Shown here piece by piece: positions 1-64,000 of a stretch of 64,000 bases of DNA. This DNA comes from Candidatus Hydrogenedentota bacterium (GTDB lineage: Bacteria > Hydrogenedentota > Hydrogenedentia > Hydrogenedentales > SLHB01). A program made the position numbers and the translations under genes. The stretch covers positions 32,001 to 96,000 of the forward strand of contig BTWA01000008.1 in assembly GCA_045863295.1 (NCBI GenBank). The letters run 5' to 3'. Each line of letters opens with the position of its first letter. The first letter of the stretch is position 1. Below the pieces are notes generated by a model that worked only from the letters and a program-made list of their open reading frames with translations, was not told where the DNA came from and ran no database searches.

Positions 1-711
1 GGCGCGGCAATCCTCGAATACATACAGGCGCCGTGCGAATCCACCGTCATGCTGCTGGTCGCCTCGCGCGTCGACCGCCGCCTCAAGCTCTACAAGGCCT
101 GCGAGAAAGCCGGTGCCGTGGTGGAGTGCCCGGAGTTGACCCGACCCGAGGCCGGCGCATGGGCCAAATCGGCCATCCGGGAACGCCACAAAGACATTGA
201 TTCGGCGGCATTGGAAAGCCTGATTGATCGCACCGGAACCCACATGGGCGAGATCAAGAATGCCGTAGAATTGGTCTGCAACTATGTGGGTTCCGAAACG
301 CGTATTCGCGCGGAGGATGTGCAGGCGGCGTGTGCCGACGTGACCGAGGAAGAAGTGTGGACAATGACCGATGCCATCGCCAGTTCCAATACGACGACGG
401 CCGTCGCCGCATTGCGATCTATTCTGGATACGGGCGCTTCGGAATTTGAAGTCATGGGCACGATCAACTGGCTCCTGAAGTCAGCGTGGGCTTCGGGATT
501 CGGGCAGGGCAACGTATCGCCGTACGTCGCCAAAAAAACGAAACCGCTCGCGGACAAACTCGGGCGCGCGAAATTGATTCAGGCGTTTTCCCTGCTCATG
601 GAAGCGGAGATTATGTTACGGTCCACAGGAGTCAATCGGGCGTTGGCTCTGGAAATGCTGGTCATCAAGCTGGCCGCGCCTCGAAAGATGCCGGGCCGGG
701 CTGCCGGATAA
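1..711 (+). CDS. holA: DNA polymerase III delta subunit (5' partial)
   Basis: HolA-like C-terminal part (DRRLKLYK, EEEVWTMTDAI, LEMLVIKL); frame open from the window start. Confidence 0.85.
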   Translation, partial: GAAILEYIQAPCESTVMLLVASRVDRRLKLYKACEKAGAVVECPELTRPEAGAWAKSAIRERHKDIDSAALESLIDRTGTHMGEIKNAVELVCNYVGSETRIRAEDVQAACADVTEEEVWTMTDAIASSNTTTAVAALRSILDTGASEFEVMGTINWLLKSAWASGFGQGNVSPYVAKKTKPLADKLGRAKLIQAFSLLMEAEIMLRSTGVNRALALEMLVIKLAAPRKMPGRAAG

Positions 712-782
712 CGGCGGGATACCCGCCGCTCCGGGCCGACATTGGGAATACTGTCATGTCCATGATTATTCGTAGAACTCCT

Positions 783-1742
783 ATGCGTGTATGGGTGGCC
801 GCGCTCTGCGTTTGGATGTCCGTTACGGCGTGCTCGCCGTCGGCTCCGCCTGATGGCGATGCGGAAGACAGCGCGTCCAAGCCCACCGTCGCGCTGATCA
901 TGAAGTCCCTCGCGAATGAATTCTTCAAGACCATGGAAGAAGGCGCGAAGAAACACAGCGAGGCGAATGCCGACAGCTACACGCTGATTGTGCAGGGTAT
1001 CAAGAACGAACTCGACATCGATCAGCAGATACAGTTGATCGAACAGATGATCGCCCGCAACGTCGATGCGATCGTCATCGCCCCGGCAGACTCCAAGGCC
1101 ATTGTGCCGGTCTGCAAACGGGCCATCGAAGCGGGCATCGTGGTGATCAATATCGACAACAAATTCGACGAGGCGGTCTTGAAGGAGCGCGACGTGAAAA
1201 TTCCGTTCGTGGGCCCTAACAACCGGGAAGGCGCGCGCAAGGTGGGCGAATTCCTGGCCAAGTCGCTGCAATCCGGCGATCCCGTGGCCATCGTGGAAGG
1301 CGCACCCAATGCCTTCAACGCCACGCAACGACGCCTCGGATTCGAAGACGCCATCAACGAAGCCGGCCTGACGCTGGTCACGGCGCAAACGGCAAACTGG
1401 GAAATGGATCAGGCCAATCAGGTCGTGTCCGCAATCGCCACGGAACATCCGGAGGTCAAAGCATACCTCTGCGCAAACGACAACATGGCGCTCGGGGCGG
1501 TCGCCGCACTGAAAGCGGCCAACAAGCTGGAAGCCGTCAGAGTAGTCGGCTTCGACAATATCTCCGCCGTGCAGGATCTGGTCAAGCAGGGGCAGATTCT
1601 GGCCACGGCCGATCAGCACGCCGACCAGTTGGCCGTATTCGGCATCGAACACGCGCTGGCGGTGTTGCGGTCGGGTGAAGCGTTGGACGACCGGGAAACA
1701 CCCGTGGATCTTATCACGGCCGAGTCGCTTCCCGCGCAGTAA
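783..1742 (+). CDS. Sugar (ribose-family) ABC transporter substrate-binding lipoprotein
   Basis: RbsB-like motifs KSLANEFF, AIVIAPADS, ANDNMALGA, VVGFD; lipobox-like VTAC; start uncertain (756 or 783). Confidence 0.85.
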   Translation: MRVWVAALCVWMSVTACSPSAPPDGDAEDSASKPTVALIMKSLANEFFKTMEEGAKKHSEANADSYTLIVQGIKNELDIDQQIQLIEQMIARNVDAIVIAPADSKAIVPVCKRAIEAGIVVINIDNKFDEAVLKERDVKIPFVGPNNREGARKVGEFLAKSLQSGDPVAIVEGAPNAFNATQRRLGFEDAINEAGLTLVTAQTANWEMDQANQVVSAIATEHPEVKAYLCANDNMALGAVAALKAANKLEAVRVVGFDNISAVQDLVKQGQILATADQHADQLAVFGIEHALAVLRSGEALDDRETPVDLITAESLPAQ

Positions 1743-1781
1743 CGCGCCGCACCGAACTGAGAGATCCACGGGGGAGTAATC

Positions 1782-2735
1782 GTGTCGCGACGTGTAACGG
1801 TGATGCGCACCATACTCGACTACGCCGGCTTATTGGCGGTGCTCTTGCTGCTCGTGATCTTTTTTGCCCAAACCACCGATCATTTTTACACCCCCGTAAA
1901 TTTCATCACCATGGCCAATCAAATCCCCGTCGCCGTTCTCATTGCCACGGGAATGACGTTTGTCCTGATCACCGGCGGCATCGACCTCTCGGTCGGCTCC
2001 ATGCTCGCCCTGAGCGGGGCGGTGCTCGGCATCGCCATGGCGGACAAAGGCTACCCCTTGGCAATCGCGGTTCCGGTGGCCATCGGTGTGGGGTTGCTGT
2101 GCGGCGCTGTCAACGGCTGGATCGTCACCCATTGGCCGGTCCCTCCATTCATCGTCACGCTGGGCATGCTCGAAGCCGCGCGCGGCGCCGCCTACTACAT
2201 TTCGGACTCGCAGACGAAATACATCGGTGCCGCCATCGACCCCATAGTCGAGAACGGCGTGTTGGGATTCTCGTTTCCGTTCACCGTGGCACTCGCGACG
2301 GTAGTGGTTGCGCAAATCACCCTCTCCCACACCGCCCTGGGACGCCGCATCTTCGCCGTTGGGTCGAACGAAGAAGCCGCTCGTCTTTCCGGCTTGAACA
2401 TCAAAAACGTGAAACGCGCCGTCTATCTCATCAGCGGGTCGCTCGCCGGGCTCGCTGCCGTCATCCATTGCGCGCGAATGTCGTCCGCCGACCCCAACGC
2501 CGGAAGCGGCTACGAACTCGACGCCATCGCCGCCGTCGTCGTCGGCGGCACCAGCCTCATGGGCGGCCGCGGCTCCGTCATCGGTAGCTTCATCGGCGTC
2601 CTCATCATCGCCGTCCTCGAAAACGGCCTCGCCCAACTCGGCGCCCAAGACCCCACCAAACGCATCATCACCGGCATCGTCATCGTCCTCGCCGTCATCA
2701 TCGACTACTACCGCACCCGCCTGCGAAAGACATAA
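1782..2735 (+). CDS. Sugar ABC transporter permease (RbsC family)
   Basis: GGIDLSVGS, GSNEEAARLSG, YELDAIAAVVVGGTSL motifs; hydrophobic helices. Confidence 0.9.
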   Translation: MSRRVTVMRTILDYAGLLAVLLLLVIFFAQTTDHFYTPVNFITMANQIPVAVLIATGMTFVLITGGIDLSVGSMLALSGAVLGIAMADKGYPLAIAVPVAIGVGLLCGAVNGWIVTHWPVPPFIVTLGMLEAARGAAYYISDSQTKYIGAAIDPIVENGVLGFSFPFTVALATVVVAQITLSHTALGRRIFAVGSNEEAARLSGLNIKNVKRAVYLISGSLAGLAAVIHCARMSSADPNAGSGYELDAIAAVVVGGTSLMGGRGSVIGSFIGVLIIAVLENGLAQLGAQDPTKRIITGIVIVLAVIIDYYRTRLRKT

Positions 2736-2822
2736 GCCCTAAACGGACGCAAACCCATTTCGTCCCACAAGCCCGGCATGGAGGAAAAGCCTCCGGCAAT
2801 ATGCAACACAGTAGGGGATACT

Positions 2823-2864
2823 TTGGACTGCGGTGGTAAAGGCGAGAGCCGTCGACACCGCTTT
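2823..2864. repeat. Intergenic REP-like element (TTGGACTGCG...CGAC.CCGCTTT family), copy 1
   Basis: Shares TTGGACTGCG and CGAC..CGCTTT with 26401-26444; imperfect hairpin. Confidence 0.5.
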
Positions 2865-3116
2865 TGCTCTCGAAGCCAGAAAACCGCTACGCAACAAGCT
2901 AGCCCTCACGTACCGCACAAAGCCAAACGTGCACCCCCTGCCGGTCTTGGCGGGGCTCCGTCACCCCCGCGAAGGGCCCGTCCCAAAAATGTGGCCCGCC
3001 TAAAAAGTGTGGCTCGTTCGAAGGTGCGTGCGGGCCAAAAAATGCGGGTAGGCGGGGTATTGTGCTACAATTTAGGCGATTCTGTCCTAGGCTGGCCTTT
3101 TTTTCGAGAATTTCCA

Positions 3117-4994
3117 ATGCAACGCGATTACGACATCATTGTGGTAGGTGCCGGCCATGCCGGCATTGAGGCGGCCCTCGTGTGCGCGCGATCGGGCCTG
3201 CGCACCGCCATGACCACAATGGACGTCAACACCATCGGCAAAATGAGCTGCAACCCGGCCATCGGCGGCATTGCCAAGGGGCAGGTGGTGCGCGAGATCG
3301 ACGCCCTCGGCGGCGAGATGGCGCGTTGCACGGATCGCACGGGCATTCAGTTCAAGATGCTGAACCGGTCGAAGGGCCCCGCGGTGCATTCGCCGCGGGC
3401 GCAATCAGACCGGCATTGGTATCAGCGGGACATGCAACGGGTCTGCGAATCGCAGGAAAACCTGGCGCTCATTCCCGCGCTGATCGACGATTTCGTGGTG
3501 CGGCAGGACGCCATTGCCGGGGTCATCACCTCCGAGGGCGTGGAAATTTCGGCCCGCGCGGTCATCGTGTGCACGGGCACGTTTCTCGGCGGCAAGCTGC
3601 ACTACGGCATGGAGGATGTGCCCGGCGGGCGCGCGGGAGAAATTCCCGCGCAACGGCTGTCGGATACGTACAAGCGCATCGGCTTTCAGATCAACCGGCA
3701 GAAGACCGGGACCTGCCCTCGCTTGCGAAAGGATACGCTGGATTACGACGCGATGCAGATTCAGCCAGGCGACAATCCGCCTCGGCCGTTTTCCTTTTCC
3801 ACGCCGATGGACACGTTCAATCCGCCGAACGAACCGTGCTGGCTCACCTATACGAACGAGGCCACGCACGACATCATCAAGGCGAACCTCGACCGATCCC
3901 CCATGTTCACCGGCAAGATCGGCGCAACAGGCACGCGCTACTGTCCAAGCATCGAGGACAAGTGCTTCCGCTTCGCGGACAAGGACAGCCACCGCATCTT
4001 CGTGGAACCCGAAGGCCTCGACTCCGACGAGATGTACATCAACGGACTTTCTACAAGTCTTCCAGTCGACGTGCAAGCGGCGATGTTGAAGACAATTCCG
4101 GGCTTGGAGGATGCGGAAATCGTGCGCCCCGGCTATGCCGTCGAATACGATTTCGTGCAGCCCACGGAACTGAAGCCCACGCTGGAAACCAAGCGCGTAC
4201 ACGGCCTGTTTCATGCCGGGCAAATCAACGGTACTTCCGGGTATGAGGAGGCCGGCGGCCAGGGTCTCTATGCCGGTCTGAACGCCATCCGCTACATCCG
4301 AAAGGAAGATCCGCTGATAATTTCGCGCAGCGAAGCGTATATCGGCGTCATGGTGGATGACCTCGTGACGCGCGGCGTGATGGAACCGTACCGCCTCTTT
4401 ACCTCGCGCGCGGAATACCGGTTGCTCTTGCGTCACGAGAACGCCGATCAGCGCCTCGCCCACCACGGCATCGCGGGCGACGCGTTCATCGATCGCGTGC
4501 GCGCAAAACAAAACACGATCAGCGGCGAGATTCTCCGGCTCAAGAGCGTAATGATTACGCCAAGCGACGCGGTGAACACCGATCTCGTCGCCATGGGCTT
4601 CACGCCCATGACCACCGCGCAACCTGCCGCGCAGGTGCTCTGTCGCCCGGAGATGAGCATCGCCGATCTCTGGCGGATTTGTCCGCCGCCCGCCCCAATC
4701 GGGTTTGAGGCCGCGGAGCAAATTGAAATCGAATTGAAATACGAGGGGTACATCCAACGGCAGGAACGCGATCTGGCCAAGTTTCACGCCGCCGAGTCCA
4801 AGCCTATTCCCGAAGCGTTCGACTACCACGCAGTACACGGTCTTCCACGCGAAAGCCGCGAACGCCTTCATCAAATCCAACCCATCAATTTCGGCCAGGC
4901 CGCCCGCATCCCCGGCGTGCGCCCGTGCGACGTCGCCACACTGCATATCGCAGTCGAGAAATGGAATCGGTCCTTGGGCAAACAGTCGGCGTAA
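3117..4994 (+). CDS. mnmG: tRNA uridine 5-carboxymethylaminomethyl modification enzyme MnmG/GidA
   Basis: [42 protein letters not shown] at 3117. Confidence 0.97.
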
Positions 4995-5144
4995 GAAAAA
5001 GGCTCAGGCGTTGAAGAGGGAAGTTCCGCTTACCGGCAATCTTGAATCACGCTTTTGGGGGGATGGATAGGAATAGACCAACACAATCGCTTATTCTAAT
5101 GATCCGTGAGAACGTTTACCGTTTCGTTGTTGAGGGGAGAACCC

Positions 5145-6533
5145 ATGAGCTTCATTTCACGCCGGAATTTCATCAAATCATCGGCATTCCTGATTGCGGC
5201 TGCGCAAGCGAAGGCCGCCCAGCCTGCGTCGGCGGGCGGTTTCAAGGCGGGCGTGGCCGTTCGCGATATCACTCCGCACCCGGGCATTCCCATGTGGGGA
5301 TACACGGATCGTGGGGGACCATCCGAGGGCACGCTCGATCCGTTGCACGCCAGGGCGATCGTATTTGAGGTGGAGGAACAGCGCATCGCGTTGGTGTCCA
5401 TGGATACGGGGCGCGTGCCGGTGCCCGATCGCCTGAACCGCATTCGCGAACGCGTGAAGGCGGCCGGTGTCGATCAAGTGGTCTTTGTGGCCACGCATAC
5501 GCACGGCGCACCGGTCATGGAGATCGATTCGCTCCCCCATTTGCCCGCCATGGAGACGGCCTTCGGCGAGTTGATCGAGGAAGCCGCGGGCCGAATCGCA
5601 CCGGTGCAAATCGGCGTGGGCAAGGCCGTGTTCGACATCTCGCACAACCGCCGCAAGATCACGGAAGACGGCAAGTGCGTCATGGTCTGGCGCAACGAAG
5701 AGCGCATTCCCCTTGGTCCCGTCGATCACGAGGCGGTCATCATCAAGATTGAGTCCGAAGACGGCAAACCGCTGGCCGCGCTGGTGCATAATGCCTGTCA
5801 CCCAGTTGTCCTCGCAGGGGACAACCTTCGCTACACGGCGGACTGGCCGGGTGAAATGGCGCGAATCGTGAAAGAGGCATGGGGCGGCGAGTGCATCTTT
5901 ATTCAGGGTGGTTGCGGCAACATCAATCCCTATTTGGACAAGACGCCCATTGCGGAGAGTGGCGTTGAAGCCATGCGCGGCGTGGGTCAGACGTGCGCGT
6001 AAGCGGCGCTCACTGCACTGGCCAATATCAAGACGGCCGTGCCCTCCGCTCCGTCGATCGCATACGCGCACAAAAACATCACGGTCGGCGCGCGCTGGGA
6101 TTTTCAAGACCCTGAACAGCAAAAGGTATTCCTGGAAATCTACGGGGATTTGTTCCGTCCGTACATCAGCGTTTTGACGCCGGATCTGGCGGTGCCCATG
6201 AGCACATTGCTGCTGAACGGTGAAATCGCGATGGTGTTCATGCCCGGCGAGTTCTTCATCCAGCACCAGTTGGAGCTGAAGTCGGATTCGCCGTTGAAGG
6301 GCACGCTGCTTTGCGGATACGCCGACGATTTTCACCTGTACTTCCCCACCATTCGCGATGCCGCGGCCGGCGGGTACGGCGGCGTGGCGGCAACGTATGT
6401 GGGCGTAGGCGCGGCGGAAAAAATGGTCATGGAGGCCCACGTGCAAATCGGCAAGCTGGCGGGACTCCTGCGCGACTTCTGCCGCCTGGAAGATTTTCAG
6501 TTGCTGGAGGCGAAGGCCACCGAGTTCGCGTGA
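5145..6533 (+). pseudogene. Neutral/alkaline ceramidase-like Tat-exported hydrolase interrupted by in-frame TAA at 6000-6002
   Basis: Tat-like SRRNFIK; DPLHARA, ATHTHG, HNACHP, QGGCGNINP; the same frame continues after the stop with MPGEFF and GYADD..YFPT. Confidence 0.7.
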
Positions 6534-6553
6534 AGCCGGGACAAGTCCGGCCG

Positions 6554-7858
6554 CTAGGGCTGGGGCATCAACCGGACAAAGTAGAGGGATCCCACATACT
6601 CGACGCCCAGTTTGACCGGCGATAAAAACGCAATCGCGGGTTCCCCTTCGGCCAACGTCAGTCCAATCCATGATTCGACTGCTTTTTCCGTGTGGGCCAC
6701 GAACTCGGTATCGGTTGGCTTTCGTCCAGCCCGGTGGTCGAAATTGCGCAGGCTGTTCTCTTGCGGAAACCCTATACGAGTCACGCCGTCGGGAGTCAGC
6801 CATTGCACGGAATACAGCCCGGAGTTTTCATTGTAGTATTCCCTCAGCAGGTCCAGCATCGCGGGTTCGTTGGAACGCGACATGCATCCCACAACCTCGG
6901 AACGCTTGGAGAACGCACGAAGCGTATCCCGGCATTGCATGAGTTCGAGATCGGTAAAGGACCGGCGGACCGCCGCCGGATCGCCGGTCAAGACCTGCAC
7001 AAGGCCGATGCGCCACTCGGTCCCGTGGAGCGATACGGTGGTCCAATAGGCGCGCTTGGTTACCGTCTCATCGGATCCGGTGCGGTAGAATTCGTAGGTA
7101 CCGTTGCCGGACTGTGAGCGTAGCACTTGGCGCGTGAAGCGCCGGAGATCGGGAAAGGGATCGTAGAGCGGATCAGTCACGATGTTTCGGCCGACCTCTT
7201 CTTCATCGGGATCGTACAAGGTGAGCCCATCGGTCTGCACGACCCAACTGTCCAGAGGCAACCCCTGCAACCGCGGTTCAACGATGGCGCCGAGAAACGG
7301 AGCCGGTTGCATCAAGACGCTGACCGACCCAAGAAACGAACCGTCCGCACCAATCACCGGCCATTCGAGATCGACGCTGGCCATGCCCTCGATGGCCGTA
7401 AACACCTGACTCAATACGGGACCCTTGCTCTTTCGCACGAGCTTGACCTGTTCCTGATCGCTGATGTCGGCGCCTTCCAGTTGCCGGTACGTTTGCGGCT
7501 CGACGGCCATCATGCGGCCTTCGGCATTAATGGTGGAGCAATCCACGACGTACGGCCTTCCATCGCAAAGCCGGCGCAAAATCTCACGGGTCTCGGGGCT
7601 GTCCAAACCATGGACGGCAATTTGTTTGGAGGCATCGAACAAGGCCTGGTCTATATCGTCGAGCTTGCCTTGAATTTCGGCTTTCAAGGAAAGGAGTGTC
7701 TGAGGGTAGTCGTTCACTTCGGAATCGGAAAAGGGCTCTCGCGTCTGACAAGAGAGGCCCAGGATCGCAACAACCAAGGCGGCCACAGAGCCGGCGCGGC
7801 CCACGCGGGAGCTGATGCTCTCCCGGACCCCATTCGGCCCACACCCAATCAGCCGCAT
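6554..7858 (-). CDS. Extracytoplasmic Cache-domain sensor-like lipoprotein
   Basis: Cache/PDC-like segments (GADISDQEQV, GSFLGSVSVL, LYDPDEEEVGRN); LGLSC lipobox-like; start uncertain. Confidence 0.6.
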   Translation of the reverse strand: MRLIGCGPNGVRESISSRVGRAGSVAALVVAILGLSCQTREPFSDSEVNDYPQTLLSLKAEIQGKLDDIDQALFDASKQIAVHGLDSPETREILRRLCDGRPYVVDCSTINAEGRMMAVEPQTYRQLEGADISDQEQVKLVRKSKGPVLSQVFTAIEGMASVDLEWPVIGADGSFLGSVSVLMQPAPFLGAIVEPRLQGLPLDSWVVQTDGLTLYDPDEEEVGRNIVTDPLYDPFPDLRRFTRQVLRSQSGNGTYEFYRTGSDETVTKRAYWTTVSLHGTEWRIGLVQVLTGDPAAVRRSFTDLELMQCRDTLRAFSKRSEVVGCMSRSNEPAMLDLLREYYNENSGLYSVQWLTPDGVTRIGFPQENSLRNFDHRAGRKPTDTEFVAHTEKAVESWIGLTLAEGEPAIAFLSPVKLGVEYVGSLYFVRLMPQP

Positions 7859-8034
7859 GCCTTTCCCCCTCAATAAGGGCAAGACGCATGGCGCAAGCCC
7901 GTGCAATTCATGGAAAGTATGGCGTCCCAATGCCAGCGGACCGATCAATAGGGTCCTGCATCTGGATTGTATAGAGCGTGCCCCGGACAGGGCAAGCCCG
8001 CGGTGGGGGTTCGCCGTCCGAACGGCGATCGGAA

Positions 8035-9183
8035 TCAGACCGGGTTTGCGACGGCCGGTATTGACGCAACCGGCAAGCGGACAGTAAATGTAGTGCCGAT
8101 GCCCGGCTCGCTGTCCACGGCGATATCGCCGCCGTAGAGTGCGGCCAACTTGCGAAGGATGGAAAGCCCCAAGCCGCTTCCCAGAATGCCGCGGGTCCGA
8201 TCATTCTTGATACGGACGAAATCATGAAACAATTTCGTACATTCGTCTTGGCTCATTCCGATGCCGGTATCCGCCACGCGAATCCGCACGTACTCGCCGT
8301 CGCGATCGACCATCACGTCCACACGGCCGCCAGCTCGATTGTATTTCACCGCGTTCGACAAAAGATTGTTGAATATCATCTCCAGCTCACACAGATCTGC
8401 TTCCATCTGAATGCCGTTGGGCATATGCAGCGTGATTTGAACGTCATGGTCCATCGCGGCGGGTTTCTGCGTCTCTATGGCAGCAATGGCGACGGCTCCA
8501 ACGTCACAGACTTCCACCTTGCGCGTCCGTTCGCCGGATTCGATGCGGGTCATGTCGAGCAAATCGCCGATCATTTTCCGCATGGCCGCCAAGCGGTGCA
8601 CGCTCTGATCCACGATCTTCGCGCGTGACTCCGGCTCGCTGTCGAGAGCCCCCGACTTGATCAGGTTCAGGTATCCTTCCACCGCGTTTATGGGCGCTTT
8701 CAGCTCGTGGGCCAACACCGAAATGAACTCGAAGCGTACGCGCCTGCGTTCCTGGGCCAGCTTCCGGGCTTGTTGAAGCGTCATCCAATGCCGGGCAGCC
8801 TTGGCAACGGTTTCTTTGAGTTCTGCCGGCGAGAACGGTTTCGCCAGGAAGTCGAAGGCCCCTTGCTTGGTGGCACGCACGGCCGCCTCGATGGACGCAT
8901 AGGCCGAAATGACGATCACCAAGGTGTCCAGCTTCATGGGGGCCAGGCGATCCAGCAGATCCAGACCGCTCATGCCGGGCAATTTCAAATCGAGGAGGAG
9001 CAAATCCGGGGGCTGGACTTCAATCAGCTCCAATGCTTTTTCAGCGGACTCCGCCTGGGCAATGCTGAATTGCACTTCGCCGTTCACGTCAGGCGTGGGA
9101 ACCACATGCTTGCGCAGCGCCCGGTCAATGCCCAGCCGCATCCCTTCCTCGTCGTCGCAAACCAACAATCTCAGCGTTTCCAT
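8035..9183 (-). CDS. Hybrid receiver / histidine kinase
   Basis: N-terminal REC (VCDD, DLKLPG, KPF); AHELKAP H-box; NAVKY, DTGIG, GSGLGL. Confidence 0.92.
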   Translation of the reverse strand: METLRLLVCDDEEGMRLGIDRALRKHVVPTPDVNGEVQFSIAQAESAEKALELIEVQPPDLLLLDLKLPGMSGLDLLDRLAPMKLDTLVIVISAYASIEAAVRATKQGAFDFLAKPFSPAELKETVAKAARHWMTLQQARKLAQERRRVRFEFISVLAHELKAPINAVEGYLNLIKSGALDSEPESRAKIVDQSVHRLAAMRKMIGDLLDMTRIESGERTRKVEVCDVGAVAIAAIETQKPAAMDHDVQITLHMPNGIQMEADLCELEMIFNNLLSNAVKYNRAGGRVDVMVDRDGEYVRIRVADTGIGMSQDECTKLFHDFVRIKNDRTRGILGSGLGLSILRKLAALYGGDIAVDSEPGIGTTFTVRLPVASIPAVANPV

Positions 9184-9201
9184 GAGATACTCGTTTTCTG
9201 T

Positions 9202-9600
9202 TTACGTCTTCGCGGCAATCAGCCGCTCAATTTCACGCGTCAATTGTTCAAATCGTACGGGTTTCGCCAGCATGGCATCCGCCTTTACCCAGGACCGTTC
9301 CTCGTCCGTGGCCGCGTCGAATGCCATGCCCGTTTCGTGACCCACGCCGGTACACATGATCACGGGGACATCCCGGTGGTCTTTCTTGATCGAATAGCAA
9401 AGGGCAAAGCCGGAGTCAACGTCTTCCATCATGAGATCGACAATGGCCAGATCGGGTTTCTGCGACGCCAGTAGCTGTTCTGCTTCGGCCCTGCTTCCGG
9501 CCGTGGATACCGAGTAACCGGCCTTTTCCAGCATGAGGCGATGTTGCAGAAGAAAATCGTCGTCATCATCGACCAGGAGAATCTGAAGTTTCTTGTCCAT
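9202..9600 (-). CDS. Single-domain response regulator
   Basis: LLVDDD, DLMME, KPV receiver motifs. Confidence 0.9.
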   Translation of the reverse strand: MDKKLQILLVDDDDDFLLQHRLMLEKAGYSVSTAGSRAEAEQLLASQKPDLAIVDLMMEDVDSGFALCYSIKKDHRDVPVIMCTGVGHETGMAFDAATDEERSWVKADAMLAKPVRFEQLTREIERLIAAKT

Positions 9601-11321
9601 TATTTCATTACCTCGCGCGTGCCGTAGTGCGTGTGGAGCAGCGCATGACTTTTTTCGCCAAGCGGCTCGCCCAGGAAATCAGCATACAATTGTTTCACGG
9701 AATTATTGGCGTGCGCCGTGCGCACCGGTTCGTTCCGATCGATGGCATACAGCGACTGCATCCGCGCCCGCAGCGCCTCGGTGTCCGTGCGGAAGAGTTG
9801 ACCGCCGCCGTTGATGCAGCCGCCGGGACACGTCATGACTTCGATAAAGTGCAAATCGCGGCGCCCCCGCCGCACTTCTTCGAGCAGATCGTGGGCGTTT
9901 TTCAGTCCGCTAACCACGGCGATGCCGAGATCAAGACCGCCCACCTGCAGCCTCATTTCCTTGTGGCCATTAATGCCACGCACGGCTTCCACCTTCAATT
10001 CATCCATGTCCTGTCCAGTAATCAAGTAGTGGGCCGTCCGGATGGCGGCTTCCGTAACACCGCCGGAAGCGCCAAACAGTTTGCCCGCCGTGCTACGTTC
10101 GCCAAACGGCAAGTCCATGGGTTCCGGCTTCAAGGAATTGAAGTCCAGATGACGCATTCGAATCATCTGCACCAATTCGCGCGTAGTCAAGACGGCATCC
10201 ACATCGGGCAATCCGTCGTGCATCATCTCCGGCCGGCCCGATTCGAACTTCTTCGCAATGCAGGGCATGACGGCAACGTCAAACACGTTTCGCGGATCGA
10301 TTCCGTTCTTCTCGGCAAAGTAGGTTTTCAATACAGCCCCAAGCATCTGCTGCGGACTCTTGCACGTGGACAGATTCGGAATAAACTCAGGGTAGAATTG
10401 CTCGACATACTTGATCCAGCCTGGCGAGCAACTGGTCATCAACGGCAATCTCTCGCCTTTTACGATGCGCTTGACCAATTCGCTTGCTTCTTCCATTACG
10501 GTCAGGTCCGCGCTGAAAGAAGTGTCGAACACGTATTCGAATCCGATGCGCCGGAGCGCGGCAGCCATCAATCCGTTTACGTCGGTCCCCGGCTTCAGGC
10601 CGAACGCTTCGCCCAAGGTTATGGAAACGCTCGGCGCGTTTTGGACAACCACGATCTTTTCGGGATCGGCGATGGCTTCCATGACTTCCTTGATATGACT
10701 GCGCTCGGCGAGCGCTCCGGTGGGGCATGCCACAACACATTGCCCGCAGAAGATGCAACTCGAGAGGTTCAGACCGTCTTCAAAAGCCACGGAAATGTGG
10801 GTGTTACTGCCGCGCCCGACAAAGTCGATGGCGCCAATGCCCTGCATCTCTTCGCAGACCCGGACGCATTTTCCGCAGAGAATGCACTTGTCGGGATCGC
10901 GTACCAGCGCCGGGCTGGACAGGTCCTTCTTGTGGTGCCGCTTGCCGCCCGCGTAGCGCCTTGATCGCACGCCGTATTCCGCCGCCAGATCCTGGAGATC
11001 GCATTGGCTGTTGCGATCGCAATACAAACAATCGTCGGGATGATCGGCAAGCAGCAACTCCACGATGGTCTTGCGTGCGCGAAGAGCCCGTTCGCCGTGC
11101 GTCTGTATCTTCATGCCGTCGCGCACCGGGCACGCGCAACTCGGGACGAGATTGGGCGCGCCGGCCACTTCGACAACGCACATACGGCAGGCGCCGCTGG
11201 GAAACATACCTTCCATATGGCACAACGTGGGCACGTGCACATGCGCGCGCCGCAACGCCGTCAGCAACATCTCACCGGATTTCGCCTCGACAGGCCGTCC
11301 GTTTACTTCGATCGTAATCAT
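9600..11321 (-). CDS. hydA: [FeFe]-hydrogenase catalytic subunit (HndD/HydA, group A)
   Basis: H-cluster motifs TSCSPGW, MPCIAKKFE, EVMTCPGGCINGGGQ; N-terminal 2Fe-2S and 4Fe-4S Cys motifs. Confidence 0.95.
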   Translation of the reverse strand: MITIEVNGRPVEAKSGEMLLTALRRAHVHVPTLCHMEGMFPSGACRMCVVEVAGAPNLVPSCACPVRDGMKIQTHGERALRARKTIVELLLADHPDDCLYCDRNSQCDLQDLAAEYGVRSRRYAGGKRHHKKDLSSPALVRDPDKCILCGKCVRVCEEMQGIGAIDFVGRGSNTHISVAFEDGLNLSSCIFCGQCVVACPTGALAERSHIKEVMEAIADPEKIVVVQNAPSVSITLGEAFGLKPGTDVNGLMAAALRRIGFEYVFDTSFSADLTVMEEASELVKRIVKGERLPLMTSCSPGWIKYVEQFYPEFIPNLSTCKSPQQMLGAVLKTYFAEKNGIDPRNVFDVAVMPCIAKKFESGRPEMMHDGLPDVDAVLTTRELVQMIRMRHLDFNSLKPEPMDLPFGERSTAGKLFGASGGVTEAAIRTAHYLITGQDMDELKVEAVRGINGHKEMRLQVGGLDLGIAVVSGLKNAHDLLEEVRRGRRDLHFIEVMTCPGGCINGGGQLFRTDTEALRARMQSLYAIDRNEPVRTAHANNSVKQLYADFLGEPLGEKSHALLHTHYGTREVMK

Positions 11322-11324
11322 GGT

Positions 11325-13442
11325 CTATTCCTTTTTCATCCGGACCAGGCCTTTGCCGTCGTGCCAGTTGTGGAAAGCGCCCGAGCCAAACAATCCCTCG
11401 ATGGCGTCGTCTTCGTGCAAGGCCGCGACGGCGGGCCTTGGCATGTCGGCATGAAGTACCGCGTCGTGGTTGCACACATCCCGGCACGCGCCGCATCCGA
11501 TGCATTGGTCATCGATGATGTAATGGATCCGATCGCGTACTCCGACGATGGCGTTCGTCGGGCATTTGGGCTTGCAGCTTCCACACCCTGTGCATGCATC
11601 GGCCTCGATGCGAAATGTGCGCAACTCGGTGCATACACCCGCGGGACACCGGCGCTCGTAGATATGCGCCTCGTACTCGTCCCGGAACCAACGCAACGTG
11701 CTCAACACGGGATTCGGCGCGGTCTGTCCGAGGCCGCACAAGCTCGTGTCTTTGATCACCTCGGCCAGCCGGGTCATGTACATGACGCTTTGAAAGCGCT
11801 GGAGGGCATCGTTGCCTTTTTCACCGCGCCGGCCGCGCGTAATGCGTTGCAGCGACTCCAGCAGACGAAGCGTGCCTTCGCGGCAAGGAATACACTTGCC
11901 GCAGCTCTCGCGCTGGATAAATTCCATGAAGAATTTGGCCACATCCACCATGCAGGTATCTTCGTCCATGACCACGAGACCGCCTGAGCCCATCATGGCC
12001 CCCACGGTTTTGATTGACTCGTAATCCACCTGGATGTCCATGTGCTGGTCGGGAATACACCCGCCGGAGGGCCCGCCGATCTGTACCGCCTTAAAGCGTT
12101 TTTCGTTCGGTATGCCACCGCCAATGTCGAACACCACCGAGCGCAGCGGGGTACCCATGGCCACTTCCACAAGGCCCGTTCGGACGACCTTGCCGGAAAG
12201 CGCGAATACCTTGGTGCCATTGCTCGTGGGCGTACCCAGCGCCGCAAAGGCCGCCCAACCGCGCCGCATCAGCCCAGGCAGGTTGGCCAGCGTTTCAACG
12301 TTGTTAATGATGGTGGGCTTGCCAAAAACACCCTGCACCGCAGGGAACGGCGGACGCGGACGCGGCATGCCGCGCTTGCCTTCGATGCTGTGAATCAGGG
12401 CGGTTTCCTCGCCGCATACAAACGCGCCCGCGCCTTTCTTGATCTTGATATGCAACGAGAAGCCGCTGTCCAGAATGTTCGTGCCCAGAAGGCCGTAGTC
12501 TTCGGCCTGTGCAATGGCCTGCCGGAGCCGTTTGATGGCAAGCGGATATTCGGCGCGGATGTACACGTACCCATGTCGTGCGGCGATGCCGTAGGCGGCT
12601 ATGGCCATACCTTCGATCATCCGGTGCGGGTCTCCCTCGATAACCGCACGATCCATGAACGCGCCAGGGTCCCCTTCGTCGGCGTTGCATACGATGTATT
12701 TATCGCCACTTTCCTGGGCCAGCGCGATCTTCCATTTCGTGCCCGTCGGAAATCCGCCGCCCCCCCTGCCGCGTAAACCGGCGCGTTCGACGTCGTCACA
12801 CACTTCAGCAGGCGTCTTCGTGCGCAAAATGTCCGCCAGCGTTCGGTATCCGCCTCGGGCAATGTACTCGTCGATTGAAATGGGATCGACGATGCCGCAA
12901 TGTTCCAACACCCATCGTGTCTGAGGTTTGAAGAACGGGTGTTCGTCCATAAAGGGAATCCCGTCCCACGCGTCGAGGCCATCCTGCCGGAATTGCCCCA
13001 ACACAAATTGGCTTGGCCCAACATCGCCCGTGAACACGCTCTCCAGCAATCCATCAACATCGGCGCCGGAGACGTGCTGAAAACTGATACGGGTCCGGCC
13101 CGGTACGTGGACATCCATGAGCGGCTCAGCGGAACAAAGACCGATGCACCCCACTTCTATGATTTCCGCGTCAATGCCCTTTCGCGCAAGGTACAGCTTG
13201 ACCGCCAACAACGTCTTAGCCGCGCCGGCGCCAAGACCGCATGTACCGGCCCCAACATACACAACCGTTTTCTTCAGGGTTTCCCGGCGCAGCCGTTTGG
13301 CTCGCTTCGTTTGTTTTTCGGTGCATTCCTGGTGGGTGTGGCATTTGGGACCTTCCACCAGGCATGCCAATACGTCGGGACAGGGCTTCTCGGACGAATG
13401 CCAGCAGTGGTTGCAGCAACGCGCGTCGGTCAGGGTGTTCAT
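11325..13442 (-). CDS. hydB: NuoF-like diaphorase subunit of trimeric hydrogenase (HydB/HndC)
   Basis: GLRGRGGGGFP, NADEGDPGAFMDR, CGEETAL, GGPSGG, ESCGKCIPCREG, C-terminal 2x4Fe-4S; ATGA overlap with upstream gene. Confidence 0.92.
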   Translation of the reverse strand: MNTLTDARCCNHCWHSSEKPCPDVLACLVEGPKCHTHQECTEKQTKRAKRLRRETLKKTVVYVGAGTCGLGAGAAKTLLAVKLYLARKGIDAEIIEVGCIGLCSAEPLMDVHVPGRTRISFQHVSGADVDGLLESVFTGDVGPSQFVLGQFRQDGLDAWDGIPFMDEHPFFKPQTRWVLEHCGIVDPISIDEYIARGGYRTLADILRTKTPAEVCDDVERAGLRGRGGGGFPTGTKWKIALAQESGDKYIVCNADEGDPGAFMDRAVIEGDPHRMIEGMAIAAYGIAARHGYVYIRAEYPLAIKRLRQAIAQAEDYGLLGTNILDSGFSLHIKIKKGAGAFVCGEETALIHSIEGKRGMPRPRPPFPAVQGVFGKPTIINNVETLANLPGLMRRGWAAFAALGTPTSNGTKVFALSGKVVRTGLVEVAMGTPLRSVVFDIGGGIPNEKRFKAVQIGGPSGGCIPDQHMDIQVDYESIKTVGAMMGSGGLVVMDEDTCMVDVAKFFMEFIQRESCGKCIPCREGTLRLLESLQRITRGRRGEKGNDALQRFQSVMYMTRLAEVIKDTSLCGLGQTAPNPVLSTLRWFRDEYEAHIYERRCPAGVCTELRTFRIEADACTGCGSCKPKCPTNAIVGVRDRIHYIIDDQCIGCGACRDVCNHDAVLHADMPRPAVAALHEDDAIEGLFGSGAFHNWHDGKGLVRMKKE

Positions 13443-13942
13443 GATTCCATCCCCGCTTCCTGCCAATCGGCCACCAGGTCCCGCACGCTCTTGGTCGTTA
13501 CTCCCGCGTGGAACTCGCCATTTTGAACAACCACCGGGGCCAGACCGCACGCCCCGACACACGCCACGACCTCAAGGCTGTATTGGCCGTCGCGACGGGT
13601 CTGGCCAGGTTCCACGCCGATTTCTTGTTTGAGCGCATCCAGCACACCAAGACTGCCCTTCACGTGACACGCGGTGCCCCGGCAGACTTGGTAATGGCAT
13701 TTACCCAGGGGTTGAAACCGGAATTGGTTGTAAAAGGTGGCGACGCCATAGATCTTTGAAGCGGGCAAATGAAGGTATTCGCTTATCGCGGCAATGGAAT
13801 CGCGCGAAAGGTAGCCTAGATGCTCTTGAACGTCCTGTAGGATCGGGATGAGGGAGGATCGATCCCCGGCCGGGTAGTCGTGCAGGATTTCGGTCAGTTC
13901 TTCAAGTAACGGGTCGTCGTCTGTGTCTGGTACTGCTTGCAT
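13439..13942 (-). CDS. hydC: NuoE-like 2Fe-2S subunit (HydC/HndA)
   Basis: GVATFYNQF, VCRGTACHVKG, CVGACGLAP. Confidence 0.92.
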   Translation of the reverse strand: MQAVPDTDDDPLLEELTEILHDYPAGDRSSLIPILQDVQEHLGYLSRDSIAAISEYLHLPASKIYGVATFYNQFRFQPLGKCHYQVCRGTACHVKGSLGVLDALKQEIGVEPGQTRRDGQYSLEVVACVGACGLAPVVVQNGEFHAGVTTKSVRDLVADWQEAGMES

Positions 13943-13946
13943 TGCC

Positions 13947-14582
13947 TTAGGTTCCCCCTTGAACCACGTCGTTGCGGGCAAAGTAAATCACCCGCTCAAG
14001 CGACATCGTTAAATCCACATCTTCCACATACACATGATCGGGCGCCCACAATCGCACGGGCGCGAAATTCAAAATCCCCCGGATGCCGGCCGCGTAGAGC
14101 CGTTGCGCGGCCGCCTGCGCCTCCGTCGCCGGCACCGCCACAATCGCGACGCCGATTCCCTGATCGCGGATGACGCTTTCCAACTCGTCGATGGCGTAAA
14201 CGGGGCAACCGTTAATGACACGGTTGGCCACGCTTTCGCTCACGTCAAATGCCGCCACTATCGAAAGCCGAGGGTTGCGCCCCACAAAGTAGGACAGCAG
14301 CGCCCGGCCCAGATTCCCCACCCCAACCAAGGCCACGCCATGAAACGCTTCCGCGTCCAGAAACTGGCCGATGCTGGTCATCAAGGCGTCCACGTCGTAT
14401 CCACGCACTGGACTGCCGGTGTATCCCAACGTCATGATGTCCCGTCTCACTTGAGCGGGCGTGCAGTTGGCCAGTGCTGCCAGCTCGTGTGAGTAGATCG
14501 CCTCTTTTCCTTCCTGTTTTTGCTGGTGGAGGATCCGGCGGTACAGGCTGAGGCGTCCGATGGTTTTGTCCGAAGCGACCAT
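13947..14582 (-). CDS. rex: Redox-sensing transcriptional repressor Rex
   Basis: RLSLYRR, QVRRD, GY, VGVGNLGRAL, GILNFAP. Confidence 0.93.
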   Translation of the reverse strand: MVASDKTIGRLSLYRRILHQQKQEGKEAIYSHELAALANCTPAQVRRDIMTLGYTGSPVRGYDVDALMTSIGQFLDAEAFHGVALVGVGNLGRALLSYFVGRNPRLSIVAAFDVSESVANRVINGCPVYAIDELESVIRDQGIGVAIVAVPATEAQAAAQRLYAAGIRGILNFAPVRLWAPDHVYVEDVDLTMSLERVIYFARNDVVQGGT

Positions 14583-14599
14583 GGGGGTGATCTCCGTCG

Positions 14600-14634
14600 T
14601 TGTGAGACATCTCACACTGTGAATCTGTTCACAG
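14600..14634. promoter_or_regulatory. Two abutting Rex operator palindromes
   Basis: TTGTGAGACATCTCACAC (14600-14617) and CTGTGAATCTGTTCACAG (14617-14634) versus Rex consensus TTGTGAA-N4-TTCACAA. Confidence 0.85.
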
Positions 14635-14636
14635 AA

Positions 14637-14665
14637 AGTGTATCATCTTTTCCGCACCGAGTCAA
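14637..14665 (-). promoter_or_regulatory. Sigma70-type promoter of the rex-hyd operon
   Basis: TTGACT-17bp-TACACT with an extended TG motif, directly upstream of the Rex boxes. Confidence 0.6.
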
Positions 14666-14741
14666 CTGCATGTTTTAATCGGATTTCTTCGAACCGCATA
14701 ATACCGGACAATGAAATACCCGAAAGTCAGGAGAGTACATC

Positions 14742-16475
14742 GTGTCCAACCGGATTTGGATGCCAAGCGTAGCGGCATTTGCGCTGTGTCAGGCCTGTGC
14801 CTGGGCCGCCTCCCCGCTGCACCTATACGAACTTTCAGGAACTCCGGACTCGCGGGCCTACGACGAAGCGATGGCCGTGGCTGGTCTTCAAGGCATAATG
14901 AACGCGAACTCCCCGGATCTCTATGTCGTTTCCAAGGGGAATGGGCGTTCCCTCGAATGGCTCAATCGGCTTCAAGAAGAAGGAAATTGGCTGTCGGGAC
15001 GCGAACGCGCACCAGTGCCGGATTTGGATTCGCTACGCGCACTTGCGGGGGAACGCATTGCGGGCGCAGTCATCTGGGACCCCGCCGTTCCCGCCACCAT
15101 CAACATCGCGACCACGATTGCCGGGGTGCGGAATGGAGTAGTGTTGAGTCCCGAGTTGGCCGATCAAGTGCTTGCCAAGTGGAACCTGCCCGTATTGGAA
15201 GATTTGAGGGGCCGCTTCGACGGCAGCGAGACGGGTAGTGCCAAGAACGATGCCTACCGGTGGGCTATTCGCGAATTTCTGGATACAGGGAAGTGCGAAT
15301 CGCATTTTCTGTGTTTGTTTGAAGATGCGGCCCAAGCGCGCGCGGGTGGAGGCATCGGTTACGTCGTGACCCGGGACTGGGCGGTAAAGAACAAAGCATT
15401 TGTCTTTGATCTTTCCCCGTGGGGCGACGAACCTCCGAAAGACGACCCCAATCAGAAACTGGGGACGGACCTTGAGACGTACCGCATGATTCTTGAAGCC
15501 ACGATGAAGAACGCAGCCGGCAGGCACATGACTGAACTCACGGGCTTCTTCCCCTTCTGGAAGTACAGCAACGTGCCGGGTTATTCAAGCAGCCATGAAC
15601 CTGTGCCCACGGAATGGGAATCGGTGTACGTCATGTCGCCTTATAATTGTTATCAGAATACGATATCCAGCGATTGTTACAACCAGTCGTTTCACAGCCA
15701 GGCCCCGTTCACGCCCCTGAAACAATCCCGTCCGGATTTGAAAACGACGATCGAGAAGAAAGCATACGTTTGCATTTTGATGGCGGACTACGACTCCGCC
15801 ACACCGCTGTACGACTTTCTGCCCAAACATTGGGCGGACCCCAAACGTGGCACGATTCCGCTGGCATGGGGTATCAATCCGAATTTGATTGAGACATATC
15901 CCGACGTCATTGCGCATTTCTACAAGACAGCCACGCCCAACGACCACTTCACGGCGGATGCCAGTGCGGCGGGGTATTTCAATCCCAATCGCATCCGGCC
16001 CGGGCAACTGCCTCTTTTCACAAAGCACAACAGACACTTCTTCGAGGCGACAGACATGACCATTGCTCCAATGGTGCTGGATTGGGATCAACCGAGCGAT
16101 GCCGTGAAAGACGCGTTCGCACAGTTCTCGCCGGATGGATTCGCCACAATTGTGATGGACATGCACGGCAACGGCGGCACCGTGCCGAAGCCGCAGGTGT
16201 GGAAAGGCATGCCCGTAACGGAACTTCTCAACAACACCTGCAACTTCGTGAATCCGCAACAGACCGCGAATGCAATGTACGGCGCGATCAAGGATCGCGG
16301 GACTCAACTGCCAGGTTTCTATTTTTTCCGCATCGTGTGGACACCGCCGTCAGCCATCATTGAAAGCCTGGATGCTTTCCGCAAAGACCATCCAGACATC
16401 CCCATCGAAGTGGTTGATCCCTACAACTTCTTCGCGCTATTCAAAATGCAATACGAAGACGCGAAATTGCCTTGA
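14742..16475 (+). CDS. Secreted GxGYxYP-family putative glycoside hydrolase
   Basis: Signal peptide; LQGIMN, IWDPAVPATINIATTIAG, SAAGYFNP resemble GxGYxYP family. Confidence 0.6.
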   Translation: MSNRIWMPSVAAFALCQACAWAASPLHLYELSGTPDSRAYDEAMAVAGLQGIMNANSPDLYVVSKGNGRSLEWLNRLQEEGNWLSGRERAPVPDLDSLRALAGERIAGAVIWDPAVPATINIATTIAGVRNGVVLSPELADQVLAKWNLPVLEDLRGRFDGSETGSAKNDAYRWAIREFLDTGKCESHFLCLFEDAAQARAGGGIGYVVTRDWAVKNKAFVFDLSPWGDEPPKDDPNQKLGTDLETYRMILEATMKNAAGRHMTELTGFFPFWKYSNVPGYSSSHEPVPTEWESVYVMSPYNCYQNTISSDCYNQSFHSQAPFTPLKQSRPDLKTTIEKKAYVCILMADYDSATPLYDFLPKHWADPKRGTIPLAWGINPNLIETYPDVIAHFYKTATPNDHFTADASAAGYFNPNRIRPGQLPLFTKHNRHFFEATDMTIAPMVLDWDQPSDAVKDAFAQFSPDGFATIVMDMHGNGGTVPKPQVWKGMPVTELLNNTCNFVNPQQTANAMYGAIKDRGTQLPGFYFFRIVWTPPSAIIESLDAFRKDHPDIPIEVVDPYNFFALFKMQYEDAKLP

Positions 16476-16571
16476 TCTGGCGTGCGAGGATGTCACCTTC
16501 GATTCGCCGCGGGGAACCAATTTCCGGCTGAGCTTCCGCTGCATTCGTCTTCACGGTGCCGCCTACCGGGG

Positions 16572-17564
16572 TCAACGTTCTCCCGCCCGGAACGCCCCTG
16601 CCTTGCTTACCAACGCACTGCCGGACGACGTACTCACCCGAGAGAATTCGCGAGCCCACATTTCCGGCGGACAGTTCAGGCCTTTTTCGCTAAACAGGGC
16701 CGGATCAATCGGCGGGTTCAGATTCACCGAGTCGATTGTATAGGTATAGTTGAAACCGCCACCGCGCTCTCCCCTCTCCACGCGTGCGAACCGTTTGGGA
16801 AACCAGATTCCGGGTTCGACTTCGTCAAACTCAGCCAGAAGTTGAAAGAATGCGTCTCCCTGAACGTGCAGCGTTTGCTTTTCGCACAGGTAACCCTTGC
16901 GTGGGTTTACTTCAAGGGTCCGGTGCTTCCACGGTTTCTCTCCCGTTGTCCAGACTTCGATAGTGATCACGGGATCTCCTGCCGGATTTACAGACTCGAC
17001 AGCTTCATATCGATAGTCTCTGCCTGCTCGTCGAAAGTGCGCCAGGGGCAACGCAACGACGCGCGCGTCAGCGTGGTCGCAGGCATCATCAAATGCGGGT
17101 GCTTCTGGGTTTGTGTTTCCTTCCACGAATAGCAGGTCCTGATGGATACCTGCATTGTCTATGAATGTGGCCGCGAATTGCGCCGTGCGAACCCCAAACG
17201 TATCCGTGGGCGATGACGCGCCGCCGCGTGTCGTGGAACCGCGCATCGCTACATGCAAGTTTGCGTCATCCACAACACACCGGATGGTTCCCTCGCGCCG
17301 TGTCGCATCAACGACATTTACCATGGAATGGATGTCGTATGTTCCCGTGTACTCGTATTTCTCCAATGCATCCCACGCAGCATCTTGATTTGACTGCACC
17401 AGCGCAACAAGATCAACGGGCTCGGGGACGGCATTGCGCCAAAACAGAATGGGCGCGACAAGGACTGCCGCAATGCCAATCAGAGGTAGAACTATCGTCC
17501 AACGAACAGCCCCTTGGGATTCTGTCGTACTCATGGCGGGCAAGTCGTTCCATCCGATTCTCAA
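16572..17564 (-). CDS. Hypothetical membrane-anchored exported protein
   Basis: Single N-terminal TM helix; co-oriented downstream of the M56 gene. Confidence 0.55.
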   Translation of the reverse strand: MRIGWNDLPAMSTTESQGAVRWTIVLPLIGIAAVLVAPILFWRNAVPEPVDLVALVQSNQDAAWDALEKYEYTGTYDIHSMVNVVDATRREGTIRCVVDDANLHVAMRGSTTRGGASSPTDTFGVRTAQFAATFIDNAGIHQDLLFVEGNTNPEAPAFDDACDHADARVVALPLAHFRRAGRDYRYEAVESVNPAGDPVITIEVWTTGEKPWKHRTLEVNPRKGYLCEKQTLHVQGDAFFQLLAEFDEVEPGIWFPKRFARVERGERGGGFNYTYTIDSVNLNPPIDPALFSEKGLNCPPEMWAREFSRVSTSSGSALVSKAGAFRAGER

Positions 17565-17570
17565 ACGTTT

Positions 17571-20552
17571 TCACGATTCGTTCGTTGCATCGGTCGCAGG
17601 ATCCTTATGCACGAAAAACCAGCCGTACGCTAGATTGTTTTCTTTCTGAATATACGGCATATAGCCCATGTACTCCTGTTTGGGCTCAAAAGGGTCCAGA
17701 CGCGATAGTTTGTGCTCGGATTCCATCTCGTCCAGTCTCGACGAAACGTCCCGAATCCCAAAGGCGTTTTCATTTTCCGCCAAGTACGCCATGGACAATT
17801 GCTTCCCTGTTCCCGGCTCACGCAGAGGGGGATTGTCTTTCCATAGCTCCGACATAATGAGTTTCTTGGCGTCGTCAATATCTAATCCAAGGTCCATGCG
17901 ATACCACCGCGTTTCCATATTCTCAAAGGACTCGTGGCGCGCATTCTCTTCCGAAGTGATCCATATGAATTCCGGTTCGAGTTTGTACACCAGGTTCAAC
18001 GGACGCAGCACCGCTGCCAGTACATCACCCAAAGGAGTATTGTCTAGTTTTACGTGAGGTACGAAGCCGTTGGTCAGATAGGTGGCCGAGGGATCGTAGT
18101 CGCGCACAGGCCGTACAACGCGGTTGTCCACCACGATGTTCAAGTCCGCGTAAGAAGCGATTTGTTCCGCTACGCTGGCGATGTGCGTGTCCTCCAACTC
18201 CAGGCTGATCCTTTCCCGCAACTTTTCTTCCAGATATGCCTTGCCATGGTCTTTGCGCGGAGCACTGTCGGGAACACTCTCCGCCGGAGGCGCCGGGGCT
18301 GATGGTTCGGCCGGTTGATCATCAGGGAACTTCGCCTCGGGCAAAGTGGGCGGGTCGATAGCACTGGCCGGTGGATCGGCCAACGGAGGCAGGGCTGGGG
18401 CCAAAGGCTCGCCAAACGGGTCGGCCTCGGACGATTCCCTAAGAGGCTTTAACTGTGGAACTCCCGGAACCCTTCCGGCTCCAGGCTGTGGGAAGACCAG
18501 CTGCGGGTGCGGCATGCCACCTGGAACCATATTCGGCTTGCCAACCGCCGAACTGCGGACAAACGCCTCTGCCAGCGGTTCGCGCTCGCTGCCGGGGCCT
18601 TGCCAGTTCTGTGTGCCAATTTCCGCGATGAGTCCTTCAACATCAAGGAGTCGCGGGCTGGAAATAAACAGGAATCCCGGACGAATCGCATAGTCAAGCC
18701 GCATGGGGCGCAGCAATGCTTCCAACGCGCTGGCAACAGACACCTCCTTCAGTTGAATGCTGTCGACAATGCCGTCGCTGACAAAACCGGCCTCCCATAA
18801 ATCCTGCGGCGCTACATGTTCCATGTTAGGCGCGACGCCCGGTGCTATCAGTTCCGCCGGACACACCGCGCGGCTGTCGATCACGACGTTAATGCCCGTC
18901 TCTTCCCCAATAAACTCCGCAATCTTTGACAGCCGCATGACCGCGGGAAACTCCAGCGAAATGGCCCGCGCCAGCTTTTCCGCCAGGTCTGGGTCTACAG
19001 GTGCGGGTCTTGGGAGCGGAGCGAGCATGGGTACATCATCGCGGTGGACCACTTGCTGCTCGATCACGTACGTTTGCGGGGAATTCACAACCAATAGGTC
19101 ATCCTCAACGGGCTCTCGGGGAACACTTTCCGATGATTGCACCACTATGCTCGTTTCTACTACGTCGCCCGCGCGCGGTGGATCCACAGGCTCAACCTGC
19201 ACGGAGATTACATTGGGATCGCGCTGAACCGGAGCAACGTGCACCTCAACCACATCGGCACGCGTCGCGCTGGAAGGAATGAACTCAGATGCTTCAGGCA
19301 CGGCATCCTGCGGTGCCGCCGCCTGGTCTGGCGCGTTGGTCAGACCGACAAAAGCCAACGCGCACGTCACGCACATCGCCGCCACGGACCAACCGCGACG
19401 CGGTCGGGAAAAGCCTGCAATCATGGCGATTCTCCTTTTCAGGTGTTGCTTATCCTCAAGAATGCCCACGGCGCCGGGGACTGCCCGCATCCGATGCCCG
19501 GATTCAAACAGACTCACGATGGTAAGCCCATATTCGCTTACTTCCTCCTCGCTGAGATAGCGCAAGGCCAGCGCATCGCATGCGACTTCCCGATCCGCCC
19601 GCATCCGGTAAAAGGCATACCAAATCACGGGATTGAACCAATGCAGCGTCTGCAACAACGTGATAATCCAGTTGACGGGTATGTCCCAACGCTTGAAATG
19701 GGCAAGCTCATGCAGGATGACGTAGCGAAGACGGTTGCCATTGGCGGGGTCGAGAAACTCCCGCGGTACGAGCAATCGCGGGCGCAGGAACCCAAACAGG
19801 GCCGGCCCCCCTCGGAGATCCGACGCAATAAGGGCCACGGGCGACGCGATCTGCATTTGTGCCTTGCACCGTTCCAGTATCCTGAGCGCGGCTGGATCGG
19901 TCACGACCGGCTGCCGCCGTACCCCGCGCAAGAGGTGCATATTGGCAGCCAGCATAAGCAGGGCAAGCAACGCGGCGCCTGCCAGCCAGACCGCGGGAAC
20001 CACCTTGAATAAGGCATTCAGAGTCCATGACTCGCGCGCCGGAGGGAGCGGCGAATCCGCGGGAAGCGTGGCCGCTGGCGCTGGTGCGGCCACTTCAGAA
20101 CGCAACACGGGAGGTTCCGGATCGAACCGTGGTGCGGGGGCCACGGCGGGCTCCAACGTCGTAACCGAAACAGACTCGCTGGTGAATAGCTCAGACCTGC
20201 CGAGGGGCATCGCCGAATCCGCTTCCAACTCGTTGATCGGAAGGGTCCCGTGGAGCGGCAATAGTTCGGTGTCATTCCGTTCCGTGTCGAATCGCGGAAC
20301 GAGTGACGCGTACTCGCGGATCGTTTCCGCCGACGGTATCCAGTTGTACACGCTCCAAGGGTTCTCCATGCCCGATGGCATGACCAGTCGCAACGGCACG
20401 AGAAACCATAGCGCGAACACCCACCGGGGCGGCATCTGTTTGCGGGCCAACCCCTGCACCGCCAGCACGGCCACCACCATCAATGCCGCCCGCCACGAAT
20501 TCGACAGGGTCCACTCGAACGCGGCCGAAATCCAGTCCAGCGAATGGCTCAT
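17571..20552 (-). CDS. BlaR1/MecR1-type M56 peptidase with two secretin-N (STN-like) domains
   Basis: HELAHFKRWD, HWFNP, DREVACD, LKRRIAMI; two repeated ISLE...LNIVVD...LLRP..LDY domains. Confidence 0.85.
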   Translation of the reverse strand: MSHSLDWISAAFEWTLSNSWRAALMVVAVLAVQGLARKQMPPRWVFALWFLVPLRLVMPSGMENPWSVYNWIPSAETIREYASLVPRFDTERNDTELLPLHGTLPINELEADSAMPLGRSELFTSESVSVTTLEPAVAPAPRFDPEPPVLRSEVAAPAPAATLPADSPLPPARESWTLNALFKVVPAVWLAGAALLALLMLAANMHLLRGVRRQPVVTDPAALRILERCKAQMQIASPVALIASDLRGGPALFGFLRPRLLVPREFLDPANGNRLRYVILHELAHFKRWDIPVNWIITLLQTLHWFNPVIWYAFYRMRADREVACDALALRYLSEEEVSEYGLTIVSLFESGHRMRAVPGAVGILEDKQHLKRRIAMIAGFSRPRRGWSVAAMCVTCALAFVGLTNAPDQAAAPQDAVPEASEFIPSSATRADVVEVHVAPVQRDPNVISVQVEPVDPPRAGDVVETSIVVQSSESVPREPVEDDLLVVNSPQTYVIEQQVVHRDDVPMLAPLPRPAPVDPDLAEKLARAISLEFPAVMRLSKIAEFIGEETGINVVIDSRAVCPAELIAPGVAPNMEHVAPQDLWEAGFVSDGIVDSIQLKEVSVASALEALLRPMRLDYAIRPGFLFISSPRLLDVEGLIAEIGTQNWQGPGSEREPLAEAFVRSSAVGKPNMVPGGMPHPQLVFPQPGAGRVPGVPQLKPLRESSEADPFGEPLAPALPPLADPPASAIDPPTLPEAKFPDDQPAEPSAPAPPAESVPDSAPRKDHGKAYLEEKLRERISLELEDTHIASVAEQIASYADLNIVVDNRVVRPVRDYDPSATYLTNGFVPHVKLDNTPLGDVLAAVLRPLNLVYKLEPEFIWITSEENARHESFENMETRWYRMDLGLDIDDAKKLIMSELWKDNPPLREPGTGKQLSMAYLAENENAFGIRDVSSRLDEMESEHKLSRLDPFEPKQEYMGYMPYIQKENNLAYGWFFVHKDPATDATNES

Positions 20553-20929
20553 GATCGCTTTCCCTTCTTGTCGAGCAACCGTTTGAGTTCATCAATCTCT
20601 TGCGGAGACAGTCGCGTCTCCTTAATCAGATGGACCATCATGGGAGTGAGTGCGCCCCCGTATACGCGCTCCAGCAGGGATCGGCTTTCGGCACGCGCGC
20701 AGACCTCCTCGGTTACCGCCGGAGAGTAATAAAAAGTGCGGCCGTCCGCTTCGTATTTCACCGCGCCTTTTTTCACCAGCCGGTTCAGCAGCGACTTCAC
20801 GGTGCGCGGCATCCAGTTGTTGTCATCGGGTACGGCATCGACAATTTCACCGGCCGTGCGAGGCGACTTTTCCCAGAGCACGCGCATGACTTCCCATTCG
20901 GCCTCGGATATTTTCGGAACGTTGGACAT
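20549..20929 (-). CDS. BlaI/MecI/CopY family repressor
   Basis: ISEAEWEVMRVLW, TVKSLLNRLVKKG; GGAGG RBS; ATGA overlap with the M56 gene. Confidence 0.92.
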   Translation of the reverse strand: MSNVPKISEAEWEVMRVLWEKSPRTAGEIVDAVPDDNNWMPRTVKSLLNRLVKKGAVKYEADGRTFYYSPAVTEEVCARAESRSLLERVYGGALTPMMVHLIKETRLSPQEIDELKRLLDKKGKRS

Positions 20930-20943
20930 GAGAACCTCCAAAA

Positions 20944-20984
20944 ATGATTACGCCCGTAGTCATAATGATTACACACGTCGTCAT
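20944..20984. promoter_or_regulatory. Tandem palindromic operators for the BlaI-like repressor
   Basis: ATGATTACGCCCGTAGTCAT (20944-20963) and ATGATTACACACGTCGTCAT (20965-20984); minus-strand TTGACA at 20993-20988. Confidence 0.65.
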
Positions 20985-21058
20985 GGCTGTCAAGAAGTCT
21001 TTTTGGGGCAAACCCCACCGCCTAAGTGCGCGAAAGCGGAAGCGGGATGCTGCCGTGC

Positions 21059-21724
21059 CTACTTCGGCAGCAGACCGGGAACGAGGTAAATGCCTTCGTA
21101 TGCTTCGTAGAGGGCGGCCACGGCAAGTAAAAGCGCGATAAGCAGATACACGGTGGCCGCATGTCGCAACCCCCTGCCATACCCGCCGATCCGGGTTGTC
21201 GCTCCCACCCAGGCCGGCTTGATCAGACCCGCGCCTTGCAACCAGACCGTAAGTCCGGCCAGCACATAGGCCTCGCCTTCCAGCAGCAGGGTTCCGTAAT
21301 GGGGATAAACGCCGAGCCCCAACGGATGGTCAATCGGGGTAAAGAGCAGACCCCACAAAAACGCGCGCCAGAACAGGAGCGCCAACCCGCTGAAGGGAAG
21401 AATAAGGGAAGGCACATTCGCCTGCAGAATACTGCCTATCACAAGATTGATGGCGAATGTCAGGGCGGCTGCTTTCAGGAAATGACCTGATTGGTAAGCG
21501 TCGGCCACACCGGATAGAAATCCCGATTCGACGGCCTTCGCCACTTCGTTCAAAAGTAGTTCGCGAATCTCAGGCATGCGGTGGCTCACGACCATCCCTG
21601 CAGCCACCAATCCGAAATAGAAGAAGTTGAGAATTAGAAACGCGCGCCAATGCCGCCGAACCAACCCCCCGGCGCATTGGATACCGAAACAGACCTGCTT
21701 GGCGTCTACAAATGCATCGTCCAT
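21059..21724 (-). CDS. Integral membrane protein (SpoIIM-like)
   Basis: Multiple TM helices; PH...LE and AALYE motifs. Confidence 0.6.
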   Translation of the reverse strand: MDDAFVDAKQVCFGIQCAGGLVRRHWRAFLILNFFYFGLVAAGMVVSHRMPEIRELLLNEVAKAVESGFLSGVADAYQSGHFLKAAALTFAINLVIGSILQANVPSLILPFSGLALLFWRAFLWGLLFTPIDHPLGLGVYPHYGTLLLEGEAYVLAGLTVWLQGAGLIKPAWVGATTRIGGYGRGLRHAATVYLLIALLLAVAALYEAYEGIYLVPGLLPK

Positions 21725-21955
21725 ACTCGCCCCCTTTATGGACAGTGCCGCGGCTCTCGCGCTGGTAGTAGCATCCTCCAATCGGCCCCAAAAGGCAAGG
21801 GGGCTACAGCGGGCTCGGAGTCGCCCACGTGGCGAAAAGGGTTTCGCGCACGCACTGGATTATTGAGTCAACGCTTGATGGGCCAGCCACATTGGGGTAG
21901 ATTGCTGCTTGGGATTCGAGTTCCCCGGGGCAACGCAACAAGGAACCCACACGCC

Positions 21956-23218
21956 ATGACGACGCCAATTTCCCGCCGCATCTTCCTGGGTGCGGCCGCC
22001 ACGGCCGCGATCGCCGCGTCCACCCGAACTGGGAAAGCCGCCGCTTCCGATCGCATTCGCGTGGCCGCATTCGGCTGCAAGAACCGAGGCGGACAGGTGG
22101 CCGCCGACATGCAGAAGAGTGGCCAGTTCGACGTGGTCGCGCTATGCGATTGCGACGAATCCATGTTTGCCGAGGCGCGAAAAGAACTCGCGGAAACAGA
22201 CGCAAAGCCTGCCTTGTTGAACGATTTCCGAAAAGCGCTCGACGACAGCACCGTCGACGCGGTCATCGTTGCCGTGCCCGATCATTGGCATGCATTGATG
22301 ACCTGCATGGCGCTCGACGCCGGCAAGCATGTGTATTGCGAGAAACCGATGTCCTACAACATCGGCGACGGACAGGCCATTTGCATGGCACAGGACAAGC
22401 ATCCGGACCGCGTGGTACACGTGGGCACCCAACACCGCAGCGGCAAGCACTTTCAGGAATGCCGCGACTTCATTCGCAACGGCGGACTCGGAAAAATCGC
22501 TTTCTGCCGCGCGTGGATGTGCCAGTCGCGCAGCGCGCTGCCGCCCATGGAACCGAGTGAGCCGCCCACCGGATTCAACTACGATCTCTGGGTGGGGCCC
22601 GCGCCGTTCCGCCCGTATGTCGAGAACATGACCCACTACAATTGGCATTGGGTGATCGATTTCGGCACCGGCGAAATGGGCAACTGGGGCGTGCACTGGC
22701 TGGATACGGCCCGATGGATCCTGGGGGTGGACTTGCCGGATGCCGTCACGAGCGCAGCGGGCCAATATGTCACGCGCGATGCAAAGCAGTGGCCCGACAC
22801 GCAAACGGTCATGTACGAATTCCCGAACCTCACGATGTTGTGGGAACAACGCCTTTGGACAAACGTAGGAGTTCACGGACGCAAGACAGGCGTTGAATTC
22901 TCCGGCGAAAAGGGCATCGTCATTCTTGAGCGAAGCGGATGGGAATTCATTCCGCGCGAAGGTGAACCCGTCAAACATCCAGGCAGCGACCTGATGCTCG
23001 GCCACGTGACCAATTTTGCCGAGGCCATCCGCGGACAGGCCAAGTCCATCGTGCCGGCCCGCGAGGGCCATCTGAGCGCGGCCCTGTGCCATCTTGGAAA
23101 CATTGCCGCGATGACGATGAACCGCCTCGACGTCGGCGACGAATCCAACCTCTTGCCCAACAACCCCAGTGCCCAAACATGGCTCAAACGGGAAAACCGG
23201 GAAGGTTGGCAATCCTGA
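21956..23218 (+). CDS. Tat-exported Gfo/Idh/MocA oxidoreductase
   Basis: SRRIFLG; AVPDHWH, GKHVYCEKP, GNWGVHWLD. Confidence 0.9.
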   Translation: MTTPISRRIFLGAAATAAIAASTRTGKAAASDRIRVAAFGCKNRGGQVAADMQKSGQFDVVALCDCDESMFAEARKELAETDAKPALLNDFRKALDDSTVDAVIVAVPDHWHALMTCMALDAGKHVYCEKPMSYNIGDGQAICMAQDKHPDRVVHVGTQHRSGKHFQECRDFIRNGGLGKIAFCRAWMCQSRSALPPMEPSEPPTGFNYDLWVGPAPFRPYVENMTHYNWHWVIDFGTGEMGNWGVHWLDTARWILGVDLPDAVTSAAGQYVTRDAKQWPDTQTVMYEFPNLTMLWEQRLWTNVGVHGRKTGVEFSGEKGIVILERSGWEFIPREGEPVKHPGSDLMLGHVTNFAEAIRGQAKSIVPAREGHLSAALCHLGNIAAMTMNRLDVGDESNLLPNNPSAQTWLKRENREGWQS

Positions 23219-23381
23219 TCGGTAATCCAACGGCGTTTTGACAACCTTTGCCCATGTTTGGTCCAATACCCGCCAGAGTCGTGTCTGCAACCGCTGTTTT
23301 TCCGACACGCCCGATGCGTGTAGGTCCAATTCCGGGAGGCCGGTCGTGCCGGATCCTCAAGTTTCCCGCCCACAACAAAAT

Positions 23382-23969
23382 ATGCTCTGGATATTGCCCA
23401 TCCTGCTTGCGTGGAGTGTGTTCATGGTGGTGGGCCTGTATCCCGAACTCTTTTACACCCTGTTGCGGCAATTGGGGCGCGTGGTCACTCAAAATGCCCT
23501 CGTCAATTCTCCCCACTTCGTAACCGTCGCGCTGGCGGCCTATTATGGGTGGTTCACCTACCAACGCTGCCTGGAATCGGGCATGCCGCCCATGCATGCA
23601 AAGGCGCGCGGCGTGCAATTTCTGGTGGTGTCGTCGCTGGCATTTCTCAATTTCAATCCGGCATGGGTGGTATTGGCAGGGCAATTGCCAAACAATGGGT
23701 CACGTATTGCCCTTATTGGCATTATTATCGCCAAGTTGGGTGCATGGTTTTACCTGTGCCTGCTGATATTCCGCTATTACATGCTGGGCCAGGCAGGGGT
23801 CTTTTCAGAGGTACCGGCCGACAAGGAATACGCACCCGAACCGGCAACCGAGACACCGCACATGCATGAGAATAACGGGCGGCATGCATTTCCGCATAAA
23901 TCACTTCCACCCTCCGATACCGCCGATTTCCAGGAACAGAAACAAGGGGATGTCGCCGATCCCCGGTAA
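23382..23969 (+). CDS. Hypothetical membrane protein
   Basis: About four TM helices; host-like codon usage. Confidence 0.55.
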   Translation: MLWILPILLAWSVFMVVGLYPELFYTLLRQLGRVVTQNALVNSPHFVTVALAAYYGWFTYQRCLESGMPPMHAKARGVQFLVVSSLAFLNFNPAWVVLAGQLPNNGSRIALIGIIIAKLGAWFYLCLLIFRYYMLGQAGVFSEVPADKEYAPEPATETPHMHENNGRHAFPHKSLPPSDTADFQEQKQGDVADPR

Positions 23970-24129
23970 GGGCCGCTTCCCCGCATCAAGGAGGCCCCAC
24001 CCGTCAACGTATTGGGCCGGGACCACGTTGTACCGGGGTGCACAATCGTGTGTACGTTGTAACGCGGGACCGGATCAGGACTATAGTCTACCGAGGCTTG
24101 TTCTGCCGCCCGGGTGGATAATTGGAACC

Positions 24130-25236
24130 ATGGCGCATTTCGTCGTTCGATTGACTGTATTGCTCTCCTTCTTCACGCCGGTCTTCGTTGCATGGGCGGG
24201 TCAACTGGCCCTGGGCACGCCTATCGTTGAAGGCAACGAGATTTCCATACCTGTCGTATTGAACAGCAATACCGGCAAGGGCGTGGCGGCGATGAATTTC
24301 ACGGTGTCCTATGATCCCGCCGTGCTGGAACCCAAATCCGCCTTGCAGGGTACGGCGGCTGTCCCGGCGGATCGACAGTTGCACGCCAACCTCGCCGAAC
24401 CCGGATCGTACGTCGTGGTGATGATGGGGCTGAGTCAGCAGACCGTGACCGAGGGCGAAGTGGCGCGGTTGCTGTTTCAGCGAAAAGACGCGAACGTCGA
24501 GTCCACGGCGCTGTCACTCGTAAACACGGCATTTGCGGCTTTGGACGGGACGGAAGTGCCCTCCTACGGAAGTGATGCGGTACTTCAATTCACTGGCCCG
24601 AAAGAGGAACCCGCGCCGGAAACGCCCCCAACCGATGATCCGGCGCCTGTGGATCCCTCCCCTCCCACCGATGAAACGCCGGCCAACGACGAAGATCCGG
24701 CCGCTCCCGCACCGCCGGTGGATGGAAATCCGATCGGCGGCTTGCCGGAGACCGAAGCCCCGCCGTTACCGCTGCCCGCGACTCCCCCTCAGTCCGGCGC
24801 GCCCTCCCCATCGTTGGGCCTGGCATCGCCGGAAATGACAGACCGCAAAGACCGGCTTGTCGCGGCACTGGATTCGTTGACCGATCAGGCCAGGTCAAAG
24901 CAGGAAGCACTCTCCGCGAACCATCCCGGGCCGGATCCCGTTCGTGTACCGACGGCACCCCAAACGGCCAGCCCACGAACTAGCGCCGTGAGTACGGATG
25001 CGCTCCCGGTGCAGGAAGTGACTGCCCCCGCCGTTCCAGCGGAAGCAACGGCGCTTGCATCACTGGCGATGCCCTCATCCGCCGTGCCGCAACCCGTTGA
25101 AACGCCTTCGACACCGCCTGCGTCAAGCCCCCCGGGAGTAAACGGAAACACCCACTGGGCGGGGATCGCGGGATTGGTATCGGCCGTGGTGCTGATAGTT
25201 ACCGTATTGACGCGTCGCGGCCTGTTTGGCCGGTAA
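24130..25236 (+). CDS. Cohesin-like domain surface protein with Pro-rich stalk and C-terminal TM anchor
   Basis: Signal peptide; IPVVL..GVAAMNFTVSYDPAVL cohesin-like; Pro/Ala linker; TM helix followed by RR. Confidence 0.65.
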   Translation: MAHFVVRLTVLLSFFTPVFVAWAGQLALGTPIVEGNEISIPVVLNSNTGKGVAAMNFTVSYDPAVLEPKSALQGTAAVPADRQLHANLAEPGSYVVVMMGLSQQTVTEGEVARLLFQRKDANVESTALSLVNTAFAALDGTEVPSYGSDAVLQFTGPKEEPAPETPPTDDPAPVDPSPPTDETPANDEDPAAPAPPVDGNPIGGLPETEAPPLPLPATPPQSGAPSPSLGLASPEMTDRKDRLVAALDSLTDQARSKQEALSANHPGPDPVRVPTAPQTASPRTSAVSTDALPVQEVTAPAVPAEATALASLAMPSSAVPQPVETPSTPPASSPPGVNGNTHWAGIAGLVSAVVLIVTVLTRRGLFGR

Positions 25237-25447
25237 CCACGTCGTCCAGCCGCTGCCATTCCTTCGGCATCGCTGCCTGGGAACAGCAGACATTCCTTCC
25301 ACACGTGTTGTCGATGCGCGCAAGCACATGGCACCAACTCTGCCGCATCGAATTCCTTCTCGTTTTGATGTACAGTTGGCGTCATCCACGCGCGCTGCGA
25401 CAGCACGCGATTCAACTCGCGAGGATGTGCCTTGACAGGATTCCTGT

Positions 25448-26383
25448 ATGGCGATTGACGTCGTCATTGTCAGTTACAACACGGCGGACTTATTGCGCCG
25501 GTGCCTTCAGTCCATCGCCCATACGGCATCCGATCGAACGGATTGGGCCGTCTACGTGGTAGACAATGCCAGTTCCGACGGCAGCGTCGACATGATTACG
25601 CGCGAATTCCCTGGTATGACGGTTATCCCGCTGGAATCGAATATCGGTTTCGGCCCCGCCAACAATGCCGGCGCCAAAGCCGGCAAAAACCCGCTCATCC
25701 TCTTTCTGAATTCCGACGCTGAATTGACTCCCGGAGTGTTGAACGCCATGGAAAGAATGCTGTTGGACGATGAAAGCGCGATTGCAGTGGGGCCAAAACT
25801 CGTGTACCCCGAAGGATCCTTTCAGCCGTCGTGCCGCCGGTTTCCAAACCCCTTGCGCAATTTCTGGCAACTCGCGGGGTTGCACACCAAATTCCCGTCC
25901 CTGTTTCCACGAGCACACACATGGCTCTCACAAGCCGAACACGAAGCAGCGCACGAAGTGGACATGGTCTCCGGCGCCTGTTTTCTGATTCGCCGCACCT
26001 ACTTCGAATCGGTCGGCGGGTTTGACGATCGCGTGTTTCTATACGAAGAGGAACTTGACCTGTTCTATCCGACGCGCCGGAGAGGCTTGTCTGTCTTGTA
26101 TTGCCCCGCGGCAACTGTCATCCATCATCACGGCGCCAGCTCAGGCGAAAAGCAAGGCAGCGAACTCGCGCAATACCACCTGTTCTTCAGCAAGTATCTC
26201 GTCTTTGAAAAACACTACGGCCCCTGGTCCGCGACCATCACCTATTGGACCGACCAAATCCTATACGGCCTCTCCGCCCTGCTGAACCGACTGCGCGGCA
26301 AGCAAACCCCAGCCACCCAACTCCGCGCCAAAAGCCAAAAAGCCTACCGCGCATCGAAGATCATGCAAAAACGACAATCCTAA
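25448..26383 (+). CDS. GT2 family glycosyltransferase
   Basis: VIVSYN, VVDNASSDGS, LFLNSD, GGFD..FLYEEE. Confidence 0.92.
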   Translation: MAIDVVIVSYNTADLLRRCLQSIAHTASDRTDWAVYVVDNASSDGSVDMITREFPGMTVIPLESNIGFGPANNAGAKAGKNPLILFLNSDAELTPGVLNAMERMLLDDESAIAVGPKLVYPEGSFQPSCRRFPNPLRNFWQLAGLHTKFPSLFPRAHTWLSQAEHEAAHEVDMVSGACFLIRRTYFESVGGFDDRVFLYEEELDLFYPTRRRGLSVLYCPAATVIHHHGASSGEKQGSELAQYHLFFSKYLVFEKHYGPWSATITYWTDQILYGLSALLNRLRGKQTPATQLRAKSQKAYRASKIMQKRQS

Positions 26384-26400
26384 ATCGGCGAGTCGCCCAT

Positions 26401-26444
26401 TTGGACTGCGCCGGCAAAGTTCGAAGAACGGCGACGGCGCTTTG
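26401..26444. repeat. Intergenic REP-like element, copy 2
   Basis: TTGGACTGCGCCG...CGACGGCGCTTTGG, same family as 2823-2864. Confidence 0.5.
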
Positions 26445-27590
26445 GCTGGCTGGAATGGAGCTGTTTCAATCTCGACGCAGCCCCACCCATCAAACGCGGC
26501 ACATAAACACACAACATTCATCTACTCGTTCAACATTCATAGGAATCGCCTCCCCTCAACTTCCCCCTGATCCGCGTCCATCTGCGTTTGTTCCCTCGTT
26601 CGCAAGCTTCCGCTTGGGAACGCACTCCCGAAAAGCTCCGCTTTGTCTTCGTTTCCTTGCTGAACGGAAATATCCTCAACGCGAAAGGCGGCCCAATGCA
26701 GGCGTCGCACACATCCAACCCGCCCGCAATAACTGCCTCCCCTCCTTTCGTCCCATCTGCGCCCATCGGCGCTCATCTGCGGACGAAAATGGTCTTCATT
26801 CCCGCACCTCCGCCCAATCCCTGTTCAGCACCGGCTTCTGGCAAAACGCCGGCATCGACGACATCCGCTTCACTGGCTCCAACCTCAAAACTTATACACT
26901 GGTCCACAAAAAGGGGGCAGCTCAAACCCATTAATCGTGATTATTTCCAAAGCGATGTTAGGTTTTATAACGATTGGGCTTTTCATCTATTTCTATGGAG
27001 GGATCATGACGCTAGACCCTTGAAACATAAGTCTTTTGACTTTCGTAAGTCTCCGGTTAGGAAGTTTGTGCACAGTGACCGTATTGACCTAACACCCACT
27101 CCCTTGGGCGGTCAGATTATACAGCTACGGCTTGTTCACTTGTTTGAACTCAGTTGCGACAGGGTTTCGGACCCTGTCACGCGTAGCGATCGGAGGTCTT
27201 GACATTGCGGAGCGTTGCACGAGTTGTTGGAATCGCCGTTGTATCGCTGGCAAATTGCACTATTGATAAAGCACATGATGGTTCAAACGCGCACTCGACA
27301 GCTAACCATGGGACTCAGGACTATGACGCAGTGCTTCCAGGCACATCTACCGCAGATGAGAACGAGTATACGGAGAATTCTGTCGCGAGTTTAATTGTGA
27401 ATCCTTTGGGAATGAGCGGGATGCAAAATCCGCACGGATCCGAATGACAACCACGACAATCTTTAATGGTCACACCCTTGACTTACTGCTGAGATGCATA
27501 TAGTCTATCGTCCTTATGCCGTTGTCTGATTGACGTATGGATAGTGTCAGGCATTTCGATTCTGCTTATCGCAATTACGAGGAAATTGGC

Positions 27591-28271
27591 ATGAATTCAA
27601 AGCTTTTGATGGTGGCCGTTTGTGTCGTCCTTGGGTTGTTTTTGGTTGTCCCTTTGGTGGCGCGCCAACGTAGCGGTAGTTCAGCGACTGGTTCCGGCGA
27701 GCAATCGGTGCCCGGAAAACAACAACACACTGACGCCGAATATGCGAAAGAGTTTACAAAGATGTTGTCTCAACTCGATAGTATCAGGAATTTTGATGCC
27801 ATAAAGATCGATATTGAAAAGAAGATAGGCACCGCATACCTCTCGAACTCGAACGCGAGCATGTCCAGGGGGATTGATGGTTTATGCGCTGTCTTGTTTG
27901 AAGTAGTTGGATTAAACGCGCGCATAGCTTTGATGGAAGACAGATCGGAAGTCATTTGCTTCGAGTTCAAGCCGGCCGTTCCGCGCGGGTTTACGTACAG
28001 AGTCTCTGCGGGAGATACTCAAAACTTAGAGCGCGTACCCAATGACACCTTGAGAGAAGGTCTGGACAAGAATACCTTTGTTCCACTTCTATACCCTGTG
28101 CGCATATCCGCACAAGGTTTAACTGAACTCGATCCCGACCCTTTAGTTTATTATCAATTTGAACCCTTTGAAGCGAAGCAGTTTGTTCGGTCGTCTAAAA
28201 TAGTGTTTATGGACGAACTGCAATCAATTAACGCTCGCATGCGCGAAAAAGGCCTGAAGCCCACTTACTGA
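27591..28271 (+). CDS. Hypothetical exported protein (lower GC)
   Basis: N-terminal hydrophobic helix; long ORF in an AT-richer patch. Confidence 0.5.
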   Translation: MNSKLLMVAVCVVLGLFLVVPLVARQRSGSSATGSGEQSVPGKQQHTDAEYAKEFTKMLSQLDSIRNFDAIKIDIEKKIGTAYLSNSNASMSRGIDGLCAVLFEVVGLNARIALMEDRSEVICFEFKPAVPRGFTYRVSAGDTQNLERVPNDTLREGLDKNTFVPLLYPVRISAQGLTELDPDPLVYYQFEPFEAKQFVRSSKIVFMDELQSINARMREKGLKPTY

Positions 28272-28859
28272 TACTTAAAAACAGACTACGAATTAACTTG
28301 ATTGTCTATGCTGCTTTTGAGTGTATGTACAGTAATCGTATTAACCCCACCACCAATGACGAGAATGGTCTCCTCCCCCGTTGTGGCAGGGTTTCTGACT
28401 CCGCCACGCCCGATGACCAGAATGGTCGTCTATTCGTCTTGAATGCAGAGCAAACATCCACCGGCCCTGCCGAACTTGCGCATGAAAGGGTAGTCTCTTC
28501 TCCCACCGCCACGACCTATTCCGCCTCATTCCACGCAAGAGCAAACTGCGCGCCCACACAATTTGCCCATTCGCCGATGCAACGGACCATTTCTACTTCC
28601 ACTACCCCGCACATCCGCCAAATCGATGATTTACCCTTGTTTTGTTTTTTTGCTCTACAGCTCGCCAACAATGACCTCGAGAAGTGAACCGAGGGTCCGT
28701 CGCGCTCCAGTGCAACAACACGTGCTAATAAATAGGGCGAAATGGCCGAGACCGCGCGTCATCTCCCCGGCCTCGCGCATTTACGTCCCGCTCACCATTT
28801 CTGCCGCCATGGTGTCATAAAAGCGTACACTCAATGGCGCAATACGGAATTTCATTCTC

Positions 28860-31800
28860 ATGAACACAACCGACTCTATTCTGCTCCAACGCTGGGCGGC
28901 AAACCACGATGCCGAAGCCCTGCATGAAATCGTCTCCCGGCATTCACGCATGGTGTACAACACCTGTCTGCGCGTGCTGGGCAACGCGTCGGACGCCGAG
29001 GACGTCGCGCAGGAATGTTTTGTCAAGTTGGCCCGGGGCGTGAAGCCGCGCGGCGATTCGCTGGCGGGGCTGCTGCACACCATGGCCACGAACATGGCCC
29101 TCAACCGCATCAAGATGGAATCGCGCCGCCGCGCCCGCGAAAAGCGGTATACCGATCAGTTGGATCAAACAGTCGAGATCACCTGGGAAGACGTGCAACT
29201 GCATGTTGACGAAGCACTGGCGGAATTGCCGGACGACGTGCAGGCGGTTCTGGTTGCTCATTTCTTTGAAGGCCGGACACATGAATCCATCGCGATGGAT
29301 GAAGGGGTGACGCGATCGGCGATCACGCACCGAGTTGGCAAGGGCGTGGACCTGTTGCGGGCCAAGCTCGCCAGGCGCGGCGTGACCGTGGCGGGCGGCG
29401 CGCTTGCCGCGTTGTTGGAAGCCGCGCCGGCGGAAGCGGCTGCGCCCAGCCTCGCGATCGCCTTGGGCAAACTCGCGATGGCCGGCACGGCGGGAACCGC
29501 AGTGGCGACCGGTGTCGGCGGATTGTCCATAGCCGCAAAGGTGGCGATAGGAGTCGCCGTGATGGCGGTGAGCGCGACGCCGTTCTTCTGGCGATATGCC
29601 GGCCCGTCTGTTGGATCCGGACAATTGGACGTTGATGAAGTCGCGACCGCACAGGCACAGCCGGAACCCCCGGCGCCGCAATTAGCCGCGGCGGCGAAAC
29701 CCAACGATGAGCCGGGCAAAGCGCCGGATGGAATTGAGATCGAAACGGTTACCGTGAGCGACACGGGATTCGTTCGCGGCGGCGTGCATTGGACAAACGA
29801 TTGGCCATATGGAAAGTTCAGAGGCGAAACCACCGATCGTGACGGAAAGGCAACGTTGACGGTCCAGCCCGATGGGTCGGAGTCGTGGATGGCATTCAGC
29901 CAGAACACAACGAAGTGCGCGCTTGTGCGCTTTTCGCGGGCCGACGCCGAAAAGCCTCGGCAGATCGCTCTCACCCTTAACAGCGCGGCGCTATACGGCC
30001 GCATCGTCGGACCGGATGGATCCGGTGTGGGCAAAGCGCAGGTACAACTTCGATACACGGCGGAGGATGGCGAAGAATTTCTCAGCGCACCAATCACGGC
30101 CAACAAGTATGGCTACTACGGATCGGAATCACTGCCCACCGCGGATCATTGGTCACTCAGTGTCCGGGTCGTGCCGCCTGGAGATGAACCGGCGGGGCCG
30201 TGGAGCGAACCGATGCCGCTGATGAGCAAGTGTACTGCGATTACATTTCCTGACGTGGCGGTCTCGGCCGAAACGGCCGCCAACATCGAAGCCAACCAGG
30301 TTTTGGAAGGCTTCCGTGAGCGCATATACGAAACCGGCCCTGTTGTTGCCTATGGCGGATTCGTCCGCGACGAGGCCGGTGCTCCCGTCACGTTTGCAAG
30401 CGTCGAATTGATGCACGATGTACCGTCAGGCATGGTCACCACTTCCCAGGCCATGACCGACGAGAAAGGCCACTGGACCCGCATGTTGCCGGAAAACGTG
30501 ACGGGCCTGCAGGTTCGTGTGCAGCATCCTCAATTCATACCCACCACCGTGGACGAGGAGTACAAAGATCCGCCGCTGGCGCGAATGAAGGACGGCACAA
30601 GTGAAATTCGATTGCGCCGCGGACGCACAGTGAAGGGCCTCGTACAGAACGAGAAAGGCGAACCGATTCCCGATGCCTTGGTGCTCTGCGGCCGCTTCTA
30701 CAGCTATACGCCCGGCGGATATGAACCCAATGCCTCAACGCCTATTGAGGACATGACCACGACGCGAACCAACGCCAACGGTGAATTCGAATTGGCCTGT
30801 CTCGCTCCGGGCGAGGTAACGATGCCTGTCTCGGCAAAAGGATATGCACCCGCGATCGCAAAGCTTTCCGTCGGCGAAACCGCAAATGAGATTCAAGTCA
30901 CCTTGCCAAAAGGCGGAACGGTCAAAGGCCGAATCGTCGACACGCAAGGGAACCCATTGTCCGGCGGATATGCCTATGGGAATCAGTGGGTGATGGATCA
31001 ACAGTACCAAATCAGCATGTCGGCATTGGCGGACGAGAACGGCCAGTTTGTGCTAGACAATGTCCCCATGGAAGGAACAGTCTCGCTCAGCTTCGGCGTG
31101 CGGGGTATCGATGGCCGCCGCGATCGCCGGTTTCTTTCGATGACTAGCAACGAGATGACGCCGCGGGAGGAACCGTATGTCATCACGATGTACATGCCGC
31201 CGGTGTTCAAGGGCAAGGTTGTGGATGACGAAACCGGCCAACCGGTCACCGACTTCTGGGTGAAGAACGGTTGGATCTTTTCCAATAGCGAGTCGGTGGA
31301 TTGGATTCAAATGTCGAGCCCATCCCACTTCGAAAACGCGGCGGACGGATCGTTTGAAAAGAAAGTGGACGGCGTTCACCTCAGCTATCCCATCAACGTG
31401 ACGTTCGTCGTCGGTGTGTTTGCCGACGGATACTATGAATCCGTCTCGCCGGCGATGCAGCCGGGCGAGGAACTCGCGCCATTTGAAATCCGCCTCAAAA
31501 AAGGCGCACCCGTGACCGGCCGCGTGGCCGATGCGCAAGGCAATCCCGTGGCCAAGGCGAATGTCGTGTGGGTCGGTTCGAACACAAAGGCCTTTGTTGA
31601 GAATGCCATCGTGGCGCCGCGTTACGGTGGACAACCGGAGTTCACTGTAGAGACCGGTGACGACGGCTTGTTCTCCCTGCAACGCAATGCGGAGTCTGGC
31701 ATTGTTCTCGTGCTGCACGAATCCGGCTATGCCCATATCAACGCCACGGAGCACGCCCCCGGAGGCGACGTGCTGCTCACGCCTTGGGCGCGCGTTGAGG

Positions 31801-32843
31801 GCATGGTACATCTCGCGGCGGATGCGGAGAAGAATGCGATGATGCAATTGAAGCCGCTGTCGCAAGAGGACTACGCGGAATCGGGAAGGGTCTACTGGAT
31901 GTTCAGTCAGACCGCGCACGTGGACGGAAGGTTCGAGTTCGATCGCGTGCCGTCTATTCCGCTGGAAGTGGGCCGGATGGTGATTGCCGCGCAACGCGCG
32001 GAATTGTCGCACACCACGACGCTCACGCCCGCGCCCGGCGAAACGAGCATCGTGCACATCGGCGGCGATGGCGCGGTCGTGGAAGGGTCCATCGATCTCG
32101 CCGCCTTGAGCGAAACCGGTAGGAAGGCCTTTGATCCAAAGCACATTCGCGCGGCGGCGGTGCTTGTAAACGGAACTGGCAACGCACCCGCTTCGCGATA
32201 CGTGCCGCAATTCAAAGAAGACGGATCGTTTCGAATCGACGGAATGCCGCGGGGCGATTATGAAATGGAATTCTTCTTCCACGCCCCTCCCTCCCGCTAT
32301 GTGTGCGGGTCCGGCATACTGCTCGCCACCGCTACGGCATCCTTTTCGGTGGCGAAAGGCATCAGGGGTGAGACCGTGGTCATCCCGGCGATTCCAATGG
32401 AAGAGCCCAACACCCCGCAAACAGGCGGAACCGCGCCTGCGCTGCTCGCCTTTACTTTGGACGGCCGGGAGTTCTCCCTGGAATCGCTGCGCGGAAAGAC
32501 CGTGCTCCTCGATTTCTGGGCGACGTGGTGCCCTCCCTGCCGTGACATGACGCCAAAGCTGAAGGCGCTATACGATGCCATCGGCGCAGCCGAATCGCTT
32601 GCGTTTGTGGGGCTATGCTTTGACGAACGCAAAGAGGCGGCACAGAAATACGCAAGCGAATCGGGAATGACTTGGCCGCAATTGATGACGGACAAATGGA
32701 CTCCGGAAAACGTTACCTTGCGTGAATTCGGCGTTACCAGCATTCCATCCCTGTGGGTCCTCGGCCCCGATGGCACCGTGCTTGGACGTGACTTGACCCT
32801 GGAGGAAGCCGAAGTGCTCCTGCGCGAAGCATCCAACCCGTGA
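28860..32843 (+). CDS. ECF sigma factor fused to TM helix, carboxypeptidase-regulatory-like repeats and C-terminal TlpA-like redoxin
   Basis: DAEDVAQECF (region 2), region 4 HTH, repeated G.V.D..G.P...A.V units, LLDFWATWCPPC. Confidence 0.85.
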   Translation: MNTTDSILLQRWAANHDAEALHEIVSRHSRMVYNTCLRVLGNASDAEDVAQECFVKLARGVKPRGDSLAGLLHTMATNMALNRIKMESRRRAREKRYTDQLDQTVEITWEDVQLHVDEALAELPDDVQAVLVAHFFEGRTHESIAMDEGVTRSAITHRVGKGVDLLRAKLARRGVTVAGGALAALLEAAPAEAAAPSLAIALGKLAMAGTAGTAVATGVGGLSIAAKVAIGVAVMAVSATPFFWRYAGPSVGSGQLDVDEVATAQAQPEPPAPQLAAAAKPNDEPGKAPDGIEIETVTVSDTGFVRGGVHWTNDWPYGKFRGETTDRDGKATLTVQPDGSESWMAFSQNTTKCALVRFSRADAEKPRQIALTLNSAALYGRIVGPDGSGVGKAQVQLRYTAEDGEEFLSAPITANKYGYYGSESLPTADHWSLSVRVVPPGDEPAGPWSEPMPLMSKCTAITFPDVAVSAETAANIEANQVLEGFRERIYETGPVVAYGGFVRDEAGAPVTFASVELMHDVPSGMVTTSQAMTDEKGHWTRMLPENVTGLQVRVQHPQFIPTTVDEEYKDPPLARMKDGTSEIRLRRGRTVKGLVQNEKGEPIPDALVLCGRFYSYTPGGYEPNASTPIEDMTTTRTNANGEFELACLAPGEVTMPVSAKGYAPAIAKLSVGETANEIQVTLPKGGTVKGRIVDTQGNPLSGGYAYGNQWVMDQQYQISMSALADENGQFVLDNVPMEGTVSLSFGVRGIDGRRDRRFLSMTSNEMTPREEPYVITMYMPPVFKGKVVDDETGQPVTDFWVKNGWIFSNSESVDWIQMSSPSHFENAADGSFEKKVDGVHLSYPINVTFVVGVFADGYYESVSPAMQPGEELAPFEIRLKKGAPVTGRVADAQGNPVAKANVVWVGSNTKAFVENAIVAPRYGGQPEFTVETGDDGLFSLQRNAESGIVLVLHESGYAHINATEHAPGGDVLLTPWARVEGMVHLAADAEKNAMMQLKPLSQEDYAESGRVYWMFSQTAHVDGRFEFDRVPSIPLEVGRMVIAAQRAELSHTTTLTPAPGETSIVHIGGDGAVVEGSIDLAALSETGRKAFDPKHIRAAAVLVNGTGNAPASRYVPQFKEDGSFRIDGMPRGDYEMEFFFHAPPSRYVCGSGILLATATASFSVAKGIRGETVVIPAIPMEEPNTPQTGGTAPALLAFTLDGREFSLESLRGKTVLLDFWATWCPPCRDMTPKLKALYDAIGAAESLAFVGLCFDERKEAAQKYASESGMTWPQLMTDKWTPENVTLREFGVTSIPSLWVLGPDGTVLGRDLTLEEAEVLLREASNP

Positions 32844-32955
32844 GGAATCGGATGATCGATTTCGGGCCGCGTGGTCATGATATACTGCGCAACAGGATTC
32901 CCGTTGCCGGGGCAACGCGAAATTCACCAAGTCAGATTTCCGATGGAGACTGATC

Positions 32956-33300
32956 ATGGCCTTCAAGAAATCCGATTTCAAAATGCGTATACGCGAGGAA
33001 GCCCATCGCAAGGTAAAGCCGCAAGGCGGCGCGAAAGGTCAAGCGGGCTTTCGCGACGCGGTGGAACGGGGCCGTCGTGAATTGCTGCTGAAAGGCGACG
33101 AAGGCGGAGACAGCAAGGCCCAACGCATCAAAGGCGAATTACTGTACCTGATTAACAACTACGTACCCGCCAACGATGCCCGTATCGAAACGCTAATCGA
33201 TCAGTGGCGAACCAGCGGCGACCCATCCTATTCGACCGACATTCGCGCCAAGTTCTTGCGCGCCCGCCGCGACTACAGCAAGAAAAGCGACGCGCTGTAA
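32956..33300 (+). CDS. Hypothetical protein
   Basis: 114-aa ORF with GGAG RBS and host codon usage. Confidence 0.6.
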   Translation: MAFKKSDFKMRIREEAHRKVKPQGGAKGQAGFRDAVERGRRELLLKGDEGGDSKAQRIKGELLYLINNYVPANDARIETLIDQWRTSGDPSYSTDIRAKFLRARRDYSKKSDAL

Positions 33301-33359
33301 GACGCGCCCCGCCTTGCCAGACCCGCATCCGTGCACACTCAATACTGGCCAAACCCAGT

Positions 33360-33389
33360 TTGTACCGCACTCGATTTAATTGCTATACT
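33360..33389 (+). promoter_or_regulatory. Probable tRNA promoter
   Basis: TTGTAC-18bp-TATACT with extended TG. Confidence 0.45.
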
Positions 33390-33406
33390 CCCACATTCCC
33401 ACCTCG

Positions 33407-33483
33407 GGGCGGTTAGCTCAGTTGGTTAGAGCATCTGCCTTACACGCAGAGGGCCAAAGGTTCGAGTCCTTTACCGCCCACCA
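33407..33483 (+). tRNA. tRNA-Val(TAC), also the left att junction of element 1
   Basis: Acceptor GGGCGGT/ACCGCCC-ACCA; anticodon arm TCTGC-CTTACAC-GCAGA; T arm AAAGG-TTCGAGT-CCTTT. Confidence 0.97.
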
Positions 33484-35115
33484 TTTTTCTACCCCGTTTT
33501 TTTCTTGGGTTTTCTCAAAACCCCTGTCTTTATTGGCCGATCCGCGTGTCGTGTCCGATGCACTAGGTAATGTCTTATTTGTTGCAATATGTGACTCAGA
33601 TTGACTCGAAATGTCACCGTTTGGGGAAGAATTGGGGAAGGAATGGGGGAAGGAATTCGCGGGGGCATCTGCCGATCCGTGTGCCGCTTGGGCAACGTCT
33701 TGCCCTTGGGCTTCGCCGCCGATCCATGGCAAGGATTCCACCGCGCCGCGCATATCGAGGGCTTGCGGGTCCGTGTAGGTTTGCATCGTTAGGCGAATGT
33801 CCGAATGCCGCGCCAATGCCTGGGCCGTCCGTGGGGCCACGCCCGCCGCGTTCATCCACGAGATGCACGTCATGCGAAGGCTATGCACGTCCACCGTGCG
33901 CCCGCGCTGGTCTCGCTTGGCAATGCCCGCCGCCTTCAAGTCGAGGTTGAAGGGCTTGATCATCTTCAAGGGCAAGTCATCGAACAATCGGGATTGCGGG
34001 TCCAATGCCATCGGGAAGGGCCGCCGGGCCGCTTGTGCGCCTTCCTGGGCCGTTTTCAGCCGTAGGGCAAGATATTCGCGCAAGGCTTCGCAGACTTCGC
34101 CACGCAGGGGCACCGTGGCCGCTTGCCGGTTCTTTGCGTTTGCCGCCGCAAGGTGCAATCGCTTGCCGGGCAAGTCGAGGTCACACACGCGAAGCGAATG
34201 AAGTTCGCCCATGCGCAAGCCGCTATAGATCGCCGTTGTGTAGAAGGCCGCGTTCCGTTCGCCATGCAATCGCGCCGCTGCCAAGACGTGGGGCCGTGGA
34301 TTCGCCTTGTGGGGTTTCCGTTCCTTGGGGGCCGCGCCCTTGGGCTTGCGTCCGCCGTGGTTATAAAGCACTTCGTATGTGGGCCGTTGCCGGGCCGCTT
34401 GAATGAGCCGGGCCGCTTCATCCGGGGTCAAGGCCCGCCGTTGCCGCCGTTGATCCACCGCTTCGCTTGCGCGATCCATCCGGGCGAAAGGGTTCGCCGT
34501 ATGCCGCCCCGTTTCGAGTAGCCAATTCCCGAAGGCCGTCAAGGCGATTACGTGGGCATTGTGCAGACGCGCACCCATGGGGTTGCCAGACTGCCGCCGT
34601 TGTTCGTGAAGCCATCGCATCGCGCCTTGTCTGTCGAGGTCGGCAATGCGCCGGAAGCCGCAACCGTTGATCACGCGGTTCAAGTATCGCGCCACACTGG
34701 CAACATGCTTCGAGGTTGCGCCGCGCAATTCGAGGGCTTGCCGGTAGGCTTCAACGTGGGCCGTCAAGGGCACCGCCGCATGCTGGGCCGCCTTCGCTTC
34801 CGAGGGCGATACAAGGCCCGCCCGGATTCGTTCCGCTTCGCCTTCCCATTTGGAAAGCACCGCCGCCGCCGCGCTCTTGTCTTTACAGCCCGTGGATCGT
34901 TCGATCACCGTGTCATCGCCGCCGCGATACTTCGCCACCCATGCCGGGCTTGTGCGTTGAATCCGCAAGGCATCGCCTTTGCCGCTCACAACCGGGGCCG
35001 TCTGTGTCTTGCCCTGGGCATCGATCCACCGCGCAAACCGCTTGCCCTTCGAGGTGAACAATTCCGCGCCGTCTGGCATCGGGGCCGTGTATTTCTTGCG
35101 AATCAGGCTTGCCAT
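33418..35115 (-). CDS. Tyrosine integrase (integrated form; C-terminus read antisense through the tRNA)
   Basis: YSGLRMGEL, AKN, DVHSLR, ARHSDIRLTMQTY catalytic motifs. Confidence 0.93.
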   Translation of the reverse strand: MASLIRKKYTAPMPDGAELFTSKGKRFARWIDAQGKTQTAPVVSGKGDALRIQRTSPAWVAKYRGGDDTVIERSTGCKDKSAAAAVLSKWEGEAERIRAGLVSPSEAKAAQHAAVPLTAHVEAYRQALELRGATSKHVASVARYLNRVINGCGFRRIADLDRQGAMRWLHEQRRQSGNPMGARLHNAHVIALTAFGNWLLETGRHTANPFARMDRASEAVDQRRQRRALTPDEAARLIQAARQRPTYEVLYNHGGRKPKGAAPKERKPHKANPRPHVLAAARLHGERNAAFYTTAIYSGLRMGELHSLRVCDLDLPGKRLHLAAANAKNRQAATVPLRGEVCEALREYLALRLKTAQEGAQAARRPFPMALDPQSRLFDDLPLKMIKPFNLDLKAAGIAKRDQRGRTVDVHSLRMTCISWMNAAGVAPRTAQALARHSDIRLTMQTYTDPQALDMRGAVESLPWIGGEAQGQDVAQAAHGSADAPANSFPHSFPNSSPNGDISSQSESHIATNKTLPSASDTTRGSANKDRGFEKTQEKNGVEKWWAVKDSNLWPSACKADALTN

Positions 35116-35185
35116 GATCGTGTGATTCCTTTCCGGTTGCCGGGCCGAATCCTAACGCGACAAACGCAAGGCTGCAAGTTCGTGG

Positions 35186-35416
35186 TCATCGCCGGGGCCG
35201 TGTTGTGCGAACGTCCGGGCATCCATCCGCAATCCATTGTTCGATTTCCGCAATGCGCCACCGCACCGCGCCGCCAATGCGAATAGGCCGGGGCATCGCG
35301 CCCTTGTCGCGCATGCGAAACACTTGCCGCGTGGAAATGCTGCATGCTTGCGCCACGTCTTTGGCCGTCCAGAGTAGGCCGGTTTGCCGTACATCGTTTT
35401 CATGGGGTCCGTGCAT
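35186..35416 (-). CDS. AlpA-family excisionase/regulator
   Basis: KDVAQACSIS..VFRM...MPRPIRIGGAVRWRIAEIEQWI. Confidence 0.85.
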   Translation of the reverse strand: MHGPHENDVRQTGLLWTAKDVAQACSISTRQVFRMRDKGAMPRPIRIGGAVRWRIAEIEQWIADGCPDVRTTRPRR

Positions 35417-35735
35417 ACTGTTTTTGATTCCTTGATTTAACGTGCGAACGGGGTCACTGGCGGTACACTGTGAGCGATCACGATCTTTTACCCCCCATTG
35501 GGGGCCGGGGCTTGTCCGCGCATTGCACCGTGGGTTTGCCGCGCAACGGAATGCCGGGGCCGATCAATGCCCGCGCCTTGCGTTCCGCATCGCTTGGATC
35601 GCTTGCCCAAACCCGCGCCACCGGGCCGCGCTTGAATGTGACAATGTATCGAGTCATCCGCCATTCTCCGGTTGTGTGTGTAACCGATACGCTACGTCCA
35701 ATTTCGCGGGTTCACGCATGCGACGTTCTCCGCGC

Positions 35736-36620
35736 TCAATCGCCGCTGGGGTCTGAGTTTTCGATACCCCTTGCCCGGCATGATCCGTGTGTAAGTTGAA
35801 CCCACGCTGACAGGTGTTTTAGGAATGGATTCGAGTCGTTCGCGCATTTGAGCGACATTCGCACCCCGTCCGCCGCTTGACTTGGATCAATGTGCATCAG
35901 AATTCGCGCCGCTTCAGTTCGATCCCGGCCAACTATGCCAAAGCCATCCAAAATCGCATCCAATGCGCCCGGGGTACAGCAATCATCGGCATTCGCAGAC
36001 TTAGGCTGGATGGTACTTATACTGATCGGCGCACTTCGTGCGGGAGAGAATCCCGAATCTGGATCATGTATCGGCGCATTCTGTGCGGGAGGTTGTTTCT
36101 CACACCCGGAGGTATCGGCGCATTTCGTGCGGGACATATCGGCGCACTTGGTATGTGAGCATTTTTTCACCCTGTAGTCTGTACGTCTAATCCGTTTTCC
36201 GTTTGCTCTTGCTTTTCGGCTTGTGATTTGAACCTGAATTTTCGGGTTAATAGTGGCGTCCTTCCACCGAATCGATGCTTCGTACCGCCGTGGTGCGCCT
36301 GCACGCGATTCTTGAATGTCCGCTGGGGCATCGAAGAAGCCCGCTATACAGATTTCCTTCACCGCTCTATGAAAGGCCCGCTCGCTGAAAGGCAATTCGC
36401 CTGTATAGGCGAAGATGAACACGGCATTACACGTGTCCCACTTGCTTGCGCGATAGTAGGCGAGAGCCATGTAGGGGAACACAGCCTTAGCCATTAATGA
36501 GAGTTGAAAATACGCAGGACAGTCGAGTAGGTCACATCTAAGAGGGACAGACTTTCCACTTCCAAGAAACCCGCGAATATTCGAGTTGCTTTTCCCGGTC
36601 TTTTGATTCTTCCTTGCCAT
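35736..36620 (-). CDS. Putative replication initiator of element 1
   Basis: wHTH-like N-terminus; internal 21-bp repeats; similar to 40902-41756. Confidence 0.55.
   Translation of the reverse strand: MARKNQKTGKSNSNIRGFLGSGKSVPLRCDLLDCPAYFQLSLMAKAVFPYMALAYYRASKWDTCNAVFIFAYTGELPFSERAFHRAVKEICIAGFFDAPADIQESRAGAPRRYEASIRWKDATINPKIQVQITSRKARANGKRIRRTDYRVKKCSHTKCADMSRTKCADTSGCEKQPPAQNAPIHDPDSGFSPARSAPISISTIQPKSANADDCCTPGALDAILDGFGIVGRDRTEAARILMHIDPSQAADGVRMSLKCANDSNPFLKHLSAWVQLTHGSCRARGIENSDPSGD
36025..36158. repeat. Four 21-bp iteron-like direct repeats
   Basis: ATCGGCGCA(C/T)T(T/C)..(G)TGCGGGA at 36025, 36070 and 36114; degenerate copy at 36138. Confidence 0.75.
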
Positions 36621-36738
36621 CGCTCATGCTTTCAGCCTTGCACGAACGGCGCATATCATGGCAGAATTCCAATACAAGAAATCGCCTAGTATATGGCCGC
36701 GATACCCTGCAAGTGCTACCCGCTTGCGGGGTTTCGTG

Positions 36739-36936
36739 TTATTGGCCGCTGATTTCGTGCAGGAAAGATTCGAGGTCGTGGGATGCAACGAAAAGCCGCC
36801 CACCCACGCGGTTAACTGCAAGCCGCCTGCCACCTACCCCTTGCTTTGCCCAACGCCACAACGTTGCGCGGTGGATCCGTGTGCCCATGGTTTGGTGAAT
36901 GTAGTGGGCCGCTTCGCTCAGTGTGAAGTTTTTCAT
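36739..36936 (-). CDS. DUF1580-like HTH DNA-binding protein
   Basis: TLSEAA..IHRATLWRW..G...RL...RVGGRLF. Confidence 0.75.
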   Translation of the reverse strand: MKNFTLSEAAHYIHQTMGTRIHRATLWRWAKQGVGGRRLAVNRVGGRLFVASHDLESFLHEISGQ

Positions 36937-37027
36937 GACTCATGCTCCAAGGTTTACGGTTGCGTCAAACACAACTGAAGTTAACCATGAAACAGAAGAG
37001 TTGGAAAGAGCTTGGAGAGGCAATATA

Positions 37028-37081
37028 GGACAAATACTAGCAGTGTCCCATGAAAATGGGACAAATACTAGCAGTGTCCCA
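37028..37081. repeat. Perfect 23-bp direct repeat with palindromic ends
   Basis: GGACAAATACTAGCAGTGTCCCA at 37028-37050 and 37059-37081. Confidence 0.85.
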
Positions 37082-37712
37082 AGTCCTTAGATTCCAGTCT
37101 GGCAATATTGCGTCCCAAGGTCTTCAAAGACACACGCGGTTTCTCTAACATTGCAATCACTTCCGGCATTGCCCTGAACCGATCAAACTTCGCCGCACGT
37201 TCATATAGAAAAGAATGGGCATACTTTAGCGCCAGATTCCGAGAGGCCGTAGGATTCCGTTGCCGGTATTCTTGATAGACATTGAACACTTCGGAAAGGA
37301 TTTCTTCTGGTACTACTGTACCCTTCAATTGGGGACCGCGCTTCGTATCATTTAGATTCTTTTCGCCGCGCACTTGCAAGGCTTCGAGACGAATTGCCCT
37401 GTCTGCTCCGGGGATTAATTTATCGAAGTCACTAACTGACATCATGAAATGTGGCAACACCATTTCAGTTAGTTCTTTCAAGAGACTGTCAACTTCCCAT
37501 CTTCGGTCTGCATTCTCTGGACTGCCGGGGTTTTCCCAGATCACTTCAAGAATTGAACGCAATTCCTGTAATCGGTGGTCGACTGTTTTTGCAAAATTAA
37601 TGTGTTCGACAATCCACTTCATTGCTCCATTTGCGTTCAGTTCCATACCCGCGTTTTTGTATAAAGAATCGTCATCGTCGGGAAAAATTGCATTGTAATC
37701 ATCGCGTTCCAT
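37068..37712 (-). CDS. Hypothetical protein of element 1 (lower GC)
   Basis: Long ORF; helical; no recognised family. Confidence 0.6.
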   Translation of the reverse strand: MERDDYNAIFPDDDDSLYKNAGMELNANGAMKWIVEHINFAKTVDHRLQELRSILEVIWENPGSPENADRRWEVDSLLKELTEMVLPHFMMSVSDFDKLIPGADRAIRLEALQVRGEKNLNDTKRGPQLKGTVVPEEILSEVFNVYQEYRQRNPTASRNLALKYAHSFLYERAAKFDRFRAMPEVIAMLEKPRVSLKTLGRNIARLESKDLGHC

Positions 37713-38014
37713 GTGCTCACATCCTTTGTCACTTGCAATGCACGCAACATTATAGACGCTTTGGGTCCTTCCTTCATGCCTTGGCACCGTGCGCCCCTGG
37801 AATCGCCAAACTTTTGTGCAGCCGAAGATCATTTTTGCGGGTTCCGGTTTCGAGTTGGGGCTAATTGACTAGCATGCGAATCGGTACGCGGGGTATCTAA
37901 GTCGTTTAGATTTGAAACCCAAATAGGCAAAAATCGCCCCGCGAACACACAACACTAAACGGGCGGTACGCGGGCAAGACGGTTCAACCGGCAACCCCCT
38001 ACCCCCTGGGGCCG

Positions 38015-38227
38015 TCAATGCAATTGCAAGGCTTTGCCGCACCGTCCGCAATAGTTTGCATGTGGCGGGGCAATCGTGGGCTTCCCGCACGCGGGGCAAG
38101 GGGCCATGTTTTGAACCGGCACGGGTTCAAGGGTAGGGCAATACACGAGGTCATGGTGTGCGCTCATACCGAAAGGCCCGGCAACCGGGGTCACACCATC
38201 GGGGGCATGTGAACGTTTCGAGGGCAT
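38015..38227 (-). CDS. Small double zinc-ribbon-like protein
   Basis: CPACG and CGRCG motifs; AAGGA RBS; begins right after the 38234 stop. Confidence 0.55.
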   Translation of the reverse strand: MPSKRSHAPDGVTPVAGPFGMSAHHDLVYCPTLEPVPVQNMAPCPACGKPTIAPPHANYCGRCGKALQLH

Positions 38228-38233
38228 GGTCCT

Positions 38234-38497
38234 TTATCCCTTTCCGTTGCCTTCGAGTAGGGCCGCAATGAGCCGTGCCCGGTCCATTGCGTTCAATGCC
38301 CGGAAGGCATCCGCCAAGGCCGCTACGGGGTCCGCCGCCACGCCCTGGGCCGTTGACTCCGTGGGCCGTTCCTGGGGGCTTGCCGGGGCCGGTTCACCCG
38401 CGCCAATTTCGGATTTTGGGGAAGCCACAGGGGAAGGAAAATCCGGGGCACTCGCAAGTGTAGTGCTTTCAATTCCTTCCGAGGTGAGGCCGTCTGA
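38234..38497 (-). other. Detached 3' end of the integrase gene (87 codons, in frame with the att core)
   Basis: Stop-free from the att core to TAA at 38234-38236, in the frame that continues the integrase across a reconstituted attP. Confidence 0.75.
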
Positions 38498-38542
38498 CTT
38501 ACACGCAGAGGGTCGTAGGTTCGAGTCCTACACCGCCCACCA
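38498..38542 (+). repeat. Right att junction: duplicate 3' half of tRNA-Val
   Basis: CTTACACGCAGAGGGTCGTAGGTTCGAGTCCTACACCGCCCACCA; 40/45 identical to 33439-33483. Confidence 0.92.
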
Positions 38543-38669
38543 GTTTGGTATAATGTAACCCGCGCTGAAATCACCGTTTGCGTGATTACCCGCCAAAACG
38601 CGGCGCAGCCCAATAGGTCCGGGTTTCGTGGTCAATGACCACAAAACCCCTACTGAGAGGTTTGTGCCC

Positions 38670-39863
38670 ATGGGTAGACCACGTAACAGAATTCCTTCCC
38701 TTCTTCGCCGATTATCCCCCCTTGAACGCGCTTCCGGCGCACCGGGCCGGGCGTTCACCCGGGTCAACGGCCAAGACCACTATTTCGGTCCATGGGGTAC
38801 CGACGAAGCACACAGGGCATACCATGCCTTCGTGGCGCAATATGTGGCCGCCGGGTACCGCGTGCCCGTGCCCGCCGACGAAATCACCATCACGGAACTG
38901 TGTGCCGCCTACTGGACATTTGCCAAGGGGTATTACCACTCCGAGGGCGAGCGGTTTATGATTCACCGGGTGTGCGAGGCGCTCAAGAATCATTACGGCG
39001 GGGAACCAGCGGCGGACTTCGGGCCGCTCAAGTGCGAGGCGTTGCTTCACTGGTTTGTGTCCCAAGACCTGAGCCGCACCGGCGTCAATCACTGCCTGGG
39101 CCGCATCAAGCGGCTTCTCCGCTGGGGCGTGACCAAGGAACTGGTGCAACCCGACACCTATGCCAAGGTTGCGGCGCTGCCGGGCCTCCGGAAAGGCCGA
39201 AGCGCGGCGCGTGAGGGGCGCACGGTACTTCCCCCGCCCGTTGCCGACGTGGACGCCCTCTTGGCGGACGAGGGCACGACGCGGGTTCTTCGCGCACTGG
39301 TCACGGTACAACGGCATTCGGGGGCCCGGGCCGGGGAACTCATGAACTTGACGCCGGGCCATATTGACACCGCAGGGCCGGTGTGGGAAGCCCGGTTGAC
39401 CGAACACAAGACGGCATACAGGGGCCGTGAGCGGATCTTGTTCTTCGGGCCGGAATGTCAGGCGGTCTTGAAGCCGTTGATGCTTCGGAAGGCGGACGCT
39501 CCGCTGTTCTCCCCCGCCGAAAGCGAAGCGGAACGCCGTGCGTTGATTCACTCCAAACGCAAGACGCCGTTATCGTGTGGCAACCGGCCCGGGACGAATC
39601 GGGTTGCCAACCCGGAAACCGCTCCGGCGGATCGCTACACCGTGGATTCTTACCGGCGGGCATTGTCCCATGCGTGCCGTCGGGCCAAGGTGAAGGCATT
39701 CAGTCCGCATCAACTCCGGCATCTGGCCGCGACTGAGATTCGCGCTAAGTACGGTCTTGAAGCCGCCCAAGTCATGCTGGGCCACGCGGGCATGGCCATT
39801 ACGCAATTGTATGCGGAACAAGACTTCAATCTTGCCCGCCGCGTGGCTCAGGCCATGGGATGA
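38670..39863 (+). CDS. Tyrosine integrase of element 2
   Basis: SGARAGEL, EHKT, PHQLRH, LGH, TQLYAE; N-terminal NGQDHYFG. Confidence 0.93.
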   Translation: MGRPRNRIPSLLRRLSPLERASGAPGRAFTRVNGQDHYFGPWGTDEAHRAYHAFVAQYVAAGYRVPVPADEITITELCAAYWTFAKGYYHSEGERFMIHRVCEALKNHYGGEPAADFGPLKCEALLHWFVSQDLSRTGVNHCLGRIKRLLRWGVTKELVQPDTYAKVAALPGLRKGRSAAREGRTVLPPPVADVDALLADEGTTRVLRALVTVQRHSGARAGELMNLTPGHIDTAGPVWEARLTEHKTAYRGRERILFFGPECQAVLKPLMLRKADAPLFSPAESEAERRALIHSKRKTPLSCGNRPGTNRVANPETAPADRYTVDSYRRALSHACRRAKVKAFSPHQLRHLAATEIRAKYGLEAAQVMLGHAGMAITQLYAEQDFNLARRVAQAMG

Positions 39864-40376
39864 ACACCCATGCAAAAAAACAAGCTCACGGACGTTGCGT
39901 TGAACTTACTGGTCGCGGATGTGGCCGGACTCCGGGATGAACTCCGGGGCTTTGCCGCTAACCTGCAATCCCTGTTCGATGGACTCGGGGGCACCGCGAG
40001 GGCAACTAGGAAGACTTGAGGCGCTATGCGGTCCGCAAGGTGGCGTGCATCTCGCGCATGGGCGTGCCGTATCTCCCGAGGAAATGGCGCGCGTCATGGC
40101 GGCCGGCGACGCGATTGAACGATTCGGAATGGCCCTCAAGGGCGCGGTCAATGCGGCGCCCGTGGCACTTGCACGCTGGCTTGCGAATGTGGCGAACTCC
40201 GGTACCGGCACGGTGACGGAGAGTGAAGACAGTCCGACAGCAGGAGATGTATCAACCGCAAGTAGAGACTGTGGGGACCGGAAGTGGGAATCACACTATT
40301 GTTGCCCGACCCAAGAATGCTGGAGACGTCATGGAGGCTCTGCAAGGTTGGGCCACCATCCTAACGCAGAAACGTT

Positions 40377-40829
40377 TCACTTTACGTTTGGAGTTCCCCG
40401 AGACTCTTCATGACCCGCGTTCGCCAGGTCTTCTTCGGACATCCCCATCCGTATGATTCCCGAACCGACTGCATCCAGCTTCTGCTTGTAGCTTTCCCGG
40501 TACATGGAAGGCTTACGGGCCTTCAACAGAAAGATCAGCAGGGAATCCGAATACTTCGTGTAATAATCCACAATCTTCTTGCCCCTCCATATCGGCTTCT
40601 TGACACCGTGCACTGCACGCCTATATGCCTCAGCCTCCATAGCCTCCGTGCCTACTTCGTACGCTTCATCCCAGTCCTGCGAGAATCGCTCACACTTGCG
40701 CTTCAAATCATATGCCGCTTGCCGCGATATGCCGACCGCCTTTGCGGCCATTTCAATCGTTGCACCACTCTGAATATGAACCAGAAATACCTCGCGCTTT
40801 GACAATGTGAAGGTAATCCGCCTGGGCAT
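40377..40829 (-). CDS. Phage terminase small subunit-like HTH protein
   Basis: AAKAVGISR..AY...F...WDEA, EAYRRAVHG, YSDSLLIFLLKA.KP..YRE. Confidence 0.7.
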   Translation of the reverse strand: MPRRITFTLSKREVFLVHIQSGATIEMAAKAVGISRQAAYDLKRKCERFSQDWDEAYEVGTEAMEAEAYRRAVHGVKKPIWRGKKIVDYYTKYSDSLLIFLLKARKPSMYRESYKQKLDAVGSGIIRMGMSEEDLANAGHEESRGTPNVK

Positions 40830-40901
40830 ACGTTCTCACACCCCTACGTCGTGTAAAGCAATGTAAAGTTTCGCATGGAAGCGTATTCGCGTTCAGGTGT
40901 T

Positions 40902-41756
40902 CTAAACATGGTTCCTGCAAATCGACAGCAAGCGCTTCTCGAGTACCTGTCCCAGTGGCGACTTCAACTCACGTGACATGGAATCCGCCCAATTGAGTTC
41001 ACTCATAAATTGCTCTAGCGGCATTCCAGGGCCAATTCTGGCAGTCGTAGGTCCGATGTCGCCCATACTCAAGCCAAACTCGCTCAACGCGCTCATAAAC
41101 TCGCCGGGAAGCTTGTTGGGGTTGGGGAAAGCTAAGATTGACTTTCTTTCATCCAATTTGGATTCGGAATTCGGCACTCGGTCGGTATCTAAATCATTTT
41201 CTTTATTTTTTCTTAATCTTAAGATCGGCGCATTCTCTACATGGGTCACCTGTGCAAATTTTGCATGGGGGGGCATGCAAGGAATGCAGGACCCCGCAAG
41301 CAAATTCTGCATGGGTTCAGCCGCTTGTGCAGAATTTGCATGGGTTATTGACGTACTTTGAATTGGCAGGCGTGCCCGCTTGGCTTCATGGCTTTGTCTT
41401 CTGGCTTCTTGAGACAGTTTGGCTGCTTCGGTCGCGACATACCTTTTCCAGCGCGATGACGGCGAGTACTCTGTGGCAATTCCTGCAGACCCTTTTATGC
41501 GATTCACAAACCCAACTAACTCAAGCTGCCGCATTGCTAACCGGAAAGAACGTTCACATGCCACGGATCGTGGAGAATACGGAAACGGAATTGATGGGAG
41601 TTTGATTGTGCGGCATTTGGTGGCACGATGCCAAGCCAAATGGTACTCGATCAGCACATTGCGAGCTGTCGGGAAAAGTTCTCTGTATGCATCGCTTTGA
41701 AGCATTCTTTCGGGGACTTTTACCCAGAAGCCCTCGCGCTTTGTACTCGTTGTCAT
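40902..41756 (-). CDS. Putative replication initiator of element 2
   Basis: Similar to 35736-36620; internal 16-bp repeats; TAATG coupling to the upstream gene. Confidence 0.55.
   Translation of the reverse strand: MTTSTKREGFWVKVPERMLQSDAYRELFPTARNVLIEYHLAWHRATKCRTIKLPSIPFPYSPRSVACERSFRLAMRQLELVGFVNRIKGSAGIATEYSPSSRWKRYVATEAAKLSQEARRQSHEAKRARLPIQSTSITHANSAQAAEPMQNLLAGSCIPCMPPHAKFAQVTHVENAPILRLRKNKENDLDTDRVPNSESKLDERKSILAFPNPNKLPGEFMSALSEFGLSMGDIGPTTARIGPGMPLEQFMSELNWADSMSRELKSPLGQVLEKRLLSICRNHV
41230..41344. repeat. Iteron-like 16-bp repeats
   Basis: GCA.ATT.TGCATGGG-type copies at 41254, 41300 and 41329; degenerate copy at 41230. Confidence 0.7.
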
Positions 41757-42100
41757 TATTCGCACCTCCCAAGCTCTCGACGGGCTTGAGCGACTGCATG
41801 AGCGCGCTGTTTCTCCGTACGGCCGCGGCTGACATTCATTTTCGAATTTTCTTGATCGAGAAGTTTCTGCCGTTTCGAGTAGAATTCGACATCTGCCTCG
41901 GCAAGTACTCGAAAGAACTCATCTAAATCGGCTTGGGTTGTAAAAACACGCGATCCGATCCTGACATGCTTCAGCCGGATTCGCTCCCCGGTCCGGGCCT
42001 TCAGCCCAATTCGCATCCACCGCCAAACCACGGATGCGTGCACATGCTGCGGCGTTTGTTTAGCCGCCTCTGCTACAGTTAGAAAATCACCTCTCTCCAT
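41756..42100 (-). CDS. DUF1580-like HTH protein
   Basis: LTVAEAA..VHASVVWRW..G...RL...RIGSRVFTT...LDEFF; AAAGGAGG RBS. Confidence 0.8.
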   Translation of the reverse strand: MERGDFLTVAEAAKQTPQHVHASVVWRWMRIGLKARTGERIRLKHVRIGSRVFTTQADLDEFFRVLAEADVEFYSKRQKLLDQENSKMNVSRGRTEKQRAHAVAQARRELGRCE

Positions 42101-42618
42101 CGATTGCGCCTCCTTTCAGTGCGCTGGAGGCAATTTCGATCATTTTCTACTGGAGAATCTGCATGGTTGCTTTTGCCAAAAAGCGTACATATGTAAGTCT
42201 ATTTAATTCAGTTACTTACAGAAAACATATAGGTTTTTCCAAAAGCATGGTCGGCGTTTAGCTTATTTTTCCTTAAATCGCACCAATGTAGGCGAGACGC
42301 ATATGTTGCATTTCTATGGAACGTTCAGATGGGAAAGGTACTGAGGGAAGCAGATTGCTCGGATTGTGGAGGAAGTCGGATGACTCATCGGGTCAGAGTA
42401 CGGGTAACTTGACCTTCGCTCGCAGATTTGGAGCCTTTTATCGATGACACACGAGCTACAGTTGTATAGGCGTCATTGATTCAAGCAGCTTGAGGATGAG
42501 AATAGGCTCAAAAGCCTGGTAGTGGTACGGGCCTGAAGATTAAAGTGAGAAATGTCTAGCCACGCTGCCAAATCGACGGTTGTTTCGCTCTGTTGAGTTG
42601 AGTTGTCGTGTAGACAGG

Positions 42619-43872
42619 TCATTCTGCCTGGGCAAGGTAGCTCTTACCTTGCTCGGTGAGTGTTCGCTTCTGAGGGCCAGATATGAATCCCATATCGTGA
42701 AGCCGCTTAAGCTTGATTTGGACAGTTGTGAATTCTGGGTCCAGGTCCTCGTCAATTTCTGAAATGGCCTCGCATAGATTCGTTCTGACCTTTACCAAAT
42801 CTGAAGTCATTGATGGATTGTAGGTATCACTTCGCACCTCGCGTATTTCGTACGCTCTTGAGTTGCGAATCCCTGGATACTTTTTCACAGCTTTGAGAAT
42901 TGCGAGCTCCAGCCTGTTGATTTTGAAGTTAAGGTGGGAAGTAGACTGTCGAGGCCTCAAGAACTCATCCTCGTAAGCGGAATTCCAGCCATCCATTGCG
43001 CGCACCAGTTTCCTAAGGCCTAGCAGAGTACGCTCAGATACGTTTGGCAATGCATTGTTTCCTGCGCGCGCGAACACGCGCCACACATCGGTGGTTGAGA
43101 GTGCCAGGCCGGTACACCACTTTCCGTCTTCTCTTATTTGTATCTCCTTAAGCGTAACCGCACCGGACTGACCCATCTCTGCGGCCAAGTTGCACAAATT
43201 TTCAACGCGCTGAAGAACGCCCAAATTGCTAAACTGTCCAAGACTCATGCCATGCGTATGAAAGCGTAAGTACCAATGAAGGATGTGCCTGCGCAATGGA
43301 TCCGAGTCTTTGGATAGCTGACGCACTTCCGGGGCATCAAACACCTGTTGCGATTCGTCAATTGGGCGCACCACGATTTCTTCGGCGTCCGCCAGCGGTA
43401 GGACCGTCTCGGCACCATTCAGTATCCTGTAAAGTGTCGGCTCCGGAGCCTGGGGCGGCAATTGGAGAACATAGGAATTGTTGAAACGGTCCAGCCTAGA
43501 TACCGCCCTGGGACTCAAATAGGCGCATTTATTGAGGTCGTCTTTTGGCAGCTTGCAGAGGGTGTCGCTTATCTCTTCCAACGAAAGCAGCGAGTTTCTC
43601 GATTCGACTTCCTTTAACAAGTCTTTGTGGCTAACCAAAAGGGATCGAGTCGAGAGACAATGTGTTGCCTCTCGCAGGCGATTCAGGTGCTCAGTGTCCA
43701 ACTGAATGTCAACGCATCGGCCTTCCTTGACCCGCCCTTCGCCATTCCAGATGAAAGTAACGAACCATGCCAAAAAGTCGTCCTTTGTTGGCAGTTCGGG
43801 GTAGGTTGGATAGGTATCATCGAAATGCCAAGTTCCAATGACAATTGGCTGATCATGGGCTAAACCTGACAT
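42619..43872 (-). CDS. Hypothetical protein with C-terminal winged-helix-like end
   Basis: 417-aa ORF ending LKRLHDMGFI...LTEQGKSYL. Confidence 0.6.
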   Translation of the reverse strand: MSGLAHDQPIVIGTWHFDDTYPTYPELPTKDDFLAWFVTFIWNGEGRVKEGRCVDIQLDTEHLNRLREATHCLSTRSLLVSHKDLLKEVESRNSLLSLEEISDTLCKLPKDDLNKCAYLSPRAVSRLDRFNNSYVLQLPPQAPEPTLYRILNGAETVLPLADAEEIVVRPIDESQQVFDAPEVRQLSKDSDPLRRHILHWYLRFHTHGMSLGQFSNLGVLQRVENLCNLAAEMGQSGAVTLKEIQIREDGKWCTGLALSTTDVWRVFARAGNNALPNVSERTLLGLRKLVRAMDGWNSAYEDEFLRPRQSTSHLNFKINRLELAILKAVKKYPGIRNSRAYEIREVRSDTYNPSMTSDLVKVRTNLCEAISEIDEDLDPEFTTVQIKLKRLHDMGFISGPQKRTLTEQGKSYLAQAE

Positions 43873-44035
43873 TTGAGTTCACTCCACACTCGTCAATTCG
43901 CCAGCATGAATGCGCTCGTCCTTCCGACTAGCCATTGGCTCGAATCGGATGGTGGAGCCTCCTTGTGTGCTCCGACGTGCTCAAAACTCCATCTCTCATT
44001 TTCAGAGACGGCCTCCATTCTATCGTATTGCATTT

Positions 44036-47000
44036 CTACTCTCTTTCGAATCCTTGGCTGGTGAACTTCAACGTCCGCCCGTTCTCTGTCACCGTTCTAA
44101 CTACGTTCTCAGGTGCGCCGGATTGAAATTGTGCTTCTATTTCAAGTGTCACGGTGACATCTGCGCCCACCAGGCCTGCCAAATGCGCGATCACCTCGTC
44201 TGCAACCCGGCTTGCGTCGCGCCCAACACGGGCGGGATCCAGCACCACGGTGCCGTGATATCGCTTTGGCCTGACTTGAATGGGGGCAGGGGACGCACCC
44301 GCGTTTCCAGAATCGCCGCCTGTAGACGGGACTTGAGCATCTCCCGCAACCACTCCCGATTCGCCAGTTGCCGGGTCCGCTTGGGCTTTGCTGGTCTCCG
44401 CCTCCAACTGCTTGCGCGCGACATCCGGCTTGACCAACAGTCCCGGTGCATCCGCGCCAGCCGTGAAAATGGATTGTCCCCCGCGCAGACCTCGATAGCG
44501 ATGCAATTCCTCATCATAAGTGTCCGCAAAGGCGAACGCGTCGTGCTCCCACGTGAGCAACGAGACACCTTCGTTGACCGCGCCCAAAAGGACGTTCGTA
44601 TCCCGCAACCGCGGCAGGTAGATGTACCGTGCAAAATCTTCCGCCAACTGCTGCACCGAAACGTGTTCGCCCCGCCACAACGGTATCTTGTCCAAATCCA
44701 TCCGTAGCCGCGTCGCCGCCAGTTTGGTCACCAACAGTTCCTCGTGCTTGAGCTTCTTGCTCGCGCGGATAGCCAGCGGATCCTGCCCGGTCACACGAAT
44801 GGCATTCCAATGCACCGGGTCCTGGGGCTTGGGTTGCTCAGGAACCAAAAGCCACTGATAGGTTTCCGGAAGCCTCGCCGTTACCGCGCCATCAGCAGCC
44901 GATCTCTGCGTCTCCGCCTGCTTCACCTGGAAGGGCGTCAAACCAAGTTCGGTACGTTCAGTAAGAATGGAATCCCAGGCCAGGTACCGTCTGACCGCTT
45001 CGTCCAAATCCTGCAGGCGCGTCTTGTCAGCCGCCAGGAACACCAGCGCATTGCGATAAAGGCGTGGGCTGTTGCCACGCGCCTCCAGCATGGACTTGGC
45101 GGCCGCGTCGGCGGAGTTCCCCGCATCCTTGGTGTACGGGTGATCCGGACCTAACACGACCAACCGCGCATCCACGTCGTCCGGCACTTCCTGACCAGTC
45201 GCAGGCATGGCGTGCACACGGTTAAAGTCGCCCCGTTGTTCGAGGTCCCTCCTGAGCCGCTTCTCCATTTCCTGCACAACCTTGTCCGATTCGCGCTTCA
45301 ATTGTTCTGCTCGATCCTCCGCCAACTTCGTGACCGTGGGCTGCGTGGAATACCAATACCTCGGCCCATCCTGATACAGATACGTCGCAGCACCGGCCAG
45401 CCTGCGCAATGCATCTCCGAACACCGCAGGCGATTCGCCCGGCATCACGCACCCCAATTTCACCCGGCGATCTTCGATCCCCAAATGCGCAGCGCCGGCC
45501 ATCGGTGCCGACCCCAGGTAGATCGTCCGTGCCACGCGACGGCATGCGGCAAACTTGCCCAGGTTCGCGATCTCACCGTCCAGTCGCAGCGGCAACGAAT
45601 TGGGGCCATCCACATCCTTGGCCAGCACAGGCACCCAGTTATCGGATAAATATCGAGTCAACTCGAATTGCACGCGCGAGTCGTCGATGGCAATGTTGGC
45701 AGGCAGTATCAAGGGATTCCGGTCGCCCTTCTCCCACAAGCTATGGATCACCGCTGCCATGAGCCGCAGCACGCCGCGCGTACGTTGAAACTTTATCAAC
45801 GTCGACCAATCCGTATACAGACGGTCGAATATCTCTGGATGGATCGGATAGGCCGCTTTGATCCGCTTCTCATAGTCCGCATCGCGGCATTCGGGAGGAA
45901 ATTCGGCCTGCTGTGTCCGATACAAGTCGGCAAATTCCCGCGCCACCACGTCCCTGTCCTTGAACTGCTGCGGATCGGACATCGGCTCGAACAGGCGCCG
46001 CCGCACAATCTCAAAGCCTTCTTCCGCGCTGGCCGGCCGCCATGAAGACTCCACTCGACCGATAACATTCCGCAACCGGTCCAACGCTTCGCGCCCCCGC
46101 TGGCCGCCCACTTCCACGTCGTTGGCCTGCGTATGCGGCGAACCCGTCGTGTCCGATGCGGGCAGGCTGATTACCAAGAGACAGTTCTTCGCCAACTTGG
46201 CCGATTCCGTCAACACCTGCGCAAACGTGAATTGCGTTTCAAAACTGCCCGCGGGGAGGTCGCTCTGATCGTGCAACTGCCGCGCATAGGCCACCCACTC
46301 ATCAATGAGGATCAGGCACGGTCCGTATTCATTGAACATCTCTCGCAGTACATCGCCCGGACTTGTCGCCCTCTCGTCATCAGCCTTGATGCGCGCGAAG
46401 GCCTTCTTGCCCCCTAACTGCCAAGCCAATTCACCCCAGAGCGTGTGCACCACAGTCCCGTCCGCCTTGGTGGAGGGATTACCCGGCGAGATCTTATTGC
46501 CCACCAGCACGGCCCGGCGCACGGACGGCAGCGTATCCGCCGCCGCGCCTTTCATTACGGTGTCGACGCCGGACAGTTCGGCGGGACTAATGCCGGAAAA
46601 TAGGTGATACAGCGCCAGCATGGAGTGCGTCTTGCCGCCGCCGAAGTTCGTCTGCAACTGCACCACCGGGTCGCCGCCCCCGGCAGTCAACCGTTGCACC
46701 GCACCCGTCAGCATGCTCTTTAGGCTCTCGGTCACAAAGGTCCGCCGGAAGAATTCCACCGGATCCTTGTATTCCGCCGTTCCTTCCCCAACGTGCACCT
46801 GCCACAAGTCTGCCGCGAACTCCGCTTGTTGATAGCGCCCGCTGGCCACATCCTTGTGTGGGGTCACCACCTCGCGCCAGGGTTTCAAATGGCCCGTGGC
46901 CGCGCTTTCGATGGCCGTGCCCGAACTCTTCCGCTTTTCGCTTCGTACTTGCTCGTCGAAGCGGAGCCGCAACAGCTCCATCTTCATTCGCTCAATATCT

Positions 47001-47389
47001 TCCGCTTGCGGCGCGGAAACGGACACCAGCAGCCGCGAAACCGAATCAAGCACACGATACGCATCATCGCTGGAAAAATTGGCCTGGTGCGCCCACTTGT
47101 TGCGCGCGTCTCGAAGTTCGCTCACCATCGACCGTTCAGCGTTCCCAAGCGTGTTCTTGAAAACCAGATTCCACTGGTTCCACATCACGCCCAACAATGA
47201 AGCGGCATCCCAAGGTGGTTGCTCTTCATCCTTGAAAAGTTTGGCTTGCGAAGGCCCCACGGCGGCCTTTACCTCGTCGAACCAGGTTTGTTGATGCTGC
47301 GCCTTGAGTTCCCGCTCCACAAACGGCTGCAACCCCAGTGTAAGCAATTCCAGCCCCTTGCCGACCCGGTCTCGATTAGTTATTGCCAT
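44036..47389 (-). CDS. DUF499 AAA+ ATPase with N-terminal Swt1-like HEPN domain
   Basis: RNKWAH HEPN motif; LQTNFGGGKTHS Walker A; ILIDEW Walker B; AYPIHPE, FQRTRGVLR. Confidence 0.92.
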   Translation of the reverse strand: MAITNRDRVGKGLELLTLGLQPFVERELKAQHQQTWFDEVKAAVGPSQAKLFKDEEQPPWDAASLLGVMWNQWNLVFKNTLGNAERSMVSELRDARNKWAHQANFSSDDAYRVLDSVSRLLVSVSAPQAEDIERMKMELLRLRFDEQVRSEKRKSSGTAIESAATGHLKPWREVVTPHKDVASGRYQQAEFAADLWQVHVGEGTAEYKDPVEFFRRTFVTESLKSMLTGAVQRLTAGGGDPVVQLQTNFGGGKTHSMLALYHLFSGISPAELSGVDTVMKGAAADTLPSVRRAVLVGNKISPGNPSTKADGTVVHTLWGELAWQLGGKKAFARIKADDERATSPGDVLREMFNEYGPCLILIDEWVAYARQLHDQSDLPAGSFETQFTFAQVLTESAKLAKNCLLVISLPASDTTGSPHTQANDVEVGGQRGREALDRLRNVIGRVESSWRPASAEEGFEIVRRRLFEPMSDPQQFKDRDVVAREFADLYRTQQAEFPPECRDADYEKRIKAAYPIHPEIFDRLYTDWSTLIKFQRTRGVLRLMAAVIHSLWEKGDRNPLILPANIAIDDSRVQFELTRYLSDNWVPVLAKDVDGPNSLPLRLDGEIANLGKFAACRRVARTIYLGSAPMAGAAHLGIEDRRVKLGCVMPGESPAVFGDALRRLAGAATYLYQDGPRYWYSTQPTVTKLAEDRAEQLKRESDKVVQEMEKRLRRDLEQRGDFNRVHAMPATGQEVPDDVDARLVVLGPDHPYTKDAGNSADAAAKSMLEARGNSPRLYRNALVFLAADKTRLQDLDEAVRRYLAWDSILTERTELGLTPFQVKQAETQRSAADGAVTARLPETYQWLLVPEQPKPQDPVHWNAIRVTGQDPLAIRASKKLKHEELLVTKLAATRLRMDLDKIPLWRGEHVSVQQLAEDFARYIYLPRLRDTNVLLGAVNEGVSLLTWEHDAFAFADTYDEELHRYRGLRGGQSIFTAGADAPGLLVKPDVARKQLEAETSKAQADPATGESGVVAGDAQVPSTGGDSGNAGASPAPIQVRPKRYHGTVVLDPARVGRDASRVADEVIAHLAGLVGADVTVTLEIEAQFQSGAPENVVRTVTENGRTLKFTSQGFERE

Positions 47390-47408
47390 TTCGCTTCAAC
47401 CCCGATTA

Positions 47409-47440
47409 GAACCACAGATGAACACGGATGGACACAGATG
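47409..47440. repeat. 10-mer repeat array (GxxExxY-associated family)
   Basis: GAACCACAGATGAACACGGATGGACACAGATG. Confidence 0.8.
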
Positions 47441-47585
47441 AAAAGAGCCCAAACCCAATCAATCATTTCACTTTAGTGCAGCATCGATCACAACCAAGCA
47501 CCGATCCAATCCCGCTTCTTTCAATAGCCACGGCCGGTTCTCAGTACTTATGCTGCACTATCGCCTCTGTCCTAACTTCTAAGTC

Positions 47586-47927
47586 CTAACTACTACGCCC
47601 TAACTTCTTCAATCGCGACTGAATCGCCGACGGCTGGCGGCCAAAATGAGCGGCCATGTCCTTGACACTTTTGCCCTCGCCCCAAAGCAACTCCAGATCC
47701 CGATCCTCCTCATCGCTCCAAGGCTCATACGCCCGCGGATGCTTTGCCTTAATCTCCGCCAGACGTTCCGCATAGTCCGGCTTGGCCTTGTCAGCCAGCG
47801 TCAACGCCTCCGCAGCCGCATCGAAGATGTCCTTGTACGTATACCCCGGGTGCAACGCTAATATCTGCCCATAATCCCGCCCCTCGGCGATAAGCTGCAG
47901 AATCACTTTTGCTTTCTCGCTCAGCAT
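47586..47927 (-). CDS. Small protein with DUF433-like N-part and Myb/HTH-like C-part
   Basis: AYEPWSDEED..L...GKSV..MA..FGRQPSAIQSRL. Confidence 0.7.
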   Translation of the reverse strand: MLSEKAKVILQLIAEGRDYGQILALHPGYTYKDIFDAAAEALTLADKAKPDYAERLAEIKAKHPRAYEPWSDEEDRDLELLWGEGKSVKDMAAHFGRQPSAIQSRLKKLGRSS

Positions 47928-47966
47928 TCATGGTCCCCTTGCCAAGACCGCGACTCTTGATGGCAA

Positions 47967-49010
47967 TTAGCTAAGCAACGCTTTACGCCAATCGCTCTTG
48001 CTATAGTCTTTGGCATCGCCTTTATCCGGTCCTAGGTGCCAATTGATATCTTTTTCGCTCTTATCCACGAGTCGACAGTATCGCCCCTTGATATCGGTCG
48101 ATTCGTTTCTTCCTACCACATGAACAGTCGCACGTGTATGGCCCCAGTATTTGCGCGCCCAATCCCAGTCCGTATCCGGTGCCGACCAGCCGACAAAGTA
48201 GATCTCCTCGGCATTTCGGGATACATCAAATAGACGTTCGTGAACTCTCTGTAGTGAAGTCAGTGCCGCCCACTCCGTCGGACGTTGTTTCATCCCAGGC
48301 GGCACCATCAGAAAATGCAGATCGCTGTGCAGATGCGGGCACCTGCCATGGCCGGTGTGCTTTTCGCGGCCGGTCCCCCAATTGGCCGGCAAGTGCGGGT
48401 CCGGCTTGTCAAACTTCACGGTCACGGTATTGCAGACATCGAACGGGAGATCACAAACTAACCAGTTCAGCGATCCATTCGGCTTGAGGAGATTTACCCC
48501 AGGAGGCCGGCCTTCATTGACATAAAGCACTTCCTTCGATCCCAGACAGTATTCAGGCAGAGCACCAACCGCCATGATCGCCTGATCCAAAAGCAAGTCA
48601 TAGTTGAATGTACAGACTTCGATATCGGGCGTATTCAACAGGTCACGTGCAAATCGTTGATATAGACAGCACCACAAACACTCTCGTTCCGCCTGGTCCT
48701 CTGACTGCATCACAAGTTCAAGACCACGGATGAATACTCGGGAAAATCGCTTCAGCTCGAATGTACTGTGCCCACTCATTCGAATCAGTGTGTCACCGTA
48801 GACTTCCACGTTGGCGTCCACCGATTCCCAATCCAGGAAGGTGTCGTGCGCCGCTTTGGCTTCTGGAATGTCTATGCCATGAATAGACCATGTGTGCGAT
48901 TTGTGCCAAGGCAACTTTTTGAATCGGCAGAGGATGCCGCTCATCGCCGGAATACCCATGGGACACGAGAACCCCGCGCCCAACACCACCAGCTTCTTTG
49001 GATAACTCAT
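47967..49010 (-). CDS. SIR2-like family protein
   Basis: LGAGFS, TFNYD, KPNGSLNW, VPP, FVGWS. Confidence 0.8.
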   Translation of the reverse strand: MSYPKKLVVLGAGFSCPMGIPAMSGILCRFKKLPWHKSHTWSIHGIDIPEAKAAHDTFLDWESVDANVEVYGDTLIRMSGHSTFELKRFSRVFIRGLELVMQSEDQAERECLWCCLYQRFARDLLNTPDIEVCTFNYDLLLDQAIMAVGALPEYCLGSKEVLYVNEGRPPGVNLLKPNGSLNWLVCDLPFDVCNTVTVKFDKPDPHLPANWGTGREKHTGHGRCPHLHSDLHFLMVPPGMKQRPTEWAALTSLQRVHERLFDVSRNAEEIYFVGWSAPDTDWDWARKYWGHTRATVHVVGRNESTDIKGRYCRLVDKSEKDINWHLGPDKGDAKDYSKSDWRKALLS

Positions 49011-49040
49011 TGGGAATTCCTACGCTTCAATCTGAAATCA

Positions 49041-49180
49041 AACCACAGATGGACACAGATTAACACGGATAAGACAGTCGAACGGGAACAGCCCTGGTCT
49101 ATCAGGCGGGCCACACTCCTCCTTTTTTCTCTCATAATTCAATCTTCCCATCTGTGTGAATCTGTGTTCATCTGTGGTTC
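49041..49180. repeat. Inverted pair of 10-mer arrays (hairpin) between GxxExxY and SIR2 genes
   Basis: AACCACAGATGGACACAGATTAACACGGAT (49041-49070) and CCATCTGTGTGAATCTGTGTTCATCTGTGGTTC (49148-49180). Confidence 0.85.
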
Positions 49181-49195
49181 AATTCTTATCCCTGT

Positions 49196-49567
49196 TTACA
49201 GTGAAACCCGCTTCCATTCCAGCTTCGCTCTTTTGAAATTGATGATTAGTCCCGTCTTTAACCCCGCAATCTTCAGGTAATTCAGCATCTGCCCCAACTC
49301 GTGGTCGCCGATTCGCTCTATTACTTTGGCATCCACAATTACCGCGTCTTGTACCACCAAATCCGGGACATACGCGCCCACCGTCTTCCCCTTGTACACC
49401 ACATCGTATGTGCATTGCTGGAGGGCCGACAGTCCGCGAAGCCCCAGTTCCACCACAAGCGCGTTCTCGTACGGCTTTTCCAACAGGCCGTGGCCTAAAG
49501 TATTCAGCACCTCCATCGCCGCCCCGATGATGGCCTCCGTCACGCTACTGTTCGGTGCGCCGCTCAA
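49196..49567 (-). CDS. GxxExxY protein (PD-(D/E)XK-like)
   Basis: IIGAAMEV...LGHGLLEKPYENAL, DLVV, DAK, QMLNYL, GLIINF; start uncertain (frame open to 49717). Confidence 0.88.
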   Translation of the reverse strand: MSGAPNSSVTEAIIGAAMEVLNTLGHGLLEKPYENALVVELGLRGLSALQQCTYDVVYKGKTVGAYVPDLVVQDAVIVDAKVIERIGDHELGQMLNYLKIAGLKTGLIINFKRAKLEWKRVSL

Positions 49568-49588
49568 GCGACATCCCCTGAGAGTTTT

Positions 49589-49715
49589 AACCACAGATGA
49601 ACACAGATGCACACGGATAAGAGCAGGGCCGAGGCTTCGGCCGTTAGCCGGTAGCCGGTAGCCATCTTTCCTCACTTCTCTCTCCTCTTTTCTCTCTTCT
49701 TCCCATCTGTGGTTC
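49589..49715. repeat. Inverted pair of 10-mer arrays between DUF1156 and GxxExxY genes
   Basis: AACCACAGATGAACACAGATGCACACGGAT (from 49589) and CCATCTGTGGTTC (49703-49715). Confidence 0.8.
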
Positions 49716-49717
49716 AA

Positions 49718-52700
49718 TCACAATTCCAAATCCCCCTGCTCGGGCGTAATCACCCGCTGTTCCCGTGCCAGGCGCACGATTTCCGGCCAGCTTTGTACCA
49801 AGGCGTTGTACGACAGGGCCTCGGCCGATCGTTTTTTGCGCTCGCACAGTGTGTACAGCCGGTACGCCAATTCCCGGGCCGTTTCCGCCTTGGCCCCTAG
49901 CTTGCCTGCGAGTGCGGCCGCGGCCGATTCGCCGCCCCCTTCCAGTACGCGAATAAGGTGGTGCACGGTCTCCCATACTGTCAGGCGGGTATCCGTGGCC
50001 GGGTCCCAGCTCTCGGGCAGTTCCGACGGTTTAAACAACCGCACTTTGCCCTTGCCGGCCTTCAGGATGCCCGCCTCCACCATGCCGTTCACGCTGGTGT
50101 TTTTCGACTTCGACAATTGCTCCGCCACGCCGTACTCGCCTTCCGCGAATCCAAACTGATCGAACCACGCCAAAGCCCAGCGTGTGTCGGGATCGAAATC
50201 GCCTTCCTGTTCGGCGAGGGCTTCATCCAACGTCTGATTGATGAGGGCCAAGGCCTCGCGCACCGTCAGCGGTTTGCCTTCCGCGTCGAGCACTTTCGCG
50301 AATCGCGTATACACGGCCATGCCCGGGCCAATCGCCGCCTGGGCCAAATCCACAGGGGCGATGTTGCCGCGCTGTAAGTGAAGAAGGGCAGCAGGCAGTT
50401 CGGCTTTGAGGGCATTCAGAAATTCGCGCCGCGTGGCGGTCGGCGCCTCTTTCGAACGTGGACGACCCACGAGCACTATGCTGGAGGCCAGGGCGTTGGT
50501 GCCGGACCCAATCATGCGGTTGCTGAGTTCGGTCCGCATGGGCCACGTGCCGCTTATGGCAAACCCCGCTTCGATAACCGCCGCCAGGAACGTATCCCAA
50601 CCCGTGCTGGCGGTACCATCGATTGCGTCGCTCTCGGCTTGCTTGAAAGCATAGTAGATGGTGACGGGGAAAGCTGGATGCGCCTGTTCGGCGAGACGGC
50701 TCATGGCCTGTGTCATGCCATTGAGAAAAAAAGTCTCAGCTTTTTGTTTATTGCCATGGCGATAAGGGGTAGCAACAAGTTCTTGGGCCTTGGGCACTGC
50801 CAACGTGGAGAAATCTTCCGCAAAAGCTGGCTTAAGGGAGCGACGTAGCCAAACATAGAAGAAGTCGGCAAGATCAGCATAACCAATATTATCGTAATAA
50901 GGCGGGTCTGTAGAAACTACACGATCAGCCGATATAGTTTGAGCCTGCGCATCAGCCTGTTGTGCATACCCATGTGGAGACTCTGGAAATGCGCAAATGG
51001 CTTTTTTCGCCCATTCAACTCCGCTGGATACGTTGCCCGAAGAATCGGAGAAAATGTTTGTTTCAACGTAGTCCCACGTCATAGGAATAGCTTGGCGACC
51101 AAAAGTATTTCGAATAAGTTCCTTACTCGAATGCCACGTGCAGATCGTTGACCAGTAGTCAGCTGCTTTGTCAATGGTAAACGCCAAATACACCGCCACG
51201 GCGTCGGCGTAGTCCTGGGCGGTGGGTATGGGTGGGGCGCCTTTGGCGGGTTTGGGGGCGTGTTCGGGGAAACCCGCCGCGAGGGCATCCTGCTTCACCC
51301 GTACCCGCGCCTCCTGCACCAAATCCGAAAACGTCGTCAACGCCACCAACTGCCGTGGCGTGAACAGGTCGCCGAACGTGGTGAGGCCGTAATTAGGTGT
51401 CTTGAAGTCACGTGGATTGACAGGCAAGGCCAAATCTGGCTTCCATGTTGGCCGTGCCTTGAGAGCGATAGCTTCCATCTGTGAAGTTGGCGAAAGATAT
51501 ATACGCCCATTCTCACCTTCCGCCACAATAGCCATTAGCCTTGCGCCCATAAAACCCGTCTTGCCTTGATCCCGAATGTGATCATACGTAACAGGCACGC
51601 CTGACATCAGGCAACGAAATGCTGCGCGTTTGCCGGCTGTGGTACCTAGTCTGGCGGCCTCCGCATCCTTTGGCTTCCCCACTTTGACCGTGAATCGGTA
51701 ACCGCCGTTTTCTATCACCGGTTCCACGTAGGCTTCCTTGCCCACCTTGGTGGACAGCATAAAGGTTGAGGCCAAGGGTACATCGACATCCGCATACGCT
51801 GGGTTGGGGCTCTTGACGGTGCGCGCCCAAAGCCAGGCGATGACGGTAAGTTCTTTAGCGGTTAGGACGGAGGACTTAGGATATAGGGGGACTTTGTCGT
51901 GGGGGTTTTTGGCCCAGTAGGTATCGACTTCTTCGCGGGTATAGTAGCGGCTCTTAGCCGGGTCAAAATAGACTTTGGCCTTGGGGTATAGGTGGCCAAT
52001 GCGCTTCTCGGCTTCGTCGCGCATCCATTGACCGTAGTAGCGGACATCGGCGGCGAGTCCGGCTGCGCCTTTCCATTCTCTAGCGAATAGCAATTGGGAG
52101 TTAGGATTTAGGGGGGAGGAGGCAGTCGATTCTAGCGATTCTCGCGAAACTTGCGCCGAAGCGTGCTGAGCATCTTGCCCACTTCCACGATCAGACTCCG
52201 CGCCACGCTTGTTTCCGTGACTTGCATCCATCCGATCTCCTCGCAAAGCGTGAGAAACGTCTCCGTCTCCGCCAGGGAACCTTGCGCTATGGCCAGAAAC
52301 TGAGCCCGCTCCTTTTCGGATTCTCTTGTCCATCCCTCCGCGATGTTGGCTGGCACTGACGCTGCCGCCCGTGTGATCTGCGAACGCATCCCGTACATTT
52401 CTTCCTTGGGAAGATGCGCTACCAGACGATAGACCTCTTTTGCCAGGTCCATCGATTTCCTCCATACCATCAGTTCTCGATAGTGAAGTCCCATCGCCCC
52501 CCCTAAGTTCTAAGTCCTCACCACTTTCTTCCCTACTATGTCCTAAATCCTCTGTTCTACTCGCTCCATTGACGGGCGGTTGCCCGGCAAACCGCGGCGG
52601 TATCTCGATCATCGCCTTGTTAATCAGCACAGCAACCGGATTCAGATCGCTCGCGTAGGCTTCCAGTCCGAGGCGTTGGGCTTCGAGAGGGAGTGCGCCG

Positions 52701-53125
52701 CCACCGGCAAAGGGGTCGTGGAAAGCGGGGAGTTTGTAACGGTCGAAGAGTTCCTTGGCGCGAGGGTGGTCGGCGTTCTCGGCGCAGGCGCGGCGCCAGC
52801 TTTGCCAGATTTCCTCGCGGGCCTGCTGGAGCACGGCCTCGTTTGTGGTGTTCTCCCATTTGACGAGTTCTTCAATAATCTTGAACAGGCGCTGCCGTTC
52901 CTTGTTCTGCGCCTTTTCCGTGGGGAACAGGTCGGGCCATGCGGAAGGGTCGTCAACCATTTGCGCAAAGATGACGGCCCGCGCCGCCGCCAAAGGCCGC
53001 CGCGCCCACCAGAGGTGCAACGTGGAAGGATGCCCGTGTCGAATAGACTTCTCCCGCGCGGAAGCCACGTTGATCGCTTCCAAAGGCAGGGCCACTTCAA
53101 TGAGTTTCTTGCGGATCTTGGTCAT
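49718..53125 (-). CDS. DUF1156 adenine-specific DNA methyltransferase with an about 150-aa insertion
   Basis: [20 protein letters not shown] motif, TDPPYYD catalytic motif, TWPMRTE. Confidence 0.92.
52132..52494 (-). CDS. Four-helix-bundle protein (23S rRNA IVS / Avd-like), nested in DUF1156 in another frame
   Basis: [16 protein letters not shown]...[27 protein letters not shown]...[14 protein letters not shown]; purine-rich RBS. Confidence 0.92.
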
Positions 53126-53183
53126 ATAACCCACACTTTCAAAACCCCCCATTTCCTAAATCCTATCTTCTACCTTCTACCTA

Positions 53184-53762
53184 CTAGTATTCCAAGCTCC
53201 ATGAAGTATCGATGACGCGGGGCAACCCTTTGCGCTCGATGGCACGCAAACACTCGCGCAGGGCTTCCGTCACGTTTTCGGGCACGGGGTCCTTGGGGAA
53301 ACCACCCGCGATCCGGAAGATATCCGGAGCTGGCACGACGGTCTCCAGGATTGCCATCGCAGAGGCGTCGAACAGGATAATCGTGGCAACGGGATTCCGC
53401 GCATAACGCGGGGTGGTGACCCAGCCCATCCGGTCACCGGCCCTGAGCCGCCACAAGTTGGGCGCGTCCATGGGCGCATCGGGCACAGGCGGCGCATTGG
53501 CACCGGCGGCATTGTAATTATTAACCCACCGCATACCCAGCAAATTGGACATTTCCGTTGGGTGGAGTTCGACCCAGGAGGGTAAATCGAAAGAGCGACT
53601 GGTCACTGTCACATAGTCGCCGTCGCGTGTGTACCATGCATCATGCAGACCCCAAGCGGGGGGCTCGTAGATGGCCGATGTCAGCCGGAACCAGCCCAGC
53701 AAATCTCCGGCCCGGCATGACAGGCGTTGTGTCTGGTCAATATCAAAAGTGATTTCTACCAT
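53184..53762 (-). CDS. Hypothetical protein
   Basis: 192-aa ORF; its 5' end is duplicated at 56411-56545. Confidence 0.55.
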   Translation of the reverse strand: MVEITFDIDQTQRLSCRAGDLLGWFRLTSAIYEPPAWGLHDAWYTRDGDYVTVTSRSFDLPSWVELHPTEMSNLLGMRWVNNYNAAGANAPPVPDAPMDAPNLWRLRAGDRMGWVTTPRYARNPVATIILFDASAMAILETVVPAPDIFRIAGGFPKDPVPENVTEALRECLRAIERKGLPRVIDTSWSLEY

Positions 53763-53846
53763 AAATTATCGCTCGAAGATGTTGGGTGCCCCAAGTCTTC
53801 AGTCGGTATCACATGCATGGCGCGCGACCTGTTTGCTACAAGGACT

Positions 53847-54869
53847 TTATCGTCGGCCTATCACTTCAGTCTCTTGACCAGCAGCCGCTTTTTTCTCTGA
53901 CCGCGCGAGTATTTCGTTCGCAAGAGACTTAAAGTCTAGATAGCATTTCGACACCGCCGCGGCATGGGCTCCAATTGCTCCATCCGCAGGCGACAATTTG
54001 AAAACCGGTTTTCGAGCATCTTCCGCGAGCGGCATCAGGCTTTGGTAGTTCTTAATGAATCCAATCCGATTAGGGTCGGCCTCGACATTCACCTCAGTGA
54101 TTGGCTTACGCAGGACATGGGTTGTGTAAACTTGGGGAATCTTGGAAACCCAACGTTGGTAGGCTTTGACAGGACGATTCCTTCGCTCAACATGCTGCAT
54201 GACGACATAACCCGCAGGCGTCATGGAGCCGGACGGCATTGGTATGTTTAGATCTTCAGGCTTCTCATCCAACATTTTTTGCCAATGCTTTCTCCAAGCA
54301 TCAATGGTTGGGCCGAGGTTCTTCAAACCCTGCAGAGAGAACAGCCCCGGCGCAAGCGGCATTACGATATTATCGGATGCAATCAAAGATGCCCGATTGA
54401 TAGCGCCGAGATTGGGTCCAACATCCATCAGAATAACATCGGCGTCTAAAGATTCCGCTGCATGGTGAACAATGCGGTAAAAAGCGGTCGTTGTGCGAAA
54501 CGCACCTACATCTCCCATAAAACATTTGGGCCACGCCTCGGAGAGTTTGTCCTCGAATCGGGACAGACCCAGGTCTCCTGGGAGAAGAAATAGATTTGCA
54601 TTTAGCTTCTGCAATGGAGCAACAGCAATATCCCCCGTGTTTTCGATAAGCGGAGAAATGCAGGCCAAAATGCTTTTGTTCTCGCCTTCTTCCGGCCATA
54701 AGTCTATCAAAGTGTCGTCATCGAGAAACATGCTTGTGAGATTGGCTTGGGGGTCCAAATCAACCGCGAGGACCTTTTTGCCTAGTTCGGAACACATCCA
54801 TGCGAGGTGATATACAAGAGTGGTTTTACCAACGCCGCCCTTGTTATTGAAGAAGGCGATGGTTTTCAT
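53847..54869 (-). CDS. ParA/Soj-family ATPase (defence-island type)
   Basis: FNNKGGVGKTT, DLDPQANLT, DVGPNLGAINR. Confidence 0.9.
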   Translation of the reverse strand: MKTIAFFNNKGGVGKTTLVYHLAWMCSELGKKVLAVDLDPQANLTSMFLDDDTLIDLWPEEGENKSILACISPLIENTGDIAVAPLQKLNANLFLLPGDLGLSRFEDKLSEAWPKCFMGDVGAFRTTTAFYRIVHHAAESLDADVILMDVGPNLGAINRASLIASDNIVMPLAPGLFSLQGLKNLGPTIDAWRKHWQKMLDEKPEDLNIPMPSGSMTPAGYVVMQHVERRNRPVKAYQRWVSKIPQVYTTHVLRKPITEVNVEADPNRIGFIKNYQSLMPLAEDARKPVFKLSPADGAIGAHAAAVSKCYLDFKSLANEILARSEKKAAAGQETEVIGRR

Positions 54870-56059
54870 CTGAGGATTCCCTTGATAGTGGCCAGAAAAT
54901 GAGCTGGCTCATTAATATTAAACTCAGCGGGTGGGTTACCGTTCTCCTTCAATGCGTTTTGGGCGCGGACGATTCCCCTGCCGAATTGATTTACGTATCC
55001 CAGGACCTTCATGGCCTCGGCAATCTTTGGATTGCGGTAGTCATTCTGGTTGGGAAAGGTTTGAGGCGTGACGGAACCGTAGAGCCCGCCGGGATTTTGA
55101 ATTTCGATGCGGTCACTGAACCGGTATAAGCGAATGGGCGAATTGGACTGGTAATCGCGGTGCATCACAGCATTCATTAGAAGTTCTCGTATAGCTGTCG
55201 CGGGATACGGTGTCCGGCTAATTTCTTTTAGAGTCGACACTGATTCCGGATACATGGGGATCATGGTTTTTACAAAACTATCCAATTCACGAAGCAGGTT
55301 TATTAGATCGCCTTCAAATCGTCGTTCATCGAGCACTTCTGATTCAAGACCTTCACCTTCAAAATGCACGTATTGAATAGCGGCCCCTGGAATCCAATTC
55401 AATGTATCATGGGCGAATAGAATCGCTCCTGCATTTGTGGCGCATTTATCTTTGGTTGACCACAAACCTAAAGACGCCATCTGTAGGAGCATATCTCGAT
55501 TGTTTTCCTCGATAAGCTCTGGCGCGATTGCAGCACTACGGTAAGTAAGTTGGAACAGGTCAAGTGCAAGCTCATTCTCGTCGCATCCCTTGCATGGCAT
55601 GAGGTCGAAAGTTCGGGCGTGTGATGTTCGACGTTCGGTTAGAATTCGCTCATCCTGTTCTCCCGCGATCGCTTTACGCGGCCCGCGACGTATCCAGACT
55701 TGTCCCTTATAACGGACAGGAGGAATATCTGAAGGCCTCACTTCGACGACGGCAAGGTCTCCTTCTGGCAATGAGACCCTTTCCACTACCATGGAAGGCA
55801 ATGGTACGATTTGCCCGGAATCCGCGTGGCTGGCAAGATTACGCAAGAGTTCGTCCGAGACATTGACACCCGTGATGGTTCCGGTCGAATCGCTCGCGCC
55901 GATGATCAGATAGCCTGGAAGATTATTTCCTGGCATGTCGTTTGCAAATGCGCATATGGCCTCGCAAAACTTGCGGCTGTCCGTTGTCGAAGTAGTTCGT
56001 TCGACCCGGGCAGACTCCATGTCTGCCAGCAAGTTCCTTAGTTCTGTCTCGTTGATCAT
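54866..56059 (-). CDS. AlbA_2 (Schlafen-like) plus HATPase-like protein
   Basis: ESARVE, ICAFAN..G.LIIG, RELLMNAVMHRDY, IEIQNPGG, RNPKIA; ATGA overlap with ParA gene. Confidence 0.88.
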   Translation of the reverse strand: MINETELRNLLADMESARVERTTSTTDSRKFCEAICAFANDMPGNNLPGYLIIGASDSTGTITGVNVSDELLRNLASHADSGQIVPLPSMVVERVSLPEGDLAVVEVRPSDIPPVRYKGQVWIRRGPRKAIAGEQDERILTERRTSHARTFDLMPCKGCDENELALDLFQLTYRSAAIAPELIEENNRDMLLQMASLGLWSTKDKCATNAGAILFAHDTLNWIPGAAIQYVHFEGEGLESEVLDERRFEGDLINLLRELDSFVKTMIPMYPESVSTLKEISRTPYPATAIRELLMNAVMHRDYQSNSPIRLYRFSDRIEIQNPGGLYGSVTPQTFPNQNDYRNPKIAEAMKVLGYVNQFGRGIVRAQNALKENGNPPAEFNINEPAHFLATIKGILR

Positions 56060-56410
56060 TTGCCGCCTTCGGTTATGCCTGGCAGGGGACTCTCCAACTG
56101 AGTGGCCATGCAGGCAGTATGTAGCCGTAGACTATCAAATTCGTGCGCGATAATCTCGCTAGAATTGAGTTTCTGCCGTAAATTGCTCCTTTTGGGCCAC
56201 ATACCGGCACTGTTGGCAAGATATTGCATGAAGCGGACATTGCGCTGATTGGGGTTGAAGTCGACTAGCAGATTGGATATGTCGGACTTGACAGACGTAT
56301 TGTGTTGAAATGGAGGTACAAACAGTGTTGATGGACGGTGCCTTTTTTATGTGTGTGAGAAACTTGGACATCTCAATTCACGGTGTGCGTGGCAATCCGT
56401 AAGCAACTAC

Positions 56411-56545
56411 GCATCATGCCAAGCCCAAACGGGTGGCTCGTAGATGGCCGATGTCAGCCGGAACCAGCCCAGCAAATCCCCGGCCCGGCATGACAGGCGC
56501 TGTGTCTGGCCAGTATCAAAAGTGATTTCTACCATAAGTTGTCGC
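56411..56545 (-). pseudogene. Truncated duplicate of the 5' end of gene 53184-53762
   Basis: 135-bp ungapped repeat of 53638-53772, about 11 mismatches; MVEITFD...HDA then stop. Confidence 0.8.
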
Positions 56546-56586
56546 CTTGTAGGAACCCGACTAGTTTGATTGGCTAGGCTTACCCC

Positions 56587-57666
56587 CTACCCTTCGTTTC
56601 GCAGCCATAGTACGAGTAGCAGCCAAAATACGGCAAACAAGAGCCAAAGTATCACAAGCAGTAGTAATCTGACTTGTTCTTCATAAGGAGTATACCTGTT
56701 TAAATCATCGCCCGAATTGTGTTGTATGTGGCTTGGATTCATTCTGGATCCTGGAATTGCGGACACGTCTCGCAACAGTTCCAGAAGTGAATGCACGGGT
56801 ACATAGGCGCCGCGTCGTCGAATTTCTCTCGCGCAGATTTGACCAACGTCGGGGACTCTTTTTTGCAATATGATGCACAGGATGATGTCGAGCAGTATGT
56901 TCCGGAAAAGTGGAGCAACGGAGACCGATAGTGCGGAGCATGGAATGAGAAACAGGACCGCCGCGAAGGAAAGCATATTCAGCACGACAAGCAAGAAGAC
57001 GCATAGTATGAAGCAGATGGAAACCGTATATGCCCAGAGTTCAGCAATGACCCAGTGTGCACGGCCGACCTCCGGGTAAGCCCGTTCTTGAATCCGTGAA
57101 ACGACCGGGTCCACAGTTTCTTTGCTTTCTTCGGCAAAAGGGGCATGGGGTTCTTGCGCCAAACGGCCGGATATCTTCGTGGCTTCCGCCTCACCTTGCG
57201 ACTCGGGAAGAGTTACTCGTTGGACTCCGCGGGCGAACAGGGCATACAAGGGCATATTCGCTTGATGGTATGCCTGATTCTTGTGTTGATGTTCCGACTT
57301 GGCAGTAGAATAGAAGCCTCGTTTGATTCGATCCAACTCGACTTCTCGATTGTGATTTGTCGATCCCCTCCGTTTGCGATTCCTTTCCTCATTGACCGAT
57401 ATGTTCGCACGAGTATCGGTGTTCTCCGAATACCGTTCGTCGTCAAGGTCGACCTTTGTCGCCCCAGAGCCACCTGTGTAAGCCCAACCGGATTCGACCA
57501 AATGGTTGAGCGTTCTGACATCAAATTTATCTCCAACTTTTAGTCCTCGCTCTTTAATAAGGTAGTTGATTCCCTCTTCCTCAAGCTGAAAGGTGCACAT
57601 ATACCCGCCAACATTGGATCGAATGTAATAGCCTCGGCCATCGCGATACCTATTAAAGGTAGGCAT
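56587..57666 (-). CDS. Hypothetical membrane protein
   Basis: Soluble N-terminus plus about three TM helices. Confidence 0.55.
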   Translation of the reverse strand: MPTFNRYRDGRGYYIRSNVGGYMCTFQLEEEGINYLIKERGLKVGDKFDVRTLNHLVESGWAYTGGSGATKVDLDDERYSENTDTRANISVNEERNRKRRGSTNHNREVELDRIKRGFYSTAKSEHQHKNQAYHQANMPLYALFARGVQRVTLPESQGEAEATKISGRLAQEPHAPFAEESKETVDPVVSRIQERAYPEVGRAHWVIAELWAYTVSICFILCVFLLVVLNMLSFAAVLFLIPCSALSVSVAPLFRNILLDIILCIILQKRVPDVGQICAREIRRRGAYVPVHSLLELLRDVSAIPGSRMNPSHIQHNSGDDLNRYTPYEEQVRLLLLVILWLLFAVFWLLLVLWLRNEG

Positions 57667-58041
57667 GACTATTCCTTGTCCTTCGCTTGCAGACGGTTCT
57701 GGCTTTCCTGTTTTCGTACCTGCACACGATCTTGGTGCGGCCGAGTTTGGGATGTTCTACAGTTGCGACCAGGCAAATCGGCATGTCCAGCAGGGTCTCC
57801 AGGAACTGAATGAACTTGTACTGTAAGTTTGTAGGCACCAGGCGCTCCCACTCGGCAGGTACAATGGGCCAAGCCACGCCATTCGAAAGAACTAAAGAAC
57901 TGCAATCCAACGTAAAGACAAGTCGTCGTTCGTAGCGCGCCGGCAAAGGCAGTTTGGCCAACCTGCGGAGCGTCAGCAGAGGTCCGGCTGCATGGCCTCC
58001 ATCCAGCCCTTTACCGGGTCGTTCATGGTCCTGCCATTATC

Positions 58042-58590
58042 TTACTTGGGTTCGCATCCGTGCTGTTGCCACCAAATCCTGTCCTGATCGCGTTTGGTCA
58101 CTGCCCGCGCCTTAATACGTTCGTGTTTTCGCGTTTCCCTTTCTCTACGGTTCTGTTCGTGTTCCAATTTCGTTCGTTGTAACCGTTCAATGTGGTCACG
58201 ATAGTGGGCTTGCATGTTGGCCAGGACCTCTCCGCCCCATGTGCCCTCCAGGCATCTTGCTAACTCGAGTTCCGCATGCACGTCCTTCCCCATTTCCTGC
58301 CAAAGGCGATGAATGATTTTCCGCGTGACTGGCTGTAGTTTTTGCGCTTCCTCGATGTCTGGGCAAAAGGATCTAAATGCATCTATAACTCGGCGGGTTG
58401 CGTTTGCCCCCAGCCTTGGGGAGTTTTCATCGCTATACCCCATTGCCTCGAGCAATTTCTGTACAAATACGCAACTACAAATACCACAGCCTGGAAAACA
58501 GAACTCGACGTCGGCATTGGCATGGAGAAACTCGCAGAACCAATCCCCACATGGGCCAAGAGGCACTGTATTTCGCGTGTTCGTGCTCAT
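58042..58590 (-). CDS. Hypothetical protein (Cys motif, charged C-terminal helix)
   Basis: CFPGCGICSC; ATGA overlap with DUF262 gene. Confidence 0.55.
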   Translation of the reverse strand: MSTNTRNTVPLGPCGDWFCEFLHANADVEFCFPGCGICSCVFVQKLLEAMGYSDENSPRLGANATRRVIDAFRSFCPDIEEAQKLQPVTRKIIHRLWQEMGKDVHAELELARCLEGTWGGEVLANMQAHYRDHIERLQRTKLEHEQNRRERETRKHERIKARAVTKRDQDRIWWQQHGCEPK

Positions 58591-60290
58591 GGGATTTCGT
58601 ATTCGGACTCAACTTGTTCCGTACGGTTATGTATGCCTGTTAACCTCTGTATTTCCTGCCACAGCGCCTCTTGCCGCCATGCGATGAAGTGATCAAAGTC
58701 GTCGCGCACAAGCGGGGACTCATCCCCACGCGGCAGGCAATGCGATGACAGCACTGCGTCAAGCGGAAATCCGTCAGTATCGCGAAGGCGCGCCAAATAA
58801 ATCGAAGGGGGCTTGTCTCCGATCATCTGGTTTGTCGTACGGTCGATCAGCGTTCGGTTCAGTACACAATCCCGCAACCGCGCTGGCTTTACACCTTGGC
58901 GATCCAGATACGCGGCCGGAAAGACGTGGTGGTCGTCAATTCCACTCGATGTAATCAATTTTCCAGTTATGACCGATTGGGTGTGAAAATCCCGCGCACC
59001 CATTCCCAGGATTAGGCATATTGCGCTCCGGTATATGGAGCGCTGCTTGGGCGTTGTTTCGCGTAGAAAATTCGGATCGAATCGAGCTTTAGAAACGGAA
59101 TCAGGCGGGTCGCCACCGGTGAGCCACGCGCAAAGCTCCGTGACATCGCGTGCGGCCTGGCTGTTCGGCGCATTTTCATAGACTTGGCCAAAGGAAACAC
59201 ACCAGAACCACCGTTTGAGCTTTTCACGGTAAGACCCTGCCTCTGCGGTCTTAGGCATGCCTAGCTTGGCCAAGACTGCTGCAAGCGGAATCAGAATGGT
59301 TTGATAAGGGAGCCATTTGGGCAACACGACGTTGCAGTCATCCCGAAGTATTTCCAGCCCCAATGCAAGTCCTCGAATCGCCTTGGGCCAGTATTCATCG
59401 ATGTCTGCTGCAACCAGATCGAGCACGTCGCTCCGTTTGCAGGACGGCGTCTTTCGGGAAACGAGGGCAATACTCTGCAACACGTAGTAGGGATCGACAC
59501 TGTAGTCTTCAATTATGGGGAATTCTTCAAGAGTCGCGTCCCATAGCGCCCTCAAATTGATTCCCTGAGGCCAGAATCGTGCAGTCAGTAGCTCGAATGG
59601 ACTCAGGCGCACACCGGTCCGGTTCAGCGTCTCAAAGATGGTGCATAGAGCATCCGCCTCGGTCTTGTCGGAGAGCGTGACGACAGGAAAATGATAATCG
59701 TCAATAGTACTGAGCCATCTCTCTTCGATGTGATCGAGCGCATCCTCCAACGCGATGCGCTCTTTGTCGGGTAGATGGCGCGCGACCTTACGCGCCCATT
59801 TACCAAAGCCACCTGACCCGTGTTTGAGCACGGAAAGGGGCAGTAACAGTTCCTTTGCCTGCATTTCAAACGCCTCACGCCGTTTGACCCATTTTGTGGT
59901 CGAACGAACGTTAAAAATGGCTTCGTCAAAGTCGGCACCTTCAATTAGAAGATTCAAACGAATGTAGTACCGATGATCGCCAACGCCATAAAACGCCTGG
60001 TATAGCGAGGTGAGCCGTTGTTGTCCATCCAGTACGAGAAAGGTGTGCTTCGCGCCATCCAATGGTGGCGCTCCCTCGAATTCACGTGCAACAAAAGATC
60101 GTTTGACGTCGCGCACGCGCAGAATGCTTCCAGCAGGATAGTTATTGGCAATGGAAACGACCAACTCTTGGGTCGCGCTGGGCTCCCACACAAAATCACG
60201 CTGAAAATCGGGCAAGACCATGGTTCTTCCATGGATCTCCGCCAGGAGTTCTTTCAGAGCCCGGGGGTTGGTGTCTTCAAAAACACTCAT
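58587..60290 (-). CDS. DUF262 / GmrSD-like nuclease with C-terminal HNH-like domain
   Basis: LPDFQRDFVW, LDGQQRLTSL, IFETLNRTG, HHVFP...N...TN. Confidence 0.9.
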   Translation of the reverse strand: MSVFEDTNPRALKELLAEIHGRTMVLPDFQRDFVWEPSATQELVVSIANNYPAGSILRVRDVKRSFVAREFEGAPPLDGAKHTFLVLDGQQRLTSLYQAFYGVGDHRYYIRLNLLIEGADFDEAIFNVRSTTKWVKRREAFEMQAKELLLPLSVLKHGSGGFGKWARKVARHLPDKERIALEDALDHIEERWLSTIDDYHFPVVTLSDKTEADALCTIFETLNRTGVRLSPFELLTARFWPQGINLRALWDATLEEFPIIEDYSVDPYYVLQSIALVSRKTPSCKRSDVLDLVAADIDEYWPKAIRGLALGLEILRDDCNVVLPKWLPYQTILIPLAAVLAKLGMPKTAEAGSYREKLKRWFWCVSFGQVYENAPNSQAARDVTELCAWLTGGDPPDSVSKARFDPNFLRETTPKQRSIYRSAICLILGMGARDFHTQSVITGKLITSSGIDDHHVFPAAYLDRQGVKPARLRDCVLNRTLIDRTTNQMIGDKPPSIYLARLRDTDGFPLDAVLSSHCLPRGDESPLVRDDFDHFIAWRQEALWQEIQRLTGIHNRTEQVESEYEIP

Positions 60291-63200
60291 TTCTAGTGCT
60301 ATTCCTCTTGCATAGTCTGTAGGTTGCTGGAAACAACTCAACCATTCCTTGTTTCTTCAGTTCCATTAACTTTGTACCGGTCAGTACAGTAGGGCGGTCA
60401 TTGCGGTCGGAAAGGACCAGATTGTGCGAATCCGGTTCATTCGAAATCATCCCCCACTGTTCATAAGTAAGTTCAACGGCTTCCGTTTCCAGACACTTAT
60501 CGCTGGCAAGGTAGTATTGCGTGGGAGACCCATCCTTTGCTATCCACTCCCAGGGGAATATGTGCTCAGAATTTTTCGCAACAAAAGTACCGTCTGATCT
60601 AACGAACCGCCCTCCATTGTCTTTAACGAACCCCTGGCCAATGAGAAAATTCTCAATAAGGGGTACTGACGCCGCCTGCTTTCGAGTTGGTCTCGGATCA
60701 GGATCTGCGGTATCTTCTAGCCCTTCCAATTCCTCTACGGTGTCATCAGGGTGTATCTCTCCGAGGTCGCCGTCCCCAAGGATTAATTCCACGCCCAATA
60801 CCGACTCCAAATCTATTACTTTTCTATCGACTGAGAACCCGTCCACAGGATCAATAGCTTCCACATTTAACTCCGGTCTTACTGTTTCAGGCTCAGCCGA
60901 CCGGTCGCAAACCTCCGGTAAGAGTTTGAAATTCTCTTCCAAATAGGCACGAATCTCGTTGGGTTGACGCTCATAGCAATAGCTCATGGCCATTGCAAAG
61001 TCCTCGCGGCCGAACTGCTTGCCAAGCACTTCGGGAACGAGTTTTGCCAATCGAGCGGACTCAGTGCTTGTAACATATAGCATCCCATTCTTCCACACTA
61101 ACGAATGCTGCTCAGCAGGCCCGGCCGGCACGTCGTCCACGTATGGAACAACGCTTAAATGTTCCACATAAACTAACATTGCATTGGATAATTCCGTGGT
61201 CAGCTGCGCAATGCGACTTGCGTCATCATCTTCCATGCCTATATCCAGTCGCTGCAAATGGTATCCAAATTGATTCAACCAAGGTATGGGCATTACTTCA
61301 CCTAATAGTGCGACATTCGAGTCCAAATGAAACTCGACGATTCTTCCAATGGACGGCAGTTGTGAAAACGGTTGCTCAGCCAATACGTCCTGGTGAACTC
61401 GACCAAAGTCCCCAATTCGCCCGAGAAACGGGGGAAAGAGATCAGGACAGTCTTTTCTGTCGGAATAGAGTCCAAACTGAATCGCCCCGGTTGGCACCCA
61501 CTCGTCGCACAGGTTCAGCCAATGACCGCACTCGACCCAAACGCGAGAGGGGTGGCGTGCCATCAGTGCCTTTACCCGGTGCAAGTTCTCTCTAGAGAGT
61601 CTAGACCTGGATGGAAGAGTGCCTAACCAGCCAATCGCGCGCTCAACCGTGGGACGCTCTGCAACTCCCACCTTACTCCATAGTGATAGATCCCTAGCAC
61701 CCGACAAGACAAGTGGCGCATCTGGTACATCATCGTCTGCCGAAGCAACATAGGCATTAGCTGTGGTCACCCACCCATGCTCAGAAGTGAATACAAGGGC
61801 CTCTGACTGAAAGGCCCTCCGTATTTGTTCCTGATCGCTGGTTGAACCATTGCTGGCCATAAGATCGAGACGCCGGTACCACTTGCAGAGTTCATCCCGT
61901 GGCGGATCGCTACTATTCATGAATACACGAACAAGATCCAAGAGCCGTTCTGGCCCATTGCCTTTGTCCTGAACCCCCAGTTTCTTCAGAAGTGGCCTTG
62001 TTTGTTCCGTATCAAGATGACTGTCCACAAACGATTCAATATCTATTAATGCTTCGGTCTCTGCATTTCGGAGAAGCAACTCGTATGGCTTGCATGTATT
62101 ACCCCTCGTATCTGGAAGGCAAGGAAGCTGCTTCAACTTGTGTATCCATAAGGGCGTCACGTAGCCCCAGCTCAGATCACGCCAGTTTTTGGCGGTTGTG
62201 ACTTGCTGGACCACTGCCTGCATCGACTTTTTCCAGAAATCAATCCGTTGGCTGAGGATACAAGTACCCAGTCGGTTCCAAACCCTATCGTCAGTCGTTG
62301 CGCACTCCCGCCAGAAAGTCCACAGTTCATCGTCAAAGTCCCAATCCGTCAGTCGGTATTCGTGAGTGCTAAAACGTGTATAGGCGTCGGTCTTATCGCC
62401 TCGACGTCGGATTTCCTCGTTTATCTCGATTAACTTATACACTTGGGAATAGACGCAGCGAAGTGGGGGGAAGGCAAATGCGCGGGCGTGACCGCTTTCG
62501 ATCCAATCTTTCCACTTCTGTGCGAAGGAAGCCGGCTGCCCGGCCAAATACTCCTCATGCAAGGCGTAGTTATTGAGCCAAATAGGTGGCATGTATGCCA
62601 TTAGGCCGTTGCTTTCGGCGCAGTACAACCCGTCTCTTGCCTGTTTTGTGATTCCACTTCTCACCAGAAACGGGAATTGCTCGTCTACCTTTGCCTCCAC
62701 CTCGGCAGCAATTCTACCAATGCGAATCACATGTTCTTTGGGTGCAGATTTCTGCCGTACAATGGCATCACCAACGAGATTGATGACTTTATCCTTAGGG
62801 GTTGGCCTGTCCAAATGGACAATTTCAAGCACCTCTCTTGCTACCCTTGCTCGCGTCGCCTGGGAGTCATCCATTTCATCTTGGTCAGGCTCCTTAATAT
62901 ACGAGAGCCACTCGCCGTCCAGTATCTTGACGTATTCGTTTACAAGGGCCCAACCGTTCTCGGTACTGATGAGCGGTGTCTCGCCCATACGAACAACGAC
63001 TTCCGACGCCAACAGAGACTGCACACCTCGTACCGGCACTAACCTTACTGCATCGGCTACTTTCGTATCGTAACGTCTTTGCCGCAGTTCAGGCAGTATA
63101 AAAGTCCATAGCCGCAAAAGTTTATGCCAACTGTCGGGCTTGGCAGGGCTGGCTGTCATTAGAGCGGTGAAGACGTCTTTCAGCGCACGAGATTCCAAGT

Positions 63201-64000
63201 ATCCCTTTGCCATAAGCCAATCCCGGCTTTTCAGTGATACGTAGCGGGATAGTGGCGGCCTGTTGCCGTTGTCGAACAGGCGCGTTATTTCCTTACCATC
63301 CCAGATTTCAAACAATTCGGTGGGAATACCGAAGCATTTCTTACTCTGTTGAAGATTTCCATTGTCGTCCAACAGGAGCAGTTGCCCATTTACTGTCTCT
63401 TGAAATGAATCGGCAACAATACTCGCGCACGTCCCGTCGATTCCGGAGTCATTCCTACAAGTGGGCACCAAGCAATAGGCATTAGCTCTTTCCTTTACCG
63501 AGATACTGAAGTTCCCCAACCAACCCAAAGTAGACTGCCCCGCCAAGACTCCAGCCCGTTGGAGTAACCAGCGGTTTGTTGGTGAAATCTCCGGGTCCTT
63601 AATTCCCATTCGGGCAGGATCTTGTATGAATGGTGCATTGACAGCAAAGGGAATGTCGGGAGTCACGTCTGTCGGTAGCACTACATAAAGACGCCCCGGC
63701 AAACCGCAGACCAGTTGAATTTCGCAAGCAAGTAACTGGGCATCGACTTCCTGATCGACGGATCTTTCATCGAGTATTTCTTTCTTGGCATTATCAGGAA
63801 ACGGCTCACGCACTGAATTAATCAACAAGTACCGGGTATCATCGCCGTTAAGTCGAACCCACTTAGAGTTTGGAACGGGTCCTAGGCCATCGTCCTGCCA
63901 CTTAATGACCATCGTGCCTATTGTGAGCTTTCGGATTGACCGGAAGAACAACAGCGAGAGTGGGTTGTTAAGCCACTCTCGAAAGTTGTTTTCTACGTCG
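60277..64000 (-). CDS. Large sacsin-like protein (5' part outside window)
   Basis: LPT..P..PFAVNAPFIQDPAR...NRWLL resembles the sacsin-like ATPase flank; more than 1200 aa. Confidence 0.6.
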   Translation of the reverse strand, partial: DVENNFREWLNNPLSLLFFRSIRKLTIGTMVIKWQDDGLGPVPNSKWVRLNGDDTRYLLINSVREPFPDNAKKEILDERSVDQEVDAQLLACEIQLVCGLPGRLYVVLPTDVTPDIPFAVNAPFIQDPARMGIKDPEISPTNRWLLQRAGVLAGQSTLGWLGNFSISVKERANAYCLVPTCRNDSGIDGTCASIVADSFQETVNGQLLLLDDNGNLQQSKKCFGIPTELFEIWDGKEITRLFDNGNRPPLSRYVSLKSRDWLMAKGYLESRALKDVFTALMTASPAKPDSWHKLLRLWTFILPELRQRRYDTKVADAVRLVPVRGVQSLLASEVVVRMGETPLISTENGWALVNEYVKILDGEWLSYIKEPDQDEMDDSQATRARVAREVLEIVHLDRPTPKDKVINLVGDAIVRQKSAPKEHVIRIGRIAAEVEAKVDEQFPFLVRSGITKQARDGLYCAESNGLMAYMPPIWLNNYALHEEYLAGQPASFAQKWKDWIESGHARAFAFPPLRCVYSQVYKLIEINEEIRRRGDKTDAYTRFSTHEYRLTDWDFDDELWTFWRECATTDDRVWNRLGTCILSQRIDFWKKSMQAVVQQVTTAKNWRDLSWGYVTPLWIHKLKQLPCLPDTRGNTCKPYELLLRNAETEALIDIESFVDSHLDTEQTRPLLKKLGVQDKGNGPERLLDLVRVFMNSSDPPRDELCKWYRRLDLMASNGSTSDQEQIRRAFQSEALVFTSEHGWVTTANAYVASADDDVPDAPLVLSGARDLSLWSKVGVAERPTVERAIGWLGTLPSRSRLSRENLHRVKALMARHPSRVWVECGHWLNLCDEWVPTGAIQFGLYSDRKDCPDLFPPFLGRIGDFGRVHQDVLAEQPFSQLPSIGRIVEFHLDSNVALLGEVMPIPWLNQFGYHLQRLDIGMEDDDASRIAQLTTELSNAMLVYVEHLSVVPYVDDVPAGPAEQHSLVWKNGMLYVTSTESARLAKLVPEVLGKQFGREDFAMAMSYCYERQPNEIRAYLEENFKLLPEVCDRSAEPETVRPELNVEAIDPVDGFSVDRKVIDLESVLGVELILGDGDLGEIHPDDTVEELEGLEDTADPDPRPTRKQAASVPLIENFLIGQGFVKDNGGRFVRSDGTFVAKNSEHIFPWEWIAKDGSPTQYYLASDKCLETEAVELTYEQWGMISNEPDSHNLVLSDRNDRPTVLTGTKLMELKKQGMVELFPATYRLCKRNSTRNECF

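Follow-up and report, generated by a model that had tools for sequence, protein, structure and literature searches.

Does the integration of a small mobile element into a tRNA gene change the integrase that the element encodes? This question is raised by a locus of a Candidatus Hydrogenedentota bacterium, where an integrase (int) gene runs antisense into a valine tRNA gene. The window, i.e., the whole 64,000-nt stretch of DNA that was analysed, has a single ARAGORN call, tRNA-Val(tac), and this is the one Val(tac) among the 43 tRNAs found by ARAGORN genome-wide in the assembly. A direct repeat (33424-33487 and 38483-38546) has 83% identity and a spacing of 5,059. Its longest exact run is 15 nt in length (33439-33453 = 38498-38512), and this core is likely to be the crossover region. 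The element bounded by the two core copies measures 5,059 bp. The target is a proper tRNA-Val(tac) both at the reconstructed empty site (attB), where it forms a normal cloverleaf, and at attL in the integrated state, while the reconstructed attP has no tRNA in it. Compensatory differences between the element-borne and the displaced tRNA halves are visible in the T-stem. For a second island to the right, no third tRNA repeat was found as its boundary. The features are listed in Table 1.

Table 1. Features of the integrated element and its ends, numbered from the first letter of the window.
Feature	Position	Strand	Basis or remark
Chimeric tRNA-Val(UAC) at attL	33407..33483	+	Host 5′ portion up to the core and element-borne 3′ half (33454-33483); ARAGORN
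int, integrated (short) form, 565 aa	33418..35115	-	PF00589 at residues 284-451, E 1.9e-18 (Pfam)
attL copy of the 15-nt identity core	33439..33453	.	Anticodon loop and stem (3′ strand only), plus 2 nt
P-arm repeats (putative), three GGGGAAG	33620..33664	.	Plus-strand copies at 33623, 33634 and 33646, spaced 11-12 nt, within the int coding region
AlpA/excisionase-like HTH gene, 76 aa	35186..35416	-	PF05930 at 1.4e-7; phrog_66; just upstream of int
294-aa ORF without family match	35736..36620	-	Three 23-nt repeats inside
65-aa HTH protein (DUF1580/HTH_17)	36739..36936	-	Pfam
254-aa ORF without family match	37068..37832	-	Low-G+C stretch; ORF scan and family searches
70-aa zinc-ribbon ORF	38015..38227	-	Weak DZR match
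Detached int tail, 87 codons and TAA stop	38234..38497	-	Split from the int body in the integrated state
Conserved C-terminal module of the tail, last 32 codons	38237..38332	-	DPVAALADAFRALNAMDRARLIAALLEGNGKG; alignments; the matching part of P0050 is two short helices (AlphaFold2)
P′-arm repeats (putative), two GGGGAAG	38416..38448	.	Copies at 38418 and 38430, within the tail coding region
attR	38498..38542	+	Second core copy (38498-38512) and displaced original host tRNA-Val 3′ half (38513-38542)

It was found that the 565-aa frame, whose C-terminus reads WWAVKDSNLWPSACKADALTN, takes its final six codons and its stop codon from the D-arm of the host tRNA, read in the antisense direction. When the two cores are joined, an uninterrupted frame of 646 codons appears, composed of 559 common residues and 87 others, with a TAA stop codon at 38234-38236. 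The core lies seven codons before the stop in the 565-aa ORF and 87 codons before it in the joined frame. Integration exchanges 87 C-terminal residues for six and leaves the PF00589 domain, upstream of the core, whole; the integrated int gene keeps a complete recombinase fold and 559 of the 646 residues. The preliminary description had placed the attachment site within the integrase gene, with the 87-aa tail being swapped for 6 aa. The antisense integrase and all coordinates and sizes were confirmed by the ORF and ARAGORN calls, the 646-aa product of a 5,059-bp circle was reproduced exactly on recomputation, and the structural reading is supported. On the joined sequence, attP very probably lies inside int, and the tail would be swapped on integration. 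Taken as a whole, the best explanation is an attP-in-int element with two state-dependent forms of Int, to which I assign a probability of about 0.8.

Is the tail a real part of the integrase? An ORF scan found several open frames in this G+C-rich stretch, so the openness of the tail frame means little alone. These further open frames would suit the alternative that the tail is a chance or untranslated frame, or else a separate small gene (a 64-aa ORF from GTG 38428), with its fusion to int being incidental. In-frame GTG or ATG codons give ORFs of 49-64 aa in the window and in the relatives L037 and L038, and a language-model look-up with the tail of the homologue P0050 placed planctomycete hypothetical proteins of 53-74 aa nearest, which is a lead only at best scores of 0.77-0.79, below the meaningful level. 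Against this, L036 has no in-frame start giving at least 45 aa, every tail match examined has an open frame that runs back across the tRNA fragment, int and tail share an unbroken frame in all 14 elements (the window's included), and body and tail form one chain in at least 15 natural proteins in the database. I consider this alternative very improbable.

Additional support for the coding nature of the tail came from a profile built from seven long homologues, with the window left out. Searched against all six-frame segments of at least 25 aa in the whole 6.3-Mb genome, it matched the window tail at E 2.4e-4; this was the sole significant match, the next best being at 0.85. To judge from this profile, chance does not account for the open frame of the 87-codon tail. 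Those seven are alone in bearing the motif among the 120 homologues listed. From 147 further representatives, four more (P0146, P0185, P0127, and P0128) match at E ≤2.5e-4, and in four others (P0129, P0180, P0182, and P0176) the motif is visible on reading. I assume that the long-form database proteins derive from circles. The mean pairwise identity at codon positions 1, 2, and 3 was 0.49, 0.56, and 0.36 (41 columns, 12 tails), the third position being the freest; on this comparison, selection acts on the tail at the protein level. It had been proposed to search the tail against integrase C-termini. By the long-form profile, the tail is homologous to the C-termini of the long forms, and the fused proteins bear this out. 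Using the 87-aa tail alone as the query against longer proteins returned 1,775 candidates, none of them at E ≤10, because so short a motif does not reach significance by itself against 5.8 billion sequences.

As a lambda-type tyrosine recombinase, the integrase has N-terminal, core-binding, and catalytic domains. In the AlphaFold2 model of P0050, body residues 1-455 have a pLDDT above 90, and the first 77 residues are a confidently predicted beta domain. Among PDB structures, full-length lambda Int 1z1b matches this model best (E 2.3e-10 over 422 columns; also 1z1g). An alignment of 120 sequences revealed that R293, K322, H404, R407, and Y440 (P0050 numbering) are invariant and H430 is nearly so; I take these six to be the catalytic residues of the tyrosine recombinase. 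The recombinase fold of P0050, including the conserved segment after the catalytic tyrosine, lies entirely before the linker. Residues 468-582 have a pLDDT below 50, and helices at 582-592 and 596-605 have block means of 71-90. The tail is thus predicted to be a disordered linker followed by a conserved two-helix module of about 30 aa. A predicted complex of the P0050 Int body (1-460) and the tail (567-611) gave no verdict, at a score of 0.00 without controls.

Repeated motifs were found on both sides of the core. Five of the six plus-strand copies of GGGGAAG in the 64-kb window fall in the two arms, approximately 170-215 nt before the core and 61-80 nt after it. In all four elements analysed, element-specific 7-8-mers with a 12-nt spacing occur at about -226 to -190 and +54 to +95. 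I propose that the GGGGAAG repeats are arm-type Int-binding sites. With element-specific repeats both before and after the core, attP is apparently contained in full within the 3′ portion of int; its order there is arm repeats, copy of the tRNA 3′ half, 15-nt core, and arm repeats, and the stretch codes for the linker predicted to be disordered.

Is this arrangement common among related integrases? An antisense tRNA lies at the 3′ end of int in 17 of 19 relatives' loci, and the overlap between it and the int frame measures 50-78 nt in 15 of these 17. A hexapeptide matching a tRNA in the antisense orientation occurs after residue 440 in 183 of 233 family proteins of at least 480 aa, while the four-times-longer integrase body has one in only 46 of the same 233 proteins. 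A search of 60 related genomes with a tail alignment gave 13 matches; 12 were examined, and in each of the 12 the open frame also takes in a preceding segment that is tRNA-like or core. When the att repeats were joined, a homologous, motif-bearing tail came into frame in all 13 integrated relatives with both ends resolved (L036-L039; L085, L077, L090, and L055, resolved by script; L064 and L121, by a shared peptide; L132, L134, and L137). The preliminary description had let its reading stand or fall by the conservation of an in-frame tail in related elements, and the reading stands. These 13 relatives target tRNA-Pro, Val, Asp, Ala, Lys, His, and Met, one non-tRNA site, and one tRNA-like target untyped by ARAGORN. 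For ten further relatives, the second att repeat was absent within the 6-20 kb span of sequence in seven cases.

Within the sequence at hand, no family integrase was found near six of the 13 genome tail matches (three with 7.7-10 kb on the element side, one with about 5.5 kb, and two whose contigs measure 1.6 and 2.8 kb). Thus, the tail can persist as a remnant. A match on contig G036:C316 (E 0.005, 20 positions, inside a 458-aa frame, no integrase nearby) was rejected as a false positive and stands outside these counts. A long-form profile retrieved 5,051 cluster representatives at E ≤1e-30; to judge by them, this mostly planctomycete family of lambda-like integrases is a large one. The five loci that an IMG/VR scan with the long-form alignment found have neither a tail nor a tRNA where int ends. 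A metagenome scan with P0101 alone found 79 loci and no attP-form locus, and it also missed P0101's own contig.

As far as the sequences tell, the arrangement matches that of myxophage Mx8 and is found here in a large, mostly planctomycete family. According to a review, Mx8 has its attP within the coding sequence of int and integrates into a tRNA gene, whereby the 3′ end of int is replaced with the catalytic domain untouched and Int not inactivated (PMC6070905), which confirms the precedent cited in the preliminary description. In the database record of Mx8, Int measures 533 aa, and a GLEP-type tRNA-antisense peptide sits about 115 residues from its C-terminus. The Mx8 and Mx9 Ints also have a similar layout and size, with a long N-terminal part and 100-180 residues past the catalytic tyrosine. 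However, pairwise BLASTP with Mx8 Int gave only E 0.28, and the tail profile gave the Mx8 tail a non-significant 0.5 bits. An hhalign profile comparison with Mx8 Int (probability 91%, E 1.1e-6, 321 columns including the core-binding region) suggests no more than a distant kinship. A tblastn search against 50,697 phage records returned nothing at 1e-3. Mx8 is a 49.5-kb phage, whereas the carriers in this family measure 5-11 kb and have no phage structural genes that could be recognised.

Lambda provides a second comparison. Besides the structural match of the model, the lambda-like traits are the repeated, putative arm-type motifs flanking the core (with the anticodon stem as the inverted repeat) at lambda-like distances, and the small HTH excisionase-like gene adjoining int. 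The attP of lambda lies outside int. In contrast, attP here is apparently all coding, and the protein is approximately 200-290 residues longer than lambda Int. Another known case of an attP inside a gene is that of mycobacteriophage BPs and its relatives, in which the prophage form of the protein is C-terminally shorter and behaves differently; there the gene is a repressor, not int, and what the prophage form loses is an ssrA-like degradation tag (PMC4557955). A simple degron switch of this type is not favoured here, since the tails end, by inspection, in varied G/K/E-rich residues with no ssrA-like tag and no common hydrophobic AA-type ending.

How might the two forms of Int be used? Mx8 makes IntP as a phage and IntX as a prophage, and the form of Int here would be set by the state of the element in a like manner. 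On integration, exchange at the core restores a functional tRNA that combines the host 5′ half with the 3′ half borne by the element; Int is left at 565 aa, and the 87 tail codons are stranded at the element's other end. On excision, the 646-aa gene would be restored and the downstream genes brought behind int. Sequence and relatives alike show this much. The long, episomal Int would be the integration enzyme, while the short Int together with the AlpA-like factor would lead to excision. By analogy, the tail may serve as a built-in state sensor that biases direction or changes stability, as the preliminary description had also suggested; I hold this tentatively, at somewhat under even odds. 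It would be a bolder and rather doubtful proposal that, throughout this family, the recombination event partly controls its own direction by editing the gene of its enzyme, with a two-helix module tethered to the episomal enzyme only, acting with or in place of a directionality factor, and with int and the downstream operon being connected or disconnected by the same event.

It may instead be that the selected trait is expression coupling: transcription and translation of int would enter the downstream genes only in the circle, as circularisation of Tn916 lets transcripts cross the joint, and the tail peptide would be of little import to Int activity. All six element genes lie on one strand, so that the circle would be one continuous transcription unit. 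The preliminary description had stated that excision places the zinc-ribbon ORF behind int. This is correct by the joined sequence, in which the zinc-ribbon ATG follows the stop codon of the long int by 6 nt in the same frame, and the claim is strengthened by the three relatives examined (L036, L037, and L038), where the stop codon of the tail overlaps the ATG of the next ORF (ATGA). No sigma-70-like promoter was predicted between attR and the zinc-ribbon ORF, in a promoter and terminator scan of the element whose overall counts were at the chance level (3 vs 3.2 expected). Yet coupling alone would not keep an amphipathic 30-aa motif, with third codon positions the freest, across elements without detectably homologous downstream ORFs. 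As a full account it is unlikely; coupling and a protein switch are mutually compatible.

Could the integrated form of Int be inactive? For archaeal SSV-type integrases, it has been proposed that excision depends on an integrase supplied in trans. By the same logic, the 646-aa form alone would be active, and excision would need the long Int of a related incoming element. Because the tail is conserved, some activity of Int probably depends on it. Orphan tails, and a 3.1-kb unit that has a tail and lacks a family integrase, are as expected of trapped elements, and genomes with several members might offer helpers in trans (five matches at E ≤1e-20 in G052, and seven in G037). However, the confidently predicted fold is complete before the linker and keeps all the catalytic residues, and the lack of internal stops in any of 46 matches to integrated int genes argues that the short form is maintained. 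In Mx8, the prophage Int remains active, as stated in the review (PMC6070905). I regard this alternative as decidedly unlikely. An SSV-type split of int into inactive N and C pseudogenes is not what is seen, as the integrated gene keeps the intact recombinase fold. The archaeal SSV1, pTN3, and pT26-2 'suicidal' integrases also have the recombination site in the integrase gene, in a compact int-att module, and a 2021 review of archaeal recombinases describes self-disrupting integrases as exclusive to archaea (PMC8371274). The attP-in-int integrases differ from them in that only a tail past the catalytic domain is exchanged, and in having PF00589 rather than PF16795.

The excised circle was sought in contigs of four sequencing runs. 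No circle junction or backward joint was found, a result of little weight at a depth of 13x with rare variants dropped; as only contigs were available, it says nothing for or against excision. The 'skip' joints were rejected as circle junctions, their other anticodon arms being those of other organisms' tRNAs. The contigs of run X1 have the integrated form, and those of X2, X3, and X5 have small exact pieces. The share of the element's words was 0.99 in one sequencing run, which may be the source, and small in twelve others, and no RNA run carrying these words was listed.

Accessory proteins are the usual explanation for how tyrosine integrases select integration or excision. Mx8 indicated that the reaction can rewrite the enzyme too, so far an isolated curiosity. 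The present family would make attP-in-int the rule in a large bacterial group, with a conserved tail predicted to be folded, an attP that is apparently all coding, and many natural variants on different tRNAs, and it offers a ready comparative set for the function of the tail. An int-attP fragment of Mx8 serves as an integration tool in myxobacteria, and the compact int-attP modules of about 2 kb may be possible tools for planctomycetes. For annotation, the length of the integrase and the small 'hypothetical' ORFs beside tRNA fragments would depend on the integration state of the element.

As for the other genes of the element, neither the tail nor the 294-aa and 254-aa ORFs matched Pfam, PHROGs, or NCBIfam, and a homologue search with the 294-aa ORF returned itself alone. 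The AlpA-like HTH protein is a candidate recombination directionality factor, and BLASTP between elements revealed that its gene is kept in all four elements compared.

The integrase (Int) of the element ends in ...WWAVKDSNLWPSACKADALTN, and it was found that this C-terminus is the antisense translation of the tRNA-Val from its CCA end to the D-loop. The Phage_integrase domain lies at residues 284-451 (E 1.9e-18). A direct repeat bounds the element, and its 15-nt core spans the anticodon loop, the 3′ strand of the anticodon stem and two further bases. When both core copies were joined by a script, a single open frame of 646 aa resulted, in which 559 shared residues are followed by an 87-codon tail. 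Every number of the preliminary description (565 aa, the core, the 87-codon tail, 646 aa and the stop) proved correct on recheck, and the zinc-ribbon ORF would indeed come directly behind int after excision, with its ATG 6 nt past the stop of the joined frame. Integration takes place at the anticodon-loop core. It restores the tRNA, shortens int with every catalytic residue kept, and leaves the tail at the right end of the element (attR). The observation is confirmed and its structural interpretation is supported; I put the probability that the joined site (attP) lies inside int and that the tail is swapped on integration at about 0.9.

Positions in the window of the element, its att sites and its neighbours
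Feature	Position	Strand	Remark
Left neighbour gene	28860-32843	plus	1,327 aa
tRNA-Val(tac)	33407-33483	plus	only tRNA in the window (ARAGORN)
int ORF	33418-35115	minus	565 aa; first of the six element genes
Direct repeat	33424-33487 / 38483-38546		83% identity, spacing 5,059
Core	33439-33453 / 38498-38512		longest exact run within the repeat, 15 nt
GGGGAAG cluster within int	33623, 33634, 33646	plus	about 170-215 nt from core
AlpA/excisionase-like HTH gene			76 aa; immediately upstream of int
ORF without family match			294 aa
Three 23-nt direct repeats	36023-36134		spacing 44-45 nt
Two tandem 29-nt repeats	37022-37081		internal inverted repeat in each
DUF1580/HTH protein gene			65 aa
ORF without family match			254 aa
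Zinc-ribbon ORF			70 aa
Stop of joined int frame	38234-38236		TAA
GGGGAAG cluster within tail	38418, 38430	plus	61-80 nt from core, other side
tRNA fragment	38513-38542		right of core
Second tyrosine integrase gene	38628-39863	plus	411 aa, PF00589; starts 86 nt past the displaced tRNA half, reads away from it
HEPN_Swt1 + DUF499 gene	44036-47389		1,117 aa

Is the tail a meaningful coding sequence? Its openness is weak evidence, since two more frames are also open across the same stretch. The 87 residues by themselves found no match in the protein database. Among the 120 listed homologues, seven are long forms of 611-683 aa, which continue through the tRNA-like part to a common terminal motif that resembles the one of the window tail; the conserved positions of the tail include D/E-R-x-x-L. 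A profile of the last 45 residues of these seven long forms, with the window excluded, was searched against all six-frame segments of at least 25 aa from the 6.3-Mb genome, and the single significant match (E 2.4e-4; runner-up 0.85) was the tail frame. Among 147 further representatives, four more match the profile at E <= 2.5e-4, and another four have the motif visible on reading. The tail alignment gave 13 matches in 9 of 60 related genomes, and four of these matches have a family int on their own strand at a distance of 5-7 kb. In all 12 matches examined, the open frame of the tail extends back through a peptide of tRNA-antisense type, except that in one case the preceding segment is a non-tRNA core. 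A metagenome scan yielded 79 further loci, among which six have a tail situated upstream of int at 7-11 kb, and a direct search for att repeats resolved three more elements that the tail profile had missed.

Both ends are resolved in 13 relatives (5.6-11.2 kb), about nine of them independent, since L085 is close kin of L090 and L077 of L121. Their targets are tRNA-Pro, Val (two), Asp, Ala (four), Lys, His and Met, together with a non-tRNA 20-nt core and, in L121, a tRNA-like site that ARAGORN did not type. In every one, joining at the repeat places a tail of about 57-107 residues, ending in the motif, in the int frame, which bears out the earlier proposal of an attachment site inside int with a tail swapped on integration. 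In seven further relatives, no second att repeat was found within the 6-20 kb of sequence covered. The mean pairwise identity of 12 genomic tails is 0.49, 0.56 and 0.36 at codon positions 1, 2 and 3, the pattern to be expected if the tail is translated and under purifying selection. The G+C content of the last 34 window codons by position (0.76/0.53/0.71) is similar to that of the int body (0.66/0.51/0.73). Comparison shows, at the level of sequence, that natural long forms exist and that the tail is maintained in frame. A family member in G052:C151 (L039) lies at a 20-nt core not recognised as a tRNA by ARAGORN and keeps the conserved in-frame tail. Thus, the int-attP overlap does not require a tRNA as its target.

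Is reading into a tRNA common among the related integrases? The integrase is a member of a large family. There were 519 homologues at E <= 0.001 among 8,000 candidates scored, some named by their sources as Planctomycetaceae, Gemmataceae or Phycisphaerae, and a long-form profile matched 5,051 cluster representatives at E <= 1e-30. Most family members are 545-600 aa in length, and their C-termini are antisense translations of tRNA T-arms. When 233 family proteins of at least 480 aa were compared with the antisense translations of 114 tRNAs, an identical hexapeptide was found past residue 440 in 183 proteins and in the four times longer protein body in 46; it lies at most 15 residues from the end in 129. 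In the relatives' genomes, an antisense tRNA stands at the int 3′ end in 17/19 int loci, and 15 of these show an overlap of 50-78 nt between the tRNA and the int frame.

The two repeat copies diverge to the right of the core, where their T-stems (AAAGG/CCTTT for the intact tRNA, GTAGG/CCTAC for the fragment) show a compensatory change. Thus, the working tRNA is a chimera, with its 5′ half from the host and its 3′ half brought by the element, and the original 3′ half of the host tRNA-Val has been displaced to attR. The rebuilt empty host site (attB) has a normal tRNA-Val(tac) fold, and the rebuilt attP contains no tRNA. The preservation of tRNA-Val(tac) matters for the host because it is the only one of its kind among the 43 tRNAs found in the 96%-complete assembly.

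Of the six plus-strand copies of GGGGAAG in the 64-kb window, five form two short clusters flanking the core. Three relatives have an equal geometry with other words (GATTACAC, TCCTCCCC and GTTGCAC), in two or three copies with 12-nt spacing at about -226 to -190 and +54 to +95. The words vary between elements yet agree across both arms of one element. These repeats look like arm-type integrase sites, and attP seems to consist of coding sequence over its full length. The family protein "motifs" xAPTxAPT and CTxxCT (alignments A2 and A3), which respectively precede and follow the tRNA part, appear to be the 12-nt-spaced arm repeats read in two frames; such DNA repeats are able to mislead protein-motif searches. 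P0050, one of the long forms, was modelled with AlphaFold2 from a 120-sequence alignment (mean pLDDT 83). Its body (residues 1-455), with a beta-rich N-terminal domain of 77 residues, is predicted confidently; a disordered attP-encoded part (468-582, pLDDT below 50) and two short helices (582-592 and 596-605, block means 71-90) follow. The top PDB match of the model is the full-length lambda integrase 1z1b (E 2.3e-10, 422 columns). In the family alignment, R293, K322, H404, R407 and Y440 do not vary, and H430 hardly varies.

The precedent named in the preliminary description, Myxococcus phage Mx8, is confirmed by a review: attP lies within int, and integration gives a new 3′ end which modifies rather than inactivates the enzyme (PMC6070905). 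In the 533-aa Mx8 Int, about 115 residues follow a GLEP peptide of tRNA-antisense type, and the int-att arrangement of the window is alike. The kinship of the two proteins appears distant at best, with a BLASTP E of 0.28 and an hhalign probability of 91% over 321 columns; a tblastn search of 50,697 phage records gave no match. Codons about 498-514 of the Mx8 Int (L130), near its tail end, read LERLAAALHRTHAADDR and resemble the start of the planctomycete tail motif, although the tail profile scores a non-significant 0.5 bits on the Mx8 tail. In the archaeal "suicidal" integrases, which a review (PMC8371274) calls exclusive to archaea, att also lies inside int, and integration splits and inactivates the gene; in contrast, the window int retains its full catalytic set. 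The feature is an Mx8-type int-attP overlap, an already known arrangement, with unusually strong comparative support. No published description of a planctomycete overlap of this type was found in a literature search.

What may the tail do? The episomal element would make the long Int and the integrated element the short one, and the long-form database proteins are assumed to be of episomal origin; several of the contigs behind them measure only 5-10 kb. The tail may modulate direction, partner binding or stability, and the AlpA-like protein, whose gene adjoins int in 4/4 elements compared, is a candidate excision factor. In mycobacteriophage BPs, attP lies inside the repressor gene and integration removes a degradation tag (PMC4557955); this is the clearest precedent for a stability switch. 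The tails have no ssrA-tag-like endings. In the assembled contigs of four runs, the circle junction was not seen, and only the integrated form and foreign tRNAs were there. That the tail is a direction or stability switch is a tentative reading, which I hold to be somewhat less likely than not.

The arrangement has a second consequence. In the circle the next gene directly follows int, so that downstream genes would be coupled to int only after excision; the tail stop overlaps the next ATG (ATGA) in three relatives (L036, L037 and L038) and stands 6 nt ahead of it in the window. A main rival to the switch holds that such expression coupling is the chief selected trait. The other main rivals are that the short Int is inactive and that the tail is a separately translated small protein. 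The conserved tail poses a clear, testable question of its role.

Six genome tail matches have no family int in the stretch covered, which comprised 7.7-10 kb of the element side in three and ended at contig ends in the others. In L043 (G011:C32, 10185-13398), a tRNA-Met and an exact 26-nt copy of the 3′ end of this tRNA delimit a 3.1-kb unit, which has a family-type tail at the far end and no family integrase by tblastn. Thus, remnants exist, and L043 is probably a decayed or dependent element.

The six genes between the cores have the same orientation. DUF1580, known as a Rhodopirellula family, and the names under which sources list some integrase homologues suggest a planctomycete host. The three 23-nt repeats lie within the 294-aa ORF, which has no homologue; they resemble iterons, and this ORF might hold a replication origin and encode its initiator. 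The tandem 29-nt repeats, upstream of the DUF1580/HTH gene, overlap one of three promoter-like sites from a scan of the element and could serve as an operator.

To the right of the element, the same tRNA seems to have received an older island, perhaps one for defence, in the stretch from 38628 to about 47400. It includes a low-G+C stretch (about 40200-44200) downstream of the second integrase; a third tRNA repeat bounding the island was not found within the window. On the left, the neighbouring protein combines an ECF-type sigma factor N-terminus (Sigma70_r2/r4), carboxypeptidase-regulatory-like repeats and a C-terminal thioredoxin/AhpC domain.

Follow-up and report, generated by a model that had tools for sequence, protein, structure and literature searches.

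One important question raised by this locus is how a complete gene can lie within another protein-coding gene without interrupting it. In the window, as the whole 64,000-nucleotide stretch of DNA analysed here is called, a methylase ORF of 1144 aa (49718-53152, minus strand) crosses a 120-aa ORF of the same strand (52132-52494) without a stop codon. The small ORF lies in the +1 frame relative to the methylase, since (53152-52494) mod 3 = 1. The sequence-only reading of this region had described a four-helix-bundle (4HB) ORF nested on the same strand, one base off and with its own ribosome-binding site, in a methylase frame left unbroken over a G/S/R-rich insert. The nesting was confirmed by the ORF coordinates and by protein profiles, and a purine-rich Shine-Dalgarno-like run was found immediately 5' of the ATG.

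The 4HB protein matched PF05635 with 125.7 bits (cut-off 33.8) over residues 6-110 of 120, and TIGR02436 with 124 bits (cut-off 24). Alignment with 79 relatives revealed 47 columns conserved in at least 90% of them, including the R..S...N..EG core; R42, S46, N50, E53 and G54, each conserved to at least 90%, are all present in the window protein. This core motif of the family, R...S...N..E(G), is given in the available part of PMC3936711. Of the earlier label "Avd/IVS-like", the second half fits PF05635, the intervening-sequence family; identity with Avd was rejected by two models (NF033474, 36.1 bits for a cut-off of 80; PF22296 bAvd, 26.3 for a cut-off of 40).

The large ORF was assigned to HmaB through a full-length match to PDLC00660 (1490 bits, in two stretches, one on either side of the insert) and the presence of HmaC and HmaA in the neighbourhood, the latter located about 0.5 kb past the end of the window (contig C8:96491-100060, E = 0). 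Only DUF1156, MethyltransfD12 and UPF0020 were detected in the Pfam scan of the 1144-aa product. The position of the cassette is the HmaB linker that joins the methyltransferase core to the target-recognition module. In the source annotation, only the C-terminal 791 aa of HmaB are called as a gene (P0001). Read in the host frame, the insert yields a low-complexity peptide rich in Gly, Ser, Arg and Asp (70% G/S/R/D/E/A/P, 16% hydrophobic), and this region alone (200-345) gave no database match at E values up to 1e-5. The AlphaFold2 model of HmaB including the cassette had a mean pLDDT of 83 and a pTM of 0.83, with 770 residues at pLDDT of at least 90, whereas residues 212-348 fell below 50 and were modelled without secondary structure. 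The GxxExxY gene that follows HmaB, with inverted repeats at 49036-49070/49150-49184 and 49586-49618/49703-49717, is a different, neighbouring cassette and is separate from the 4HB element.

Table 1. Positions of the nested cassette, its parts, the host gene and its neighbours in the window
Feature	Position	Strand	Basis
HmaB (DUF1156 DNA adenine methylase, Hma defence system)	49718..53152	-	1144-aa ORF through the cassette; PF06634 E 2.1e-32; PADLOC HmaB PDLC00660 E = 0
Whole cassette, 477 nt, host residues 196-354	52091..52567	-	Alignment and gap analysis against homologs; missing in most
5' arm, 73 nt, purine-rich; Shine-Dalgarno-like G run at 52498-52504 just before the ATG	52495..52567	-	Pairs with 3' arm
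4HB gene, 120 aa, ATG start, +1 relative to host frame	52132..52494	-	PF05635 E 1.1e-36; TIGR02436 E 2.9e-36
3' arm, 41 nt, pyrimidine-rich, complementary to 5' arm	52091..52131	-	Sequence, inverted repeats
Inverted-repeat arm, 20 nt, 85% complementary to 52498-52517	52097..52116	.	Repeat search
Inner 10-nt perfect pair	52103-52112 with 52542-52551		Repeat search
Outermost helix in RNA fold	about 52557-52565 with about 52082-52090		RNA fold
HmaC (DUF499 ATPase), carrying a HEPN_Swt1 domain at its N-terminus; partner gene within the Hma system	44036..47389	-	PADLOC HmaC E = 0; PF18731, PF04465
GxxExxY / PDDEXK_3 gene immediately following the HmaB stop	49196..49717	-	TIGR04256 E 2.1e-37, PF13366; hairpin repeats bracket the gene

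Comparison with homologs placed the boundaries of the cassette very close to those proposed from the sequence alone (52094-52565). The earlier statement that homologs possess only a short linker at this point was also borne out, the gap at the insert site being shorter than 40 residues in 112 of 119 close homologs. A long insert was present in the remaining 7/119 and in 3/150 family representatives, and every long segment that could be read as DNA contained a 4HB ORF. For a wider survey, 80 genome loci and 80 metagenome loci were picked by the 4HB protein alone. In 30/80 genome loci (3 more were cut by contig ends) and in 32/80 metagenome loci, the 4HB gene separated the N part of HmaB from its C part, always at this one site. 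In these HmaB-nested copies (33 + 32) the cassette was always on the host strand and the 4HB gene always in the +1 frame relative to the host. The cassette recurs at exactly the same site in HmaB genes of many phyla. Cassettes with related arms and 4HB genes also occupy two different sites in HmaA helicases, and others lie in Eco57I/MmeI-type methylases and in one N6_N4 methylase. Cultured carriers are among these loci, namely the Chloroploca or Viridilinea isolates of L039/L040 and, with the cassette in hmaA, Lamprocystis purpurea DSM 4197 (L031). HmaB turns out to be a natural scaffold on which in-frame insertions of several kinds are tolerated.

The host frame was then followed through the nested copies. 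Among the genome loci, the N and C parts of HmaB were in one frame with 0 stops in 28/30 (28/29 informative), the two exceptions being L020, which contains a run of N and is uninformative, and L007, with a real frameshift in the 3' arm. The gap was a multiple of 3 in all 28 open loci (28/28), although its length ranged over 21 distinct values between 408 and 573 nt. An apparent 9-nt length difference within the L017/L018 group was discarded; it is absent from the aligned part and probably reflects where the tblastn matches end. In the metagenome set the frame was open in 31/32 loci, or 17/18 once near-identical copies had been removed. Over the 4HB coding sequence itself, the host frame was open in 33/33 HmaB-nested copies, whereas the third frame was open in 0/80 loci (2-12 stops in HmaB-nested copies) and the host-equivalent frame of free-standing 4HB relatives in only 6/31. 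Shuffling of synonymous codons within the genes gave a mean chance of an open frame of 0.197, against 26/26 observed open. The arms, which are DNA outside the 4HB protein coding sequence, behaved in the same way: stop trinucleotides in the host, 4HB and third frames of 27 loci numbered 0, 34 and 68 in the 5' arm and 0, 16 and 30 in the 3' arm, so that none of the 148 in both arms fell in the host frame. Selection holds the host frame open over the arms and the gene; relatedness among the nested copies means that the loci counted are not fully independent of one another. The host frame stays open far more often than chance would give, and similar insertions do not usually break it, the outcome that the sequence-only reading had named as counting against it. 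Signs of decay are visible in some carriers. The break lies within the cassette in L007 and L134, and a stop or frame change lies further downstream in HmaB in 6/18 non-redundant metagenome loci, as well as in L038 and L015, for which reason an open frame over the cassette does not prove a working enzyme.

The RNA fold of the window cassette contained a terminal stem around the ORF (z = -2.6; 0/100 shuffles equally stable), and RNAduplex analysis of its arms gave z = -3.7. An arm-arm duplex with z < -3 was obtained in 24/29 loci, with a mean of -4.2. The sequences of the arms vary by locus and include several heptamer types, and arm pairing co-varies, since arms that differ among loci still pair. 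In 20/29 loci the paired 5' segment ends no more than 10 nt from the start codon, and an ATG with a purine-rich leader was present in all nested copies that could be read. The 3' arm of the window cassette contains no Shine-Dalgarno-like sequence to restart the C-terminal part of HmaB. Heptamer arrays in the arms are short and imperfect, mostly of 2-7 units, and a perfect tandem array is absent from the arms in the window. Other HmaB genes contain similar arrays that lack the ORF. Complementary flanks closing a stem round the insert, as in rRNA intervening sequences, are found in the cassette, which supports the earlier description of an intervening-sequence-like cassette in a protein gene.

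The history of the cassette was compared with that of its host. On a tree of 169 HmaB cores, 29 of them with the insert, its presence requires at least 19 changes, at least 12 of which are forced by well-supported branches. In Mantel tests over 19 loci, the N and C parts of the host were correlated with each other (r = 0.72, p = 2e-4), whereas 4HB and host were not (r = 0.01, p = 0.45). The 4HB ORFs of L108/L109 and L127 are 96.9% identical, while their 300-nt flanks share 77.7% and 83.4% identity; for L108 and L130 the values are 95.4% for the ORF, and 76.3% and 83.5% for the flanks. In the L108-type comparisons the jump in identity begins right after the PPVN codons. The informative high-identity pairs come from the metagenome set only. 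Among species-representative genomes no pair of cassettes exceeded 81% DNA identity, which gives no sign of recent transfer among these and indicates that most copies are old. A tree of the 4HB protein alone was poorly resolved (7/75 inner branches well supported) and too weak to trace transfers between host genes. The cassette and the host gene have decoupled histories. Together with the recurrence at one site and the occurrence in other defence-gene hosts, this lends support to the earlier proposal of a candidate mobile element of defence operons. The cassette and its borders revealed neither a transposase nor a nuclease nor a direct-repeat footprint, and the 4HB gene is the cassette's sole ORF. 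An autonomous transposable element was consequently rejected, there being no transposase or recombinase ORF and no flanking direct repeats.

The assembly was checked against independent data. Run X1, possibly the source sample, has a contig that was built independently and agrees with 51000-52799 with 0 differences. Other studies also have runs with pieces identical to the cassette and its 3' junction (X2 records 11 and 12; X5 record 28; X3 record 20). A search for RNA sequencing runs containing the stretch gave none. The misassembly that the sequence-only reading had considered as a source of error was not seen in these contigs, which confirm the sequence. Joints skipping about 538-553 nt (52039-52057 to 52593-52596) occurred in X1 and X3, where the likeness threshold was 88 and the sides were short (23-27 nt). 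These joints were not counted as evidence, and they probably come from other HmaB alleles that lack the cassette.

Taken together, these data probably reflect a mobile, intervening-sequence-like cassette in HmaB, tolerated because it is translated straight through as a disordered loop. The cassette consists of a purine-rich 5' arm, a 4HB gene that brings its own ATG and Shine-Dalgarno sequence, and a pyrimidine-rich 3' arm complementary to the first. Ribosomes reading HmaB would pass through all of it and give the protein a surface loop, disordered and about 140-190 residues long, with the enzyme remaining functional, while the 4HB protein would be made separately from its own start. The stem formed by the arms may mask this start, and host-frame ribosomes, by melting the stem, may expose it, a form of translational coupling. 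Spread between genes could occur by site-specific insertion or by conversion via the conserved flanks, and frame-breaking copies in a methylase needed by the cell would be purged. Since imprecise deletion would be penalised equally, we propose that the gene serves as a safe haven.

Other explanations have to be weighed against this one. That the arrangement is an artefact or a dead gene, i.e. a chance open frame in GC-rich DNA, a misassembly or a young pseudogene, is scarcely credible. The G+C content of the region (about 60%) does lower stop density and only a C-terminal piece was annotated at the source, but the third frame is never open, the shuffled genes are open far less often than the real ones, host-frame stops are absent from the arms, the sequence is confirmed by independent contigs, and the remainder of HmaB is predicted to fold with high confidence. 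It is also very improbable that the insert never appears in HmaB because it is dealt with at the RNA level, whether RNase III cuts the stem, with excision and religation or a split mRNA, or ribosomes hop over it. The long-range stem around the ORF would suit such a process, as in rRNA intervening sequences, in which the same 4HB family is found (PF05635; available part of PMC4990558). However, the open host frame, the multiple-of-three lengths and the stop avoidance in the arms would then be unneeded, yet all are observed; moreover, the pyrimidine-rich 3' arm offers no ribosome-binding site for a C-terminal restart, and neither an intron or other RNA family nor a Hint/intein domain in the host-frame product was detected. 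The Rfam search on both strands of 48500-53500 gave 0 matches at E values up to 1, for rRNA, introns or any other family. Between the two fates suggested from the sequence alone, frame, lengths and arm stops accordingly favour tolerated dual-coding DNA over an insert that is removed from the RNA or bypassed in it.

An ancient fixed feature would imply one entry into an ancestral hmaB, domestication (e.g. as a regulator or partner of Hma), vertical inheritance and many precise losses. The identical site and +1 frame of all HmaB-nested copies, the age of most copies and the strong conservation of the 4HB protein, which fits a function useful to the host, are in keeping with this explanation. We consider it unlikely, because the insert is rare among close homologs and family representatives, its state changes repeatedly on the host tree, 4HB and host do not co-diverge whereas the two host halves do, nearly identical cassettes (95-97%) sit in alleles with flanks of 76-84% identity, and related cassettes occupy HmaA and unrelated methylases. 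Repeated precise loss would also lack an obvious mechanism, since there are no flanking direct repeats. The arms may, on the other hand, act as a phase-variation switch, in which 7-nt slippage of the heptamer arrays toggles the HmaB frame; being a statement about function, this is compatible with mobility. L134 is without exactly one 5' arm heptamer present in L135/L136 (otherwise ~100% identical over 900 nt) and its frame is broken, and the near-identical L108 and L127 differ by a 21-nt indel in the 3' arm with the frame kept. Such a switch is nevertheless quite unlikely: the single clear 7-nt case could be an assembly error in a repeat, the arrays are short and imperfect and form no perfect tandem in the window, and off states are rare (1/29 and 1/18), whereas sampling of known phase-variable genes commonly turns up both states.

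Translation straight through a mobile cassette may also be part of a broader scheme, which we put forward only tentatively and regard as doubtful. Nuclease-free 'homing' cassettes would form a widespread class aimed at linkers that join the domains of anti-phage proteins (HmaB, HmaA, Eco57I/MmeI-type and other methylases) under strict dual coding. The 4HB product would be an Avd-like nucleic-acid-binding protein which, translated through stem coupling, helps to copy the cassette into empty alleles, and the heptamer arrays would make the host phase-variable by 7-nt slippage. If so, an intragenic mobile element would find both safe havens and regulatory targets in defence genes, which also host inserted defence genes.

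A limited literature search yielded no published account of a PF05635 gene lying within a protein-coding gene. The cassette would extend the intervening-sequence concept from rRNA to protein-coding genes and provide, beside inteins and introns, a third way for a selfish element to reside in an important gene, namely by being translated through in another frame while selection polices every stop codon, the non-coding arms included. Because gene callers split or truncate the host, as in the 791-aa piece kept here, intact defence methylases and helicases are probably being taken for pseudogenes, and nested genes may escape annotation as a whole class. The PF05635 family is large and enriched near CRISPR-Cas, DGR and restriction systems, and to our knowledge it has no known function. 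A defined context (same site, same frame, coupling to a defence gene, signs of transfer between alleles) could finally allow a function to be assigned.

Several known systems resemble the cassette in part. Phasevarions depend on phase-variable methyltransferases in which the copy number of a tandem repeat sets the frame. The cassette likewise has short tandem repeats inside a methylase ORF, with one 7-nt variant seen, but here the arrays are short and imperfect, lie within a gene-bearing inverted-repeat cassette, and are in frame in almost all sampled copies. Rickettsia palindromic elements and MITE-like repeats are gene-less and of about 100-150 bp, and occur in frame in protein genes. Like the cassette, palindromic elements are hairpin-forming selfish DNA inside ORFs, in a tolerant surface region and with the frame kept; unlike these elements, which use many sites in one genus, the cassette occupies one site of one family in many phyla. 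As it carries a conserved 120-aa gene, classification as a gene-less in-frame palindromic repeat was rejected. Inteins and homing introns are selfish too, occupy fixed sites in important genes, are patchily distributed and have histories uncoupled from those of their host genes, as the cassette does, but the cassette has neither a Hint or homing-endonuclease domain nor an intron RNA family, and the frame evidence indicates that the insert stays in the protein and is not spliced out. An intein was rejected on the Pfam scan and the low complexity of the insert peptide, and a group I or II intron on the Rfam result.

Avd, the accessory protein of diversity-generating retroelements according to the available part of PMC10053308, belongs to the same four-helix-bundle fold family and is a remote homolog of the cassette protein (bAvd Pfam model, E 1.1e-05); no sign of a retroelement was found in the cassette. 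In the passages available from PMC11232893, Hma is a helicase-methylase-ATPase defence system with inserted defence genes lying between hmaA and hmaBC, and HmaB had no effect on phage T4 in the experimental study. Here, too, other defence genes separate hmaA from hmaBC. The insertions treated in those passages, and in the one available on the BREX-related 'BR' methylases (PMC12839542), are between genes; a gene nested inside hmaB or hmaA is not mentioned in them.

The closest resemblance is to rRNA intervening sequences. By location the cassette is not one of them, since it lies in the HmaB ORF, with no rRNA match in 48500-53500. In Leptospira, 23S rRNA intervening sequences contain an S23p / PF05635 ORF. 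The intervening sequence in helix 45 of the Coxiella burnetii 23S rRNA carries an ORF of the same kind (available part of PMC4990558). Like the cassette, these sequences combine a PF05635 ORF with complementary, stem-forming arms, occur sporadically at a fixed site of their conserved host gene, and count as selfish. The cassette differs from them in that it is not simply cut out and its host is a protein gene, whose frame is kept by selection while the nested ORF overlaps a second, presumably translated frame.

In profile searches the small ORF matches PF05635 (E 1.1e-36) and TIGR02436 (E 2.9e-36), which places it clearly in the four-helix-bundle (4HB) family, known originally from intervening sequences of 23S rRNA. 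Neither Avd model gave a score above its cut-off, and an identity as Avd was rejected. The large ORF is HmaB, a DUF1156 adenine methylase belonging to the Hma defence system (helicase-methylase-ATPase), as indicated by its match to the PADLOC HmaB model (E = 0), which is split in two by the insert. The HmaA gene lies on the same contig, about 0.5 kb past the end of the window. The ORF coordinates and profile matches bear out the sequence-only reading, which had described a 4HB ORF shifted by one base inside an unbroken DUF1156 methylase frame. Its expectation that homologs have only a short linker there also held when the homologs were aligned, the linker being short in 112 of 119 close homologs and a long insert being present in 7 of the 119. 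The same reading had named misassembly as grounds for refutation; an independently assembled contig showed 0 differences to the window across 51000-52799, and cassette pieces identical to those of the window were also found in sequencing runs of other studies; among the runs containing the stretch none was of RNA. This indicates that the observation is real and correctly placed.

Coordinates of the nested gene, its host and neighbouring features in the window
Feature	Position	Strand	Remarks
4HB gene, 120 aa	52132-52494	minus	within larger ORF, +1 relative to it
HmaB ORF, 1144 aa	49718-53152	minus	stop-free across the 4HB gene
Cassette (extra segment relative to homologs), 477 nt	52091-52567	minus	HmaB residues 196-354
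HmaC	44036-47389	minus	PADLOC model
Candidate defence genes splitting the Hma operon	47967-49010 and 53184-63999

The ATG of the 4HB gene lies directly behind a G-rich, Shine-Dalgarno-like run. The gene is flanked by 73 purine-rich nt upstream and 41 pyrimidine-rich nt downstream, which are mutually complementary, and in the RNA fold these arms close a terminal stem around the whole ORF, Shine-Dalgarno run included (z = -2.6; 0 of 100 shuffles were as stable). No Rfam family matched the cassette region. Read in the host frame, inserts of this kind encode a peptide with 70% Gly, Ser, Arg, Asp, Glu, Ala and Pro and 16% hydrophobic residues (28 inserts). An AlphaFold2 model of the whole 1144-aa HmaB was obtained from an 80-sequence alignment (pTM 0.83; pLDDT ≥90 for 770 residues). 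Since residues 212-348 have a pLDDT below 50 and are devoid of secondary structure in this model, the insertion point is a linker, where a disordered loop can protrude. In related methylases the target-recognition insert is described as following core strand 2, and the cassette site lies at about that place (PMC12839542).

The arrangement recurs at the same HmaB site. One-genome-per-species contigs were searched with the 4HB protein alone, disregarding the host frame, and yielded a first set of 80 loci with carriers from at least 10 phyla by record titles. The 4HB gene lay between the N and C parts of HmaB, at the same site and strand, in 30 of these loci; 3 more were cut off by contig ends, 5 had an uninterrupted HmaB a few kb downstream, and HmaB was missing at 42. 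The N and C parts were in one frame, stop-free between them, in 28/30, with insert lengths of 408-573 nt (21 distinct values), all of them multiples of three. As for the two exceptions, L020 contains a run of N and is uninformative, and in L007 the 3' arm carries a true frameshift. For a second set, again chosen irrespective of the host frame, 24 aligned nested 4HB proteins served as the query against metagenome contigs and gave 80 loci; 32 were nested in HmaB, and 31 of these were open. After loci with 4HB DNA ≥97% identical to a first-set or another second-set locus had been dropped, 18 nested loci remained, 17 of them open. The survey of nested 4HB ORFs proposed in the sequence-only reading thus found a host frame that is predominantly open, not insertions that usually break it.

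Four tests indicate that the open frame exceeds chance, as that reading had asked. The host (-1) frame was open throughout the 4HB coding sequence in 33/33 HmaB-nested copies, and the third frame in 0/80 loci. Among 31 non-nested relatives the same frame was open in 6, the rest having 1 to 8 stops; for this count the nested loci and five others of ambiguous or decayed status were set aside, as were matches that contain N or span less than 300 nt. When synonymous codons were shuffled within each nested gene, retaining the protein and the codon usage of the gene, the mean chance of an open host frame was 0.197, against 26/26 observed. The arms offer an independent stop test, because they do not encode the 4HB protein: in 27 loci, stop trinucleotides in the host, 4HB and third frames numbered 0, 34 and 68 in the 5' arms and 0, 16 and 30 in the 3' arms. 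The nested copies are related, so the frame trials are not fully independent, but their insert lengths, arm sequences and hosts vary widely. The host frame is held open by selection.

The arms also co-vary. Their sequences differ from locus to locus, with several types of purine-rich heptamer, each having its complement on the other side, and the duplex between the 5' and 3' flanks was more than 3 standard deviations stabler than shuffled controls in 24/29 loci (mean z = -4.2). The paired 5' segment ends ≤10 nt from the start codon in 20/29 loci, and the ribosome-binding site therefore usually falls within the stem. Every readable nested copy begins with ATG and has a purine-rich leader, and 47 columns of the 4HB protein are ≥90% conserved (79 sequences). 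For these reasons the 4HB protein is probably expressed from its own start.

In order to follow the insert on the host phylogeny, a FastTree of 169 HmaB cores was built with the insert columns removed. It held 29 rows with the insert and 140 without (every third close homolog plus family representatives of 880-1060 aa), and excluded L007, L020, L038, loci with a C part shorter than 650 aa, and the proteins P0001 and P0172. Insert presence required at least 19 changes, at least 12 of them forced by well-supported branches, and only 3/150 family representatives carry the insert. The two parts of the host, N and C, diverge together across 19 loci (Mantel r = 0.72, p = 2e-4), and the 4HB protein tracks neither of them (r = 0.01, p = 0.45); the 4HB tree itself was too short to resolve. 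Between the metagenome loci L108/L109 and L127 the cassette is 96.9% identical and the 300-nt host flanks 77.7% and 83.4%; between L108 and L130 the values are 95.4%, and 76.3% and 83.5%. The identity jump in the metagenome pair starts directly after the PPVN codons. In first-set pairs with similar flank identity the ORF identity was at most 81%, and most cassette copies are old.

Related cassettes, with arms and 4HB gene, were also found in other hosts, always placing the host in the -1 frame. Eco57I/MmeI-type methylases carry one just upstream of motif I, an N6_N4 methylase carries a nested copy, and HmaA helicases carry it at two sites about 15 residues apart (L009 versus L026, L031, L033, L035, L048 and L055). 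These HmaA sites, situated between the helicase domain and NOV_C, flank an APYLDYRPL motif, and five of these loci have an uninterrupted HmaB downstream. The window genome has a second PF05635 copy (L002, contig C40), which stands on its own between uvrA and a gene for flagellin, with a tRNA-like stretch beside it; a third match (L003) is weak.

Some cassette carriers show decay. In L007 and L134 the break falls inside the cassette, and HmaB has a stop or a change of frame downstream of the cassette in 6/18 non-redundant metagenome loci and in the first-set loci L038 and L015. At the otherwise invariant Tyr of the HmaB motif GKEAYVEPV, L113 has TAG (near 4815) and L108 has TGA (near 4683), which may reflect parallel decay, shared ancestry or recoding. 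Two Chromatiales loci (L068, L081) have truncated 4HB genes, with about 90 residues matched, beside short N-terminal HmaB fragments; they are what is left of nested arrangements that have decayed.

Other insertions were observed around and within hmaB. A GxxExxY/PDDEXK_3 gene with a purine-rich leader follows directly after the HmaB stop, in the frame of HmaB with one stop codon between, and is bracketed by hairpins sharing one repeated motif (49036-49070/49150-49184 and 49586-49618/49703-49717); this region (49036-49717) resembles another gene cassette flanked by hairpins, distinct from the 4HB one and here intergenic. Some HmaB ORFs reach 1324-1675 aa through further in-frame insertions (L146:2755-7782, L136:1478-6307, P0055). 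One of these, itself encoded in the host frame, is an IS200-like Y1 transposase (RAYT-like, PF01797) domain at a second HmaB linker (C-part residues ~272-294) with inverted GC-rich repeats on its flanks; others are ORF-less heptamer arrays after an EPVIE motif and elsewhere. The HmaC of the window is a fusion of an N-terminal Swt1-like HEPN domain (predicted RNase) to a DUF499 ATPase. A SIR2-like gene lies between hmaB and hmaC, and the ~12 kb between hmaB and hmaA hold a ParA-like ATPase with a 192-aa protein of no assigned family, an AlbA_2/HATPase_c_4 protein, a DUF262-like (HEC-05/PDC-M55C) protein and a TmtA-like giant ORF. The split operon agrees with the "insertion hotspot" behaviour described for Hma (PMC11232893).

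To the observed architecture, recurrence, frame constraint, arm co-variation and decoupled history we add a proposed mechanism. HmaB would be translated through the cassette, which would form a disordered loop; ribosomes in the host frame would open the stem, and the 4HB protein would then be translated from its own start. Insertions or deletions breaking the frame would be purged, making the host gene a safe haven for the cassette. That HmaB is indispensable to its carrier we infer from sequence constraint; the experimental Hma study reports protection by HmaA on its own, with HmaB having no effect on T4 (PMC11232893). RNA-level excision, as happens to such elements in rRNA, is improbable as the main fate here, because it would remove the need for every observed frame constraint and because the 3' arm is pyrimidine-rich and has no restart site.

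As to how the cassette came to lie in so many alleles, a single ancient insertion followed by many precise losses has to be weighed against a moving or converted element. No transposase is encoded in the cassette and no target duplication was seen at it. The changes on the host tree, the Mantel decoupling, the near-identical cassette in diverged alleles and the other hosts favour the moving or converted element. The arms may also be a source of variation: the metagenome contig L134 has one heptamer (7 nt) fewer in the 5' arm array than L135/L136, which breaks its HmaB frame, and is otherwise ~100% identical to them over 900 nt. The difference stems either from slippage in nature or from a faulty assembly; from this single case, arm slippage could switch the host gene off and on.

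The PF05635 family is described between genes in cas loci (PMC3936711) and near DGRs (PMC10053308). In our literature search no account of a PF05635 gene lying inside a protein-coding gene came up, and the cassette fails the defining test of Avd, intein, intron and autonomous transposon alike. With the ORF-containing 23S rRNA intervening sequences it shares the protein family and the stem-plus-ORF design, but it differs in host molecule and in its own fate. The palindromic repeats of Rickettsia, which sit in-frame in protein genes, likewise preserve the frame but contain no gene. Inteins and homing introns share the population biology of the cassette, by a different chemistry.
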